A DNA stretch of 41,134 nucleotides, taken from positions 1-41,134 of the forward strand of contig JAFXFT010000195.1 of NCBI GenBank assembly GCA_017513385.1. The letters are read 5' to 3'. Within the stretch, counting starts at the first letter, position 1. The number at the start of each line of letters is the position of its first letter. This document shows positions 1 to 41,134 of the stretch, one piece after another. A model generated the notes under the pieces. It was given only the letters and a program-made list of their open reading frames with translations, ran no database searches and was not told the origin of the DNA. The translations under genes were made by a program, and so were the position numbers. This DNA is from Oscillospiraceae bacterium (lineage in GTDB: Bacteria > Bacillota > Clostridia > Oscillospirales > Oscillospiraceae).

Positions 1-243
1 ACCGGCGACTACAGCGCCGCCACCAATACCGGCGACTACAGCGCCGCCACCAATACCGGCTACTACAGCGCCGCCACCAACACCGGCGACCGCAGCGCCG
101 CCACCAATACCGGCAACTACAGCGCCGCCACCAATACCGGCTACCGCAGCGCCGCCACCAATACCGGCTACCGCAGCGCCGCCACCAATACCGGCGACCG
201 CAGCGCCGCCACCAATACCGGCGACTACAGCGCCGCCACCGTA
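1..243 (+). repeat. 27-bp in-frame tandem repeat, 9 units (accggcNacNNcagcgccgccaccaaY)
   Basis: Units start at 1, 28, 55, 82, 109, 136, 163, 190 and 217. They differ only at unit nt 7, nt 10-11 and nt 27. Confidence 0.97.
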
Positions 244-456
244 GGAAAAGGCGGAAGTGTCGCCATCGTTACAGGCTTCGATAGCAAGGCTCGCGCCGAT
301 ATCGGGAGCGCCATCGTGGTGTGTGAGCGAGGCGAGTGGAACGGCGAAACGTATCCGCTCCTTGGCATTCGGGCTGCCATCGTAGACGGCGTGGCCCTCA
401 AGGCCAATACGTTTTATAAACTGGTCAACGGCGAGTTTGTGGAGGCGGAGGAATGA
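1..456 (+). CDS. 3' part of the 9-aa-repeat protein (continuation of the CDS starting at 40482); 5'-truncated by the window edge
   Basis: Frame 1 is open from nt 1. It encodes nine units TG[D/Y/N][Y/R]SAATN, then a unique tail VGKGGSVAIVTGFDSKARADIGSAIVV...KLVNGEFVEAEE. The TGA at 454-456 overlaps the next ATG (ATGA). Confidence 0.85.
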   Translation, partial: TGDYSAATNTGDYSAATNTGYYSAATNTGDRSAATNTGNYSAATNTGYRSAATNTGYRSAATNTGDRSAATNTGDYSAATVGKGGSVAIVTGFDSKARADIGSAIVVCERGEWNGETYPLLGIRAAIVDGVALKANTFYKLVNGEFVEAEE

Positions 457-839
457 GCGCTACGGATCGTGCATCCCGCGGACGTGCGGCGCGCAATAAG
501 GGAAAGGTGGGAGAGCGCGAGTTTGCCGCCCTTTGCCGTGAACACGGCTACGACGCCCAGCGCACCGCCCAGAATCGAGGCAAGACCGGCGATGCCGGGG
601 ACGTGGAGGGGCTGCCGGGCATCCACGTAGAGGTAAAGCGCACCGAAACTCTTCGCCTGTGGGATGCACTGGAACAGAGCAAGCGCGATGCCGCAGCCGA
701 TAAGCGAGGCGGCATCCCCATCGTGGCCCACAGACCCAATAAGCGGCCATGGGTCGTCATCATGGAGGCGGAGGACTTCTTCGCCCTCTACAGGGCGTGG
801 GATAACGCAAGAGCGTGTTCACTGGCAAGTAAGCGGTAA
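453..839 (+). CDS. PD-(D/E)XK-type nuclease, possible Holliday-junction resolvase
   Basis: An SD (ggagg) lies upstream and the start is an ATGA overlap. The motif GDAGDVEGLPGIHVEVKR fits D...ExK, and the protein is small and basic. Confidence 0.55.
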   Translation: MSATDRASRGRAARNKGKVGEREFAALCREHGYDAQRTAQNRGKTGDAGDVEGLPGIHVEVKRTETLRLWDALEQSKRDAAADKRGGIPIVAHRPNKRPWVVIMEAEDFFALYRAWDNARACSLASKR

Positions 840-890
840 CCCCACACCAAACAAGAACTTTCGTTCAACGGACATACAGGAGGTATGTAA

Positions 891-1073
891 ATGAAGATTG
901 ACCACATTGCAAACTATATTGAAAATCTTATCAAAGAAGAAATGAGCATCGAGAGCTCCCGAAATGCGAACTACGACCACAGGGGTATTTTGGGGTGCGA
1001 ATCCCAGAGCGCGCTTGAGGTTTGGGAGAAAATTCGCCCGCAGGTAATCAATGCTTTCAAGCATCTTGGATGA
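891..1073 (+). CDS. hypothetical protein (60 aa)
   Basis: The SD aggagg lies 8 nt upstream of the ATG. Confidence 0.6.
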   Translation: MKIDHIANYIENLIKEEMSIESSRNANYDHRGILGCESQSALEVWEKIRPQVINAFKHLG

Positions 1074-1086
1074 GGAGGGGAACAGA

Positions 1087-1470
1087 ATGGAACCTATTAT
1101 TAACCCGTGGGTATTTTATTTCACCAGCGCCGCTGACACCCTGATTGTGTTCGCAGCCATATTTGGTTTTGCCGCTGCCGTCATCGCCATAATCGCGGCT
1201 TCCATGTCGTTGTATGCGTTGGTCGAGTGGGGAGCCGAGGACAAGGATTATATAGCGAGAAAGGCGTTTGCTAAAAAAGCTGCATGGGTTGCTGTCCCGC
1301 TGCTTGTTTTGGCCATTCTCGTTCCCGGTGAACGCACCATCACCAAGATGATCGTCGCACAGAATGTAACCTATGAGCGTATGGACGCGGCGGTTGATGT
1401 GGTGAGTGAGGTGTACAACGACATTATTGGTATTCTTGAGCCTGAATCTGGCGAGGAGGTATCTAAATGA
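1087..1470 (+). CDS. membrane protein, two predicted TM helices
   Basis: The internal ATG at 1087 is preceded by gaggagggg. Hydrophobic stretches are TLIVFAAIFGFAAAVIAIIAASMSLYAL and AAWVAVPLLVLAILVP. Confidence 0.7.
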   Translation: MEPIINPWVFYFTSAADTLIVFAAIFGFAAAVIAIIAASMSLYALVEWGAEDKDYIARKAFAKKAAWVAVPLLVLAILVPGERTITKMIVAQNVTYERMDAAVDVVSEVYNDIIGILEPESGEEVSK

Positions 1471-1652
1471 TTATTACATCCTATATCGTTCGGGTCTGCG
1501 ATACGGACCCGCTCGGCTCCAAACAGAAGAACATCATTCCGTATAAGTTCGTGTCCCGCCGCCGGGCGCTGAACTTTGTCAAGGACGCCATAAGCCGCGG
1601 CTTGCACGTGATGATGAACATGGTGGAACTGGAGACCGAAGATGGAGAATGA
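1467..1652 (+). CDS. hypothetical protein (61 aa)
   Basis: The start is an ATGA overlap with the previous stop, with SD gaggagg upstream. Confidence 0.6.
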   Translation: MIITSYIVRVCDTDPLGSKQKNIIPYKFVSRRRALNFVKDAISRGLHVMMNMVELETEDGE

Positions 1653-1812
1653 GACCGTCTTTGACGAGCTCAAGCAGCTGCGGATCATCTGGGGCTCCAA
1701 GCCTCGGATGAAGCCGCCCAAGCTGAGCATTGACGAGGTCTGCCGCCTTGCAAACGCCGCAGGCATGAGCTACGGCCAGTACGTCGCAGCCATGAAGGAG
1801 GGGAGGATATGA
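1642..1812 (+). CDS. hypothetical small protein (56 aa, below the ORF-track cutoff): MENETVFDELKQLRIIWGSKPRMKPPKLSIDEVCRLANAAGMSYGQYVAAMKEGRI
   Basis: It exactly fills the gap between neighbouring genes. Its stop TGA 1810-1812 overlaps the ATG at 1809 (ATGA). Confidence 0.5.
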   Translation: MENETVFDELKQLRIIWGSKPRMKPPKLSIDEVCRLANAAGMSYGQYVAAMKEGRI

Positions 1813-2517
1813 AGATACTTGTTGCCTGTGAAGAATCGCAGGCCGTAACCAAAGAGCTGCGGCGCTTGGGGCATGAGGCATATAGCTGCGACATCATCGA
1901 GTGCAGCGGTGGTCATCCTGAGTGGCACATCCGACAGGACGTGCTGCAGATACTGAATCCTGGAATGCAGTTAGAAGGGTTATCCCACGAATATTACGGA
2001 ATCAAGCCGTTTGAAACAGAGGACGGCGTGAAGCACTTTGTTAACGGTAAGTGGGATATGCTGATAGCTTTTCCTCCATGCACCTATCTTACCAACGCTG
2101 GTGCGAGGCACTTATGGAAGAATCACGAACTTAATCAGGAGCGATACCAAAAGGGCTTAGAGGCAAAGGCGTTTTTCCTCCAATTCTACAATGCAGATTG
2201 TCCAAGGATAGCTGTAGAAAATCCAACACCAAGCAGGGTTTTTGGACTGCCGAAACATAGCCAAAAGATCCAGCCTTGGCAGTTTGGTCATCCGTTTACC
2301 AAGCGGACGAATTTATCTTAAAGGATTACCGGAATTGAAACCGACAAACATCGTAGAGCCTGAGAGAACTTGGTGTCCCAGCGGATCATATTCCGGCAAG
2401 CACAACGAAAAACATCGTGGCGTGTTTACAACTGACCGCGCCAAAAACCGCAGTAAAACCTTCCCCGGAATTGCAAAGGCTATGGCTGAACAGTGGGCCG
2501 GTGCCGCACAGGAGTAG
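1809..2517 (+). pseudogene. C5-cytosine-methyltransferase-like gene split by a +1 frameshift near 2311-2321
   Basis: Frame A (1809-2321) carries MKILVACEESQ, FPPCTYL (PPC-type motif IV), AVENP (motif VI-like) and QPWQFGHPFTKRT, then stops. Frame B (to 2517) continues YLKGLPELKPT...KTFPGIAKAMAEQWAG. Together they read as one protein family. Confidence 0.7.
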
Positions 2518-2519
2518 TT

Positions 2520-3323
2520 ATGACACAGCACGTATTGTCACTATCCTACGGAAAGGACAGCCTCGCCTGTCTGGGAGCCATTGAGGAGCTCGGTTGGCCG
2601 CTGGATCGCATCGTCCATGCAGAGGTCTGGGCAACGGAGGAAATACCGGCAGACCTGCCGCCGATGGTGGAGTTCAAGGCCAAGGCCGATGCCATCATCA
2701 AAGAGCGGTGGGGCATCGAGGTGGAACACGTCAGAGGTAAAAGAACATACGAGGAATGCTTCTACCTTGTGTGTGGACAACGGCGCGGGAAGGGAAAAAG
2801 CAAATGTTCGGGGAAAATTTACGGATGGCCGTTTCATAATGGCCCTTGGTGCAATTCAAGCCTTAAGCGACACGTCTTAAATAAAGCGACAAAAGGGAGC
2901 GTACAGTATTTGGGAATCGCAGAAGATGAGACGCATCGTTATCATGTACTCTCTGACACAAAGAAAAGCCCGCTTGTTGAGGCTGGTTGGACGGAAGCGG
3001 ACTGTCGACAATGGTGTGAAGAGAATGACCTTCTCTCGCCAATCTACACCACGGCCACAAGAGGCGGCTGCTGGTTTTGCCACAACCAAGGAAAAGGGCA
3101 GCTACGACTCCTCCGCAGGAACTACCCGGAATACTGGGCGCTGATGCTCAAATGGGATCTCGACAGCCATGCTACATTCAAGGACGATGGGCGGACGGTA
3201 CACGATTTTGACCGCCGGTTTCAGATGGAGGACGAGGGACTCATCGACCCAAAAGCTCCGTTTCGATGGGACAGTCTGGGCAAGGAGCTGAACTACAGTT
3301 TATTCGCACAGGAGGGGTTATGA
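2520..3323 (+). CDS. PAPS-reductase / PP-loop ATP-pyrophosphatase family protein
   Basis: SLSYGKDS is an SGGKDS-like PP-loop at the N-terminus, and a C-terminal GGCWFCHNQ cysteine motif is present. The ATG at 2520 follows SD aggag. Confidence 0.75.
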   Translation: MTQHVLSLSYGKDSLACLGAIEELGWPLDRIVHAEVWATEEIPADLPPMVEFKAKADAIIKERWGIEVEHVRGKRTYEECFYLVCGQRRGKGKSKCSGKIYGWPFHNGPWCNSSLKRHVLNKATKGSVQYLGIAEDETHRYHVLSDTKKSPLVEAGWTEADCRQWCEENDLLSPIYTTATRGGCWFCHNQGKGQLRLLRRNYPEYWALMLKWDLDSHATFKDDGRTVHDFDRRFQMEDEGLIDPKAPFRWDSLGKELNYSLFAQEGL

Positions 3324-3610
3324 GCAGAGATAAGAAAACCAACCCGAAGAAGATCCCGGCGACGCAATACGACGTGGAGCGCGCCCGGCGGGAAGGGCGT
3401 TATGAGGGCTTCAACGGCCTTATGAGTATGTTCCTCTGGGTAGCATCGGAGGACTTCGGCTTCACCGACGGGGATCTGGAGAAGCTGCGGGAGCGAATAC
3501 TGTTTTACTGCTCGGAGATATCTGCCGGGCGGCTGAAGCTGGCTGACATTATCTCGGCTCTCAAGGAAGAGCATGACATTACCATTGAGTTGACGGAAAG
3601 GAGGCCGTGA
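3320..3610 (+). CDS. hypothetical protein (96 aa)
   Basis: The ATG at 3320 follows aggagggg and overlaps the previous stop (ATGA). Confidence 0.65.
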   Translation: MSRDKKTNPKKIPATQYDVERARREGRYEGFNGLMSMFLWVASEDFGFTDGDLEKLRERILFYCSEISAGRLKLADIISALKEEHDITIELTERRP

Positions 3611-3652
3611 GTATCTGAAGGGTGGCAGCAAGTACAAAGAACCGGGGGTAGG

Positions 3653-3889
3653 GTGATGGCTGAACTGAAACCGTGTCCGTTTTGTGGTGGAACAAAGCTG
3701 AAGATCGACAGCAAACGGACATTCCAGCATGGGAAAACACGGCATTGTTCTGTAACAGTCCGCTGCATGAAGTGCCATGCCAGAGGCCCGGTTGTCGGAA
3801 TCCAAATGCCGAATAGGCAGTATAACGAGCGTGAAATCTGCGAAAGCGCAGTAATCGAAGCATGGAACAGGAGAGTGGACAATGAGTGA
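3653..3889 (+). CDS. Lar-family restriction-alleviation-like zinc-ribbon protein
   Basis: ELKPCPFCGG...RCMKCHARGP...AVIEAWNRR matches the CPFCG...C..C...AWNRR pattern of Lar-family proteins. The true start may be the ATG at 3656. Confidence 0.6.
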   Translation: MMAELKPCPFCGGTKLKIDSKRTFQHGKTRHCSVTVRCMKCHARGPVVGIQMPNRQYNEREICESAVIEAWNRRVDNE

Positions 3890-4064
3890 AGCCTTGAAAA
3901 AATGTTATCGGTTTCTCTTCCAAAAACATAGTATAGGCTTTATGCGTTTCTGCTATGCCATGCTGATACCGTGTGCTTTTTGCGAAGAATTTTGCCGTTG
4001 GTGGATGCTGTTCATGTGCTTCGTGCAGGCACTTTCTATTCATGCAAAAACAAAGGAGTGGTGA
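3882..4064 (+). CDS. possible small Cys/Phe-rich hydrophobic protein (60 aa)
   Basis: The ATGA start overlaps the Lar-like stop, and its own stop lies 2 nt before the next ATG, so it exactly fills the gap. Its composition is odd and its GC is lower. Confidence 0.35.
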   Translation: MSEALKKCYRFLFQKHSIGFMRFCYAMLIPCAFCEEFCRWWMLFMCFVQALSIHAKTKEW

Positions 4065-4066
4065 CA

Positions 4067-4351
4067 ATGAGGCTGATTGATGCGGACTACTTGGTGAATG
4101 TCATGATTCACAACTGCCCGATTGAAGAGGGCGGGATTCCTGTTGAAGACTTTGCAACGCATAATAGAATCCTCGCATTTTATCCCACCATTGATGCCGT
4201 CCCTGTGGTGCGGTGCAAGGACTGTAAGTTCTGGTTCAGGAATAACGGTCATGATAAAAATGGATGCCCGATAACTGATTCGGACATTTGGATGGACGAT
4301 AGCGATTTTTGCAGCTATGGAGAAAGGAGAGACGATGCTGGAAATCATTGA
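4067..4351 (+). CDS. hypothetical phage protein (MRLIDADYL...VVRCKDCKFW...FCSYGERR)
   Basis: The ATG at 4067 follows aaaggag. The Cys motifs are typical of a recurrent phage family of unknown function. Confidence 0.7.
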   Translation: MRLIDADYLVNVMIHNCPIEEGGIPVEDFATHNRILAFYPTIDAVPVVRCKDCKFWFRNNGHDKNGCPITDSDIWMDDSDFCSYGERRDDAGNH

Positions 4352-4514
4352 TGCAGATATCACGGTGCAGGAGGCCATTGACGTGAACGGTGGCTATTGC
4401 CCCTGTGCCATCGAGCAGAACGAGGACACGCTATGTCCGTGCAGAGAGTTCAGGGAACAGGCCGAGCCGGGTGAATGCCGGTGCGGACGGTATGAGAAAG
4501 TGGAGGTCAAATAA
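4335..4514 (+). CDS. small protein resembling the ferredoxin-thioredoxin-reductase catalytic cysteine motif
   Basis: The pattern is CPC-x10-CPC-x12-CRC (GGYCPCAIEQNEDTLCPCREFREQAEPGECRCGRY). The SD ggagaaaggaga lies upstream. Confidence 0.45.
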   Translation: MLEIIDADITVQEAIDVNGGYCPCAIEQNEDTLCPCREFREQAEPGECRCGRYEKVEVK

Positions 4515-5416
4515 TGGAATTCAAAAAGTATCAGCACATTGAGCGTTTTGGCACTTCCGAAGTGGACGGAATTGAAGTCGGGACCTGCTATGTTTTCCCT
4601 AAAATTGACGGGACGAACGCTTCCGTTTATATGCGGGACGGCGAAATCCGTGCAGCCAGCCGAAACAGAGAGCTGACCATTGAGAACGACAATGCCGGAT
4701 TCTATGCGGCGATCAAGGATGATCCTTATATCGCAGAGTTTTTGAAGTACAACCCGCAGTTTCGCTTATTCGGGGAATGGCTGGTACCGCACAGCCTCCG
4801 CACATATCGGGATACTGCATGGCGGCAATTCTATGTGTTCGACGTATGTTATGAAAACGACAGTGAGGGCGGTCTTGGCTACCTGCACTATGAAAGCTAC
4901 AAGCCTATGCTGCAAGAGTTCGGCATTAACTACATCCCGCCCCCGAAGATCGTCAAAAACGGTGGCGTGGAAGATTTTACAAAACTGCTCGATCAGAACA
5001 ACTTCCTCATCAAAGATGGCTGCGGCTGCGGTGAGGGTATCGTCATTAAAAACTACGATTTCTTCAACCGCTATGGGCGGCAGACGTGGGCGAAAATCGT
5101 AACCAGCGAGTTTAAGGAAAAACACGTCAAAGCAATGGGGGCAGCCGTTGTAACCGGCTCCGTGCTGGAACAGGACATCGTGGAGAAGTTTGTGACGGAG
5201 GCTTTTGTGAAAAAGGAACACACCAAAATCGTCAATGATAATGACGGATGGCAGTCTCGATACATCCCGCAGCTTTTGAGCCGAGTGTACCACGAACTCA
5301 TTTGCGAGGAAATGTGGAATATCCTCAAGGAGTTCCGCAACCCCAAAATCGACTTCCGGGCGCTGAACACCTTCACCACCGCCAAAGTGAAGAAGGTTAT
5401 GCCGGAACTGTTTTAA
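4514..5416 (+). CDS. ATP-dependent RNA ligase, Rnl2-like nucleotidyltransferase
   Basis: Motif I is PKIDGTNAS, motif III LFGEWL, motif IV FYVFDV and motif V GEGIVIKN, followed by KIV. Confidence 0.8.
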   Translation: MEFKKYQHIERFGTSEVDGIEVGTCYVFPKIDGTNASVYMRDGEIRAASRNRELTIENDNAGFYAAIKDDPYIAEFLKYNPQFRLFGEWLVPHSLRTYRDTAWRQFYVFDVCYENDSEGGLGYLHYESYKPMLQEFGINYIPPPKIVKNGGVEDFTKLLDQNNFLIKDGCGCGEGIVIKNYDFFNRYGRQTWAKIVTSEFKEKHVKAMGAAVVTGSVLEQDIVEKFVTEAFVKKEHTKIVNDNDGWQSRYIPQLLSRVYHELICEEMWNILKEFRNPKIDFRALNTFTTAKVKKVMPELF

Positions 5417-5427
5417 AGGGGGTGCGC

Positions 5428-6033
5428 ATGAAAACCGAAATTCTCAAAATCAAGGGCGACTGGCAGGAAGTAGTTGACGACTGCCGAGCAACGGTTAAGA
5501 AGCCGCCTCTTGGTCACGAACCGAGCAGCGAGTTCAAGAAGCGGCTTCTGATCGCGGAACACAGTCCCATCCGAGACATCGTGGTGAAGTTCCGCTGGAA
5601 GAATATTAAATACTGGATTGCGATGCACTGGAAGACCCACACATGGGAGAGCCGTGTGGACACCCAGCGCAACGACCGCCAGAGTCGGTACGACCGAAAC
5701 AAAGCGCCGCAGGAAGCTCCTGTGGATTTCAGCGGCGACCCTAACCTCCAAAACCTGATTGACACATGGAGAAAACGGTTGTGCTATCAGGCCAGCTCTG
5801 AGACGCGGAAGTATGCCGAGGACTTTAAGGTGGCGCTGTACGATGTCGAAGCGGAGATTTCGGACGTTCTCGTGCCAAACTGCGTCTACCGCTGCGGCTG
5901 CCCGGAAAAGGGCATGGGGAAGCCTTGCGGCTGGTTTGATAAGATGGTGGAGAAATGCCCCGACCTTGCCAGTACGGACATTCAGACCCGTTACGATGCC
6001 TACAACCGCATTTTCTGGGGTGATGCGCCATGA
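5428..6033 (+). CDS. divergent ThyX-like (flavin-dependent thymidylate synthase fold) protein
   Basis: AEHSPIRDIVVKFRW..., RQSRY and NLQNLIDTWRKRLCYQASSETRKYAEDF align by eye with ThyX blocks (H.S.lEH..f.F, SQRY, N.R.l.hf..LR.c..AQ.EIR..A). The RHR motif is not conserved (KTH). The ATG at 5428 follows aggggg. Confidence 0.45.
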   Translation: MKTEILKIKGDWQEVVDDCRATVKKPPLGHEPSSEFKKRLLIAEHSPIRDIVVKFRWKNIKYWIAMHWKTHTWESRVDTQRNDRQSRYDRNKAPQEAPVDFSGDPNLQNLIDTWRKRLCYQASSETRKYAEDFKVALYDVEAEISDVLVPNCVYRCGCPEKGMGKPCGWFDKMVEKCPDLASTDIQTRYDAYNRIFWGDAP

Positions 6034-6215
6034 TGTGCCCCTTGTGTTGCAGCGACGATAAAAAGGTAATAGACAGCCGCCCGTTCGGCACCTACCGTCG
6101 CCGGAGATACCAATGCGCCGCCTGCGGCCATAAATGGAACACCATAGAGATCACCAGAGAAGAATACGACGAAATAACAAAGGAGGCTGCCAATGCACTG
6201 CAAATGGGAATATGA
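6030..6215 (+). CDS. NrdR-like zinc-ribbon protein lacking an ATP-cone
   Basis: MCPLCCSDDKKVIDSRPFGTYRRRRYQCAACGHKWNTIE mirrors the NrdR N-terminal MxCPxC...VIDSR...RRRRxCxxCxxRFTTxE. The protein is only 61 aa. Confidence 0.55.
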   Translation: MMCPLCCSDDKKVIDSRPFGTYRRRRYQCAACGHKWNTIEITREEYDEITKEAANALQMGI

Positions 6216-6597
6216 TGAAATCTGTACCAACGATAAAAGCCCGGTCTGCGCGGACTACTGCCCGGTTCCGAACGACCCCGGCCTGTGCCGCTTTGAGGAG
6301 CCGTACACCGACCTCGAATACATCCGCGCCAAACTCGGCGATGCCGAGTTGCTGGCTCAGATCGCCGAAGAATGTAACGAACTGGCCCACGCTTCGCTGA
6401 AGCTGCGCCGGGTGCTGGACGGCACCAACCCCACCCCCGTCACAGAGGAAGAGGCCGTTGCCGCTTTCAGTGAAGAGTATCTCGACCTTATCCTTTGCCT
6501 GCACGTATTCCTGGAGTCGGGCGAAACCCCGGACGAGCTTACGGCGAAACTGCGCCGCTGGTGTGAACGGCTCAAAGCCAAAGAGGCCGGGACATGA
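6193..6597 (+). CDS. MazG-like all-alpha NTP pyrophosphohydrolase domain with an N-terminal Cys-rich segment
   Basis: LLAQIAEECNELAHASLKLRR and EEYLDLILCL resemble the MazG-type EExxE/helix pattern. The SD aaaggagg lies upstream. Confidence 0.4.
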   Translation: MHCKWEYDEICTNDKSPVCADYCPVPNDPGLCRFEEPYTDLEYIRAKLGDAELLAQIAEECNELAHASLKLRRVLDGTNPTPVTEEEAVAAFSEEYLDLILCLHVFLESGETPDELTAKLRRWCERLKAKEAGT

Positions 6598-6791
6598 CCC
6601 CTTTCAGCAGTATCCTATGTGCGGACTGCGCCGGATCCTTTGCAAGGAGATACAGCGTCACGCCGCAGACCGAAACCACCGTGAAAATATCCTGCCGCGT
6701 CTGCGGCAGGATAACGGATGCAAACGTATACGTTATAAGCGAAAAGGAGGTATGCAATGAGAAAATTCATTTACGTCCCTGCGGTGACTGA
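6594..6791 (+). CDS. hypothetical zinc-ribbon-like protein (65 aa)
   Basis: The start is an ATGA overlap. It has two CxxC-like pairs (CADC, CRVC). Confidence 0.55.
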   Translation: MTPFSSILCADCAGSFARRYSVTPQTETTVKISCRVCGRITDANVYVISEKEVCNEKIHLRPCGD

Positions 6792-6805
6792 CCGCCGCTG
6801 ACCCT

Positions 6806-7210
6806 ATGGAAACCGGGCTCACTATGGCCATGCTCTGCGAGTGCGCCAGTAGGAAAGCAGAGCTGGAGGAAGTCAAAGAGAGACTCCGGGAACTCTCCTC
6901 CGTCTATTACCCCAGCGCCGCACAGCTCACCGGCACCCCCGGCGCACACGATGACCACAGCAGCGAAAACGGACCCATCCGCCTTGCGCAGCTCTCCGCC
7001 GTGTACGAGGGTCTGTGCCGGGAACTGGAATGGCAGACCGTGGCCGTTGAGCTGGCCATTGACAGTCTGCCGTCCCTGATGCGCCGCGTCATGCGCTTGT
7101 ATTATATAGATGGAATGGACTTCCCGGACATCGCGCAGGAGATCGGGTATTCCCGCCGCCATACGAAGCGCCTGCATGACCTCGCGGTCGTGAAGCTCGG
7201 AATTGTTTAA
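6806..7210 (+). CDS. ArpU/RinA-like late transcriptional activator (sigma-70 region-4-like HTH)
   Basis: The C-terminal RRVMRLYYIDGMDFPDIAQEIGYSRRHTKRLHDLAVVKL is a region-4-type HTH. It is the last gene of the early arm and is followed by a terminator. Confidence 0.55.
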   Translation: METGLTMAMLCECASRKAELEEVKERLRELSSVYYPSAAQLTGTPGAHDDHSSENGPIRLAQLSAVYEGLCRELEWQTVAVELAIDSLPSLMRRVMRLYYIDGMDFPDIAQEIGYSRRHTKRLHDLAVVKLGIV

Positions 7211-7240
7211 AGCCCCCGAAAGGGGGCTTTTCTTATTTTC
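7209..7240. terminator. bidirectional rho-independent terminator between the convergent early and late arms
   Basis: The stem is aagccccc-gaaa-gggggctt, followed by ttttcttatttt. It lies between the stop at 7210 (+) and the stop at 7233 (-). Confidence 0.85.
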
Positions 7241-7532
7241 GGTACATTTCCAGCATGACCTTTACCTTGGAACGCTTGTCGGTTGCCTTGCCGCACTCCC
7301 ATTCCCAGATGTGATTTGCCCAGCCGTGGTCATCCTCCGGGTGTTCTGCCAGCAGCGCATGAGCCATGCTGTGCAGCATATCCTCGTGTCCAAGCTCCTG
7401 CTTGGCAAGCTCTGCGTAGGTGTCTGCCAAAGCGCGGTTTTCATGCTTATAATGCAGCGCCATTCGGGCATATTCCTCCGCGTCCTCCAACTCCTCCGGG
7501 ATGTGCTCTAAAATCTCGTTGAACGCTTTCAT
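7233..7532 (-). CDS. hypothetical helical protein with a ferritin-like E...ExxH pattern
   Basis: The SD aaggggg lies upstream. The relevant segments are EELEDAEEYARMAL and AKQELGHEDMLH. Confidence 0.6.
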   Translation of the reverse strand: MKAFNEILEHIPEELEDAEEYARMALHYKHENRALADTYAELAKQELGHEDMLHSMAHALLAEHPEDDHGWANHIWEWECGKATDKRSKVKVMLEMYRK

Positions 7533-7544
7533 GTGTTCACCCCC

Positions 7545-7874
7545 TTAACCTTGCATATACTGCCATATCTTGTCTACATCGGCGTCGTGGAGCGTCAGAG
7601 AGCCAGCGCCGGGAATCTCAAAGCTGATGGGGCCTTTTGCGCTGTGGCGCTTCACCGCCTGGTATACCTTGCCCATGTTGATGTCGTCGCCGTCAAAGAC
7701 ACCGAGCATCTTTCCAAGCTCTGTCTGCTGCCAGCGCTTCATGTTCTCCGGCAGCGAAGCGATCAGCAGCGTGGACGCACCGCCGAACACCCATTTCCGC
7801 CAGCCGGGCATATTGTTGATGATCTCCTCGTCTATGTAACGGGCAAGCCCGGACTGCACTTTGTCAATCGTCAT
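7545..7874 (-). CDS. hypothetical protein (109 aa)
   Basis: The SD aggaggg lies 5 nt upstream of the ATG. Confidence 0.65.
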   Translation of the reverse strand: MTIDKVQSGLARYIDEEIINNMPGWRKWVFGGASTLLIASLPENMKRWQQTELGKMLGVFDGDDINMGKVYQAVKRHSAKGPISFEIPGAGSLTLHDADVDKIWQYMQG

Positions 7875-7897
7875 GGTATCCCTCCTGTGTCGTTATT

Positions 7898-7928
7898 CAG
7901 AAAAGGGGAGGGGAGACCCCTCCCCCCC
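7898..7928 (-). terminator. rho-independent terminator downstream of 7940..8398
   Basis: On the minus strand the stem is ggggagggg-tct-cccctcccc, followed by ttttctg. Confidence 0.75.
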
Positions 7929-7939
7929 CTTGCTGTGGA

Positions 7940-8398
7940 TCAGGTGCCGGCGGTGGGAGCCGTCCAGCTATTAAACTGGGGCATGGGCGCCGGGCAGATG
8001 CTGTCGATGGGCACCACGGTCTTGGTGAGAGCCATGAGAGTGGCGATGTTGCCCTGCATGCAGGAGATGTTGGCGGTCACCTGAGCGTTTACGACGGCCT
8101 GCTGGGAAAGCTGGGACTGGACGTAATCGAACTTGTGCTCCATGTAGTCGCGGAGCTTGCCGACCTCGCTCAGCGCGTAGAAGTTGGCGTCGCGGAGCTT
8201 CACTTCCGTTTCCAGTTCCGCGATACGGGCGCTCTGCCCGGCCTCGTACCGGTTAACGGCCATGTTCTCACTGCAGCCGCAGTTGCCGCCGCCCAAAAGC
8301 CCGCCAAAGAGACCGCTGTTGAGAGCGCCGAGGGAAGTGCCGATGATGCCGGTGGTGAGAGCAGCGTTGCCCTTGCCGAGGGATGCAAATTCAGCCAT
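7940..8398 (-). CDS. moron-like protein: Gly-zipper N-terminus plus coiled coil plus Cys-containing tail
   Basis: The SD aaaggagg lies upstream. The N-terminus is GIIGTSLGALNSGLFGGLLGGGNCGC, followed by heptad-like ARIAELETEVKLRD. Terminators flank the gene on both sides. Confidence 0.7.
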   Translation of the reverse strand: MAEFASLGKGNAALTTGIIGTSLGALNSGLFGGLLGGGNCGCSENMAVNRYEAGQSARIAELETEVKLRDANFYALSEVGKLRDYMEHKFDYVQSQLSQQAVVNAQVTANISCMQGNIATLMALTKTVVPIDSICPAPMPQFNSWTAPTAGT

Positions 8399-8450
8399 AG
8401 ATCATTCCTCCTTTTAATGTTTTTTTGCCTTATGGCTGAATCAATCGTAC

Positions 8451-8496
8451 AAAAAAATAAGACCGGGCCTGTCCAAGTCAAGGACAAGCCCGGTCT
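8451..8496 (-). terminator. strong rho-independent terminator after 8501..8698
   Basis: A 15-bp stem (agaccgggcctgtcc / ggacaagcccggtct, one mismatch) is followed by a T-run on the minus strand (tatttttttg). Confidence 0.85.
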
Positions 8497-8500
8497 AAAT

Positions 8501-8698
8501 TCAGTACATATTCTTTTGTCGTATGCTTTTCAGTGCGTTGTTGACTGTCCCCCGGCTTACATAGAGCTCCGCGGCTATATCTTCGATAGCCCAGCCCCGC
8601 CGGAAATAAAGGTCGAATACGGCGCGTTCCCGGTCGGTATACCATGGGTTTGCGTTCATGCTTTCCAGTTGGCTCACGGAATAATGAAATTTCGGCAT
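8501..8698 (-). CDS. small sigma-70 region-4 / LuxR-like HTH protein (65 aa)
   Basis: The HTH segment is TDRERAVFDLYFRRGWAIEDIAAELYVSRGTVNNALKSIRQK. Confidence 0.6.
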   Translation of the reverse strand: MPKFHYSVSQLESMNANPWYTDRERAVFDLYFRRGWAIEDIAAELYVSRGTVNNALKSIRQKNMY

Positions 8699-8731
8699 AG
8701 ACCCTCCCGGCCCATGCCTACCACCGCGTTG

Positions 8732-9436
8732 TCAGTTGATGAGCGCAGCCCACGTCATGGGGCCGCAAATGCCGTCCGCGTCAAGACCATGGTCGCGCTG
8801 AAAGGAGGTAAGCGCGGCATAGGTCTCGTCGCCGTATTCGCCGTCGGGGCCATATCGCGGCAGCCGCTTGCCCCACTTGTACTGCAAGAGGAGCTGCATA
8901 CTCAGCACCGCCCCGCTGATCATGCCGGGACTGAGCATCGGCGTTGTGTCGGTCACCGGCTCCTCGTAGGGACGGGCATTGCTCGTCCCCTCCCCCGCAT
9001 ACCGCAAAACACAATCCCATGGATAGTTATAATATCCCCGGATGTTGATCTCGCCGCCGGTCTGGTCGCCGCTTCTGCCGCCCTTGATGGTGCCAAGCTC
9101 GTTGATGCTGGCCTGTACGACTTTACCGCCGCCGATAAACATGGCCGTGTGATTCTTCTCGTGCAAAAGAACGTCCCCGGCCAGCAGCCCGGCACCGGTT
9201 TTAAGGTTTACCTGCTTGGTCACATCCCGAAAACCGGTTTGTGAAAATACATACTTCATGTTCCCGGTGTAGGTAGCGCCCTTGGTTTTGACGGGTACGC
9301 CTGCCTGTTCCCATGCGGAGATCAGCAGCGAGGAACAGTCATAGTCCGGCCCCCAGCGGCTTATCTGGTCATAGCCATGGGAGCTGTCAGCGGCAATACT
9401 GACAGCCCAATCCATGGCAGCTTGAATCTTGCTCAT
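8732..9436 (-). CDS. endolysin: NlpC/P60-Amidase_5-type cysteine peptidase plus C-terminal PG_binding_1 domain
   Basis: The catalytic region reads HGYDQISRWGPDYDCSSLLISAWEQAG ... GDVLL...HTAMFIG (Cys/His). The C-terminal part reads YGDETYAALTSFQRDHGLDADGICGPMTWAAL. Confidence 0.85.
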   Translation of the reverse strand: MSKIQAAMDWAVSIAADSSHGYDQISRWGPDYDCSSLLISAWEQAGVPVKTKGATYTGNMKYVFSQTGFRDVTKQVNLKTGAGLLAGDVLLHEKNHTAMFIGGGKVVQASINELGTIKGGRSGDQTGGEINIRGYYNYPWDCVLRYAGEGTSNARPYEEPVTDTTPMLSPGMISGAVLSMQLLLQYKWGKRLPRYGPDGEYGDETYAALTSFQRDHGLDADGICGPMTWAALIN

Positions 9437-9439
9437 GCG

Positions 9440-12400
9440 TTACCACCTCCAGTCGTTCAGTTGGGTCTTGTCTGCTTTGAAGAGGTTATACATCTCATTG
9501 GCATACTGTTCCGGCCAGCCCTGACTCATAAGGGCAGCCACGATTTTTTGCCGCACGTTGCCGAGAGACTTTCCGTTGGCGTCCCGGTCAGACTCAATAG
9601 TGGCGTAGGCTTCGTAGAACTCCGCGAACCGCTCTGCGCTGTAACCGCGCTCCCGGGCCATTCGGTATTTTTGCGGGTAGTTGCTCCCCGCATCGAAGAA
9701 CAGCGGGACGTACTCGTCTGCGTCCTCACCGGCAGCCTTGGCCACATACTTGACCCGCTGCCACACGGCCACGGATTCGTTGTCACCCCACGGCTGCAGC
9801 TTCTGCGCCGCGCTGTAAAGGCCGATGTACTTGGCAGGGTCTTTGGCCTCCAGCGCTTCGCGCACCCAACTGTCCGGTTTGTAATTGGGGTCTACTTCAA
9901 GCATGGCTTTCGCCTTGCCCACCGCGTAGATATTCTCGATGGCCTTGGCCTTCTCGTCGTTGCTCATGTTCTTATACTGAGCGCTGCCGATAAGCGCCTC
10001 AGCCAGTTCAAGACGGGTAGATCCCATGGTGCGGTTGAACTGCTCGTATTCCTCGGCGGTCAGGTGCCGTTTGCCGGTGCTGTTGCCCTCGGCGTCTCTT
10101 GTAGTGATCTCGTCGCTCTGGGCGAAGCGCTGCGGGAATACGCTGGTATAGCCGAGGTCATAGAGTCTCTGCAGCTCGCCGTCCGCCGCCGTGCTGCGGT
10201 CGGTGGAGACGTAAGAGGGATTGAGGAACTGATTGAAAAGGTTGCCATCGCCGTAATCCTGCGTTCTGCCCCAAGCGTCGATGTAGTCCACCTGATTGTA
10301 CTCGCCGGGGAGCTTGTTCATAAGAGTGCCCACGAACCGCTGACCCGTCGGGTCGAGAACACCGGCGTGCTCGTCGTTGTAGCGGTAGGTCTCCTCTCTG
10401 CCAGTCTCGGTGCTGCGCTCAATCTGACCAAAGAGCGTAGGAATGAACTGGCTGAGATAGCTCGTCGCCGCCGTAGAAACATAGGCCATAAGACCTGCGT
10501 CACCGTACTTGCCTGTCTCCAGCATATCCTGAACACCCGACAGCATGGACATCTCCACAATGGGGTCGGCAATGTCCAGCATGGAGTCAATGCTCTCACG
10601 GAGTGTGAGGCCCTTGTCCTGCATAGCGTCCATGATCTCAGCACCAACGAACAGAGACACCGCACCCGGAGCCAGCCAGTCGATGGTGTAGTTCCTGTCA
10701 CCGACGGTCAGAGCGTAGCTCTGCTGACCCTGCAGGGAGTCGAAACCTGCCTGCTTATCGTCCTCGTCCTCGCTTCCACTGAGGATGCCCTGAGAGCGGA
10801 GGAACGCGCCAAGCAGCATAACGCCCGTGCCGGTGAGACCTGCAGCAAGCGAGTCAATGGCCTCGGCGGCAGACTTCCCAGCCTTAACGTCGTTGTGCAT
10901 CTGAACGACACCCTTGATGATGCCCACGGGCGAGTAGTCGATGGCACGAGCCAGAACGTTGGCCGGGGTCTTCTTGAACGGAAGAACACCCTCCACAAAA
11001 AGATTCGCTGCCTTTGCGACACCGCTGCCGGTATCGTTGCTCTGGGCTGCCCTGCGCACGCCGGAAGTTATCTTGTTAAGTCCTTCACTCAGCCAGTTGG
11101 CATCGCGGTATGTGGCTTTGGCTGCTTCCTGAATGGCCACTTCACGCGCTCTGGCCACCTGCTCAGCGGTCATGGTGCCGTTGGTGAAGTCAGCAGCCGT
11201 GAAACCGTTGGCCTTGAGATACATGGCCAAAGCAGAAGAATAGACGGGCTTGGAGAACAGAGTGTCGCCCTTCTCCATAGCGGTACCCACGGCCTTGCGA
11301 TAGGCTTCCAACAGACGGTTATTGAAGATGGCACGCTCTTTATCCACCTCACTCATAATGTCATCGCGGTACTTGCCGCCCGACTGGATGGCATCCTCCA
11401 CGTTGGCGAAGTCCATACCAGCGACCTGCAGCAGAGCCCGGTCAGAAGCCGAGGCTCGGTTCAACACGGCCTTGGTGCGCTCCATTCCTTCGGGCAGGAA
11501 CTGTTCGCCTACCGTGGCCAAAGCGTTCTTCACAACCCGGAACGGCACAAAGCCAGCGTTACCCGCAATGTTCCGTACCTGAGTGCGGAAGTTGCCGAGC
11601 ATGGCAAGGTATCTCCACGCCTGCAGCTTCTCCTTCCACGTCGCTGGCATCTGAGACGCGATGTCCTTGGTGATATTGGTCATGGCCTCCTTGGCCGCAG
11701 CCTCGTCACCTTTCACCAGAGCGTCCCGATAGGCCTCCAGCATAGTGGAGTCAATCTCAAGGTTCGGTGCCTTTTGGCCGAACTTAGCCGCAAGGCCCTG
11801 CTGCATATTCTCGACGCTCTTCACCACCATGTACAAACGGCCCTCCGGGGAGAGCTTATTGATGATGGACACAGCCTGCAAAGCCTGTGCGGTGGTCTTG
11901 GCGTTCTCGATGAGAAGAGATGCAACGTTCATGGCCGCGATGGTCCCCTCCGGCTTCCCGGAGTTGACCGCGTGGTTATACAGCGTAACGCCCAGAGCAG
12001 TAATGGACTTGGAGGACTGACCGTTGCGGACTGCGCTTTCGTACTGCTTCATAGCCTCGTTCCAGCCAAGGCCGGTGATGGTCTTTTCTGCACCGGCCAC
12101 AGCCTCTGCGTCACTGTACGGGATGCGGGAGAACTTGCCCTCCGTAACGTCCTTCTGCAGCGCCGCCGCAAAGTCATTGGGTGTGATCTTCGCATTAGCC
12201 AGCGTGGAGGATGTCTTGGGCGTGAGCTGACCGTTGATGCCCTCGACGGGTACGTTCACCGGCCCGCGGCCGCGCTCGGCCTGAGTCTCCTGCTGCGCCT
12301 GTTCGTTGATAGGATGGAACGGCCCGGTAGGCTGCTGTTCCGCACCCAAAAGCGCGTCAACCATAGGGTTGCTCGGCTGCGCGGGGGCCTCCTTGACAAG

Positions 12401-14128
12401 CGGGCTGTTTTGTGGTAGGGTATCAACAACAGAGGTTGTTGCGATTTCCGGTTCGGCCGTAAACGCTGGGGCAGTAGCATCAGTGGAGCGCATCGCCTCT
12501 GGTTTATTTTGGGCCATGTATGCGGAAACGATGTACGTGGTCTTTTTCTTTGTGTCTGGTACTGCTTCAACCACATAATAAGTCCCGTTTACTGCCTTGC
12601 TGAATACAACGGTCTTTGCCGGGTGGTTTCGTCCTTTTTCGTCTGGGGAAACGTAAGAGGTGGTTGTGCCGCCGTCTACTATATCGTCGTAGTTATCCAG
12701 AACATATTGGATCCGCCCAAAGTCGTTTAGGTCTTTCATGCTCTGGTCGGCGTTTCCCTGCGGCCCGTGCCGGTCATAGATATGCTCAGCCATGCGCTGC
12801 TCAATAACCGTTTTATTACCGGTGGTGTCTACCCCGGTAATTCTTTTTATGTCAGCGGCTGCCCGTTTTGAAACAGGCTTGAGCTCATAGCGGCCCCGAT
12901 TAGTGCCACGGTTTGCAACAGACTGTTCCATGAACTCTACAAGCCCATCGTCTACGGAATTTTGGTATTCCTCAATGACACGCTGCTCCACGGGAGTATG
13001 CTGCGTCGGGTCGGTGTTTACGCTGGTGCTGTCCTCCTCAATAATAAGAGGAGACTTTTGCTCCTGCTTAGGTGCTTCGGCCTTCTGCTCCTGCTCGATG
13101 ATAAGCGGAGACTTCCAGCCAGGATACTCGCTAAGACCGCCGGTAGCCAAGTCGCCAGCTGCGCCAATGACAGCGCCCAACATAGCGGAGTACAGCGCTT
13201 CATTCCCAAGCCCTTTGCGCCCCTCGGCTGTGCCGTAACTTTCCTTTGCGGCTTTGCCCTCGTCATAGATGGCCTTGAGGAACGGACTGAGCGCCGCGGT
13301 CAGCGCCTCCTCGCCACCCTCGCCCGCTGCATTGGCAAGGCGCTGCAAAGCCCACTGTGCGGTTTCGTTGCCGCCCGCCCTTTTCACAAGCCCCTTTACG
13401 AGGTCGTCCGTCAGACTCTTGCCGTAAATCTTATCCAGACCACCTGTGAGCTTCTCAATGCCCGCTTCAACACCGGCGGAGGCGGCACCGTAGGCAAGGG
13501 CTTCATTGAGCGTAGCGCCATTTTGTTCGGCCTCGTAGGCACCCCCGCCGAAAGCGCCAGCAGCTGTGACGGCCATCGTAGGCAGCTTTGTCAAAGCGGA
13601 AATAGCGACATCCGTTGCGAGGCCGGAACCGCCTTCAATGGCCTGCAGAGCGAACTGTCCCACCTTGCCAGTGCCGTCATTGGCCCGCTGACTTACGGTT
13701 TCATATTCTTTCCGGGCTTCGTCCGCTTTGTTGTAAAGCCAGTCGAAGGGGGTTTTATCTTCGTTGGCACGACCACTGGCGGCTCCAACCCTCTCCGCAA
13801 GCTTACCAGCAGCTTCAAACAGGTTAGCTTCTTTGTCGAGCATACCGAGCTGCAGAGCGTCCATGGTTTTGGCCGTTCCGGTCTCCAGCGTATTGCGGAC
13901 ACGCTCATACCATGGTGTATTGTTGCCGGTGGCCTTGTCCAGTTCCGGGGTCCGCACGGGCTTATAAGATGGGACGCTATTGGGCAGCAACGTTAGCTCG
14001 CTGTCATAGTTCTTTGCTTTGCCGGCGGAGCCGTTGGATGCTCCGCCCTGTTTCTGCATATAGCTGGGCTTTACACGGTTGCCTGCAACCGCTTTTTCGT
14101 CCAGAACCAAAAGATTTTTAGAGGCCAT
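9440..14128 (-). CDS. 1562-aa virion internal / ejection-type polyvalent protein with an embedded nuclease-like module
   Basis: It is the largest ORF and is translationally packed between tail genes and the endolysin. It has a Gly/Ala-rich N-terminal third, a module with AEHIYDRHG...TYYVVEAVPDTKKKTTYIVSAYM, and a long helical C-terminal part. Confidence 0.6.
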   Translation of the reverse strand: MASKNLLVLDEKAVAGNRVKPSYMQKQGGASNGSAGKAKNYDSELTLLPNSVPSYKPVRTPELDKATGNNTPWYERVRNTLETGTAKTMDALQLGMLDKEANLFEAAGKLAERVGAASGRANEDKTPFDWLYNKADEARKEYETVSQRANDGTGKVGQFALQAIEGGSGLATDVAISALTKLPTMAVTAAGAFGGGAYEAEQNGATLNEALAYGAASAGVEAGIEKLTGGLDKIYGKSLTDDLVKGLVKRAGGNETAQWALQRLANAAGEGGEEALTAALSPFLKAIYDEGKAAKESYGTAEGRKGLGNEALYSAMLGAVIGAAGDLATGGLSEYPGWKSPLIIEQEQKAEAPKQEQKSPLIIEEDSTSVNTDPTQHTPVEQRVIEEYQNSVDDGLVEFMEQSVANRGTNRGRYELKPVSKRAAADIKRITGVDTTGNKTVIEQRMAEHIYDRHGPQGNADQSMKDLNDFGRIQYVLDNYDDIVDGGTTTSYVSPDEKGRNHPAKTVVFSKAVNGTYYVVEAVPDTKKKTTYIVSAYMAQNKPEAMRSTDATAPAFTAEPEIATTSVVDTLPQNSPLVKEAPAQPSNPMVDALLGAEQQPTGPFHPINEQAQQETQAERGRGPVNVPVEGINGQLTPKTSSTLANAKITPNDFAAALQKDVTEGKFSRIPYSDAEAVAGAEKTITGLGWNEAMKQYESAVRNGQSSKSITALGVTLYNHAVNSGKPEGTIAAMNVASLLIENAKTTAQALQAVSIINKLSPEGRLYMVVKSVENMQQGLAAKFGQKAPNLEIDSTMLEAYRDALVKGDEAAAKEAMTNITKDIASQMPATWKEKLQAWRYLAMLGNFRTQVRNIAGNAGFVPFRVVKNALATVGEQFLPEGMERTKAVLNRASASDRALLQVAGMDFANVEDAIQSGGKYRDDIMSEVDKERAIFNNRLLEAYRKAVGTAMEKGDTLFSKPVYSSALAMYLKANGFTAADFTNGTMTAEQVARAREVAIQEAAKATYRDANWLSEGLNKITSGVRRAAQSNDTGSGVAKAANLFVEGVLPFKKTPANVLARAIDYSPVGIIKGVVQMHNDVKAGKSAAEAIDSLAAGLTGTGVMLLGAFLRSQGILSGSEDEDDKQAGFDSLQGQQSYALTVGDRNYTIDWLAPGAVSLFVGAEIMDAMQDKGLTLRESIDSMLDIADPIVEMSMLSGVQDMLETGKYGDAGLMAYVSTAATSYLSQFIPTLFGQIERSTETGREETYRYNDEHAGVLDPTGQRFVGTLMNKLPGEYNQVDYIDAWGRTQDYGDGNLFNQFLNPSYVSTDRSTAADGELQRLYDLGYTSVFPQRFAQSDEITTRDAEGNSTGKRHLTAEEYEQFNRTMGSTRLELAEALIGSAQYKNMSNDEKAKAIENIYAVGKAKAMLEVDPNYKPDSWVREALEAKDPAKYIGLYSAAQKLQPWGDNESVAVWQRVKYVAKAAGEDADEYVPLFFDAGSNYPQKYRMARERGYSAERFAEFYEAYATIESDRDANGKSLGNVRQKIVAALMSQGWPEQYANEMYNLFKADKTQLNDWRW

Positions 14129-14142
14129 GGGCTACCCCCTTA

Positions 14143-14964
14143 TCAGCCGTATTTCGCCTGCCATGCCCGGAAATTCTCCGTGGCCTGATTGGCCGCCGTA
14201 GTGACCATGGATTCATCCACGCGGATGGCCTCATTGTAGAGGGCAAGCGCCCGGTCTGCCTCATTGGCGGCAATGGCATCGGCAATGGCTTTCTGATACT
14301 GCGCTGCAAGGTCGGCTCTCTTCGCCTCCACGTCAGCAAGGGCTTCACTCTCTGCCTGACGTATGGCGGAAATGCTGCTCACAAGGGCGTTATTCTGCGC
14401 CAGAGCCGCCTGAGAACCCGCGCCGGTATTCATGCCAGCCGCCGCCGCTCTTTCGTTGAACGCGGCCTGAGCCACCGCAGACTGAGCCGCAGCGGCATTG
14501 GCCGCCTGCTGGTACTGAGGCGCGATGGTTGCGGACTGCCTGTCCAGCGTGGCCACGTTGGCATCATACGCCGTCTCCAGCGCAGCCTTGCGTCTCTGCT
14601 CGTTGGCGTCATACATAGCGTTGATGTAGTCGGCCTGAGACGTGGCCGCGCGAAGCGTCGCAGCCTTGTAGGCGTTGGAGCCGCCGGAGCTTGCTCTATA
14701 ACTGCCGTCGCCTGCGGCAGGGTCTCCTATTGTAGGATCAGCAGGGAAACCGCCGGTGTTCGTCACATTCACCGTTCCGCTGTTCGTGGTGGTTTCCTGT
14801 AGGCTGGGGACGCGCTCGGCATAGGCTGCCCGCAGGGCTGCGCCCATTTCCTGCGCGTTTTTCTGTGCCGTTTCCGCCGCGGAAAGCGGGGAAGCGTTGG
14901 GCGCAGCAACGGTGCCGGTGCCCGTGGTGGTTGTGCGTGAGTGGAATTTATCTGTAGCTGCCAT
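14143..14964 (-). CDS. Ala/Gln-rich coiled-coil virion (internal) protein
   Basis: Assigned by position between the receptor-binding protein and the giant protein, and by low-complexity AQ-rich helices. Confidence 0.5.
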   Translation of the reverse strand: MAATDKFHSRTTTTGTGTVAAPNASPLSAAETAQKNAQEMGAALRAAYAERVPSLQETTTNSGTVNVTNTGGFPADPTIGDPAAGDGSYRASSGGSNAYKAATLRAATSQADYINAMYDANEQRRKAALETAYDANVATLDRQSATIAPQYQQAANAAAAQSAVAQAAFNERAAAAGMNTGAGSQAALAQNNALVSSISAIRQAESEALADVEAKRADLAAQYQKAIADAIAANEADRALALYNEAIRVDESMVTTAANQATENFRAWQAKYG

Positions 14965-14967
14965 ATC

Positions 14968-16005
14968 TTAACTCATCTCCTCCCATGAAGTTCCGTTATC
15001 AACATACGGGGCGTACTGCTCCCAGCTGCTACCATTATCGATCCACACTTGATACGGTTCAAAACCCGTACCGCTGTCGATGAACGCCAGACCCAGCGCC
15101 GCCCACACAGCGTAGAGCGTGACAGCCGCAGAGGCTGTATAACTCGCTCCCGGTGCATAGGCCGCCTCTTCCGCGGATGCGCTGGCCGCAAAGCCCAGAA
15201 GCTCATACCCGGCTCTCTGGCATTCCTCTGCCGTAGGCAGCGTGACAGCACCCTTGGTGGTCTCCGCGCTGTACTGGGCATAGAGCGTGGCGGAGGCATT
15301 AGCGGTATAGGAGCCGCCGGACGCATAGCTGGTGCCGCCGCCATTTGCTGCTGTGTTCCACGAGCTGAACGTGTAAGCCGTGGTGTCCGTTGCCGTCTCT
15401 TCGCCCTTGGCCGTAGTGCCGCCGTTGGCATTAAACGTCACCTTGCTGCCTGTCGCCGTGGTAGAGGCCTTGGTAGGCTTCATGGCCGAGAGCGTCAGAG
15501 CAACGCCGTGGGTCTTGGTCTGAGCACCCGGAGCACCACTGCCGCCGTTGGCGTTGTAGCTGACGGTGTACGTAGCCACCGCAGACGAGCAGGAAAAGCC
15601 GCTGTCATACAGAAGTGCGGCGGCATTATAGTTGTTGTACGTTGTTGCTATCCACAGATCGTACGTTGAGCCAGCCGAAAAGGTTTGGTTCAAAGTAATG
15701 GCAGCTTTGTTGCCGGAAAAACTGAACGCAGTGCCGCCCGTAACCCAATCTATGCCGGGATGGCTGGAAGCCGGTGACAATCTGTAATAGAAAGTGCCGG
15801 TCGCCGTGTCGGCGCTGAGCGTAATTGCCACTTTGCTCAGAGGCACTGACGGTTTAAAACTAATGCAAATATTGTAGTTTAATTGACTTTGCAGATAGCC
15901 GATACGCCAACCGCTGTCGAGTGACGCCCGCGATGTGCCGCGATACTGGTAAAGCGTGGCGCTCGACATATTGGCAAACGACAGCGCCATCTCAGATCTC
16001 GCCAT
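14968..16005 (-). CDS. receptor-binding / tail fibre protein with Listeria-Bacteroides (InlB B-type) repeats
   Basis: YTVSYNANGGSGAPG..., VTFNANGGTT..., FSSWNTAANGGGTSYASGGSYTANASATLYAQY and LLGFA...YAPGASYTASAAVTLYAVW match the Flg_new / InlB B-repeat pattern. Confidence 0.65.
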   Translation of the reverse strand: MARSEMALSFANMSSATLYQYRGTSRASLDSGWRIGYLQSQLNYNICISFKPSVPLSKVAITLSADTATGTFYYRLSPASSHPGIDWVTGGTAFSFSGNKAAITLNQTFSAGSTYDLWIATTYNNYNAAALLYDSGFSCSSAVATYTVSYNANGGSGAPGAQTKTHGVALTLSAMKPTKASTTATGSKVTFNANGGTTAKGEETATDTTAYTFSSWNTAANGGGTSYASGGSYTANASATLYAQYSAETTKGAVTLPTAEECQRAGYELLGFAASASAEEAAYAPGASYTASAAVTLYAVWAALGLAFIDSGTGFEPYQVWIDNGSSWEQYAPYVDNGTSWEEMS

Positions 16006-16006
16006 A

Positions 16007-16291
16007 TCACGTCACCCTCTTGAAGAAGATCCTGCCGGGGATGCCCGGAGCCGGAAGCTCGTCGCCATACTGGTGGCTGCTCAGAACCATGGGACCCGCG
16101 GCCAGATAGCCGGTCAGAGATACGCCTTCCAGTTCCGGGAGCAGCGAGCCGTTGATGTACTCCTTAATGGCTTTACCGCCCTCGTCGAACTTGTCCTGCA
16201 GTTGACCGGCACTGAGCCCGTCGTCCACGTTGGGGGTTTCCGAGAGCTTGGAGATGATGCTCATGTCCTTAGAAAACTGTGTAAAAGCCAT
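16007..16291 (-). CDS. small tail-fibre-associated protein (94 aa)
   Basis: GLSAGQLQDKFDEGGKAIKEYINGSLLPEL resembles N-termini of Firmicute phage fibre proteins. The gene is translationally coupled to its neighbours. Confidence 0.5.
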   Translation of the reverse strand: MAFTQFSKDMSIISKLSETPNVDDGLSAGQLQDKFDEGGKAIKEYINGSLLPELEGVSLTGYLAAGPMVLSSHQYGDELPAPGIPGRIFFKRVT

Positions 16292-16303
16292 ACAAAGCCC
16301 TCC

Positions 16304-18097
16304 TTATTTTGCGTAACCCGTCTCCCGAACGCGGATGTCCGCCGCCAGCACCGTGGCCGTGGTTTCAGGCTCCGCACTCTGGAAGATGAGTTTGTAATAG
16401 GTATATTTCTTTGCTTTGATGCGCAGCCGCTTAATCTGCGGTCGGCTGCTGGTGATGAAAGAGAAGTTTGAAAAGTCCACATTGCCAAAGGAACTGATGC
16501 TCTTGGCAACGACCTTCGCTGGGAAATCGCTCTTTCGGTCTGTCTTTATGGTGATCTCCACGTGGGAGCGGCTTTCCGGTTTAACAGACACCCACACCAT
16601 CGACGTGTACTTGCGCATATAGTCCGAGCCGAAGTCCATGCTTCCGCTCTCCCAATAGGCAGGGATAGGTTCCCCGCAGTCGGTACGGGCGCGGTCGGTG
16701 ACGCAAAGCACCCTGCCGTCCGAGGTGCCGCAAAAAAGCTCACCACGGAAATTGCACATGGTCTGCGCATCGAAATTGGTGTAGATGTACCAGGCGTCCG
16801 CCGCGTAGTTGTGGACAATCGCCATCCGGCCATGACAGACGTAATACTCCTGCGCGTCGTTGTCGTCCCAGCACTTGCAGTTCTCCACCACAAAGCTGCG
16901 GAGCGCGGTCTGCACCCGGTCGCTGATGCGCTTGGCTAAACGCTCGTCGGCGGTAACATACGTAGAGCTTCCCCGCCATTCGTAGATGTCCTCGCCAAAG
17001 ACCGTGCGCGGATAGTTCAGTACAAGTTGCGCCTGTCCGGGCGCTGCGTTGCCGATGGCCTTATTGACGGGCGTCACGTTGAATGTAGCAATGGTAGAGC
17101 CGTCGGCCAGCGTTACGCTGCCGTAGACGATGGAGTAGGCACCGTTGGTCTTAAAGGCCATGAGCCGTCCGCTGTGGCGGATAAGTGCCGTCACAGGCGT
17201 ATTGCTCTCGCCAATCTGTGTCTCGTTCATGTCGGGGAAGTAGTCCGCCCGACCGTTGCCGTCCGTGTCCAGACCGGAGTAAAACACCTCGTTGCTGCCG
17301 TCTCCGTAGAGGAACACGCGGCTGTCCTGAGTGCCGTTATAGAGTTCGGCGTAGCGCATCTTCTCCACTTGGCTACGGAAGTTGGTGGGGTGCGTCCAGC
17401 CGATTTCTATGGTATTGATACCTTTTTCCGGTACCGTCGCAAAAGTCACGCTGCCCGCTGCCAGATCTACCGTATAGCCCGTGACAGCCGCGCCGGTGAC
17501 AAGGTTCGTCACATAGTCCACCGAGGCAATGTTCTGTTCCGGCAGGATGAAGGTGAGGGCGGAGCCGTCCGGGGAGAACTGAGCGCGGCGCAGACCGTTG
17601 AGCTTGTTCACCTGTTCCAGAGACGTACCGCCGCCGCCGGGGACAGAAGCCGTCACAACTAAAGGCCGGTAGCCTTCCACGGCGCTGAGCGTTTCGCCGT
17701 CGTAAACCTGATAGCTCCTGCCGTCCAGAATGTAGGCAGAGCCGCCAAAGCCAAAAATAAAGACGTCGCCCGCAGTGCTCACAGCACCCAGCTCCGTCCT
17801 GTTCCAGTCGGCCCCGTCAAAGAGCCTATAAAGTTTCCCATCGCAGGCAGCGAGGACGCACTCAGTCTCTGCCACCATGCCGCTCCAAAGCCGCTTCACC
17901 TCGCCGGTGCCGATGGTGTCCATCAGCTCCGTACCGGGGCGACGGCGGAGGTTTCCGTCGCGGGTGATGCGCCAGTTTTCCATAACGGCGGCCTCGCCCA
18001 TTTTCAGCTTGGTGTCGCCGTCGCGGCTCTGGTTCAGACCCAGCCACTTCTTGATAGGATAGATTTTCTCGTTGGTGGTAGCGGTGATCGTAGCCAT
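16304..18097 (-). CDS. large tail structural protein (nozzle / tail-tubular-B-like by position)
   Basis: It is 597 aa and beta-rich, and it follows a 148-aa adaptor-like gene as in T7/P22-type tails. I recognise no enzymatic motif. Confidence 0.45.
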   Translation of the reverse strand: MATITATTNEKIYPIKKWLGLNQSRDGDTKLKMGEAAVMENWRITRDGNLRRRPGTELMDTIGTGEVKRLWSGMVAETECVLAACDGKLYRLFDGADWNRTELGAVSTAGDVFIFGFGGSAYILDGRSYQVYDGETLSAVEGYRPLVVTASVPGGGGTSLEQVNKLNGLRRAQFSPDGSALTFILPEQNIASVDYVTNLVTGAAVTGYTVDLAAGSVTFATVPEKGINTIEIGWTHPTNFRSQVEKMRYAELYNGTQDSRVFLYGDGSNEVFYSGLDTDGNGRADYFPDMNETQIGESNTPVTALIRHSGRLMAFKTNGAYSIVYGSVTLADGSTIATFNVTPVNKAIGNAAPGQAQLVLNYPRTVFGEDIYEWRGSSTYVTADERLAKRISDRVQTALRSFVVENCKCWDDNDAQEYYVCHGRMAIVHNYAADAWYIYTNFDAQTMCNFRGELFCGTSDGRVLCVTDRARTDCGEPIPAYWESGSMDFGSDYMRKYTSMVWVSVKPESRSHVEITIKTDRKSDFPAKVVAKSISSFGNVDFSNFSFITSSRPQIKRLRIKAKKYTYYKLIFQSAEPETTATVLAADIRVRETGYAK

Positions 18098-18100
18098 ACG

Positions 18101-18547
18101 TCACCACCCCGCAAACTGATTGAACTGCAGCCCGCCGTAGAAGTCTTCCGGGGTGTCCCACTCAGCGGGGAGCGTTCGGGAGAACCGGGCCAGCAGTTCG
18201 TTGTAGCGCTGAAGGAAGTAGTTACCAAGTGCCGGGTCGTCGTTCTTGATAAGCTCGGCGGCAAGGCCGTAGGGCAGCACCGTACCTGCCATGCCGTCGT
18301 CCAGATTGACTTCATCCTCCAACAGGAGGATAGGCAGACACACGGGACGCTTCCCCGGCGTCTCCACCTTATAGGTATCAGAGAACGGATAGCACTCGTT
18401 GATGAGCGTGTTGAGAATTTCGATAGCCCGGTTCTGATACTCCACCGTATCGCTCCACATGGCGGAGCCGCCCTCGCTCTGCTCGTCCATGAGCTTAATA
18501 GCTCTGTTGAATACTTCCTGTGCTTTCATGCTTCCGCCCCCTTTCAT
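18101..18547 (-). CDS. head-tail adaptor / tail-tubular-A-like protein (by position)
   Basis: It is 148 aa, with SD aaaggggg, and has ATGA coupling on both sides. Confidence 0.4.
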   Translation of the reverse strand: MKGGGSMKAQEVFNRAIKLMDEQSEGGSAMWSDTVEYQNRAIEILNTLINECYPFSDTYKVETPGKRPVCLPILLLEDEVNLDDGMAGTVLPYGLAAELIKNDDPALGNYFLQRYNELLARFSRTLPAEWDTPEDFYGGLQFNQFAGW

Positions 18548-18717
18548 TCATAACCGTATTTTTTAAGAATGGCCGCCCTATCGGCATCACGAAGCATCTG
18601 CTTCATAATACCGGGCGGTACGAGTTCGAGGAGCTTTCTCAAGTCCTCTGCCGCCTCTTTATTGGCGGCTTTCTCCCTGTTATACGCAAGTATGCGCTCT
18701 CGCAGCTCAGGTCTCAT
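18544..18717 (-). CDS. small hypothetical protein (57 aa, below the ORF-track cutoff): MRPELRERILAYNREKAANKEAAEDLRKLLELVPPGIMKQMLRDADRAAILKKYGYE
   Basis: It has ATGA overlaps with both neighbours (18714-18717 and 18544-18547) and fills the gap exactly. Confidence 0.55.
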   Translation of the reverse strand: MRPELRERILAYNREKAANKEAAEDLRKLLELVPPGIMKQMLRDADRAAILKKYGYE

Positions 18718-19067
18718 TCCGTCACCCCGCTCAAAAGCATATCCAGCGCCGCTTCCAGCTCTGCAATGCGTTCAGTCTCGCTCATGGGCGGCTCCGGCAG
18801 AGCCTCTTCCTGCGCAGCGATCTCCTCTGCGCTGCATTCCACCGCCACACCGTCCACCATCTTATACCGACAACCACGGTCGTCCGTCATAATCGGCTGT
18901 GGGAAATAGTTGTTCTGCGCATGGTGGTATTTGTCACCATAACCGCTGTCGATGGCCGTCCAGCCAACCGTGTCAGGAAGAAACGCAGAGGAATTGACAG
19001 CAGTTATATAGCCGTTGGAATTGGTCTGTACATAGACAATGTACGGTTCCATTTTTGGAAATTCCAT
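18714..19067 (-). CDS. small tail-associated protein (XkdW-like flavour)
   Basis: The SD ggaggga lies upstream. The sequence YVQTNSNGYITAVNSS...YHHAQNNYF...YKMVDG resembles small proteins next to fibres in Firmicute prophages. Confidence 0.45.
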   Translation of the reverse strand: MEFPKMEPYIVYVQTNSNGYITAVNSSAFLPDTVGWTAIDSGYGDKYHHAQNNYFPQPIMTDDRGCRYKMVDGVAVECSAEEIAAQEEALPEPPMSETERIAELEAALDMLLSGVTE

Positions 19068-19083
19068 TTGTCATCCCTCCTTT

Positions 19084-20199
19084 TCACAAATCAGCCGACA
19101 AGTAGATTGCGCCGTCCCATGCGCCATAGACGCCCTTTGACGTTGCTGACATTTTTACAACCATCGATCTGTCTGAGTGCACTCCAAGAGAGAACGACGA
19201 TAGATTGGCTTGATACCCTGCGGAATAAGACGCCGTAGGGTTAATGCGCATAGGACAAAAAAACTGCACCGGGAACTCCGTAGGCCACTGTGTTTCTGTA
19301 TGAAGGTCGGTTCCATAATATCTAAAGTTTATTTTCTGATAATACCGCTGACATTCCGCAAGCTGCTCCGAATACTTGGGAATCTCGTTCAGAACCCAAT
19401 TCCCATTAGCGTCCTGATGGGCAAGCGTTTGAGTGTTTCCAAGTTCCAACTTCACGGCCTCGATTACCACCATGCCGCCAGCCGTTATCCCCAAAACGGA
19501 CAAATTAAGCGTCTTGTCTCCAAAATCTCTTACTGTAAAAGTTGTTGAAATAATACCAGCTTGCCCTTCAACAAGGGCATAGTCTCCCGCTCCGTCAGAA
19601 ACCAATATCCCGGCATTGGTATTTGCAACAGAGGAAATCAGCGCCGAGAAAGTGACCGTTTTTCCAATAAGAGATTTGTCGTTAATACGCTGCGTTATTC
19701 TTGAATAGTTCGCCAATGCCGTAAGTTTTTTGTTTTGAACATTGTAAGACGCAACGGACAGACCCCATCTGTCAATGGAATACAATTCAGCCCATGTGGG
19801 TTCACTATACTCTGCCTGTCCTCGCTGGTTGACCGGATTTGCAAAATACCAGTTGTCAAGCAGATTGTGGGCGATACCGTTGCTGCCCGGATTGCCCTTT
19901 TCGCCTTTCTCGCCTTGTGGGCCTTGTGGGCCTCGTTCGCCCTGTGGGCCTCTTATGTTCGATGCAGGGGGGTTATCCAGACCGGCGTCGTTCGTCCATG
20001 AAATATTACCGGCGGCATCCACGCTGGGAATAAACACAGCCTTGGCCACCTCAGCACTCGCCTGCTTCTTCTGCACCAACTCGCCAAAGGGAACGCCCGC
20101 CTTATACCGGGCAAGCAAAGTGTCGTAACTGACTCCGTTTTCTGCAGCCAGTTGAGTCAGGGACTTCTTTTCCCCGTTATAAAAACCGTAGATTTCCAT
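19084..20199 (-). CDS. tail fibre with a collagen-like triple-helix segment
   Basis: GPQGERGPQGPQGEKGEKGNPG gives seven G-X-Y triplets, followed by a beta-rich C-terminal domain. Confidence 0.75.
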   Translation of the reverse strand: MEIYGFYNGEKKSLTQLAAENGVSYDTLLARYKAGVPFGELVQKKQASAEVAKAVFIPSVDAAGNISWTNDAGLDNPPASNIRGPQGERGPQGPQGEKGEKGNPGSNGIAHNLLDNWYFANPVNQRGQAEYSEPTWAELYSIDRWGLSVASYNVQNKKLTALANYSRITQRINDKSLIGKTVTFSALISSVANTNAGILVSDGAGDYALVEGQAGIISTTFTVRDFGDKTLNLSVLGITAGGMVVIEAVKLELGNTQTLAHQDANGNWVLNEIPKYSEQLAECQRYYQKINFRYYGTDLHTETQWPTEFPVQFFCPMRINPTASYSAGYQANLSSFSLGVHSDRSMVVKMSATSKGVYGAWDGAIYLSADL

Positions 20200-20241
20200 A
20201 GCTTCACCCCTTATGAACGGGGGAGGGGCAAAGCCCCTCCG

Positions 20242-20445
20242 TTACTTATCCTTGTAATACTGCGCGGTGCTGACACCCAGCAGGGTGCCGAGGCACACGG
20301 CCACAGCAGCGCAGGTGGTCAGAACCTCATCGCCGTAGGGCAGAGCCCACACGGCGGCAATGGCCTTGTAGCAGACGCCGATAGCGTCCAGAGCCACGAG
20401 AGCCACCCACTTGAGAACGTCGTAAACTTTGTCGTTAAGCTTCAT
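20242..20445 (-). CDS. putative holin (67 aa, 2 TM)
   Basis: The ATG at 20445 lies 9 nt after ggaaagga. The sequence is MKLNDKVYDVLKWVALVALDAIGVCYKAIAAVWALPYGDEVLTTCAAVAVCLGTLLGVS, and the gene sits next to XhlA. Confidence 0.55.
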   Translation of the reverse strand: MKLNDKVYDVLKWVALVALDAIGVCYKAIAAVWALPYGDEVLTTCAAVAVCLGTLLGVSTAQYYKDK

Positions 20446-20465
20446 ATAAAACATCCTTTCCGTTA

Positions 20466-20756
20466 TTACAGCCCGATTTGGCCAAGCAGGAAGCCGACCG
20501 CAGCAGCCAGCACAAGGCCAAAAAGCTGTTCGGTCATGTTTTCCCACTTCTTACCGGACTTGCTGTTGAGTTCTTTTACGTCGGTCGCCACTTCGCCGAT
20601 CTTCTCCTCTACCACGCCGACACGGACGTTCATCGCTGCGACGGCACTTACCAAGGCATCCTGATCGTCCTGCCGCTTTTCCATTTCCTCCATGCGGTGG
20701 TTGAGACTTTTGCACTCATCCTCCACATGGGTCATGCGGTGTTCCATGTCGATCAT
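20466..20756 (-). CDS. xhlA: XhlA-like protein (coiled coil plus C-terminal TM)
   Basis: The helix HRMTHVEDECKSLNHRMEEMEKRQDD is followed by the TM segment LFGLVLAAAVGFLLGQIGL. Confidence 0.6.
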   Translation of the reverse strand: MIDMEHRMTHVEDECKSLNHRMEEMEKRQDDQDALVSAVAAMNVRVGVVEEKIGEVATDVKELNSKSGKKWENMTEQLFGLVLAAAVGFLLGQIGL

Positions 20757-20767
20757 TGGTCGGCACC

Positions 20768-21832
20768 TTAATTACCCGCAGGAGGGGTGGTGTATACGGC
20801 GTCAAAGGACGCAATAGCGCTGTGGAGTTTGCCGGTCTGCTCGGCGTAGGCACGAACCTTGGTGTTCTTGGTGATGGTGATCGCAGCGCTGTAGGTCTGA
20901 GCGGTAGAGCTGGTCTTGGGGTTGGAGCCGTCCACGGTGTACTTGATGGTGCCGGTACCGGAGATGCTCACGCTGTTGCTGTTCTGGGTAATGGTGGGCG
21001 CAGCCAGACCGCCGGTGCTGTAGACATAGATGCCGTCTGCCTTCTGAGCCATGACGAAGCTGTCGTAGCGGCAAAGACCCTCAAGCAGCACACCGGCGAT
21101 GCCGGGGGCGTCGTCGTGAGAACGAAGCATATGCATCTTGGAGGGGTCGGCGGAAGCGTTCTTGTACTTCACGATGAACTCGACGCCAGCGGGCATACGG
21201 CTCTTGGGAATAGCCACGATGGGGCAGCCGTTAAGCTCGGCGATCTTGCCCTGCACGATGGCCTTGGAAGTCCAGTTCTGGTTGTTGCCCAGCTCGGTAG
21301 CCAGCTTGCACTTCACGCTCACGTCGGTACGGACGAAGATGACGCGGTTCTCAGCGGGAACAGCGGCGTCGTCCATCTCGGCGCAGGCGTTCAGCATGGC
21401 CTCGATGATGGTGCTCTTGGTCAGAGCGGAGCCCACCATACCCAGACCGGCACCGTTGGCCCAGGTCTTCAGGCGGTAGGCGTCGTTCTCGGGAACGTAA
21501 CGCTCGTCCCACATCTGCTTCAGGAAAGCGGAAGCCTTCTTGATGAACATCTGGTCCTGGGTGTTGGTAGCGTCGATGGTCTTGGTGAAAGCACGCTTAC
21601 GAGTCAGAACGTAGGTGTTCAGCTCGTCCTGAACCTCGGTAGGAGTGCCGAAACGGTTGGCGGACGCGGTGGCGTCGTAGTCGTTCAGCTCGTCGGTCAG
21701 GATGGTCCACACGTTGATGGAGTTGACGCCGTTCCAGTCGTAGTTGTGACCGCACCAGGCGTCGGTCAGGGAGCGCTGCTTAAAGCGCTCGTCCAGCTTG
21801 GTAGCGTATTTGGTAGCGAGATTGATAGCCAT
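20768..21832 (-). CDS. major capsid protein with a C-terminal Ig/Fn3-like (CHB_HEX_C-type) decoration domain
   Basis: Assigned by its position after the scaffold, its very strong SD and its 354-aa size. The C-terminal ISGTGTIKYTVDGSNPKTSSTAQTYSAAITITKNTKVRAYAEQTGKLHS matches the Y.TDGS.P motif. Confidence 0.8.
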   Translation of the reverse strand: MAINLATKYATKLDERFKQRSLTDAWCGHNYDWNGVNSINVWTILTDELNDYDATASANRFGTPTEVQDELNTYVLTRKRAFTKTIDATNTQDQMFIKKASAFLKQMWDERYVPENDAYRLKTWANGAGLGMVGSALTKSTIIEAMLNACAEMDDAAVPAENRVIFVRTDVSVKCKLATELGNNQNWTSKAIVQGKIAELNGCPIVAIPKSRMPAGVEFIVKYKNASADPSKMHMLRSHDDAPGIAGVLLEGLCRYDSFVMAQKADGIYVYSTGGLAAPTITQNSNSVSISGTGTIKYTVDGSNPKTSSTAQTYSAAITITKNTKVRAYAEQTGKLHSAIASFDAVYTTPPAGN

Positions 21833-21875
21833 AATAATTTCCTCCTTAAAAGTTCAACCCCGCCTCCTAAAAAAA

Positions 21876-22724
21876 TTAGTCCCCGTTGTACCAAATGGCG
21901 TCAAACGGGTCAACCGTCTTCGTGCCCTTGGTCTTCTGGGAACCGGTGGAGCGGGATTTGTTTTCTTGTTTTCGTTTTTCTTCCGCGGCTGCAGCCTTCT
22001 GCTGCTCAAGCTCGGCGCGGAGAGCTTTCACTTCATAGGCCCGGTAGGCGTTCAGCAGAGACTCGCCCTTGTTGACAGCCTCCCAAACCTCATCGGGTAC
22101 ATTCTTAGGGTCAGACGCAAGCTCCGGATACGCTTTCATAAACTCTGCGATATCCGCGTCTCTCTTGGCGTTCTGGTCTTTGACAGCGGTGACCGACGCC
22201 TGCTGCGCCTGCAGCTCACGGGCCCGGCGCTCGTTTGCCACGATCCCGCGGCAGACTTCCACGTCCTTGCCCGTCCTTTTTTGCATCACCTGCACTTGCG
22301 TGTTCTCAATGAGCTCGTCCAGAGACATATTCTGGTCTTTGGCGATTTCCTCCAGATACTGGAGCTGCTCATTGCGTTTGCTGAGGTCAGCCCTGACCTT
22401 CTCATAATCTTTCAGGTCATTACGCGCCGCCTCCAGCTGGCCCTTGACTTTGTCGTAGTTCATGCCTTTTTCGGCGAGGTCTACGATTTCCTCCCGTGTC
22501 ACGGACTTTTCCTCGCCCATATACTTGAGCGTGAAGCTGTCCTCGCTGCGCACTCCGGTATCCGTCTGCTGGCTTGCTTCCGTCTCCTCGGTGCCCTCGC
22601 CCTCTTCAACTTCTTCCGCCGCGTCCTCTTCGGCTGCTTCGCCATCCTCTGCAAGGTCAGAGAGGTCGATGTCGTCCCAAGAATCTTCCACTTCGGTTTC
22701 CGTCATAACGAGATTGTCTTCCAT
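21876..22724 (-). CDS. scaffolding protein
   Basis: It has a highly acidic N-terminus and long coiled coils, and it lies between the portal and capsid genes. Confidence 0.75.
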   Translation of the reverse strand: MEDNLVMTETEVEDSWDDIDLSDLAEDGEAAEEDAAEEVEEGEGTEETEASQQTDTGVRSEDSFTLKYMGEEKSVTREEIVDLAEKGMNYDKVKGQLEAARNDLKDYEKVRADLSKRNEQLQYLEEIAKDQNMSLDELIENTQVQVMQKRTGKDVEVCRGIVANERRARELQAQQASVTAVKDQNAKRDADIAEFMKAYPELASDPKNVPDEVWEAVNKGESLLNAYRAYEVKALRAELEQQKAAAAEEKRKQENKSRSTGSQKTKGTKTVDPFDAIWYNGD

Positions 22725-22880
22725 GCTGTTCTCCTTTCTCTGGCTATGGCTGGCCAGTCCCCCGCCTATGGCTGGACGGGGGATAAGATAGAAATTTTTA
22801 TATGAGGCTCCCTTGTGTAAAGGGAGCTGTCACGCAGTGACTGAGGGATTGCCCTCATTTGCCGCCGACATAAATGTCGG

Positions 22881-24536
22881 TTACATTGTCTGGGCAATAG
22901 CACGCTGCAGATTACGGTTGCCGCTGCCACCCTCTACGGGGATCTCCTCACCCATACCGGCCACGTCGCCCTCAGCGTTTTCCGCAGTCGGAGGCGCGGG
23001 CGGAGGCGCGGAGAGCTTGGCCTTGTACTTTGTCAACAGCTCCTGCCGCTTGGAGATGTAGCCGTCCGGGATACGCTCCAGGTAGTCCACAATGTCGATT
23101 TGACCGAGCTGCAGAAGGTTGTCCAGCGTCTGCATGGACGCGATTTCGCTCCAGTAGGCGGACGCGCCGACGTCCAGCTTGATGAACATAGGCGTCTTAA
23201 CCAGCATGCCGAAGTCGAAGTCCACCTGCATGGTCTGGGTCTGCGGGACACCCGCAAACTGGAGCATGTCCATAGACAGGATGGTCTCGGCGGGCACGTC
23301 CACCGTACGCTTTCCGTAGTAGAACGCCATGAACTCCATGTAGATGCGCCCCAGGTCCTCGATGCTCTGGTACAGGTTCTGCTTGGTGATCTCCGAAGGG
23401 ATGCTGGCAGCGCGCTGCAGAGCGATAATGGCCGAGGTGTTGTCCGGTCGGGTATTGCCGAGCGCCGCAGCCGTAGCGCCGGTGAAGCTCTGCGTATGCT
23501 CGATGGCCGAGGCGATGAACTGGGCCACCTGCGGGGATATCTGCGCAGGCTCCAGCACTCTTGCGATGTTGGTCACGTCGCCGTTTACGCCGATCTGAGC
23601 GCCGACCTGGTTTGTCCACTTGGTTACGCGGTTGCGGTCGTAGACGATTTTCGGGAACGCGCTCATCATCAGACTGACCATCGCCATGGCATAGGCCTTG
23701 TTGACGAACTGCTGGTTGGGGATCAGGCCGGTGATAAGTGCCTGTCCGTGGTAGCAGTCCTGCACATAGTCCCAGGGGAGCCACGTCAGGGGATAGAGTC
23801 GGATCTTCATGTCGTACTCTTCCCGGATGACGGTGCCCTTGACGGTCTCAATGGCGTGAACGCTGCCGGTCTCTTTGTCTTTCCACATGTACAGCAGCGT
23901 GGTGGTCTTATCGTCCACCAGCGCGTCCATCTGCGACCCGTTCTCGTCGGTGTCGGCTTTGATGGCCTCAACGTCTCTGCAGTCGTGCTCCTCGGCGTAG
24001 TCCTTTACCTCGTCCAGCATCTGACGCCGGGCAATGATGATATACGGCTGAGACTGCACGCTCTTGTCGTTGGGGTTGCCGAAGTACACGCGGGTGTTTT
24101 CCAGTATCTCGGTACAGACGGTGTCGTTGTCGCCGTCCCAATAGCTGAACAGACAGCCGCTGCCGTCCACCGCCGCATTGCGTGCATACTCGCGGAGAAG
24201 CGTAGTTACCTTATTGCGCTCGAACAGCGCCGCAAATTCGTCGTTTACGATTTGTGTCAGCTTCTCCAGCTCAGTATCGTTGGCCGCGGCACGCAGGGGA
24301 GAGGCGTTCATCTTGATGTTGTCGCTGGTGATGCTCGCCACCTGATGCTGCACAATCTGCTTGAGGAAATTAAAAACAGGAGTAGGCAGTCCGTTGGACT
24401 TGACCCCCTCCCATTGCTTGCCGATATAAAAGTTTTCGTTGGTCTCTACGTTGCTGCGGAGCTCAATGCGGTTGTTGAAGTCGAGGCCCTTCTGGAATTT
24501 CTTCCAGACCTCCACATGGTCGAGAACTTTACTCAT
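22881..24536 (-). CDS. portal protein
   Basis: It is a 551-aa ORF downstream of terL and upstream of the scaffold and capsid genes. Confidence 0.75.
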   Translation of the reverse strand: MSKVLDHVEVWKKFQKGLDFNNRIELRSNVETNENFYIGKQWEGVKSNGLPTPVFNFLKQIVQHQVASITSDNIKMNASPLRAAANDTELEKLTQIVNDEFAALFERNKVTTLLREYARNAAVDGSGCLFSYWDGDNDTVCTEILENTRVYFGNPNDKSVQSQPYIIIARRQMLDEVKDYAEEHDCRDVEAIKADTDENGSQMDALVDDKTTTLLYMWKDKETGSVHAIETVKGTVIREEYDMKIRLYPLTWLPWDYVQDCYHGQALITGLIPNQQFVNKAYAMAMVSLMMSAFPKIVYDRNRVTKWTNQVGAQIGVNGDVTNIARVLEPAQISPQVAQFIASAIEHTQSFTGATAAALGNTRPDNTSAIIALQRAASIPSEITKQNLYQSIEDLGRIYMEFMAFYYGKRTVDVPAETILSMDMLQFAGVPQTQTMQVDFDFGMLVKTPMFIKLDVGASAYWSEIASMQTLDNLLQLGQIDIVDYLERIPDGYISKRQELLTKYKAKLSAPPPAPPTAENAEGDVAGMGEEIPVEGGSGNRNLQRAIAQTM

Positions 24537-24990
24537 GCTTCACCACCCCATAGTTAAGGATATTGGTAAGGCCCTCCTGGAACTTCCGCTCACTCTCTGC
24601 GGCCTCGCGCTCCAGCTCAGCGTGTTCCTTGATAAGGTCTTCAGCCGCAGCCATTGTTTCCGCAAGTACCGCGACGCGCTTCTGCACGTCATGGACAGCG
24701 CCGGTAACATTACGCTCGTAGCTCTCAACGGCTTTGCGAGCCGACTTCACAGCCTTCTCGATGCTCTCGATTCGGTCGTCCGTCATCTTATTGAACTCGC
24801 GCTGGTTTTTCCGCTCGTTGGCCATGCGGCTGTCGAGCTCCACGTCGTTCTCATGCGCACACTTCAGCAGAGCCTCGGCCATGCGCATATCAGCCGTGAG
24901 CACCTTCAGGTCTTTACACAGCGACCGACAGACCAGAGCCAACAGAACACAGCTGACGGCCAGCAGCGCCACAAAAATATTTAAGAACAT
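24529..24990 (-). CDS. N-terminally membrane-anchored coiled-coil protein
   Basis: The TM segment FLNIFVALLAVSCVLLALV is followed by heptad-rich helices. The gene lies between terL and portal and overlaps the portal start by 8 nt. Confidence 0.65.
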   Translation of the reverse strand: MFLNIFVALLAVSCVLLALVCRSLCKDLKVLTADMRMAEALLKCAHENDVELDSRMANERKNQREFNKMTDDRIESIEKAVKSARKAVESYERNVTGAVHDVQKRVAVLAETMAAAEDLIKEHAELEREAAESERKFQEGLTNILNYGVVKHE

Positions 24991-25003
24991 AACTATGTCT
25001 CCT

Positions 25004-26392
25004 TTACGCGTTGATGTACCCGGTGGAGATCTCCCCGCCGGTCATTTCGTCCTCCATGTCCTCGTCGTCGAACTCGTCCCGCACCAGCTCCGCCACAGGC
25101 AGCTCACCCGGCAGCGTGCGGCTCACGCAGAAGTAGCGCAGCGAGTCCGGGCCGTGGGTGATATCGTGGGGCTGCTTGGCGCAGTCGTTGGGGTTGGTCT
25201 CGTCCGTCTGGATGGTCTCAAGGTCGCTGATAAGCCCCTTGCAGCTGTTGAACAGCACCAGACCGGGGTTTCCGTCGGCACCGTCCATAAGGAACTCCTT
25301 CACCTGCAGCCAGCCCTGTACGCGGTTGTTGTCCGCCTTGATGATGGGCACGCCGTTCACCATGAACAGCTCCGCCATGCTCTTGCCGGTGTCCTTCTGC
25401 CGGTTCCACATATCCGGCGGTGCAAACGTAACAGCGATACGCTCATCCTTGCCGGTATTCTCCAATATGGCCTGTGCAGCCTCAGAAACGTTCAAATTCG
25501 ACTGCCGGTACTCCCGGTAGATAACGGCTCTGCCCTTCTCGTCCACCGCAGCCCAGACCACCGCCAGCATGTCGAGACCGTAGTCAAACGCCCGGTAGCG
25601 CGTCCAGTGCGCCGGGATCTTGAACGGTGCCACCACATGCTTGGCCGGCGAGAACTCGGGGAAGTAGTTGCCGCCCAGCACGTCCCAGTCGCCGTAGCGG
25701 TGGGCGTGACGGATGTTCTCCGGCAGCTGCGACAGAGAGTCCAGATACTCTTTACCGCCCTTGGAGTTCATCAGAGCTTCGTTATCATCGACCGTGGCCT
25801 GAATAAAGTAGTAGTCCTCCGGGTTCTCGTTCTCTTCGGGGTTCGGTGAGTCGAGCTTGTACTGCTTGTCGATGAACAGACGCTTTACCCAACGGTGGCC
25901 TACGCCGCCGGGGTTGCACGTAAGGAAAAACTGCTTCGGAAAATCATTGACGCCTCGAAGACAGCCGCCCAACAGACGGAACTCCTCCTCGGTAAACTGC
26001 GTCGCTTCGTCCATAAAAATCCAGTCGTATTCCTGACCCTGATACTCAGTCATAGCGCTCTGATACGACTGGAAGTGCCCAAACTTTATGATGCTGCCGT
26101 TGATGAAGTACATCTGCTTCTGCTGCACGTTGTACGTCGCCAGGGCAGACGGCACCAGCTTCAGCAGCGGCTCAATGTGGTTCGACTGCAATTCCGGATA
26201 CGTGCGTCGGATGATAAGAATGCGAATACCAGCGTATTCACACGCACCGCAAAGCGCTTTGGTTCGGACGCCGTGAGTCTTGCCGCCGCCACGAGCTCCG
26301 CCGTAGCCGGTGTACTTCGCCCGGCTGAGGAAAAACTCCTCCTGCTTCTTATTCAGTTTTCCGAGCTGAAGGCTTACCTCGTTACTTGCCAT
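25004..26392 (-). CDS. terL: terminase large subunit
   Basis: Walker A is GYGGARGGGKT and Walker B is DWIFMDEATQF. A C-terminal nuclease-like acidic region follows. Confidence 0.9.
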   Translation of the reverse strand: MASNEVSLQLGKLNKKQEEFFLSRAKYTGYGGARGGGKTHGVRTKALCGACEYAGIRILIIRRTYPELQSNHIEPLLKLVPSALATYNVQQKQMYFINGSIIKFGHFQSYQSAMTEYQGQEYDWIFMDEATQFTEEEFRLLGGCLRGVNDFPKQFFLTCNPGGVGHRWVKRLFIDKQYKLDSPNPEENENPEDYYFIQATVDDNEALMNSKGGKEYLDSLSQLPENIRHAHRYGDWDVLGGNYFPEFSPAKHVVAPFKIPAHWTRYRAFDYGLDMLAVVWAAVDEKGRAVIYREYRQSNLNVSEAAQAILENTGKDERIAVTFAPPDMWNRQKDTGKSMAELFMVNGVPIIKADNNRVQGWLQVKEFLMDGADGNPGLVLFNSCKGLISDLETIQTDETNPNDCAKQPHDITHGPDSLRYFCVSRTLPGELPVAELVRDEFDDEDMEDEMTGGEISTGYINA

Positions 26393-26828
26393 GCTTCAGC
26401 GGCTTCCCGTCCGCACCGGCAATGGAGATCGTAATAGCCTGACTGCCCTTCGTCTCAGTACGCTGTACGCTGTCCTGAAAGCCGCCCCACAGCTTCTGTT
26501 TGCTCAGGAAGATCCAGCCCGTTACCTTGTTGCTTGCACCGTTGGCGATCTGCTCCACGCAAATGCCCCGGCGGAACTCCACCAGCCGATCCATTGCCGC
26601 CTGATACGTGATGCCCGTGGGCTCTTCGTCCTCGTCGCTGTCATAGAAGCCGTCATACCAGCGCTGCATCGTCCTGACCTTTACACCGAGCTTCTCCATC
26701 AGCTTGTAGTCCGTCGGCATGACGCCGTTTTCGATGTAATCGGCAATGAGCTCCTCAACCGCCTGCGCTACCTGCTCCGGCGTGCGCTTTACAGGTCGAC
26801 CGCCTTTGCTCTTCTTCTCTGCTGCCAT
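26382..26828 (-). CDS. terS: terminase small subunit
   Basis: The ATG at 26828 follows aaaggag. The N-terminal HTH-like segment is GGRPVKRTPEQVAQAVEELIADY, and the gene overlaps the terL start. Confidence 0.7.
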   Translation of the reverse strand: MAAEKKSKGGRPVKRTPEQVAQAVEELIADYIENGVMPTDYKLMEKLGVKVRTMQRWYDGFYDSDEDEEPTGITYQAAMDRLVEFRRGICVEQIANGASNKVTGWIFLSKQKLWGGFQDSVQRTETKGSQAITISIAGADGKPLKHGK

Positions 26829-26874
26829 GAAACCACTCCTTTCTTGAATTATTTGGGTGTCCACCACCCTAATA

Positions 26875-26905
26875 GAAAAACCCCACCGGCATTTTTCCGA
26901 TGGGG
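26875..26905 (-). terminator. rho-independent terminator about 45 nt upstream of the terS start
   Basis: On the minus strand the stem is ccccatcgg-aaaaatg-ccggtgggg (one G-U pair), followed by tttttc. Confidence 0.7.
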
Positions 26906-27525
26906 TACCTTTTGAAATTGTCAGCCATGCGTGTTCACAATATTACCTATAGGCTAACGCACGAACGCCGCCCCACTTTTTCCGCTACCCCCTACCCGGG
27001 GGAGGGTCCAAAACGATGCCAGGAGGGGAGGCCCTGCAGGCCGTGGCCGGGCCTATAACATGCAGCTCATACGTCCTTTATGCACTGTTTTCAATCCCAA
27101 ATTAAACAAAATAACCAATTTGTTAAATAATAAAAGCCCGCAAACCATTGAGTTTACAGGCTTTTCATATTTCCGTATAAAATGAATAGTAAAATCAGGC
27201 TCCACAGCCCTTGTAAAATGAATAATTCAGCCAGCAGCCGAGGCGCTTGTGGTGGCGCTCGGCGCTGCTGGCATAACTAAACGTAATCTATGCGATAACA
27301 AATAGGAATCCGCTTTTTTAAGCAGCCAAAACGCACCAATTTTATCTATAAGAGGAGAGAAGAGGAGATAAGACAAGACAAGCAGAAAAGCAAAAAACAG
27401 AAGCGACGGCCGGCGATTGCCAGCAAGAAACTTTTCTTTGCGGCGAACGAAGTGAGCCGTTTCTTTTCTTCGCCTTCGCCTTTGATCCTCGTCACGAACG
27501 CCAGTTCGCGACCTACATTATTGAC

Positions 27526-27617
27526 TTTCTTTCTTCTTTCTTCTTTCTTAAGGGTTATTAATAGGGGGGTACAGGGGGGGAAGAAGAAGGGATTTTCTTT
27601 CTTCTTTCTTCTTTCTT
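27526..27617 (+). repeat. two identical 24-nt polypyrimidine direct repeats (tttctttcttctttcttctttctt) flanking a G-run core
   Basis: Copies lie at 27526-27549 and 27594-27617. The G6 (27564-69), G7 (27574-80) and GGG (27589-91) runs lie between them. Confidence 0.95.
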
Positions 27618-27705
27618 TCCAGCCTGCATTATACCACAGGTTTTCGTGGCAAAAGTGGACATCTTTTGAAAAACAGCAATAAAAAATAAAAAATAGCACT
27701 GTACA

Positions 27706-27737
27706 CACAATAAAAGGGCGGGTTACTTCCCGCCCTT
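27706..27737 (-). terminator. rho-independent terminator of the RHH gene
   Basis: On the minus strand the stem is aagggcggg-aagtaa-cccgccctt, followed by ttattgt. The stem includes the stop codon. Confidence 0.75.
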
Positions 27738-27917
27738 GTCTCTTGCCATGGCCTCCAGGATCGCCCGACCAATAAACGCATTTACGCTCTCGCCCATGCT
27801 GTCCGCGTGAGCTTTAATCATTCCTTTCTCACCTTTCGGCACGCGTACCGTTATCTCGTCGTAGTTGGCTCTTGTATACTTCGCAACGGCGCGCTGTTGG
27901 GCCTTCGATATAGCCAC
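27723..27917 (-). CDS. ribbon-helix-helix (Arc/CopG-type) repressor, 64 aa
   Basis: The GTG at 27917 lies 7 nt after aaaagagg. The sequence is VAISKAQQRAVAKYTRANYDEITVRVPKGEKGMIKAHADSMGESVNAFIGRAILEAM. The longer ORF-track model (to 28286) has a non-protein-like N-terminus. Confidence 0.7.
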   Translation of the reverse strand: MAISKAQQRAVAKYTRANYDEITVRVPKGEKGMIKAHADSMGESVNAFIGRAILEAMARDKGGK

Positions 27918-27956
27918 AATATCACCTCTTTTCCCTGCGATTCTATCACATGATAT

Positions 27957-28040
27957 ATATTGAGCGCAATAGTGCATGTTGCACATATTGAGCGCAATAG
28001 ATTTGTACAACATCCCGTCTTGATATATTGAGCGCAATAG
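27957..28040. promoter_or_regulatory. three direct copies of a 16-bp operator-like box ATATTGAGCGCAATAG
   Basis: Exact copies lie at 27957-27972, 27985-28000 and 28025-28040, in the divergent region upstream of the RHH gene. The copy at 27957 overlaps a minus-strand ttgcgc-N18-tagaat promoter. Confidence 0.8.
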
Positions 28041-28087
28041 ATTATAATTCAAAGCGTCAGGAGGCCACAGGCCACCGGCGCAGCACC

Positions 28088-28116
28088 TTGACAACTGAAT
28101 ATCGGCGATGTAGAAT
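28088..28116 (+). promoter_or_regulatory. consensus-like sigma-70 promoter (TTGACA-17 nt-TAGAAT) for the accessory operon
   Basis: The sequence is ttgaca(28088-93) actgaatatcggcgatg tagaat(28111-16). The SD gaggtg and the ATG at 28135 follow. Confidence 0.75.
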
Positions 28117-28134
28117 AGCCATGAGGTGAAGACC

Positions 28135-28359
28135 ATGACCAATGAAACGTTGATTCTTGAAACCCTCCAGCAGATAAGCGAAAACATCCGCAGCATCAAT
28201 ACCCGGCTTGATGGTATTGAGACCCGGCTTGAAAGCATAGAGGAAACCTTGGAAGAACACACAACCGCGCTTGACGAGCTTATCAAGTGGGCAGATGATG
28301 CGCAGGTAGTTGTAAAAATTCCATTTGCTCAGGCCGCACCCCTCCCGGAAGCGCAATAA
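28135..28359 (+). CDS. small coiled-coil protein (74 aa)
   Basis: The sequence contains the heptad repeat INTRLDGIETRLESIEETLEEH. The ATG at 28135 follows gaggtg. Confidence 0.65.
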   Translation: MTNETLILETLQQISENIRSINTRLDGIETRLESIEETLEEHTTALDELIKWADDAQVVVKIPFAQAAPLPEAQ

Positions 28360-28373
28360 ATACATAAGACTTA

Positions 28374-28409
28374 CAGCATCGCCGATATTCGGTGGTGCTG
28401 TTTTATTTT
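28374..28409 (+). terminator. rho-independent terminator / attenuator between gene 1 and the J-domain gene
   Basis: The stem is cagcatcgccg-atatt-cggtggtgctg (two G-U pairs), followed by ttttatttt. Confidence 0.7.
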
Positions 28410-28434
28410 GTATTATTGAATGGAGGAATACACA

Positions 28435-28932
28435 ATGAAATACTTCACTACCTGCCATGATCTCGATTCCCTCAAAGCCCAGTACCGCCGTCTGGCCATG
28501 AAGCACCACCCCGACAGAGGCGGCGATCTGGAGACCATGAAAGCCATCAATGCCGAGCATGATCAGCTCTTTGAAATCCTCAAGAAACAGCACAATGAAA
28601 GCGCTGACGAGTACCACCAGACCACCGAAACCGCCGAAGAGTTCCGCGAGGTGCTCAACGCCCTTTTGAAGCTGGACGGACTCACCGTTGAGCTCTGCGG
28701 CTCCTGGCTCTGGATCAGCGGAAACACCAAGGCCAACAAAGAAGCCTTGAAAGCTGCCGGCTGCCGGTGGAGCCAAAATAAGTCAATGTGGTATTGGCGG
28801 CACCCTGAAGCGCGCAAGCACTACCGCAAGAGCAACGCGAGCATGTCCGACATCCGCCGCAAGTATGGATCTCAGGTGTTCCACGGCTCCGAGGAAACCA
28901 GCGGATACACCCGCATTGGGGCGACGGCGTAA
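28435..28932 (+). CDS. J-domain (DnaJ-like co-chaperone) protein with a phage/plasmid-type C-terminal domain
   Basis: LKAQYRRLAMKHHPDRGGD carries the HPD motif. The C-terminal part is LCGSWLWISGNTKANKEALKAAGCRWSQNKSMWYWR. The SD ggagga lies upstream. Confidence 0.8.
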   Translation: MKYFTTCHDLDSLKAQYRRLAMKHHPDRGGDLETMKAINAEHDQLFEILKKQHNESADEYHQTTETAEEFREVLNALLKLDGLTVELCGSWLWISGNTKANKEALKAAGCRWSQNKSMWYWRHPEARKHYRKSNASMSDIRRKYGSQVFHGSEETSGYTRIGATA

Positions 28933-28955
28933 GCCGTCCCCCGCAGGAGGTGAAC

Positions 28956-29411
28956 ATGGAATATACAGACCTTTTTCGCTGCTTCGGCTCTCCAAGCACT
29001 ACCGCCGAGCACCGCATTTATATTTACGTTGAGACCCCCGAAAACCTCAAGAGCGCAAAAGAGATCAGTTACCGTGACCACTCCGCCGCTCAGAACATCG
29101 CCGAAATGGAAAAGTATATTGAGCTTTTAAAGCTGTATCGGATCGAGCTTGCCCGCCGTTATTCTCAGTTGGAAACTATGTCCTACAAGGACACGCTTTA
29201 CCTCGAACGGATTCCCCATTGGATAGGCAATATCGAATACGTGATCCGCATCGAGCGAGTCATGGAGGATGGAACGAAGACCGAGCCTTTCCGCGAAACC
29301 TTCCCCGGCAAAGAACGGCACAAGGCCTTTGCCCGTTTTGATGAGCTGCGCAAGCAGCACCCAGGCATTGAGGCGGTAAAAGACATAGAGCGCCGCCCTT
29401 GGGAGCATTGA
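28956..29411 (+). CDS. hypothetical protein (151 aa)
   Basis: The ATG at 28956 lies 5 nt after aggagg. Confidence 0.7.
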   Translation: MEYTDLFRCFGSPSTTAEHRIYIYVETPENLKSAKEISYRDHSAAQNIAEMEKYIELLKLYRIELARRYSQLETMSYKDTLYLERIPHWIGNIEYVIRIERVMEDGTKTEPFRETFPGKERHKAFARFDELRKQHPGIEAVKDIERRPWEH

Positions 29412-29464
29412 CCACCACAGAGCCCCGCCGGAGGCCTTGTATCCGGCAGAAAGGAATTGAATTT

Positions 29465-29713
29465 ATGAAACTCTCTATTAAAGCCAATGGAAAAATAACG
29501 GACGCGCTCATCAATAAGACTATTAGAGACAACGAGGGCATCCACCTTGAAAAAACCCACGTAGACGGGGAGATTTATATGGTTGAGATCACTTTTGACC
29601 CTTCCTATTTGTGGAGCGATTTGGAGTTTTGGCTGGAGGATGAAAACGGCCATTATTGCGACCACGCCAAAATGAATGTTTCCAAGAGATACAAAATGCA
29701 ATTCAGTAAATAA
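29465..29713 (+). CDS. hypothetical protein (82 aa)
   Basis: The ATG at 29465 follows gaaagga. Confidence 0.6.
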   Translation: MKLSIKANGKITDALINKTIRDNEGIHLEKTHVDGEIYMVEITFDPSYLWSDLEFWLEDENGHYCDHAKMNVSKRYKMQFSK

Positions 29714-29728
29714 AAGGGGGCCTAACAT

Positions 29729-29893
29729 ATGAAAAAGAAAAAACTTTACCCCGGCACCGTGGAGGCGGAGCAGCAGCGCTGCAAGGGCCCGGAGCCTGGC
29801 CCTGAGCCCGATTTTATAGCCGGGGCCCCTAACTATGATAAATTCCACGGTTGGGCGCCCGAAGAGGTTTTGGTGTTTCTCAATATCGATTGA
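29729..29893 (+). CDS. hypothetical small protein (54 aa, below the ORF-track cutoff): MKKKKLYPGTVEAEQQRCKGPEPGPEPDFIAGAPNYDKFHGWAPEEVLVFLNID
   Basis: The SD aaggggg lies upstream, and the ORF fills the gap between annotated ORFs. Confidence 0.45.
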   Translation: MKKKKLYPGTVEAEQQRCKGPEPGPEPDFIAGAPNYDKFHGWAPEEVLVFLNID

Positions 29894-29909
29894 TCGGAGG
29901 TTTTAACTT

Positions 29910-30095
29910 ATGAGAGTTGCGGACACAATCACAAACGGCGCTTTGACTTACTCCCTTTATTGGCAGACTGCAATGGACGGCAAGCGGTATTGCCGCGTAA
30001 AGGTTTATGACTCCCAGCGTGGAACAACTTACCAGTACGGCTATTATTTCAAGACCAAGAAGGCCGCCCGGCTCCATATCGCAGCCGGATGTTGA
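29910..30095 (+). CDS. hypothetical protein (61 aa)
   Basis: The SD cggagg lies upstream. Confidence 0.55.
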   Translation: MRVADTITNGALTYSLYWQTAMDGKRYCRVKVYDSQRGTTYQYGYYFKTKKAARLHIAAGC

Positions 30096-30111
30096 CTGGA
30101 GGCCCTGACTT

Positions 30112-30291
30112 ATGATGCTTTTTGCTTTTGCTCTTGAGCTGCTTATGGCCGTAATTCTCGGCGAGGAACTGCTTTATTGGGCTCTTGCCTTATGGCTCTT
30201 TGCCTTGTGGCTTCGCCGTATGGTTAACCAATACCGGGACGACATCGCAGCCCGTAATTGGGGCCGCGAGTATTTCGCAAGGAAGTATTGA
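30112..30291 (+). CDS. small membrane protein (59 aa, below the ORF-track cutoff): MMLFAFALELLMAVILGEELLYWALALWLFALWLRRMVNQYRDDIAARNWGREYFARKY
   Basis: The SD tggagg lies upstream, and there are two hydrophobic segments. Confidence 0.5.
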   Translation: MMLFAFALELLMAVILGEELLYWALALWLFALWLRRMVNQYRDDIAARNWGREYFARKY

Positions 30292-30363
30292 AAAACCGAC
30301 TCTCGAGGTTTATAATTTAACCAACTTTTGACGTGGCCTTTATGGCCGGAAAGGAATTGCTTT

Positions 30364-30630
30364 ATGAAAATCGTTTTTGGCGATTTTACCGTCGCTTATA
30401 CCGTCGTCGGAGAAAAAGAGGAAGAGGCTGCGGCAGCGCTTGAGCACAGATTGGACATTCTGGACCACTCCCGCGGCTATGGGATTATCAGTTCCGGCGA
30501 TTATTACGCGGAGAAAAAAGACCTCCGGACCTCCATCGCTGAAGAGTATGGCGTGGAAATTGAAATGGTAGATAGCGCCGACGTTAAGTACAAAGTAGTC
30601 GACGGACAGCAAATCTGGTATATGGATTAA
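30364..30630 (+). CDS. hypothetical protein (88 aa)
   Basis: The ATG at 30364 follows gaaagga. This is the last gene of the accessory operon. Confidence 0.6.
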   Translation: MKIVFGDFTVAYTVVGEKEEEAAAALEHRLDILDHSRGYGIISSGDYYAEKKDLRTSIAEEYGVEIEMVDSADVKYKVVDGQQIWYMD

Positions 30631-30677
30631 AGCCGGGAGCTATATGCCCTCAACTCTTATTCTTTGAACTCCGCCGC

Positions 30678-30898
30678 AAATTTACTGGAAATTTACTGGA
30701 AACGCGCTACATTCTACGACATATTTCACCATATTTTTACATCATCTAAAAACCAGCAAAGCATTGATTCATAAAGAAAAATCCCGGAAACTCAACGGTT
30801 TCCGGGATTGACTGTTTGGCGGGAATATGTGGGAATCGAAGCCACAAAGAATATAGTATTATCAATGCTTTCGTGGATTTTTACTGTAATTTTACTGA
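30678..30898. other. candidate attP region with arm-type repeat pairs
   Basis: A tandem pair AAATTTACTGG x2 lies at 30678-30699 and a tandem pair A(T/A)TTTTACTG(T/A) lies at 30877-30898. Both have the same orientation and bracket about 180 bp directly 3' of the integrase gene. Confidence 0.5.
30771..30809 (-). terminator. rho-independent terminator of the integrase transcript
   Basis: A 12-bp stem (aatcccggaaac / gtttccgggatt) is followed by ttttctttat on the minus strand. Confidence 0.75.
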
Positions 30899-30909
30899 TA
30901 GGCTATAAA

Positions 30910-31929
30910 TTATTGAATATCTATACTATACAATCCTTCGCGGATTTTAGCCTTATGCGCATCCCGCAAATGCGTATACACGTCTTTCGTCGTCTGAATC
31001 TGCGCATGCCCGAGCAGCTCCTGTGCGTCACTGTCAGATACCCCGGCCTCGAAGAGCATCACCGTGTAAGAGTGCCGGAGCTGATGAGGGGTGCAGGTTA
31101 CCCCGGTAAGCTCCTTGTACTTTGCCCATGCGCTTTGGCATTGCGCGTCGGTGTATGCCTCTCCTCGGAAGTTCTTGAATACCGGCCCCTTGCCCTTTTC
31201 AACGCGCTCCAAGAGCTTATCAAGGATAGGGACTACACGAATACCGGCCTGTGTCTTGGGGGCTTTCACGGCTTCCCTGCGGCCTCCTACGATGGACAGG
31301 CTTTTGTTGACTGTTATCGTCCGGTTTTCCGTGTCCACGTCGTCCCATGTGAGCGCCCGCAGCTCACCACGGCGCAGCCCGGTATACAGCGCCCAATAAG
31401 CGAAGTCCCCGAACGGGAGATCATAAGAGGCCTTTATAGTGGCGATGTCCTCGGCACTTGCCATGTCCCGGGCCGCCTTATCAAGCCCTTTCGGCACTAC
31501 CAACTCCCGCGCCGGGTTTAGATCGGCATAGCCCATCTGTACGGCGTAACGGCAGATCAGGTTGATGACCATAAGTTGAGTGCGGGCGGTCTTGTCGGCC
31601 ATGTGGTGGGCTTTCACGGCTCGATTGATAAATACGCTTATGTCCTTGGGGCGCAGCTCCTTTATGCTGATGCTGCCAAGCGCCTCAACCGCCCGGTTCA
31701 TGGCGGGGACATAGCCCTTGTGGGTGGAGGCTGCCAGCTTCGGCCCTGCATCCTCCCACCACTCAGCGGCGACCGCTGCGAATGTCTGGCCGCTCTCGGC
31801 CTTTTCGGTGTAGTCGGCGATCTTGCGCAGTACCTCCGCTTTGGTCTTGCCATAGACAACCTTGCGCTTGCCGCCGGTGATATCCCGCGGCAGCTCTTGT
31901 TGATAAAGGCCATCTTTCCGCCGTTTCAT
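30910..31929 (-). CDS. int: tyrosine-type site-specific integrase
   Basis: The catalytic region reads YTGLRRGELRALTWDDV ... HQLRHSY ... LLGHAQIQTTKDVYTH (R, HxxR, Y). An N-terminal SAM-like arm/core-binding region is present. Confidence 0.9.
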   Translation of the reverse strand: MKRRKDGLYQQELPRDITGGKRKVVYGKTKAEVLRKIADYTEKAESGQTFAAVAAEWWEDAGPKLAASTHKGYVPAMNRAVEALGSISIKELRPKDISVFINRAVKAHHMADKTARTQLMVINLICRYAVQMGYADLNPARELVVPKGLDKAARDMASAEDIATIKASYDLPFGDFAYWALYTGLRRGELRALTWDDVDTENRTITVNKSLSIVGGRREAVKAPKTQAGIRVVPILDKLLERVEKGKGPVFKNFRGEAYTDAQCQSAWAKYKELTGVTCTPHQLRHSYTVMLFEAGVSDSDAQELLGHAQIQTTKDVYTHLRDAHKAKIREGLYSIDIQ

Positions 31930-32597
31930 AACAACGTGCCGCCTTTCATCGTCTGCCCCAACGCGCCAATGCCGTTATTAAACGTTGCCGCCAGACGGTC
32001 AAGCCACAGGAAGCCGACATCCGGGTTCATCCGGTCGATGACCAGAGCGGTGATGATCACGAAAAGACAGATGGCGAGGGCGATACCGAGAATCACGGAT
32101 AAGATGGCACGGCCACGGGCTGTCCGATGCTCCTCTTCCCAGTGCTGCTCGTTGGTCTCTGCCTGACGCTTCAAAAACTCGATCTTCTTGACCGCATCCT
32201 CTTTATAAGATGTGTACTCCGCCCGGAGGCGCTCCAGCTCCCCATCCGCACAGTCTTCCATGGCGATATCCTCGATGCAGAAGTGGGCGGGGGAATTATC
32301 ATGGCCACCGTTGGACAGAAGGTTCAGAAGGTCGGTGACGAGATCCAGTTTGAGGGACTTCTCCTCACCGCTGAACTTGCGGTTGATGGTGGCGATGGAA
32401 ACGTTGAGCCGCTCCGCTACCCGCTGCCGTGTCCAGTTTCCCGGCTCCAGCGTATTGAGGTAGTCGCAGCGGAGGCGGAAATACTCCGCCAGATGGACAA
32501 CGGCAGCGCCGACCGGGTTCGGCCCACGGCAGGTGGCACCGTTTTTCGGGCAGCGGACGCATTTCTTAAACGGATTCCCTTCCAATGTTTTCGGCAT
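31926..32597 (-). CDS. membrane-anchored HTH protein (Cys cluster plus HTH plus coiled coil plus 1 TM)
   Basis: The domains are CVRCPKNGATC, WTRQRVAERLNVSIATINRKF, a coiled coil, and the TM segment AILSVILGIALAICLFVIITALVI. Its stop overlaps the integrase ATG (ATGA). Confidence 0.7.
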   Translation of the reverse strand: MPKTLEGNPFKKCVRCPKNGATCRGPNPVGAAVVHLAEYFRLRCDYLNTLEPGNWTRQRVAERLNVSIATINRKFSGEEKSLKLDLVTDLLNLLSNGGHDNSPAHFCIEDIAMEDCADGELERLRAEYTSYKEDAVKKIEFLKRQAETNEQHWEEEHRTARGRAILSVILGIALAICLFVIITALVIDRMNPDVGFLWLDRLAATFNNGIGALGQTMKGGTLL

Positions 32598-32793
32598 CTT
32601 TACCCCTCTTTTTCATATTTTGATATGTGCGATTCAAAAAATGATACGGTCTGTTCGACAGCAGCGATTGCGAAAACAGGCCGGAGGTGGTAGGCTTTAC
32701 TCAGGCCAGAGAGCCTACCACCGCAAGATGTCGGGAGTGTCGTGATTGCCGTCCGCACTCCCGGCATCGAATATAAAATAAGGAGGATCGCCT

Positions 32794-32940
32794 ATGCACC
32801 ATCAACCCGACCCGCTTGAACGTCCACGACGTCCAATCAAGCCGCGCCGACAGCCGCAGCGGCTGCCTGTCTCCGAGATCAGCCCCGATCATTTAAACAA
32901 GCTGCGCCGTTTGGGCGTCCCTCCTGATTTTCTGGATTAA
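32794..32940 (+). CDS. 48-aa Pro/Arg-rich small protein: MHHQPDPLERPRRPIKPRRQPQRLPVSEISPDHLNKLRRLGVPPDFLD
   Basis: A perfect SD aaggagg lies 7 nt upstream. The ORF is preceded by two strong hairpins and is below the ORF-track cutoff. Confidence 0.5.
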   Translation: MHHQPDPLERPRRPIKPRRQPQRLPVSEISPDHLNKLRRLGVPPDFLD

Positions 32941-33045
32941 ACAAATCTTTATATATTTTATTGTGGAAGTAAACGAAATGTTGACTTGCGCCTTGACAAA
33001 ACACGATTAGCTTGTTAAGCTAATCTCAGTTAAATACAGTAAAGG

Positions 33046-33324
33046 ATGATAAATATAAAGAAAAAACGCACACCCGGACTTAACCACGACGCTACAAACA
33101 AGGCAATATTTGAATGCCTGCGCAAGGATGGACTTCTCTGCCCAGATGTTAAAGAGGCGGACGTGGCGTACACCCTTACAGCGACCCTTACGGACTGGAT
33201 AAACCAGGATATAAAAGAAAACGGGTTAACATTTATTGAGGAAGAAGGATATGGGAACAACGGAGATAAGCGCACAGAAAACCGAAATTCGTCTTTTCTT
33301 TCTCGCCTCTTCAAACTCTCTTAG
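33046..33324 (+). CDS. possible hypothetical protein (92 aa)
   Basis: The composition is protein-like up to about residue 75. The SD-like aaagg abuts the ATG (poor spacing), and the 3' end overlaps the convergent gene 33226..33531. Confidence 0.35.
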   Translation: MINIKKKRTPGLNHDATNKAIFECLRKDGLLCPDVKEADVAYTLTATLTDWINQDIKENGLTFIEEEGYGNNGDKRTENRNSSFLSRLFKLS

Positions 33325-33531
33325 GGCATCTTCCCCGGCCTCGGTAAGCCTGTACAGATCATAGGAAATATACAGATGCAGATGTCCTTCTTCCGTTCTT
33401 TCCTCATGGCTTGTTGGCTTTGAAACGAGAATATAATTTTTTTCCATAAGGTACGGCGCAGTATCCCCCGTTAACTTTCCGTCCCCCTTACGCAGCTTTC
33501 GCAAGGCTCTGTATTCTTTCCATTTTAACAT
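33226..33531 (-). CDS. hypothetical protein, winged-helix-like N-terminal part plus hydrophobic tail
   Basis: The ATG at 33531 lies 5 nt after gaggtg. The sequence is MLKWKEYRALRKLRKGDGKLTGD...YRLTEAGEDALREFEEARKK. Confidence 0.55.
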   Translation of the reverse strand: MLKWKEYRALRKLRKGDGKLTGDTAPYLMEKNYILVSKPTSHEERTEEGHLHLYISYDLYRLTEAGEDALREFEEARKKRRISVFCALISVVPISFFLNKC

Positions 33532-33562
33532 ACCCACACCTCACATAAAAGGAGTGATGCCG

Positions 33563-33682
33563 ATGTCCGACAAGCGCAAAGAGCTTATTGCAGAAATCAA
33601 GGCCGAACTGTCGGACCTGACCGACGAACAGATAAAAAGACTCCTGCAACTGATAAAAGAAGAACAGCGCAAAAGCGCCTGA
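33563..33682 (+). CDS. 39-aa helical small protein: MSDKRKELIAEIKAELSDLTDEQIKRLLQLIKEEQRKSA
   Basis: The SD aaaaggag lies 7 nt upstream, and a terminator follows directly. Confidence 0.5.
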   Translation: MSDKRKELIAEIKAELSDLTDEQIKRLLQLIKEEQRKSA

Positions 33683-33708
33683 CCGCTCCGAAAGGGGCGG
33701 TTTTTATT
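33683..33708 (+). terminator. rho-independent terminator
   Basis: The stem is ccgctcc-gaaa-ggggcgg, followed by tttttatt. Confidence 0.75.
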
Positions 33709-34045
33709 ATCTATTAAAAATAGATGCAGCGAATAACGCCACGCCAAAAGAGATCGCAATGGCTTTCACATAATCAAGGCCAACCGGCTTCTTCAAGTCT
33801 ATGTCGTTTGCTGGAACAAGAACAGCGTGAATGGCCAGCACAACACCATAAATAACAAGACAACCAATAATAAGCTCAATGATTCCGTACGCCCATGTTG
33901 TGTCGTCCTGAATGTTCCCAACCCAAATAAACGTATAGAGAAAGATGCCTGTTGCAAGATGCGCCAACTTCGACCGGCATTCCCGCAGTTCTTTTAATTC
34001 TCGCTCGTGCTCTAACTGCCTTTGGAGTCTCTCTAATTCATCCAT
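33707..34045 (-). CDS. membrane protein (3 TM) co-transcribed with the CI-like repressor; superinfection-exclusion candidate
   Basis: It has a TAATG overlap with the repressor stop. An N-terminal coiled coil is followed by three hydrophobic helices. Confidence 0.65.
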   Translation of the reverse strand: MDELERLQRQLEHERELKELRECRSKLAHLATGIFLYTFIWVGNIQDDTTWAYGIIELIIGCLVIYGVVLAIHAVLVPANDIDLKKPVGLDYVKAIAISFGVALFAASIFNR

Positions 34046-34395
34046 TACAGACCCTCCTTAGCTATCTTTATCAACTGTTTCAGACGAATAAGCTCCTTAT
34101 CGCTCATACCGTCGATCATGCTCAATACTTCCCGCCGCTCTTCGCTAAGCTCGCCCTCCGGGGCGGGCTTTTTTTCGTCTGTCTGACCTCTTAGCCATTC
34201 AATGGACACATCGTAGGCCATTGCGGTTGCGTGTATATAGTTTCTATAAGACTTCGTTTTGCCGGCTTCCCACTCAGAAACGATATTTGCAGGAGCACCA
34301 ATTTTTTCGCAAAACTTCTTTTTCTCGCCATGAACATACTTGCCGTCGGCTTTTCTCGGAATCAGTGATAGCATTCTCTCCAGCGTTATATCCAT
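34045..34395 (-). CDS. CI-like XRE-family repressor
   Basis: The ATG at 34395 follows aaggag. The HTH is KKFCEKIGAPANIVSEWEAGKTKSYRNYIHATAMAYDVSIEWLRG, and the gene is divergent from a Cro-like gene. Confidence 0.75.
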   Translation of the reverse strand: MDITLERMLSLIPRKADGKYVHGEKKKFCEKIGAPANIVSEWEAGKTKSYRNYIHATAMAYDVSIEWLRGQTDEKKPAPEGELSEERREVLSMIDGMSDKELIRLKQLIKIAKEGL

Positions 34396-34436
34396 ACAAG
34401 ACTCCTTAAAATTGTGCATTACGACAAATCATAATA

Positions 34437-34620
34437 AATTCTGAATTTGGTATTGCAAACTTAGAATTTATGAGGTATTATAACAATGTCCCCGGTGCAA
34501 GGCACCAAAAAGACACCCCTCCCAAGAGCGGCTTTACCTTGTTTTGTAGCGATTTCATTGTACAGCACTCTTGGGAGCTTGTCAATACGAAAACTCATTT
34601 TTATGAGTTATTGGAGGTGA
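34437..34620. promoter_or_regulatory. immunity switch region: operator-like palindromes and divergent promoters
   Basis: The elements are AAATTC-T-GAATTT (34437-34449), a related half-site aaacttagaattt (34459-34471), ttgcaa-N17-tattat, a 10-bp inverted repeat ctcccaagag/ctcttgggag, and the palindrome aactcat-tttt-atgagtt next to the Cro-like start. Confidence 0.6.
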
Positions 34621-34624
34621 TAGC

Positions 34625-34813
34625 TTGACTTTGAAAGAAAGACGACTGGCGGCAGGGCTGACACAGAGCGAGGTTGCCAAGAGTCTGAATGTAGACCAGG
34701 GAGCCGTGAGCAACTGGGAGCGAGGCATCAATCCTCCCACCCGGAAGTACCGCGCCCCCCTCGCCCAGCTCTACGGCTGCACCGTAGACGAACTTCTGAA
34801 GGAGGATGCATGA
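34625..34813 (+). CDS. Cro-like XRE-family HTH protein (TTG start)
   Basis: The SD ggaggtg lies upstream. The HTH is LTQSEVAKSLNVDQGAVSNWERG. Confidence 0.75.
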   Translation: MTLKERRLAAGLTQSEVAKSLNVDQGAVSNWERGINPPTRKYRAPLAQLYGCTVDELLKEDA

Positions 34814-35169
34814 AACAGGTTAAATTCCCGGCTTTTCAAAAGGCATTCCTTGAACTCAAAGGGGAGATGTCAATCAAAGAGTTTGCCGAAAAACTCGGCA
34901 TGGCCAATGCGACCGTCGGGTATTATGCGACGGGCGAAAGGATCCCCAATGCTCTTGGTATAGCTCGCATTGCCGAGGTCTGCGGAGTATCTGCCGATTG
35001 GTTGCTCGGCATTTCCCCGGTCAAGGAGAGAGACCCGCAAAAGGCACAGCGTAGGCTGCTGCGAGAGCTTGAAAATGCCGAGATTTGCATTCGTTCTGTG
35101 ATGGAGGCGCTGCACAGGCACGATACAAGGCTTTCGCAGATCGTGAGACAAAAGAATAAGGAGGAATGA
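34810..35169 (+). CDS. second XRE-family HTH protein
   Basis: The HTH is MSIKEFAEKLGMANATVGYYATGERIPNALGIARIAEVCGVSADWLLG. The start is an ATGA overlap. Confidence 0.75.
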   Translation: MKQVKFPAFQKAFLELKGEMSIKEFAEKLGMANATVGYYATGERIPNALGIARIAEVCGVSADWLLGISPVKERDPQKAQRRLLRELENAEICIRSVMEALHRHDTRLSQIVRQKNKEE

Positions 35170-35462
35170 TCATGGAAGACAACCCTGTTACCGGCATTGC
35201 AATGTGTATTCCGCAGCTGGAACCCAAGCCCATCGGATTCCCCGCAGACTGGGCAACATTCCAGCGTTTATCCGGTTTTTTATTGGCGGCCACGGAATCC
35301 ATTCTGTTTGGCGATGTGATCTATAACTGCGAACACTATACCTGTGAGAGATTCTGGGAAACCTTTTCGGACAATCTCAAAGAAGTCAACGACCTTCTTA
35401 TCGATATGAATGCACGCATGGAAAAGCGCAAAGAAGAAATTCTCGGTGCCAAGGAGGAATGA
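35166..35462 (+). CDS. hypothetical protein (98 aa)
   Basis: The SD aaggagg lies upstream, and the start is an ATGA overlap. Confidence 0.65.
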   Translation: MIMEDNPVTGIAMCIPQLEPKPIGFPADWATFQRLSGFLLAATESILFGDVIYNCEHYTCERFWETFSDNLKEVNDLLIDMNARMEKRKEEILGAKEE

Positions 35463-35465
35463 CCC

Positions 35466-35666
35466 ATGGAAAAGCCTCTGTACTATGACCAGCTCACGGC
35501 GCTGCAGGCCGTGTTCGGCGATGTGCCGACGATCTCCCGCGCCGCCGCCTGTAAGTACCTCAAGATGGACGTGAGAACCGTTGAGCGCATCAAGGACTTT
35601 CCCGTCAAGCGTGTAGGCCGTCAGTTCCGTGTCCCCCTCCGCGGCCTTGCCCGGTGGCTTGCATGA
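35466..35666 (+). CDS. excisionase / MerR-type HTH DNA-binding protein
   Basis: ISRAAACKYLKMDVRTVERIKDFPVKRVGRQFRVPLRGLARWL fits the Xis-family HTH pattern. Confidence 0.6.
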   Translation: MEKPLYYDQLTALQAVFGDVPTISRAAACKYLKMDVRTVERIKDFPVKRVGRQFRVPLRGLARWLA

Positions 35667-35968
35667 GCTACCGCTGCGATAACTGCGGAGAGACCTTCTC
35701 CGAGCCGATCGCATGGGTGGAGGACGGCCAGACGTTCACCGGCTCCCCCTGCTGCTTCGATGGTTACGACCCTCTGGACGAGTGCCCCATCTGCGGCGAG
35801 GAGTTTGTCCGCAACGAATACGGCGTCTGCCGGGACTGTCTCGGCAAGGCTCTGGAACGCTTCAAGGCGCATCTGGAGACCTATTCCGACGGCGAGATCG
35901 CCATGCTGGAGCGTGTCATTGACGGCATCGGCCTTGAGCCGAAGCAGCTCCGGCTTCCCCATGAATGA
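35663..35968 (+). CDS. zinc-ribbon protein
   Basis: The cysteine pairs are CDNC...CPICG...CRDC. The start is an ATGA overlap with the previous stop. Confidence 0.6.
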   Translation: MSYRCDNCGETFSEPIAWVEDGQTFTGSPCCFDGYDPLDECPICGEEFVRNEYGVCRDCLGKALERFKAHLETYSDGEIAMLERVIDGIGLEPKQLRLPHE

Positions 35969-36071
35969 AAAACGCCCCGACCGGTCGCACCCAGTCGAGG
36001 CAAACGCAGAGCGAGTGGTTCCCGCCACATACTCAGCTCTGTCATTATACCACATCTTAGGAGGAAATGCA

Positions 36072-36221
36072 ATGGCAGAAAACGAAAACATTCTGGATTG
36101 GGTCGAAAGAGCCATCCGGGCCGAGACCACTATCAATGATCTCAGTTCCATTTTGCAGGAGACCTACCCCGACGTTGGCCTGATGCGCCGCATCCTGATG
36201 GTGGAGGCACCCAATGAGTAA
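36072..36221 (+). CDS. hypothetical small protein (49 aa)
   Basis: The ATG at 36072 follows taggagg. The upstream part of the ORF-track model (35760..) overlaps the previous gene out of frame. Confidence 0.55.
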   Translation: MAENENILDWVERAIRAETTINDLSSILQETYPDVGLMRRILMVEAPNE

Positions 36222-36588
36222 GCGACGCAAGCAGAGTACGCGCAAGCCTGCGAAGACCGCGCAGGGAATGCAGACAGAAGAGCGTATAAAGCTCATTCAG
36301 ACGGTCTACCCCGGCTACAACAACGCCACCGATTCCTATGCCAACAACACCGAAAAGTACGGTGTATGCCGCACCCCCGTGGCCCAGCGCCTCGCTGAGG
36401 CCGCCGGGGGAGTCCCGGTAAAGCGGCGCAAGCCCTGCCGGGTGAACGCTTCGCAGATCACCGTGCGCCTTACCCATGCAGAGCGCATCGCCCTGACCAC
36501 CCGCCGTGTCCGGCTTGGCTATGTCACCGATCAGGCGTATATCTCCGAGCTGCTCCGCCGTGAGCTGAGAGAGGAGGCGGCAACGTGA
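36214..36588 (+). CDS. basic protein with a C-terminal RHH-like segment
   Basis: ITVRLTHAERIALTTRRVRLGYVTDQAYISELLRREL resembles a CopG/MobC-type RHH. Confidence 0.5.
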   Translation: MSKRRKQSTRKPAKTAQGMQTEERIKLIQTVYPGYNNATDSYANNTEKYGVCRTPVAQRLAEAAGGVPVKRRKPCRVNASQITVRLTHAERIALTTRRVRLGYVTDQAYISELLRRELREEAAT

Positions 36589-36965
36589 CCGAGGAAGAAC
36601 GCAAGGCCAGGAGGCGCGAATACGACCGGGCATACCGCGCCGCGCATCTGGAACAGCGCCGAATTTCCAACAAAAGATGGCGGGAGGCCAACCCGTATAA
36701 ACACGCCGACAGCAATTACAGGTTCAGGAAGCGCGCCATGTTGAAGAACGGCCCGTTTCAGTATGCGGTCATTGAGCAGTACCGCGAGGCGTCCGGGCTT
36801 ACAAACGGCCAACTGGCCGCTGCTCTCGGCGTACACAATTCCACGCTCAGCAATTACAAATGCGGCGTTGCCCGGCTTAACGTTTATCGTCTCCAGCAAA
36901 GCCCTGAGTTTTACCAATGGTACCTCCGGAATGCCGAGCGCATCCGACAGGAGGTGAACGCATGA
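36585..36965 (+). CDS. basic helical-repeat plus HTH protein (paralog A, GTG start)
   Basis: The N-terminus is MTEEERKARRREYDRAYRAAH. The HTH is LTNGQLAAALGVHNSTLSNYKCG. Confidence 0.6.
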   Translation: MTEEERKARRREYDRAYRAAHLEQRRISNKRWREANPYKHADSNYRFRKRAMLKNGPFQYAVIEQYREASGLTNGQLAAALGVHNSTLSNYKCGVARLNVYRLQQSPEFYQWYLRNAERIRQEVNA

Positions 36966-37510
36966 CCGAGGAAGCCAAGGCGCGGCAGAAAGCCCGGCGA
37001 AAGGCTTACTATCAGGAACGCCGCACGGAGATCCTGCAAAAGGCAGCCCGCCGCCGCGCCGGCATGAGCGAGGAAGAGCGCTGCGCTTTCAATCAATACC
37101 AGCGCAGGTGCTATCGCAGCCGCCGGGAGAAAATCCTCGCCAAAGCCAAAGAACGGTACGCCACCGACGAGAAATTTCGGGAGCGCATCCAAGCCTATAC
37201 CGCCGAGAACGCAGACCGCATCCGGGAATACGGCGCGGCCTACCGAAGGGATAACCGCGATCTCCTGAATGAGAAGAACCGCAAATACATCCGCTTTTGC
37301 AAGCAGCAGTACAGCAGCGAAGCCGATGCGATCAGGGCATGGCGGCTTCAGAGAGGATACACGCTGGAGAAAACAGCGCAGCTCTTCGGGGTCGGCTATA
37401 CGGCGGTCTCCAACTGGGAGAACTGCCGCTCCCGCCCACCCATAGAGCGTTACCTCTCCATGCGGGACTTTGCCGAGTGGTACGAGAACTATAAAACCAA
37501 GGAGGAATAA
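36962..37510 (+). CDS. basic helical-repeat plus HTH protein (paralog B)
   Basis: The N-terminus is MTEEAKARQKARRKAYYQERR, followed by repeated R/K..Y...N/R helices. The HTH is YTLEKTAQLFGVGYTAVSNWENC. Confidence 0.65.
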   Translation: MTEEAKARQKARRKAYYQERRTEILQKAARRRAGMSEEERCAFNQYQRRCYRSRREKILAKAKERYATDEKFRERIQAYTAENADRIREYGAAYRRDNRDLLNEKNRKYIRFCKQQYSSEADAIRAWRLQRGYTLEKTAQLFGVGYTAVSNWENCRSRPPIERYLSMRDFAEWYENYKTKEE

Positions 37511-38110
37511 ATGGAAAAGAACTACTTCCAGACGTTGAACGGAATCGACGTTTCGGACAAGACCGAGAAGAAGAACGGCCTTACATATCTCTCATGGGCT
37601 TGGGCATGGGGCGAAGTCAAGAAGCGCCACCCCGATGCCACCTATACCATTTATGAGAACGCTGCCGGATGGAACTACCACACCGATGGCAAGACCGCGT
37701 GGGTCAAGACCGGTGTCACCGTCAACGGCATTGAGCACATCGAGTATCTGCCGGTCATGGATCACCGAAACCGCTCCATCCCGCTGGACAGCATCAACTC
37801 CTTCGACGTCAATAAGACCATCCAGCGTTCTTTGACCAAGGCGGTCGCCCGTCATGGCTTGGGTCTCTACATCTACGCCGGTGAGGATCTCCCCGAAACG
37901 GACGATCCCGCGGAAGCCCAGGACGCCGGGCGCAACCATAAAATCTGCGAGTGCTGCGGTCACCTCCTCACCCCGTTTCAGGGCCTCGATAAGAAGCCGC
38001 ACAGCGTAGCGGAGCTCGTAAAGCTCAGTCAGGAATCTTTCGGCCGCGTCCTTTGCTATGACTGCGTCAAGGCCGAAAGCAGAAAAAAGAAGGAGGTTTC
38101 CAATGCTTAA
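37511..38110 (+). CDS. DUF1071 / Sak3-type single-strand annealing protein with a C-terminal zinc ribbon
   Basis: DKTEKKNGLTYLSWAWAWGEVKKRHPDATY ... GLGLYIYAGEDLP is the family hallmark. The C-terminal CECCGH...CYDC forms the ribbon. Confidence 0.75.
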   Translation: MEKNYFQTLNGIDVSDKTEKKNGLTYLSWAWAWGEVKKRHPDATYTIYENAAGWNYHTDGKTAWVKTGVTVNGIEHIEYLPVMDHRNRSIPLDSINSFDVNKTIQRSLTKAVARHGLGLYIYAGEDLPETDDPAEAQDAGRNHKICECCGHLLTPFQGLDKKPHSVAELVKLSQESFGRVLCYDCVKAESRKKKEVSNA

Positions 38111-38513
38111 CCATGTGAACGTCATGGGCCGCATTACCCATGACCTTACCCTCAAGGAGGGCGACACCCCGCACTGCGGTTTCCGCATCGCCTGTGACAG
38201 AGACCGCAGCCGCGAGAAGAAAACAGACTTCTTCGACTGCACCGCATTCGGCAAAACCGCTGAATTTGTTTCCAAATTCTTTGGCAAGGGCCGCATGATC
38301 ATCGTGGACGGACGGCTGCAGGTGGACGAGTGGCAGGACAGAGACGGCAACAAGCGCAGCTCCGTCAAGATCATCGCCAACAATGTTTACTTTGGCGATT
38401 CCAAATCACAGAGCTCCGATGCCCGCTCCGCTGAATCGGCACCCGAACCCACACCCCGAGGGCAGGTCACCTTTACCACCATCAACGAGGACGACGGCGA
38501 CCTCCCGTTCTAA
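38103..38513 (+). CDS. ssb: single-stranded DNA-binding protein
   Basis: The OB-fold signature is NHVNVMGRITHDLTLKE...TDFFDCTAFGKTAEFVSKFFGKGRMIIVDGRLQ. The acidic tail is DDGDLPF. Confidence 0.9.
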   Translation: MLNHVNVMGRITHDLTLKEGDTPHCGFRIACDRDRSREKKTDFFDCTAFGKTAEFVSKFFGKGRMIIVDGRLQVDEWQDRDGNKRSSVKIIANNVYFGDSKSQSSDARSAESAPEPTPRGQVTFTTINEDDGDLPF

Positions 38514-38525
38514 GGGAGGTTCGCC

Positions 38526-39176
38526 ATGGCAAGAGAATACTTCCACTGCTATCATTCCATGCTACGCGGAACGCGCAATCTCTCGGAAGCAGAGTGCGGG
38601 AGGCTGTTTAGGGCGCTGATTGCATACAGCGCAGGAGACGAGCTTATCAATCTTCAGGGCCGGGAAGCAGCGGTGTTTGATGTGTACGCAGAACAGATAG
38701 ACAGGGAGAAAGCCCAGTACGCCGAGAAGTGCGAAAAGATGCGCCAGAACGGGAAAGCAAATGCTGCCAAATGCTATCAATTGCAAGCAAATGCTACCAA
38801 TTGCCACCAAGGCAAAGACAAAGGCGAAGACAAAGACGAAGAAAAATATACACCCCCTGTATCCCCCTCAAGGGGGCGCAAGGTGGTCTTTGAGCATGAA
38901 TCTGAGCCGTATCGGGTGGCGAAATATCTTTCCGAGCGCATTGTGGAGCGAATCGGCATTGCGCCTCACCCGGAAACAAAGCTCCAGACGTGGGCGAACG
39001 ACGTGGACAAACTGCATCGCATTGATGGCCGCCCTTGGGAAGAGATAGGCCGCGTCATGGAATGGTGCCAGTATAACGACTTCTGGCAGGTGAACATCCT
39101 GAGCGGCGCGAAGTTCCGGGAGAAATACGACCAGCTTTTGAGCAAGGCGAAACAGGAGGGTTACGTGGATGGCTGA
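38526..39176 (+). CDS. replisome organizer / DnaD-like replication initiation protein
   Basis: The N-terminal YFHCYHSMLRG...LSEAECGRLFRALIAY, the low-complexity linker and the C-terminal WCQYNDFWQVNILSGAKFREKYDQL fit the family. The gene lies upstream of dnaB. Confidence 0.7.
   Translation: MAREYFHCYHSMLRGTRNLSEAECGRLFRALIAYSAGDELINLQGREAAVFDVYAEQIDREKAQYAEKCEKMRQNGKANAAKCYQLQANATNCHQGKDKGEDKDEEKYTPPVSPSRGRKVVFEHESEPYRVAKYLSERIVERIGIAPHPETKLQTWANDVDKLHRIDGRPWEEIGRVMEWCQYNDFWQVNILSGAKFREKYDQLLSKAKQEGYVDG
38758..38807 (+). repeat. five 10-bp phased CAA(A/T)TGC units (iteron-like) inside the organizer gene
   Basis: The units caaatgctgc / caaatgctat / caattgcaag / caaatgctac / caattgccac start at 38758, 38768, 38778, 38788 and 38798. 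Confidence 0.85.
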
Positions 39177-40455
39177 TATGGAACTCGCCCTTTGCGGGGC
39201 TATCTGCATCGACCCGGACCGCATCCTGCCCCGCATCCACGGCCTCGTAGAGTCAGACGACTTCGAGGATGCCAAGTGCGCCGTGATTTTCGATACGGTC
39301 ACCGAAACGGCAAGCCGTGGCCGCACCCTGGACGCGGTGCTCATTGCGGACGCCGTAACGCCCATGTTCTCCTCCCGGGTGGAGGCGGAGGCGTTCATTC
39401 GGTCCTGCATGGAGCTTTGCCCCACGCTTGTCAATGCCGAGCTGCACGCCAAGCGGATACACAAAGCAGCGCGGGACAGGAAGATACGCAGCATCATTGA
39501 CCGCTCCCTGTATTCCGATCTGGACGGCGACGAGCTGGCCGCATCGGTTATCAGCGAGTGTCAGGACTTTCTCAAGGCCGAGCACAGCGCCCGCACGACA
39601 ACGCTGGATGATGCGCTGCAGGCCATGTACAGGGGTCTTGGCGAAAAGGACGGACCGCGCATTGACACCGGTTTCCCCAAGCTGGACAGCATTCTGAAGG
39701 GGCTCCCGGCGGGAAGCCTCACCCTCATCGGTGCAAGACCGTCCGTTGGTAAATCCGCCTTTTCCGAGGATCTGGCGCTTACCGTTGCCCGGCAGGGGAA
39801 GCCCGTACTCCTGTTCTCCATGGAAATGGACGCGGAAGAGCTCGCCGAACGAGCTGCCGCCAGAGAAGCGCTCATACCCCTGAGTGCCTACATCGACAAG
39901 AATCTCACGCAGGAGCAGTATCAGGCAACGGCGGCCGCTTGCAACTATATGGGCCGCTGGCCGCTGCATATCTGCGATGCGCCCAATGTGTCCACGTCAA
40001 AAATCCGGTCTCTGGCCCGGAGCATACCGAACCTTGCGCTTATCATCGTGGACTACATCGGTCTCATGCAGGCTGTAAAATCCAACGACTCGCGAAATCT
40101 GGAGCTTGGTGCTATCTCCCGCGATCTCAAAAACCTTGCGTCCGAGCTGCGCGTTCCCATCGTGGCGCTGGCCCAGCTTAACCGCATGGTTTCGGATACC
40201 CAGAAACCTACACTTGCCAACATCCGCGATTCCGGCGAACTGGAGCAAAACGCCAGCAAGGTGCTCTTCCTCTGGAACGAGGATAAAATGCTCGGCGTTG
40301 TCGGCGTGAGCGTCGCCAAGAACCGGCGCGGCTCGACCGGCGAGGTGTACATGCGCTTCGACGGGAATTACATGAGCTATAAGGAACTATCCGAATACAA
40401 GCCTGCCGAGAGATCGGAAGAAACCAGACAGTTCGGCCAAAAGCGCTGCCTTTGA
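39169..40455 (+). CDS. dnaB: DnaB-family replicative helicase
   Basis: Walker A is GARPSVGKSAF and Walker B-like is LIIVDYIGLM. The sequence also contains VPIVALAQLNR, RDSGELEQNA and NRRG. Confidence 0.9.
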   Translation: MADMELALCGAICIDPDRILPRIHGLVESDDFEDAKCAVIFDTVTETASRGRTLDAVLIADAVTPMFSSRVEAEAFIRSCMELCPTLVNAELHAKRIHKAARDRKIRSIIDRSLYSDLDGDELAASVISECQDFLKAEHSARTTTLDDALQAMYRGLGEKDGPRIDTGFPKLDSILKGLPAGSLTLIGARPSVGKSAFSEDLALTVARQGKPVLLFSMEMDAEELAERAAAREALIPLSAYIDKNLTQEQYQATAAACNYMGRWPLHICDAPNVSTSKIRSLARSIPNLALIIVDYIGLMQAVKSNDSRNLELGAISRDLKNLASELRVPIVALAQLNRMVSDTQKPTLANIRDSGELEQNASKVLFLWNEDKMLGVVGVSVAKNRRGSTGEVYMRFDGNYMSYKELSEYKPAERSEETRQFGQKRCL

Positions 40456-40481
40456 TGCCGACAAACAGAAAGGAGAAAACA

Positions 40482-41134
40482 ATGACGCATTACAAGGGTT
40501 TTGATAAAGACCTCAAGTGCCGGGGGTACCAGTACGAGGTCGACAAGGAATACGAACAGGACGGCAAAGTGAAGTGCTGCGAGAACGGCTTTCACGCCTG
40601 CGAGGCGCCGCTGGCTGTGTTCAACTACTATCCCCCGGCGGAGAGCCGTTACTGCGAGGTGGAGCAGTCCGGCAGCATCCACAAGGATGGCGATAAGACC
40701 GCCAGCAGCAAAATTAAAATCGGCGCTGAAATCGGCATTCCCGGCCTCGTCAAGGCGCACGTGGAGTGGGTCAAGGCGAACGTGAAAACCGAGAGCGCCG
40801 CCACCAATACCGGCTACCGCAGCGCCGCCACCAATACCGGCGACTACAGCGCCGCCACCAATACCGGCGACCGCAGCGCCGCCACCAACACCGGCTACTA
40901 CAGCGCCGCCACCAATACCGGCTACCGCAGCGCCGCCACCAATACCGGCGACTACAGCGCCGCCACCAATACCGGCTACCGCAGCGCCGCCACCAACACC
41001 GGCTACTACAGCGCCGCCACCAACACCGGCTACTACAGCGCCGCCACCAACACCGGCGACCGCAGCGCCGCCACCAATACCGGCGACTACAGCGCCGCCA
41101 CCAAGACCGGCTACCGCAGCGCCGCCACCAACAC
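40482..41134 (+). CDS. 5' part of the 9-aa-repeat protein: unique Cys-containing N-domain plus 12 repeat units; 3'-truncated by the window edge
   Basis: The SD aaaggag lies 7 nt upstream. The sequence is MTHYKGFDKDLKCRGYQYEVDKEYEQDGKVKCCENGFHACEAPLAVFNYYPPAESRYCEVEQSG..., then TG[D/Y][Y/R]SAATN x12. There is no stop before the window end. Confidence 0.85.
   Translation, partial: MTHYKGFDKDLKCRGYQYEVDKEYEQDGKVKCCENGFHACEAPLAVFNYYPPAESRYCEVEQSGSIHKDGDKTASSKIKIGAEIGIPGLVKAHVEWVKANVKTESAATNTGYRSAATNTGDYSAATNTGDRSAATNTGYYSAATNTGYRSAATNTGDYSAATNTGYRSAATNTGYYSAATNTGYYSAATNTGDRSAATNTGDYSAATKTGYRSAATN
40794..41134 (+). repeat. 27-bp in-frame tandem repeat, 12 full units
   Basis: Units start at 40809 and recur every 27 nt to 41132. 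This is the same unit as at 1-243. Confidence 0.97.

Follow-up and report, generated by a model that had tools for sequence, protein, structure and literature searches.

A giant protein of a temperate phage of Clostridia is probably an internal virion protein with an exchangeable RNase-like module

What could be the function of a single protein, the gene of which occupies 11.4% (4689/41134) of a phage genome and comes last in the virion module? The gene in question (P0001; 9440..14128 on the minus strand, as are all features given below unless stated otherwise) belongs to a window, that is, the whole stretch of DNA that was analysed, of 41,134 nucleotides, which is an entire contig. The original prediction, which put the share of this gene at 11%, took its product for an ejection or core protein of the T7 gp14-16 type. 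We arrive at a similar answer, namely, that the product is the large ejection protein, internal to the virion, of a ~41-kb short-tailed temperate phage that infects a Clostridia host, and we put the probability of this reading at roughly 0.7. Four sections most likely make up the protein: an N-module that is conserved and rich in Gly and Ala, an effector cassette that can be exchanged, a conserved helical carrier of ~850 residues and a variable tail.

The open reading frame is real and its ribosome-binding site is strong: the frame runs from an ATG through 1562 codons to a TAA stop and is open throughout (open reading frame list and translation), homologues are found in both word-indexed and exhaustive searches, and a Shine-Dalgarno sequence, AAGGGGG (14135..14141), can be read 6 nt 5' of the ATG. 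An open reading frame of 1013 aa on the opposite strand (9377..12418, plus) overlaps the gene; we read it as a shadow frame because all homologues and the Pfam domain are in the minus-strand frame. Both ends of the contig lie within one and the same 27-bp tandem-repeat array, so that the contig probably represents a complete phage genome that was broken by the assembler within the repeat. The phage is temperate and encodes an integrase.

The gene closes a virion module in which all genes run in the same direction and which includes the terminase, a P22-like portal, the scaffold, the capsid, fibre and tail proteins, and it is indeed, as predicted, the last structural gene ahead of the endolysin (8732..9436; Pfam ELLD, NLPC_P60 (ELLD/NlpC_P60) and PG_binding_1, PHROG endolysin families), the ATG of which lies 3 nt past the stop codon of the 1562-aa gene and the Shine-Dalgarno sequence of which, GGAGGTGG, is embedded in the last codons of that gene. 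Directly upstream, with its stop codon 14 nt from the ATG, is the gene for an Ala/Gln-rich protein of 273 aa (14143..14964) that had been described as a coiled-coil protein; the adjacency stands, and the coiled coil is weakly supported by a Pfam match to CCDC93_CC (E 0.0055) that falls under the cut-off. This protein, a possible candidate for a small ejection-protein partner, has no match among PHROGs, NCBIfam or the PDB, and neither it nor the upstream proteins of 345, 94, 148 and 117 aa match the internal virion proteins IVP-A, -B and -C or the tail genes of ten reference loci.

Could the 1562-aa protein be the tape measure of a long-tailed phage? Such a role would fit its size, its richness in helices and its location ahead of the lysis genes, and some of its metagenomic relatives carry the automatic labels 'Myoviridae sp.' or 'Siphoviridae sp.'. 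However, the ten adjacent genes covered by the family scan (three small ORFs, located between those for the capsid and the tail, lay outside it) include no tail tube, sheath, tape-measure or chaperone-pair family, and no tape-measure family matches the protein itself; related contigs of ~40 kb share the same layout without a tail tube; and, next to the P22-like portal, the nearest isolated phages, judged by a 597-aa tail-region protein that itself has no match in a PDB sequence search, are those of the Bacillus megaterium Page group (genus Pagevirus), with a portal annotated as 'podovirus-type'. Given also that the conserved region of the protein is homologous to podovirus IVP-D-type proteins, as detailed below, the tape-measure reading, which the original prediction had likewise dismissed, is effectively refuted, and its probability is negligible. 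The location of the gene at the end of the virion module is retained in close and distant related phages alike. In Bacillus phage Page, gp15 is homologous to the 597-aa protein, and gp20 (1679 aa) is strictly syntenic with our gene, being the last large gene ahead of the holin/endolysin; Page gp20 shows no detectable similarity to the present family or to the IVP-D profile.

How is this large protein organised? The N-terminal leader (aa 1-85; 13874..14128) is predicted to be disordered (AF2 pLDDT below 50). It precedes the Gly/Ala-rich N-module (aa ~131-335; 13124..13738), which is delineated by composition, conservation and AF2 helices of low confidence; here, Gly and Ala make up 36% of the residues, compared to ~20% elsewhere in the protein, in accord with the predicted Gly/Ala-rich N-terminal part. 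In the alignment of this module, E270-G271 are invariant and E273-E274 are conserved (GEGGEE), and the module is kept at 30-41% identity in many distant homologues, for example, P0040 (aa 203-368). The duplicated linker that had been noticed in the translation, SPLIIEQEQKAEAPKQEQKSPLIIEE (aa 340-365; 13034..13111), was recovered by motif scan and alignment, with SPLIIEQ at aa 340 and SPLIIEE at aa 359, and a downstream linker, NSPLVKEAPAQPSNPMVDALLG (aa 575-596; 12341..12406), identified by motif scan and by alignment of the junction in relatives, holds two further occurrences of (S/N)P(L/M)xx. In close relatives, module borders are marked by this motif or one related to it, and its distribution is limited to this close clade. 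A reading of the motif as a cleavage signal finds no protease domain to go with it in the protein. At the other end of the protein is a variable tail (aa 1446-1562; 9443..9793), with the alignment of distant homologues ending at aa ~1445.

The C-terminal ~970 aa are mainly helical in the AF2 model (DSSP), which bears out the prediction of about 1000 aa of helical sequence. The two AF2 models have a modest overall confidence (pLDDT 63 and 57); in the C-terminal region, it peaks in the variable tail and just ahead of it, over aa ~1310-1550 (mostly 74-92, with short dips near aa 1440 and 1510). Foldseek comparison of both models with the PDB yielded only generic helical-repeat and transporter matches (best E 0.27 and 0.067), so that no solved structure resembling either model was found. 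Searches with the whole protein against PHROGs and NCBIfam returned nothing, the only Pfam match at E <= 1 is PBECR3, no protease domain was found in the protein, and PDB sequence and profile searches with P0001, the carrier-family profile and the IVP-D profile gave chance matches only.

The largest section is a backbone that is conserved family-wide (aa ~597-1445; 9794..12340), as mapped by BLASTP against 120 homologues, and is mostly helical (AF2, pLDDT 63). A word-indexed search identified 291 homologues, and in an exhaustive search, this region is conserved in 7005 protein clusters (50% identity) with lengths of 800-3974 aa; in the best 150 of the 7005 cluster representatives, it is located toward the C-terminal end. 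The additional payload in the family ranges from 0 to ~3000 aa. No model in Pfam (the LPD families included), PHROG or NCBIfam covers the region. The relatives come mostly from Oscillospiraceae/Clostridia genomes, including prophages of cultured isolates, among them Lawsonibacter (L. celer NSJ-47, L. hominis NSJ-51) and Pseudoflavonifractor (sp. Marseille-P3106, HCP28S3_F10). Within the backbone, three elements stand out. The motif RYLAMLGNFRTQVRNIAGN (aa 839-857; 11558..11614) has invariant L, T, R, N and G columns in the family alignment; the motif LPFKKTPANVLARAIDYSP (aa 1049-1067; 10928..10984), one of the two peptide patterns with which 102 loci were retrieved, has invariant P, P, A, N, S and P columns; and the conserved, Gly-rich, moderately hydrophobic helix AAGLTGTGVMLLGAFLRSQGIL (aa ~1091-1112; 10793..10858) reaches the highest hydropathy of any segment in the protein (1.41 across 19 residues, under the classical threshold for a transmembrane helix). 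This helix is a candidate membrane-active segment.

So where does this backbone come from? Its closest known counterparts are IVP-D-type proteins, namely, Synechococcus phage P60 gp34, Syn5 gp45, Pelagibacter phage HTVC011P gp34, Desulfovibrio phage ProddE gp034, Roseobacter phage CRP-403 gp34 and Prochlorococcus phage P-SSP7 gp16; these reference proteins are related to each other by BLASTP and all occupy the position of T7 gp16. In an hhalign comparison, the family profile aligned with a seven-protein IVP-D profile over 515 columns with a probability of 99.8% (E 2.2e-28). Single templates gave 97.2% for HTVC011P gp34, 97.5% for P60 gp34, 97.2% for the ProddE IVP-D and 79% for Syn5 gp45; P-SSP7 gp16 alone was weak (3.7%, E 0.012), in the equivalent region. 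By comparison, four giant helical virion proteins used as negative controls, T7 gp16, N4 gp50, VT2-Sakai orf71 and Page gp20, stayed at 0.1-0.5%. In the alignments, RYLAMLGNFRTQVRNIAGN is matched with ...NALLSNPKTHIINLTSN of HTVC011P gp34, and, in IVP-D-type proteins, LPFKKTPANVLARAIDYSP is matched with IPFIRTPANLMLNVVDRTP and the hydrophobic helix with ATGTVLLTLGSILHREGVITG.

Searches of another kind lead to the same genes. The full protein had no tblastn match in 50,697 phage records at 1e-5; a permissive tblastn search with the backbone alone produced 12 matches, all on the same part of it, and ten of these are annotated as internal virion protein (D), from Autographiviridae or related pelagiphages, such that the tblastn matches and the hhalign templates converge. 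Foldseek against BFVD retrieved polyvalent proteins along with the 'internal virion protein' of cyanophages S-CBP3, S-RIP1 and S-CBP2. On the strength of these profile, sequence and predicted-structure comparisons, the segment aa ~830-1413 (9890..11641) is classed as a homologue of the internal virion proteins (IVP-D) that occupy the gp16 position in non-coliphage Autographiviridae. Combined with the P22-like portal and the Page-group affinity, this homology upholds the prediction of an ejection or core protein.

The resemblance to the marine proteins takes several forms: both are large, mostly helical and encoded late in the virion module, both share the motifs (L/I)PFxxTPAN and LxNxxTHxxNxxxN and the Gly-rich hydrophobic helix, and in both, a variable middle separates a Gly-rich N-region from a core that is conserved toward the C-terminus. 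The two N-regions themselves are not detectably similar (hhalign probability 1.3% for the N-module against the IVP-D N-termini). Furthermore, the reference phages are lytic, T7-like and infect diderm hosts, whereas the present phage is temperate and its contig was assigned to the bin of an apparently monoderm gut Clostridia genome; they have recognisable IVP-A, -B and -C and tubular tail proteins A and B, whereas no IVP-A, -B or -C was detected here; and the reference proteins lack Pfam domains, whereas the present protein has PBECR3.

The connection to T7 proper is another matter. Neither T7 gp16 alone nor a profile of T7, gh-1 and phiKMV exceeded a probability of 0.1-0.4% in hhalign, BLASTP revealed no similarity to the gp16 of these three phages either, and T7 gp16 was not detectably similar to the marine IVP-D profile. 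Thus, of the T7 link that had been proposed, the homology to IVP-D-type proteins holds, whereas similarity to T7 gp16 itself and upstream homologues of IVP-A, -B and -C were not detected. Judging from the annotation of the marine relatives, T7 gp16, the last of the internal proteins encoded in the virion module and likewise large and helical, would have an equivalent role; it contains a lytic transglycosylase (SLT) domain, which the present protein lacks. T7 gp16 is the only IVP-D known to have been studied mechanistically, and owing to the dissimilarity, extension of the T7 mechanism to the present family relies on the equivalent place of the gene and on HMM links from the literature that we did not reproduce. 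Specifically, P-SSP7-type proteins have been linked to the T7 IVP-D (PMC4819975), and the links of that 'extended IVP-D family', which reportedly reaches the IVP-D of T7, epsilon15 and N4 (PMC4819975), were not recovered with the small profiles used here. Among the marine relatives, Syn5 gp43/44/45 have been described as the capsid core (PMC5850374).

Does the backbone then do anything other than bring its passenger into the capsid? The C-terminal region could serve solely as a packaging or anchoring handle for the effector, as in MuF fusions or T4 Alt, with no role in a DNA conduit and with DNA entry into the monoderm host independent of the carrier. The host does appear to be monoderm: Spo0A is present in its bin (68% complete), and BamA and LpxC were not found there. 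A 2022 review (PMC8954989) regards ejection proteins as characteristic of podoviruses that infect Gram-negative hosts, hydropathy revealed no classical transmembrane helix in the protein, and the N-terminal payload differs widely among family members, as would befit a generic handle. However, the Autographiviridae homologues occupy the gp16 position of the core/ejectosome operon, and ~850 strongly conserved residues with invariant motifs exceed the needs of a packaging tag. Also, the existence of matches of ~880-890 aa that consist nearly entirely of the backbone (P0166 and P0231, which may be truncated gene calls) suggests an autonomous function of the backbone. All in all, we consider a mere handle to be unlikely and retain the ejection protein as the preferred reading, with the proviso that a tunnel spanning the periplasm is unneeded in an apparently monoderm host, so that the role of the carrier may differ there.

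The predicted compact alpha/beta module turned out to be a recognisable domain, PBECR3 (PF18812; aa 419-542; 12503..12874), matched with E 1e-10 and 42 bits, above the gathering cut-off of 30, over profile positions 3-111 of 115. The AF2 confidence is high across aa ~370-545 (pLDDT 75-93), where helices are followed by four long strands. The conserved residues of the family are present, including H449, R453, H454, G455, NGTYYVVEA (514-522) and VSAY (534-537); in an alignment of 28 PBECR3 domains, H449, H454 and S535 each represent the predominant residue of their column, at a frequency of 80% or more, and in the model, the two His residues are in a helix and S535 is in the last strand. For PBECR domains, which occur in injected polyvalent proteins, an endoRNase activity is predicted, and it is a prediction even for the family as a whole (PMC5512222); from conserved sequence positions we infer that the present module is a putative RNase. 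Its fold would be expected to be of the BECR type (colicin D/E5, RelE, EndoU).

The module is part of a cassette (aa ~375-580, gene nt 1122-1740; 12389..13007) that amounts to an effective indel of 624 nt, as defined by blastn and protein alignment. The closest relative, P0002, has a backbone that is 91% identical and lacks the cassette: the flanks align with the P0002 gene at 81% and 89% and abut there with a 5-nt overlap. The cassette is missing also in P0004 and P0005 and replaced in other relatives, and in more distant ones, ADP-ribosyltransferase, LPD3 or PBECR5 modules take the place of PBECR3. Nature thus provides a pair of genes with and without the RNase-like cassette, with ~89% identical backbone DNA.

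An alternative is that the protein is an external tail component (a needle, plug or tail tip) that stays on the particle, with a vestigial RNase-like domain or one that binds RNA or other nucleic acids. It is encoded by the last gene of the tail region, beside genes of the receptor-binding type (a Flg_new repeat protein and a collagen-like fibre), and the PBECR domain of phage Mu MuF-C is considered to be inactive (PMC5512222). Nevertheless, the homology is to internal rather than external virion proteins, there are no beta-helix, fibre or lysin domains of the tail-tip type, PBECR3 has kept its conserved His and Ser residues, and the long helical architecture predicted with low confidence is typical of ejection proteins; an external location accordingly appears highly improbable.

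The preferred ejection-protein reading fits a design that is already described, and the present gene is a well-documented new example of it. Like polyvalent proteins (PMC5512222), this is a large protein in a virion context with a predicted RNase of the PBECR family and predicted co-injection with DNA, and its orthologues rapidly shuffle ART-PolyVal, MuF_C, LPD3, LPD23 and PBECR5, including the pairs MuF_C+ART-PolyVal, MuF_C+PBECR5 and LPD3+PBECR3. It is encoded among the virion genes of a phage, and its orthologues vary in domain architecture; of the at least two repertoire domains expected of a polyvalent protein, one, PBECR3, is recognised here, the N-module and carrier being conserved and uncatalogued, and the homologues clearly qualify. 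Hence the label 'polyvalent' in the original prediction agrees with PBECR3 and with the repertoire domains swapped into the same slot in homologues, whereas 'multi-effector' overstates the case for the present copy, which has only one catalogued effector domain. Unlike in the catalogued polyvalent proteins, more than half of the protein is a conserved carrier without a Pfam model, and in the text of Iyer, Burroughs, Anand, de Souza and Aravind 2017 (PMC5512222), the words 'internal virion', 'gp16' and 'ejection' are absent. From the other side, IVP-D homologues are known to carry passenger domains bound for the cytoplasm (Hardies et al. 2016, PMC4819975), and mass spectrometry detected the Stx podovirus polyvalent protein phi24B gp47 in virions, for which a role in ejection was proposed (preprint 10.64898/2026.04.10.717836). 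The same principle, an ejection scaffold with enzymatic passengers, applies to N4 gp50 (the virion RNA polymerase), Pseudomonas phage H66 gp60 and VT2-Sakai orf71/phi24B gp47; these carriers differ from ours in their diderm hosts and their passengers, and for N4 gp50 and VT2-Sakai orf71, no sequence or profile similarity to the present family was detectable.

The scenario for the infection cycle that we favour, in which packaging and ejection are inferred, can be outlined as follows. The protein would be made late and packaged in the capsid near the portal via its carrier part. At adsorption, it would leave the particle via the portal and tail, either before the DNA or together with it, whereupon the carrier, through the Gly-rich hydrophobic helix and the PF-K-TPAN motif, might engage the cytoplasmic membrane and help to form or line a conduit for DNA. 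The N-terminal half, including the RNase-like module, would reach the cytoplasm as a passenger, and the module could then cut host or defence RNA before phage genes are expressed. The homologues in cultured Lawsonibacter and Pseudoflavonifractor make packaging, ejection and the RNase target testable at the bench.

What, then, does this locus tell us about the family? A guess based on synteny has become an assignment based on homology, 7005 clusters of nameless gut-phage proteins are tied to the ejection-protein lineage of T7-like marine phages, and such a protein is now placed in phages of apparently monoderm Clostridia. More tentatively, and with the odds leaning against it, the carrier may represent an extensive branch of IVP-D-type ejection proteins that no family model covers and that has spread into temperate podoviruses of monoderm Clostridia. 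If that is the case, ejection of proteins in the style of T7 would be not an adaptation to the diderm envelope but a general device for translocation of protein and DNA, and the N-module and core would enclose an open 'payload slot' that allows nearly any enzyme to be brought into the cytoplasm ahead of the genome.

The gene for P0001, the 1562-aa protein under study, is an open frame of 1562 codons with an ATG start (9440-14128, minus strand), preceded at 6 nt by the Shine-Dalgarno sequence AAGGGGG on the same strand and separated by 14 nt from the stop of the 273-aa gene before it. The endolysin ATG follows the P0001 stop codon (TAA) after 3 nt (window positions 9434-9450), and the last three codons (W-R-W) of the P0001 gene make up the endolysin Shine-Dalgarno sequence, GGAGGTGG, so that translational coupling of the two genes is probable. 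The endolysin combines ELLD/NlpC_P60 and PG_binding_1 domains; the original observation of a 1562-aa ORF situated just before the endolysin stands, with a Shine-Dalgarno sequence of the strong type. On the other strand, the gene is overlapped by a 1013-aa ORF (9377-12418, plus strand), which we take to be a shadow frame of the coding strand, which is GC-rich. The position of the P0001 gene is conserved in related phages, as seen in the synteny comparison.

The four parts proposed from the sequence, namely a Gly/Ala-rich N-terminal part, a doubled SPLIIE(Q/E), a compact module and a helical region, are all present. In the AF2 model, a predicted disordered leader (aa 1-85) precedes the other parts, and the C-terminal ~970 residues are mainly helical. 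The N-module (aa ~131-335, delineated by alignment; 36% G+A) contains a conserved GEGGEE motif and is 30-41% identical to its counterparts in many distant homologues. Translation and motif scan place SPLIIEQ and SPLIIEE at aa 340 and 359; the linkers (aa 340-365 and 575-596) hold four copies of (S/N)P(L/M)xx in total, a motif restricted to the close clade of P0001. Between them lies the compact module (aa ~370-545), carried on an exchangeable cassette that comparison of relatives delimits to aa ~375-580. The word-indexed search yielded 291 homologues, and in the BLASTP map, drawn against the 120 listed and complemented by alignments, the backbone, or carrier (aa ~597-1445), is conserved in every homologue, with 41-43% identity to proteins of 2200-2600 aa, and is followed by a variable tail (aa 1446-1562).

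So what is the carrier? It has no matches among Pfam, PHROG or NCBIfam models or PDB sequences, and its AF2 model (pLDDT 63) has no structural neighbours in the PDB. When aa 597-1450 were compared exhaustively by HMMER with 1.84 billion cluster representatives, 7005 proteins were detected at E <= 1e-3, including 3214 at E <= 1e-30; the best 150 of the 7005 are ~800 to 3974 aa long, with the match always towards the C-terminal end. In BFVD, the model matches polyvalent proteins from metagenomes (E 1e-49 to 1e-28), proteins named 'large polyvalent protein associated domain' and, from the T7-like cyanophages S-CBP3, S-RIP1 and S-CBP2, the 'internal virion protein' (E ~1e-8, TM ~0.4). A permissive tblastn search with the backbone produced 12 matches, all to the same ~200 residues, ten of which are annotated internal virion protein (D) from Autographiviridae or related pelagiphages. 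The best match (E 3e-5) is a 1121-aa protein of Podoviridae sp. ctQWt234, placed in the same IVP-D-type family by its BLASTP matches to six reference proteins. This 'hypothetical protein' (MW202801, locus 5649-9014) is encoded immediately before the endolysin in a 40-kb podovirus that also has an integrase, a 'phage stabilization protein' of the P22 type and an acetyltransferase resembling IVP-A.

[quoted passage not shown] The reference genes found by tblastn lie in the gp16 position of T7, flanked by a gp15-like gene and the tail fibre, and their products are related to one another in BLASTP comparisons. The profile of the P0001 family aligns with a profile of seven such proteins at hhalign 99.8% (E 2.2e-28; 515 columns, aa ~830-1413) and with individual members, namely P60 gp34 (97.5%, E 6e-12), HTVC011P gp34 (97.2%, E 3.6e-11), ProddE IVP-D (97.2%, E 4e-11), Syn5 gp45 (79%, E 1.6e-5) and, weakly but in the same region, P-SSP7 gp16 (3.7%, E 0.012); a review assigns Syn5 gp43/44/45 to the capsid core (PMC5850374). 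The alignment pairs RYLAMLGNFRTQVRNIAGN of P0001 with ...NALLSNPKTHIINLTSN of IVP-D, LPFKKTPANVL with IPFIRTPANLM, and the Gly-rich hydrophobic helices TGTGVMLLGAFLRSQGILSG and TGTVLLTLGSILHREGVITG. Four control giant helical virion proteins (T7 gp16, Page gp20, VT2-Sakai orf71 and N4 gp50) reach only 0.1-0.5%, so the signal is no artefact of helical composition; the link of T7 gp16 itself to the family was not reproduced in hhalign, even with a T7/gh-1/phiKMV profile. Judging from these profile comparisons, the carrier is homologous to internal virion proteins of the gp16 position, and the ejection/core reading, originally framed as shared topology, becomes one of a homologous carrier. That P0001 is an external component of the tail appears quite unlikely.

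The compact module is readily identified: PBECR3 (PF18812) matches aa 419-542 (E 1e-10, 42 bits; Pfam cut-off 30). Across 28 aligned domains from homologues, H449, R453, H454, G455, NGTYYVVEA (514-522) and VSAY (534-537) are conserved. The AF2 model of aa ~370-545 (pLDDT 75-93), with helices followed by four long strands, fits a BECR core and the PBECR configuration described as 'His in the N-terminal helix plus C-terminal Ser/Thr' (PMC5512222); RNase activity and its target are predictions. The cassette is a clean indel. In the gene of P0002, the closest relative, which is 81% identical to that of P0001 at the DNA level up to gene nt 1121 and 89% from gene nt 1741 on, the two flanking segments abut with a 5-nt overlap and the cassette is absent, as it also is from the homologues P0004 and P0005. 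In P0006 and P0011, the same slot holds a divergent PBECR3, in P0003 different content, and in more distant homologues LPD3, MuF_C + ART-PolyVal, MuF_C + PBECR5, ADPrib_exo_Tox or LPD23. The homologue P0009 is 90% identical to P0001 over the first 600 residues, PBECR3 cassette included, with a far less similar carrier (45% full length), the reverse of the P0002 pattern; from these mosaics, recombination at the linkers is evident.

P0001 belongs to an already known class of protein. Polyvalent proteins and PBECR domains were defined by Iyer et al. (2017; PMC5512222), whose text makes no use of the terms 'internal virion', 'gp16' or 'ejection'. Hardies et al. concluded that internal virion proteins 'variably host ... 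domains destined for the cytoplasm', as in N4 gp50, H66 gp60 and VT2-Sakai orf71 (PMC4819975), and in a 2026 preprint mass spectrometry detected the polyvalent gp47 of phi24B among the virion proteins, where the authors suggest that it acts as an ejection protein (10.64898/2026.04.10.717836).

The genomic setting is that of a podovirus-like phage. The contig, one of 291 in a bin that is 68% complete, has the same 27-bp tandem repeat at both ends (8.9 copies at 1-240 and 12.5 copies at 40794-41131; 90-92% matches), encoding a 9-residue unit, about TGDYSAATN. The end array lies within an ORF that starts at 40452, contains a DUF7666 domain and runs off the contig, with the 5'-open frame 1-456 as its possible continuation. 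Most likely, the assembly broke inside this array, so that the 41.1-kb contig probably represents a phage genome in full, either circular or circularly permuted, and the estimate that the P0001 gene takes up 11% of the genome holds. The head genes encode small and large terminase subunits, a P22-like portal, a scaffold and the major capsid protein (20768-21832, minus strand; phrog_422, E 5e-43). At its C-terminus, the capsid protein bears an Ig-like CHB_HEX_C_1/Fn3_assoc domain (aa 285-343), which probably serves as an integral decoration domain. Also present are genes for a collagen-like fibre, a virion structural protein of 597 aa and a protein with Flg_new repeats. A tyrosine integrase (30910-31929, minus strand; Phage_integrase E 3e-25, plus central and SAM-like N domains) marks the phage as temperate by gene content; the DnaB helicase (39169-40455) and the Sak annealing protein (37511-38110) map to the other arm. 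Of the contig genes scanned, none matched a tail-tube, sheath, tape-measure or chaperone family, in line with the initial claim, and a tape-measure role for P0001 is extremely unlikely. Among 50,697 phage records, the 597-aa protein (16304-18097, minus strand) is closest to those of the Page group of Bacillus megaterium phages (~40 kb, genus Pagevirus; E 5e-61 to 7e-51), with 28-30% full-length identity to gp15 of Page, Pony, Pookie and Pascal. For the Page portal, the annotation reads 'podovirus-type'. Page gp20 (1679 aa), like P0001, is encoded last before the lysis genes; its similarity to P0001 or to IVP-D proteins is undetectable.

With a probability of about 0.7, we infer that P0001 is a packaged and ejected carrier that delivers an RNase-like passenger. 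The protein would be made late, packaged by way of the carrier and, at adsorption, expelled via the portal and tail; the carrier would then engage the membrane, and the N-terminal half would reach the cytoplasm, where the passenger may act on host or defence RNA ahead of phage transcription. The bin encodes Spo0A (contig C121:2344-2655, E 3e-45), and Omp85/BamA and LpxC were not found in its 68%, which is consistent with a monoderm host of a spore-former lineage, linked to the phage via binning. Because monoderm cells lack a periplasm that would need bridging, the main rival is plausible, namely that the carrier is a packaging handle with no role as a conduit; we consider this improbable compared to delivery by ejection.

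In a pattern scan that covered a single genome from each species, 102 loci were located, mostly in MAGs of Oscillospiraceae or other Clostridia (within the bin's own family, a homologue occurs in 6 of 150 other species' genomes); the few in MAGs labelled Treponema, Bacteroidales, E. coli and others are probably mis-binned ~40-kb phage contigs. Some loci are embedded in large contigs from cultured isolates, namely Pseudoflavonifractor sp. Marseille-P3106, P. phocaeensis, Lawsonibacter celer, L. hominis and Hominiventricola filiformis, and the proteins of three of these carry PBECR3, LPD3 or both. The interest of P0001 lies in the monoderm host setting, in a large family without a model, in a natural cassette-plus/cassette-minus pair and in cultured lysogens that are to hand.

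Follow-up and report, generated by a model that had tools for sequence, protein, structure and literature searches.

A tandem array of 27-nt coding units occupies both ends of a 41,134-nt contig assembled from an Oscillospiraceae bacterium (JAFXFT010000195.1; hereafter the window), and raises the question of what could be served by a protein whose nine-residue units, T-G-x1-x2-S-A-A-T-N, are near-identical except at two adjacent residues. A preliminary description of the window, drawn from its letters, had likened x1 and x2 to the repeat-variable di-residue of TALE proteins and had envisaged either a four-letter nucleic-acid recognition code or a variable ligand-binding face on a beta-solenoid. 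The array, its relatives and its predicted structure were analysed here with these roles in mind.

The repeat gene, its family and its neighbourhood

The features of the locus are collected in Table 1. Read in the frame of the ATG at 40482, the array divides into 21 units, and TRF returned a period of 27 for both blocks. The x1x2 order was YR DY DR YY YR DY YR YY YY DR DY(K) YR in the block of twelve and DY DY YY DR NY YR YR DR DY(V) in the block of nine, a residue in brackets replacing the terminal Asn. These orders reproduce exactly the counts reported earlier (six DY, six YR, four YY, four DR and one NY). With the terminal unit at 217-243 set aside, diversity among the other 20 was 0.57 at nt 7, 0.53 at each of nt 10 and nt 11, 0.51 at nt 27 and zero at all other unit positions. 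The units had been described as alike save at nt 7, at nt 10-11 and at the wobble of the last codon, with Asn closing every unit. The first part of this description stood, as did the terminal Asn in 19 of the 21 units, but the unit at 41079 ends in AAG (Lys) and that at 217-243 in GTA (Val), so that changes in the last codon are not all silent.

Table 1. Positions of the repeat gene, its parts and its immediate neighbours in the window.
Feature	Position	Strand	Basis
DnaB-like replicative helicase, upstream neighbour	39169..40455	+	Pfam DnaB_C 8.6e-64; phrog_19 4e-88
Ribosome-binding site AAGGAG	40470..40475	+	6 nt 5' of start codon; read from sequence
Start codon and N-terminal DUF7666 head (aa 1-104)	40482..40793	+	PF24703 match
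Partial lead-in unit E-S-A-A-T-N, sets repeat register	40794..40808	+	translation
Twelve 27-nt units T-G-x1-x2-S-A-A-T-N	40809..41132	+	unit splitting, TRF
Nine 27-nt units, 3' end of array	1..243	+	unit splitting, TRF; seen again in assemblies L094 and L096
Degenerating cap units and small C-terminal beta domain	244..456	+	phrog_27197, AlphaFold
Small Holliday-junction resolvase-type nuclease, downstream neighbour	453..839	+	phrog_244 'RusA-like resolvase' 3.4e-23

The array is coding, as had been proposed; the frame runs on from the head domain into the cap domain, and the TGA stop codon at 454-456 overlaps the ATG of the next gene (453-455). Two bases (AC) follow the twelfth unit up to the end of the contig, and a direct end-to-start join of the window is 2 nt out of frame, indicating that the contig broke inside the array.

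The N-terminal domain, previously thought to recall a DUF7666-like family, matched Pfam PF24703 (DUF7666) over aa 1-91 with 127.7 bits against a cut-off of 27 (E=2.4e-37), and this was the sole Pfam family in the window protein. Conserved head residues were K5, G6, C13, Y50, H38 and E41. The profile phrog_4433 covered the head and repeats (E=8.2e-127), and phrog_27197 the C-terminal 97 aa or so (aa 271-366 of the joined protein, last array units included; E=5e-72). The C-terminal domain alone (70 aa) had no Pfam or PDB relative, and profile searches of head and cap against solved structures gave nothing meaningful. The whole-protein sequence search of solved structures returned a low-complexity Spt5 repeat only, the PADLOC defence-system models no family at E up to 0.1, and NCBIfam only sub-threshold low-complexity matches (collagen-like adhesins, YdhT).

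The family is very widespread: it comprises at least 8000 homologs, and the head domain alone has 4435 cluster representatives. Its members are carried by phages and prophages whose hosts include Salmonella, Pseudomonas, Haemophilus, Vibrio, Acinetobacter, Ralstonia, Bacteroides, Blautia and cyanobacteria. Giant viruses carry the DUF7666 head fused to ankyrin and DUF4116 repeats, and complete E. coli genomes queried with the ES18 and E. coli-phage copies gave no match. Among the misannotations of relatives are CRISPR spacers, C-type lectin, pentapeptide and ADP-ribosyltransferase. The literature yielded no relevant paper on DUF7666, the SAATNTG motif, ES18 gp53, or phage proteins with nonapeptide repeats or a beta-solenoid, and no ligand, interaction or phenotype for a family member.

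The carrier is a temperate phage, and the position of the gene between DnaB and a small resolvase-type nuclease agrees with its earlier assignment to the early/replication arm; PDDEXK_15 and Hjc Pfam matches of the nuclease lay below threshold. In ES18 and S107 antiterminator N immediately precedes the gene. A flanking ORF could be called in approximately 70 of 80 viral loci (69 upstream, 62 downstream); the neighbours there are SSB, Ant, Ral, Gam, Erf/Sak/RecE, exonuclease, RusA and methyltransferases, and no conserved partner gene was found. In a Rheinheimera phage, the transcript of the relative gp041 is highest at the earliest sampling (15.0-15.7 log cpm), where it equals in level those of the phage DNA polymerase and primase (PMC9305737 Table S2). 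At least one member thus ranks with the most abundant early transcripts of a phage, and the function is therefore probably important in infection.

The variable di-residue and its possible role

The unit consensus across relatives was TGxxSAATN. In 2013 units, entropy was 2.4 bits at x1 and 3.0 bits at x2, against at most 1.2 bits at other positions, and of 82 related arrays 100% were polymorphic at nt 7, 90% at nt 10, 85% at nt 11 and no more than 33% at any framework site. Within-array diversity at nt 7, 10 and 11 was 0.63, 0.43 and 0.39, as compared with 0.053 at synonymous sites and 0.011 at non-synonymous sites of the framework, placing the x1/x2 sites at about 8-12 times the synonymous level. 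Homologous arrays are thus far from evenly variable over their nine positions, and the likening of the two codons to a repeat-variable di-residue holds family-wide. The 2x2 set of four states, on the other hand, proved peculiar to the window array. Relatives drew on about 3 x 5 states, with from 2 to 14 codon-pair types per array (median 5), and their x1 and x2 were coupled, Tyr at x1 avoiding Tyr, Trp or Cys at x2 (40 YY units observed, 135 expected).

The alphabets were restricted, which argues that the sites are not simply free: x1 was D, N or Y, encoded by [G/A/T]A[C/T] in 94% of units, and x2 was R, Q, Y, W or C, encoded by YRN in about 91%, with His depleted (6 of 1144 at x1; 11 units at x2). 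Sister lineages carried the Gly-x1-x2 pair in 8-aa, other 9-aa and 5-aa frameworks, the last exemplified by the N-T-G-x1-x2 unit of Rheinheimera phages, and the same alphabets recurred in all three unit lengths. Where exactly two positions varied (45 arrays), they were adjacent in 41, and followed Gly in 40 of those. The variable pair is a rule of the superfamily. Since framework codons differ synonymously between phages (for example Ser TCA/TCG versus AGC), selection acts at the protein level.

An AlphaFold model of nine units plus the cap (pLDDT 90.8 overall and 94-97 in the cap region, pTM 0.84) placed AATNT in a strand and G-x1-x2-S in a turn. The variable residues, which might have been buried or structural, are therefore predicted to lie in a turn rather than in the strand, and from that position are apparently exposed. 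In the full-length model the repeat region reached a pLDDT of only 50-70 and the head more than 90, and Foldseek found nothing significant in the PDB for either model. The preference for one aromatic residue per unit could reflect packing and not binding.

We propose, with confidence slightly better than even, that the array is a rod of reshufflable binding surface on an early phage protein, directed at a variable macromolecule of the host or of a rival phage. The protein would be cytoplasmic and consist of the DUF7666 head, a beta-solenoid-like rod of nine-residue strand-turn units and a small C-terminal cap. Within each unit A-A-T-N-T would form a short beta-strand and G-x1-x2-S a tight turn, of which only the middle two residues vary, and stacking of the units would set D/N/Y and R/Q/Y/W/C side chains in ladders, giving a combinatorial surface. 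Gain, loss and conversion of whole units would leave the framework nucleotide-identical while reshuffling unit order, and selection would keep several x1x2 states in every array. Such a protein might recognise or sequester its target early in infection, in host takeover or counter-defence, and a scaffold of this kind could interest protein design. The data show the coding array, its family, the placing of the variable residues in the predicted turn, the pattern of selection, the way in which arrays change and the high early expression of a relative; that the ladders form a binding surface, and what they would bind, we infer.

Alternatively, the array could be a structural rod or spacer that sets a length or serves as a scaffold, its x1 and x2 merely tolerating change or alternating for packing or register. 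Unit number does range widely, complete proteins having 11-20 units and viral loci as many as 33, unit order within arrays is near random, one aromatic per unit is preferred, and identical neighbours are depleted (z -2 to -4.5), all as a spacer would allow. However, the 8-12-fold excess over synonymous diversity implies that heterogeneity is maintained and not merely tolerated, and the exclusion of His and most single-step neighbours, together with the same alphabets in 5-, 8- and 9-residue frameworks, likewise speaks against simple tolerance. As to packing, 45% of units are devoid of an aromatic residue, and no D-to-R (Asp-Arg) pairing was found at any lag; lag correlations gave a weak lag-3 excess only (z about +3), no salt-bridge ladder or coil period was established, and the charge neutrality of arrays was under no constraint tighter than random. 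We consider this spacer role unlikely, though it deserves some weight.

The four-letter code, in which each unit contacts one DNA or RNA base and x1x2 specify which, is rather more doubtful. D, N and Y, as well as R, Q, Y and W, are typical base-contacting or stacking residues in TALE and PUF codes, four states happen to predominate in the window array, and the gene lies among DNA-transaction genes. Yet the larger and coupled sets of states in relatives are not those of a four-letter code, and near-identical phages carry quite different arrays. One-to-one mappings of units to bases, a weak test made for the window and for phi2, gave longest own-genome matches no better than those of shuffled arrays, so that no DNA target beyond chance was found in the phage's own genome, and Pfam and Foldseek detected no nucleic-acid-binding fold or family. 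The code suggested in the preliminary description thus gained no support. It is also rather doubtful, though conceivable, that DUF7666 proteins form a modular scaffold in which the Gly-anchored di-residue of each 5-9-residue unit contacts one element of a linear or periodic target, whether base, sugar or extended-peptide residue. Were this the case, reshuffling of units would reprogram specificity, making the array a beta-solenoid counterpart of TALE/PUF codes in conflict between phage and host or rival phage.

It is very unlikely that the array is a self-assembling low-complexity domain, its N/Q/Y/G/S/T-rich sequence driving amyloid-like or condensate assembly in place of specific recognition. 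Its composition suggests a likeness to prion-like oligopeptide repeats, and the abundance of the relative's early transcript would suit such a role, but what is confidently predicted is a capped, monomeric strand-turn stack between conserved globular domains, and the framework is under strict purifying selection with defined variable alphabets.

A DNA-level element (replication iterons, a recombination hot spot or a false CRISPR-like array), its coding being incidental, is highly improbable and already contradicted. The array does lie within the replication module, and one GenBank record labels a homologous array as CRISPR spacers. Nevertheless, the amino-acid framework is kept across phages with different codons, including a TCN/AGY serine switch, and its frame is continuous with a conserved head and cap; moreover, the annotated origin of ES18 is in another gene, and separate iteron-like repeats were found at 38758-38846, inside the replication-organiser gene.

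Turnover of units and independent assemblies

Of 115 Rheinheimera isolates collected over years, 110 were at least 99% identical over the gene, and the differences consisted of single-unit indels and of one unit that conversion had turned into the type shared by the units on either side. Pairs of relatives with identical head and cap had very different arrays (median normalised edit distance 0.77), although short-read assemblies, not to be relied on for arrays of this kind (PMC12222747), contribute much of this divergence. It is the gain, loss and conversion of units, and not a mutator, that changes the arrays. The uniformity of the window units had been ascribed to recent expansion or concerted evolution; the framework is indeed homogenised by concerted evolution, but the same pattern is kept in every lineage examined and expansion is not needed to account for it.

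Targeted hypermutation, by a diversity-generating retroelement (DGR) or another mutator, could in principle create differences limited to two codons; the NAC/NAT codon of x1 recalls the AAC codons of DGR targets, and relatives are sometimes annotated 'C-type lectin'. This is barely conceivable, given the stability of the isolates and the kinds of change seen in them. A scan of approximately 26 ORFs against PHROGs or Pfam revealed no reverse transcriptase. In the x1 codon the second A never varies, and x2 changes involve T/C and A/G and are not adenine-specific.

The same phage was found in other metagenome assemblies, located only by exact look-up of neighbouring proteins, with flanks 99.98-100% identical. 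Probes taken from the head-domain DNA had no exact match in the viral, genome or metagenome collections, and a near-identity DNA search with window positions 14000-38000 had no match in the phage collection. Assembly L094, from an independent sample, starts inside the array and reproduces its last nine units over 240 nt, wobble markers included; the sole difference from the window in 4839 nt is an A/G change at nt 7 of unit 5 (window nt 115), NY versus DY. L096 repeats the last four units. L091, L092, L097 and L098 break at the array edges, the first two ending at the first unit, and L090/L093 have the array collapsed to its first and last units, with a 197-aa product. As that third assembly retains just two units, 21 is only a lower bound, and the total unit number and the middle of the array are uncertain. 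In L094 the unit preceding window position 1 ends in AAT, while the last unit in the window's tail ends in AAC, and the two ends of the window may therefore not be adjacent within the array.

That an assembler made the array or its unit order is next to inconceivable: contigs break within it, one assembly collapses it, and about 19 of 80 related viral contigs, like several GenBank records, end in it, but nine units recur base for base, one SNP aside, in an independent sample, and the same architecture is present in cultured, fully sequenced phages, namely Pseudomonas phi2, Blautia phage Montmirail and ES18, the last a Sanger-era genome. Such arrays are a recurrent cause of broken, collapsed and frameshifted phage assemblies, and unit counts from short-read data are not to be trusted.

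Comparison with known repeat systems

The DUF7666/phrog_4433 proteins, such as Salmonella phage ES18 gp53, are true homologs, alike in head, repeat architecture, cap and early-region position. Compared with them, the window array exceeds most in length, with at least 21 units where the median is 17, and uses the YY unit, which is otherwise rare.

With the RTX nonapeptide beta-roll (GGxGxDxUx) the array shares a nine-residue period and a short strand alternating with a Gly-containing turn, and weak structural matches were obtained to a serralysin-like protein (E=0.057, BFVD) and to RTX block V (E=7, PDB, Foldseek). An RTX beta-roll was nonetheless rejected, as the GGxGxD calcium consensus is absent and there was no HemolysinCabind match. 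Unlike RTX proteins, the window protein is cytoplasmic with no secretion signal, and Asp occupies x1 in only about 40% of units.

Pentapeptide repeats offer another likeness. The nine-residue unit holds a T-N-T-G-x core comparable to Pentapeptide_2 (PF01469, X-N-X-G-X, of mycobacterial PPE-MPTR proteins), and the N-T-G-x1-x2 array of the Rheinheimera relative scores 6.6e-37 on PF01469. The array model showed a weak fold resemblance to NleL, QnrB1 and AlbG, and PF00805, PF01469, PF13576 and PF13599 gave no match to the window protein (E up to 1) or to the array alone (E up to 10). In contrast to pentapeptide repeats, the phage unit has four extra residues, which form the strand. Qnr and MfpA of the PF00805 group (Qnr, MfpA, AlbG) mimic DNA, a role that finds no support in the phage array, which is not acidic.

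TALE proteins are built of near-identical tandem units with two adjacent variable loop residues; recombination reshuffles their arrays, and their assembly is hard. Each TALE unit is 33-35 residues long, helical, and reads one DNA base. The phage array likewise has two adjacent hypervariable residues in near-identical units, is reshuffled and is difficult to assemble, whereas its unit is of nine residues with a predicted strand and turn, has more than four states, and couples x1 to x2.

A further parallel is with fungal NLR sensors (HET-E, HET-D, NWD), in which WD40, ANK or TPR units are near-identical in nucleotides through concerted evolution, repeat number is polymorphic, short-read assemblies fail, and a few hypervariable positions per unit, under diversifying selection, map to the binding surface (PMC4986451, PMC12222747). 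The framework of the phage units is similarly identical within arrays with synonymous differences between phages, unit number varies, assemblies from short reads fail, and the di-residue stands well above the synonymous level. The NLR units, however, measure 33-42 residues and fold into propellers or helical solenoids; they belong to eukaryotic immune receptors that contain a NOD, while the phage unit has 5-9 residues, a predicted beta strand-turn, a DUF7666 head and a binding role that is only inferred; a NOD/STAND ATPase with WD40, ANK or TPR repeats is absent from the window protein, in which Pfam finds DUF7666 alone. As a reshufflable binding rod, the phage array would follow an evolutionary logic akin to that of the fungal NLR sensor or TALE repeats, and, if its ladders do bind, would represent an undescribed and extremely compact form of reshufflable recognition, with two residues per 5-9-residue unit.

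Unit composition of the array and its support in other assemblies

TRF reported period-27 arrays at 40794-41131 and 1-240 of the window. Reading in frame from the ATG at 40482 resolved these into 12 units (40809-41132) and nine units (1-243), and the di-residue counts of the preliminary description (DY 6, YR 6, YY 4, DR 4 and NY 1) were recovered unchanged. Every unit had been said to read T-G-x1-x2-S-A-A-T-N, which held generally, except that one unit has Lys as its last residue (AAG at 41103-41105) and the final unit has Val. Nucleotide diversity, calculated over 20 of the 21 units with the terminal unit (217-243) excluded, was zero at all but the claimed variable sites, nt 7, 10, 11 and 27. 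At its end the window carries two surplus bases, so that joining the end directly to the start would break the frame; the contig thus broke inside the array, whose total is at least 21 units.

Exact look-up of both neighbouring proteins showed that this phage had also been assembled elsewhere in public data, its flanks there matching the window at 99.98-100% identity. One contig from a different sample, L094, begins within the array and agreed with the window's final nine units across 240 nt, even at the silent wobble markers; the sole array mismatch, at nt 7 of unit 5, where the window has NY and L094 has DY, was also the only one in 4839 aligned bases. The last four units were also present in L096. 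With this support from independent contigs, the assembly artefact considered in the preliminary description can be set aside: the array is genuine, as is the order of its units. In L090 and L093, also from this phage, the first unit is fused straight to the last, giving a 197-aa product, and this version is a collapsed array. The array edges are the stopping points of four more contigs of the phage, about 19 of 80 related viral contigs terminate inside the array, and several GenBank phage records begin or stop at the repeat gene. As the L094 unit preceding window position 1 ends in AAT and the last tail unit of the window in AAC, the start and end of the window may not abut in the array.

The Salmonella phage S107 copy (L085, 3989-4648) has four units only (SW, DR, DW and DC), being either a truly short array or a collapsed assembly. 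Several catalogued 'proteins' (P0122, P0129, P0135, P0141, P0213 and P0266) are out-of-frame array translations, with for example QQQAIVEL or RQQRRLRAD repeats, and the Salmonella phage Emek record is labelled 'similar to ES18 gp53 with frameshift'; such out-of-frame arrays are either sequencing errors or real frameshifts.

The repeat gene, its phage and its family

The N-terminal domain proved to be DUF7666, as had been guessed (Pfam PF24703, E=2.4e-37). This head is followed by the array and a C-terminal region of ~97 aa matching phrog_27197, and phrog_4433 matches the whole protein (8e-127). The phage is temperate, with integrase, large terminase, portal and major head protein present. Its early arm runs Sak-like annealing protein, SSB, DnaD-like loader, DnaB, repeat gene and resolvase-type nuclease, in agreement with the early/replication position first assigned to the gene, and continues with a DNA methyltransferase, a PAPS-reductase-like protein and an RNA ligase. 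The stop/start overlap at the end of the repeat gene suggests translational coupling to the resolvase gene. The restriction-alleviation gene belongs to the same arm, ~3.2 kb downstream. The repeats within the DnaD-like gene look like origin iterons inside an initiator gene, as in lambda O, and those near the integrase gene may be attachment-site or arm-type binding repeats. The 1562-aa ORF, overlapped by a 1013-aa ORF on the opposite strand, had no PHROG match and may encode a tail or host-interaction protein.

Features of the window outside the array
Feature	Position	Strand	Remarks
Overlap of repeat gene stop and resolvase gene start	453-456		stop TGA 454-456; start ATG 453-455
ORF, restriction-alleviation gene	3653-3889	+	equivalent 77-aa gene of contig L095 has a precomputed Pfam Lar_restr_allev match (PF14354)
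ORF, 1562 aa	9440-14128	-	adjoins virion genes
Short tandem repeats	30180-30223 and 30678-30702		just upstream of integrase gene (30910-31929, minus strand); TRF
Tandem repeats CAAATGCTAC x5.3 and AAGGCGAAGACA x3.2	38758-38846		within DnaD-like replication-organiser gene (38526-39176); TRF

A protein search returned at least 8000 homologs, from metagenomes and prophages of Salmonella, Pseudomonas, Haemophilus and Bacteroides. When only the head domain served as query, exhaustive searching gave 4435 cluster representatives. Relatives in cultured phages include Salmonella ES18 gp53, Pseudomonas phi2 gp13, Blautia Montmirail and phages of Vibrio, Acinetobacter, Ralstonia and Pseudanabaena; in giant viruses ankyrin or DUF4116 repeats are attached to the head. 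One homolog of 453 aa (P0052) carries before the head an extra N-terminal domain of ~130 aa (VFVFGSNKEGNHAGGAAKLA...SYAIPT), not recognised by Pfam. In Vibrio phage 1.185.O (MG592551.1) the homologous array is labelled as CRISPR spacers, and other records read 'c-type lectin precursor', 'putative ADP-ribosyltransferase', 'ATPase domain-containing protein' or 'pentapeptide'. The lectin, ADP-ribosyltransferase and ATPase labels were unsupported by family searches on the window's homolog, in which Pfam found DUF7666 only; 'pentapeptide' is backed for the Rheinheimera protein by a PF01469 match. The family is catalogued solely as a domain and PHROGs of unknown function, and a literature search found no paper on it or on its variable di-residue.

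In ES18 and S107 the repeat-family gene immediately follows antiterminator N in the early-left operon. In transcriptome data from Rheinheimera infection, gp041 is at its maximum in the earliest sample (15.0-15.7 log cpm), level with phage DNA polymerase and primase and highest in its gene block, and then falls by ~2.5-3.6 units on that scale (PMC9305737 Table S2). Neighbours in viral loci include SSB, Ant anti-repressors, N, Ral, HNH, RusA, recombination exonucleases, Gam, Erf/Sak/RecE, Kil and methyltransferases, with no single conserved partner among the ~70 of 80 loci where a flanking ORF could be called (69 upstream, 62 downstream).

The variable di-residue across the family

Over 2013 units from 120 homologs, entropy was 2.4 bits at x1, 3.0 bits at x2 and at most 1.2 bits elsewhere. 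The framework is nucleotide-identical inside each array of ES18, phi2 and Montmirail, and between these phages its codons differ synonymously, including a TCN/AGY serine switch. This codon pattern indicates protein-level selection plus concerted evolution, the latter having been proposed from the window. Arrays of related phages do not vary evenly: nt 7 was polymorphic in 100% of 82 arrays, nt 10 in 90% and nt 11 in 85%, framework sites in at most 33%. Mean within-array diversity was 0.63, 0.43 and 0.39 at nt 7, 10 and 11, against 0.053 for synonymous third positions and 0.011 for the first two positions of framework codons; x1/x2 heterogeneity is therefore maintained and not merely tolerated. 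Homogenisation is not universal, since some lineages (P0222, P0229 and P0248) have degenerate arrays in which framework positions vary too.

Both alphabets are narrow: at x1, D, N or Y fills 94% of units (His, 6 of 1144), and at x2 a pyrimidine-purine-N codon (Q, R, Y, W or C) fills ~91% (His, 11 times). The two sites are coupled: Y at x1 prefers Q and avoids Y, W and C at x2, making the window's four YY units unusual. Unit order is near-random, with identical neighbours depleted and a weak excess at lag 3.

A motif-free survey found arrays of three or more units, with period 9 or 8, in 78 of the best 150 head-domain representatives, on frameworks including xxSAATNTG, xxGAATAG, xxAxIGSSG and xxSALTGG. 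Exactly two positions varied in 45 of the 78; these were adjacent in 41 and, in 40 of those 41, directly after Gly, with x1 chiefly D/Y/N and x2 chiefly R/Q/Y/S. In Rheinheimera 'barba' phages the head (5e-21) precedes ~25 five-residue N-T-G-x1-x2 units (x1 N/D/F/Y, x2 R/Q/W/L/F), which match Pfam Pentapeptide_2. Taken with the giant-virus fusions, these arrays show a conserved head to which exchangeable repeat modules are joined. In Barba5A, gp043 (L086, 5157-5669), which lies two genes downstream of the DUF7666 gene, encodes a canonical pentapeptide-repeat protein (PF00805, 5.4e-31), an early transcript as well.

Among Rheinheimera isolates, 110 of 115 were at least 99% identical over the gene; there is no per-generation hypermutation. 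The changes seen were one unit lost, one unit gained along with swaps, and, in one isolate, three base differences, two of which convert a single NR unit to DW, the type of both neighbours, and fit intra-array gene conversion. Proteins with identical head and cap often differ widely in the array (median normalised edit distance 0.77), part of which may be short-read error. A diversity-generating retroelement was rejected: the ORFs scanned include no reverse transcriptase, variation was not adenine-specific and arrays were stable across isolates.

Predicted structure and possible role

A full-length model gave pLDDT above 90 for head and cap and 50-70 for the repeats; the window's own nine units with the cap gave pLDDT 90.8 and pTM 0.84. 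Both models predict a short strand at A-A-T-N(-T) and a turn at G-x1-x2-S, placing x1 and x2 in the turn and not the strand; judged from this position only, both would be solvent exposed. Foldseek found no significant PDB match, its best hits (CAP/CARP domain, pentapeptide-repeat proteins and RTX block V) being weak beta-helix resemblances, and the array matched no Pfam repeat family. The best-supported reading is a capped, beta-solenoid-like rod with two ladders of variable residues exposed on its turns; unit-level recombination would keep the rod uniform, and selection would keep x1/x2 diverse.

Less probable readings are a structural spacer and a nucleic-acid code. The TALE-like di-residue logic first suggested stands in so far as the variable pair is family-wide, but under a one-unit-one-base code the arrays of the window and phi2 found targets in their own phage genomes no better than those of shuffled arrays. 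With a pI of 7.8 and near-zero net charge per unit, the array does not resemble acidic DNA mimics, and a DNA-level role is ruled out by conservation of the protein with different codons.

For the capped rod with selected diversity, the closest parallels lie in evolutionary logic. The highly internally conserved repeats of fungal NLR sensors carry hypervariable positions on the binding surface, and short-read assemblies of them are unreliable (PMC4986451, PMC12222747). The phage array shares with these repeats its uniform units and diverse positions, and TALE repeats follow the same logic. From this likeness we infer a reshufflable binding surface that would operate at an early stage of infection and probably serve host takeover or counter-defence. 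The principle of homogenised repeats carrying hypervariable positions is already known; its realisation in beta units of 5-9 residues, in a very large early-phage protein family, appears to be new.
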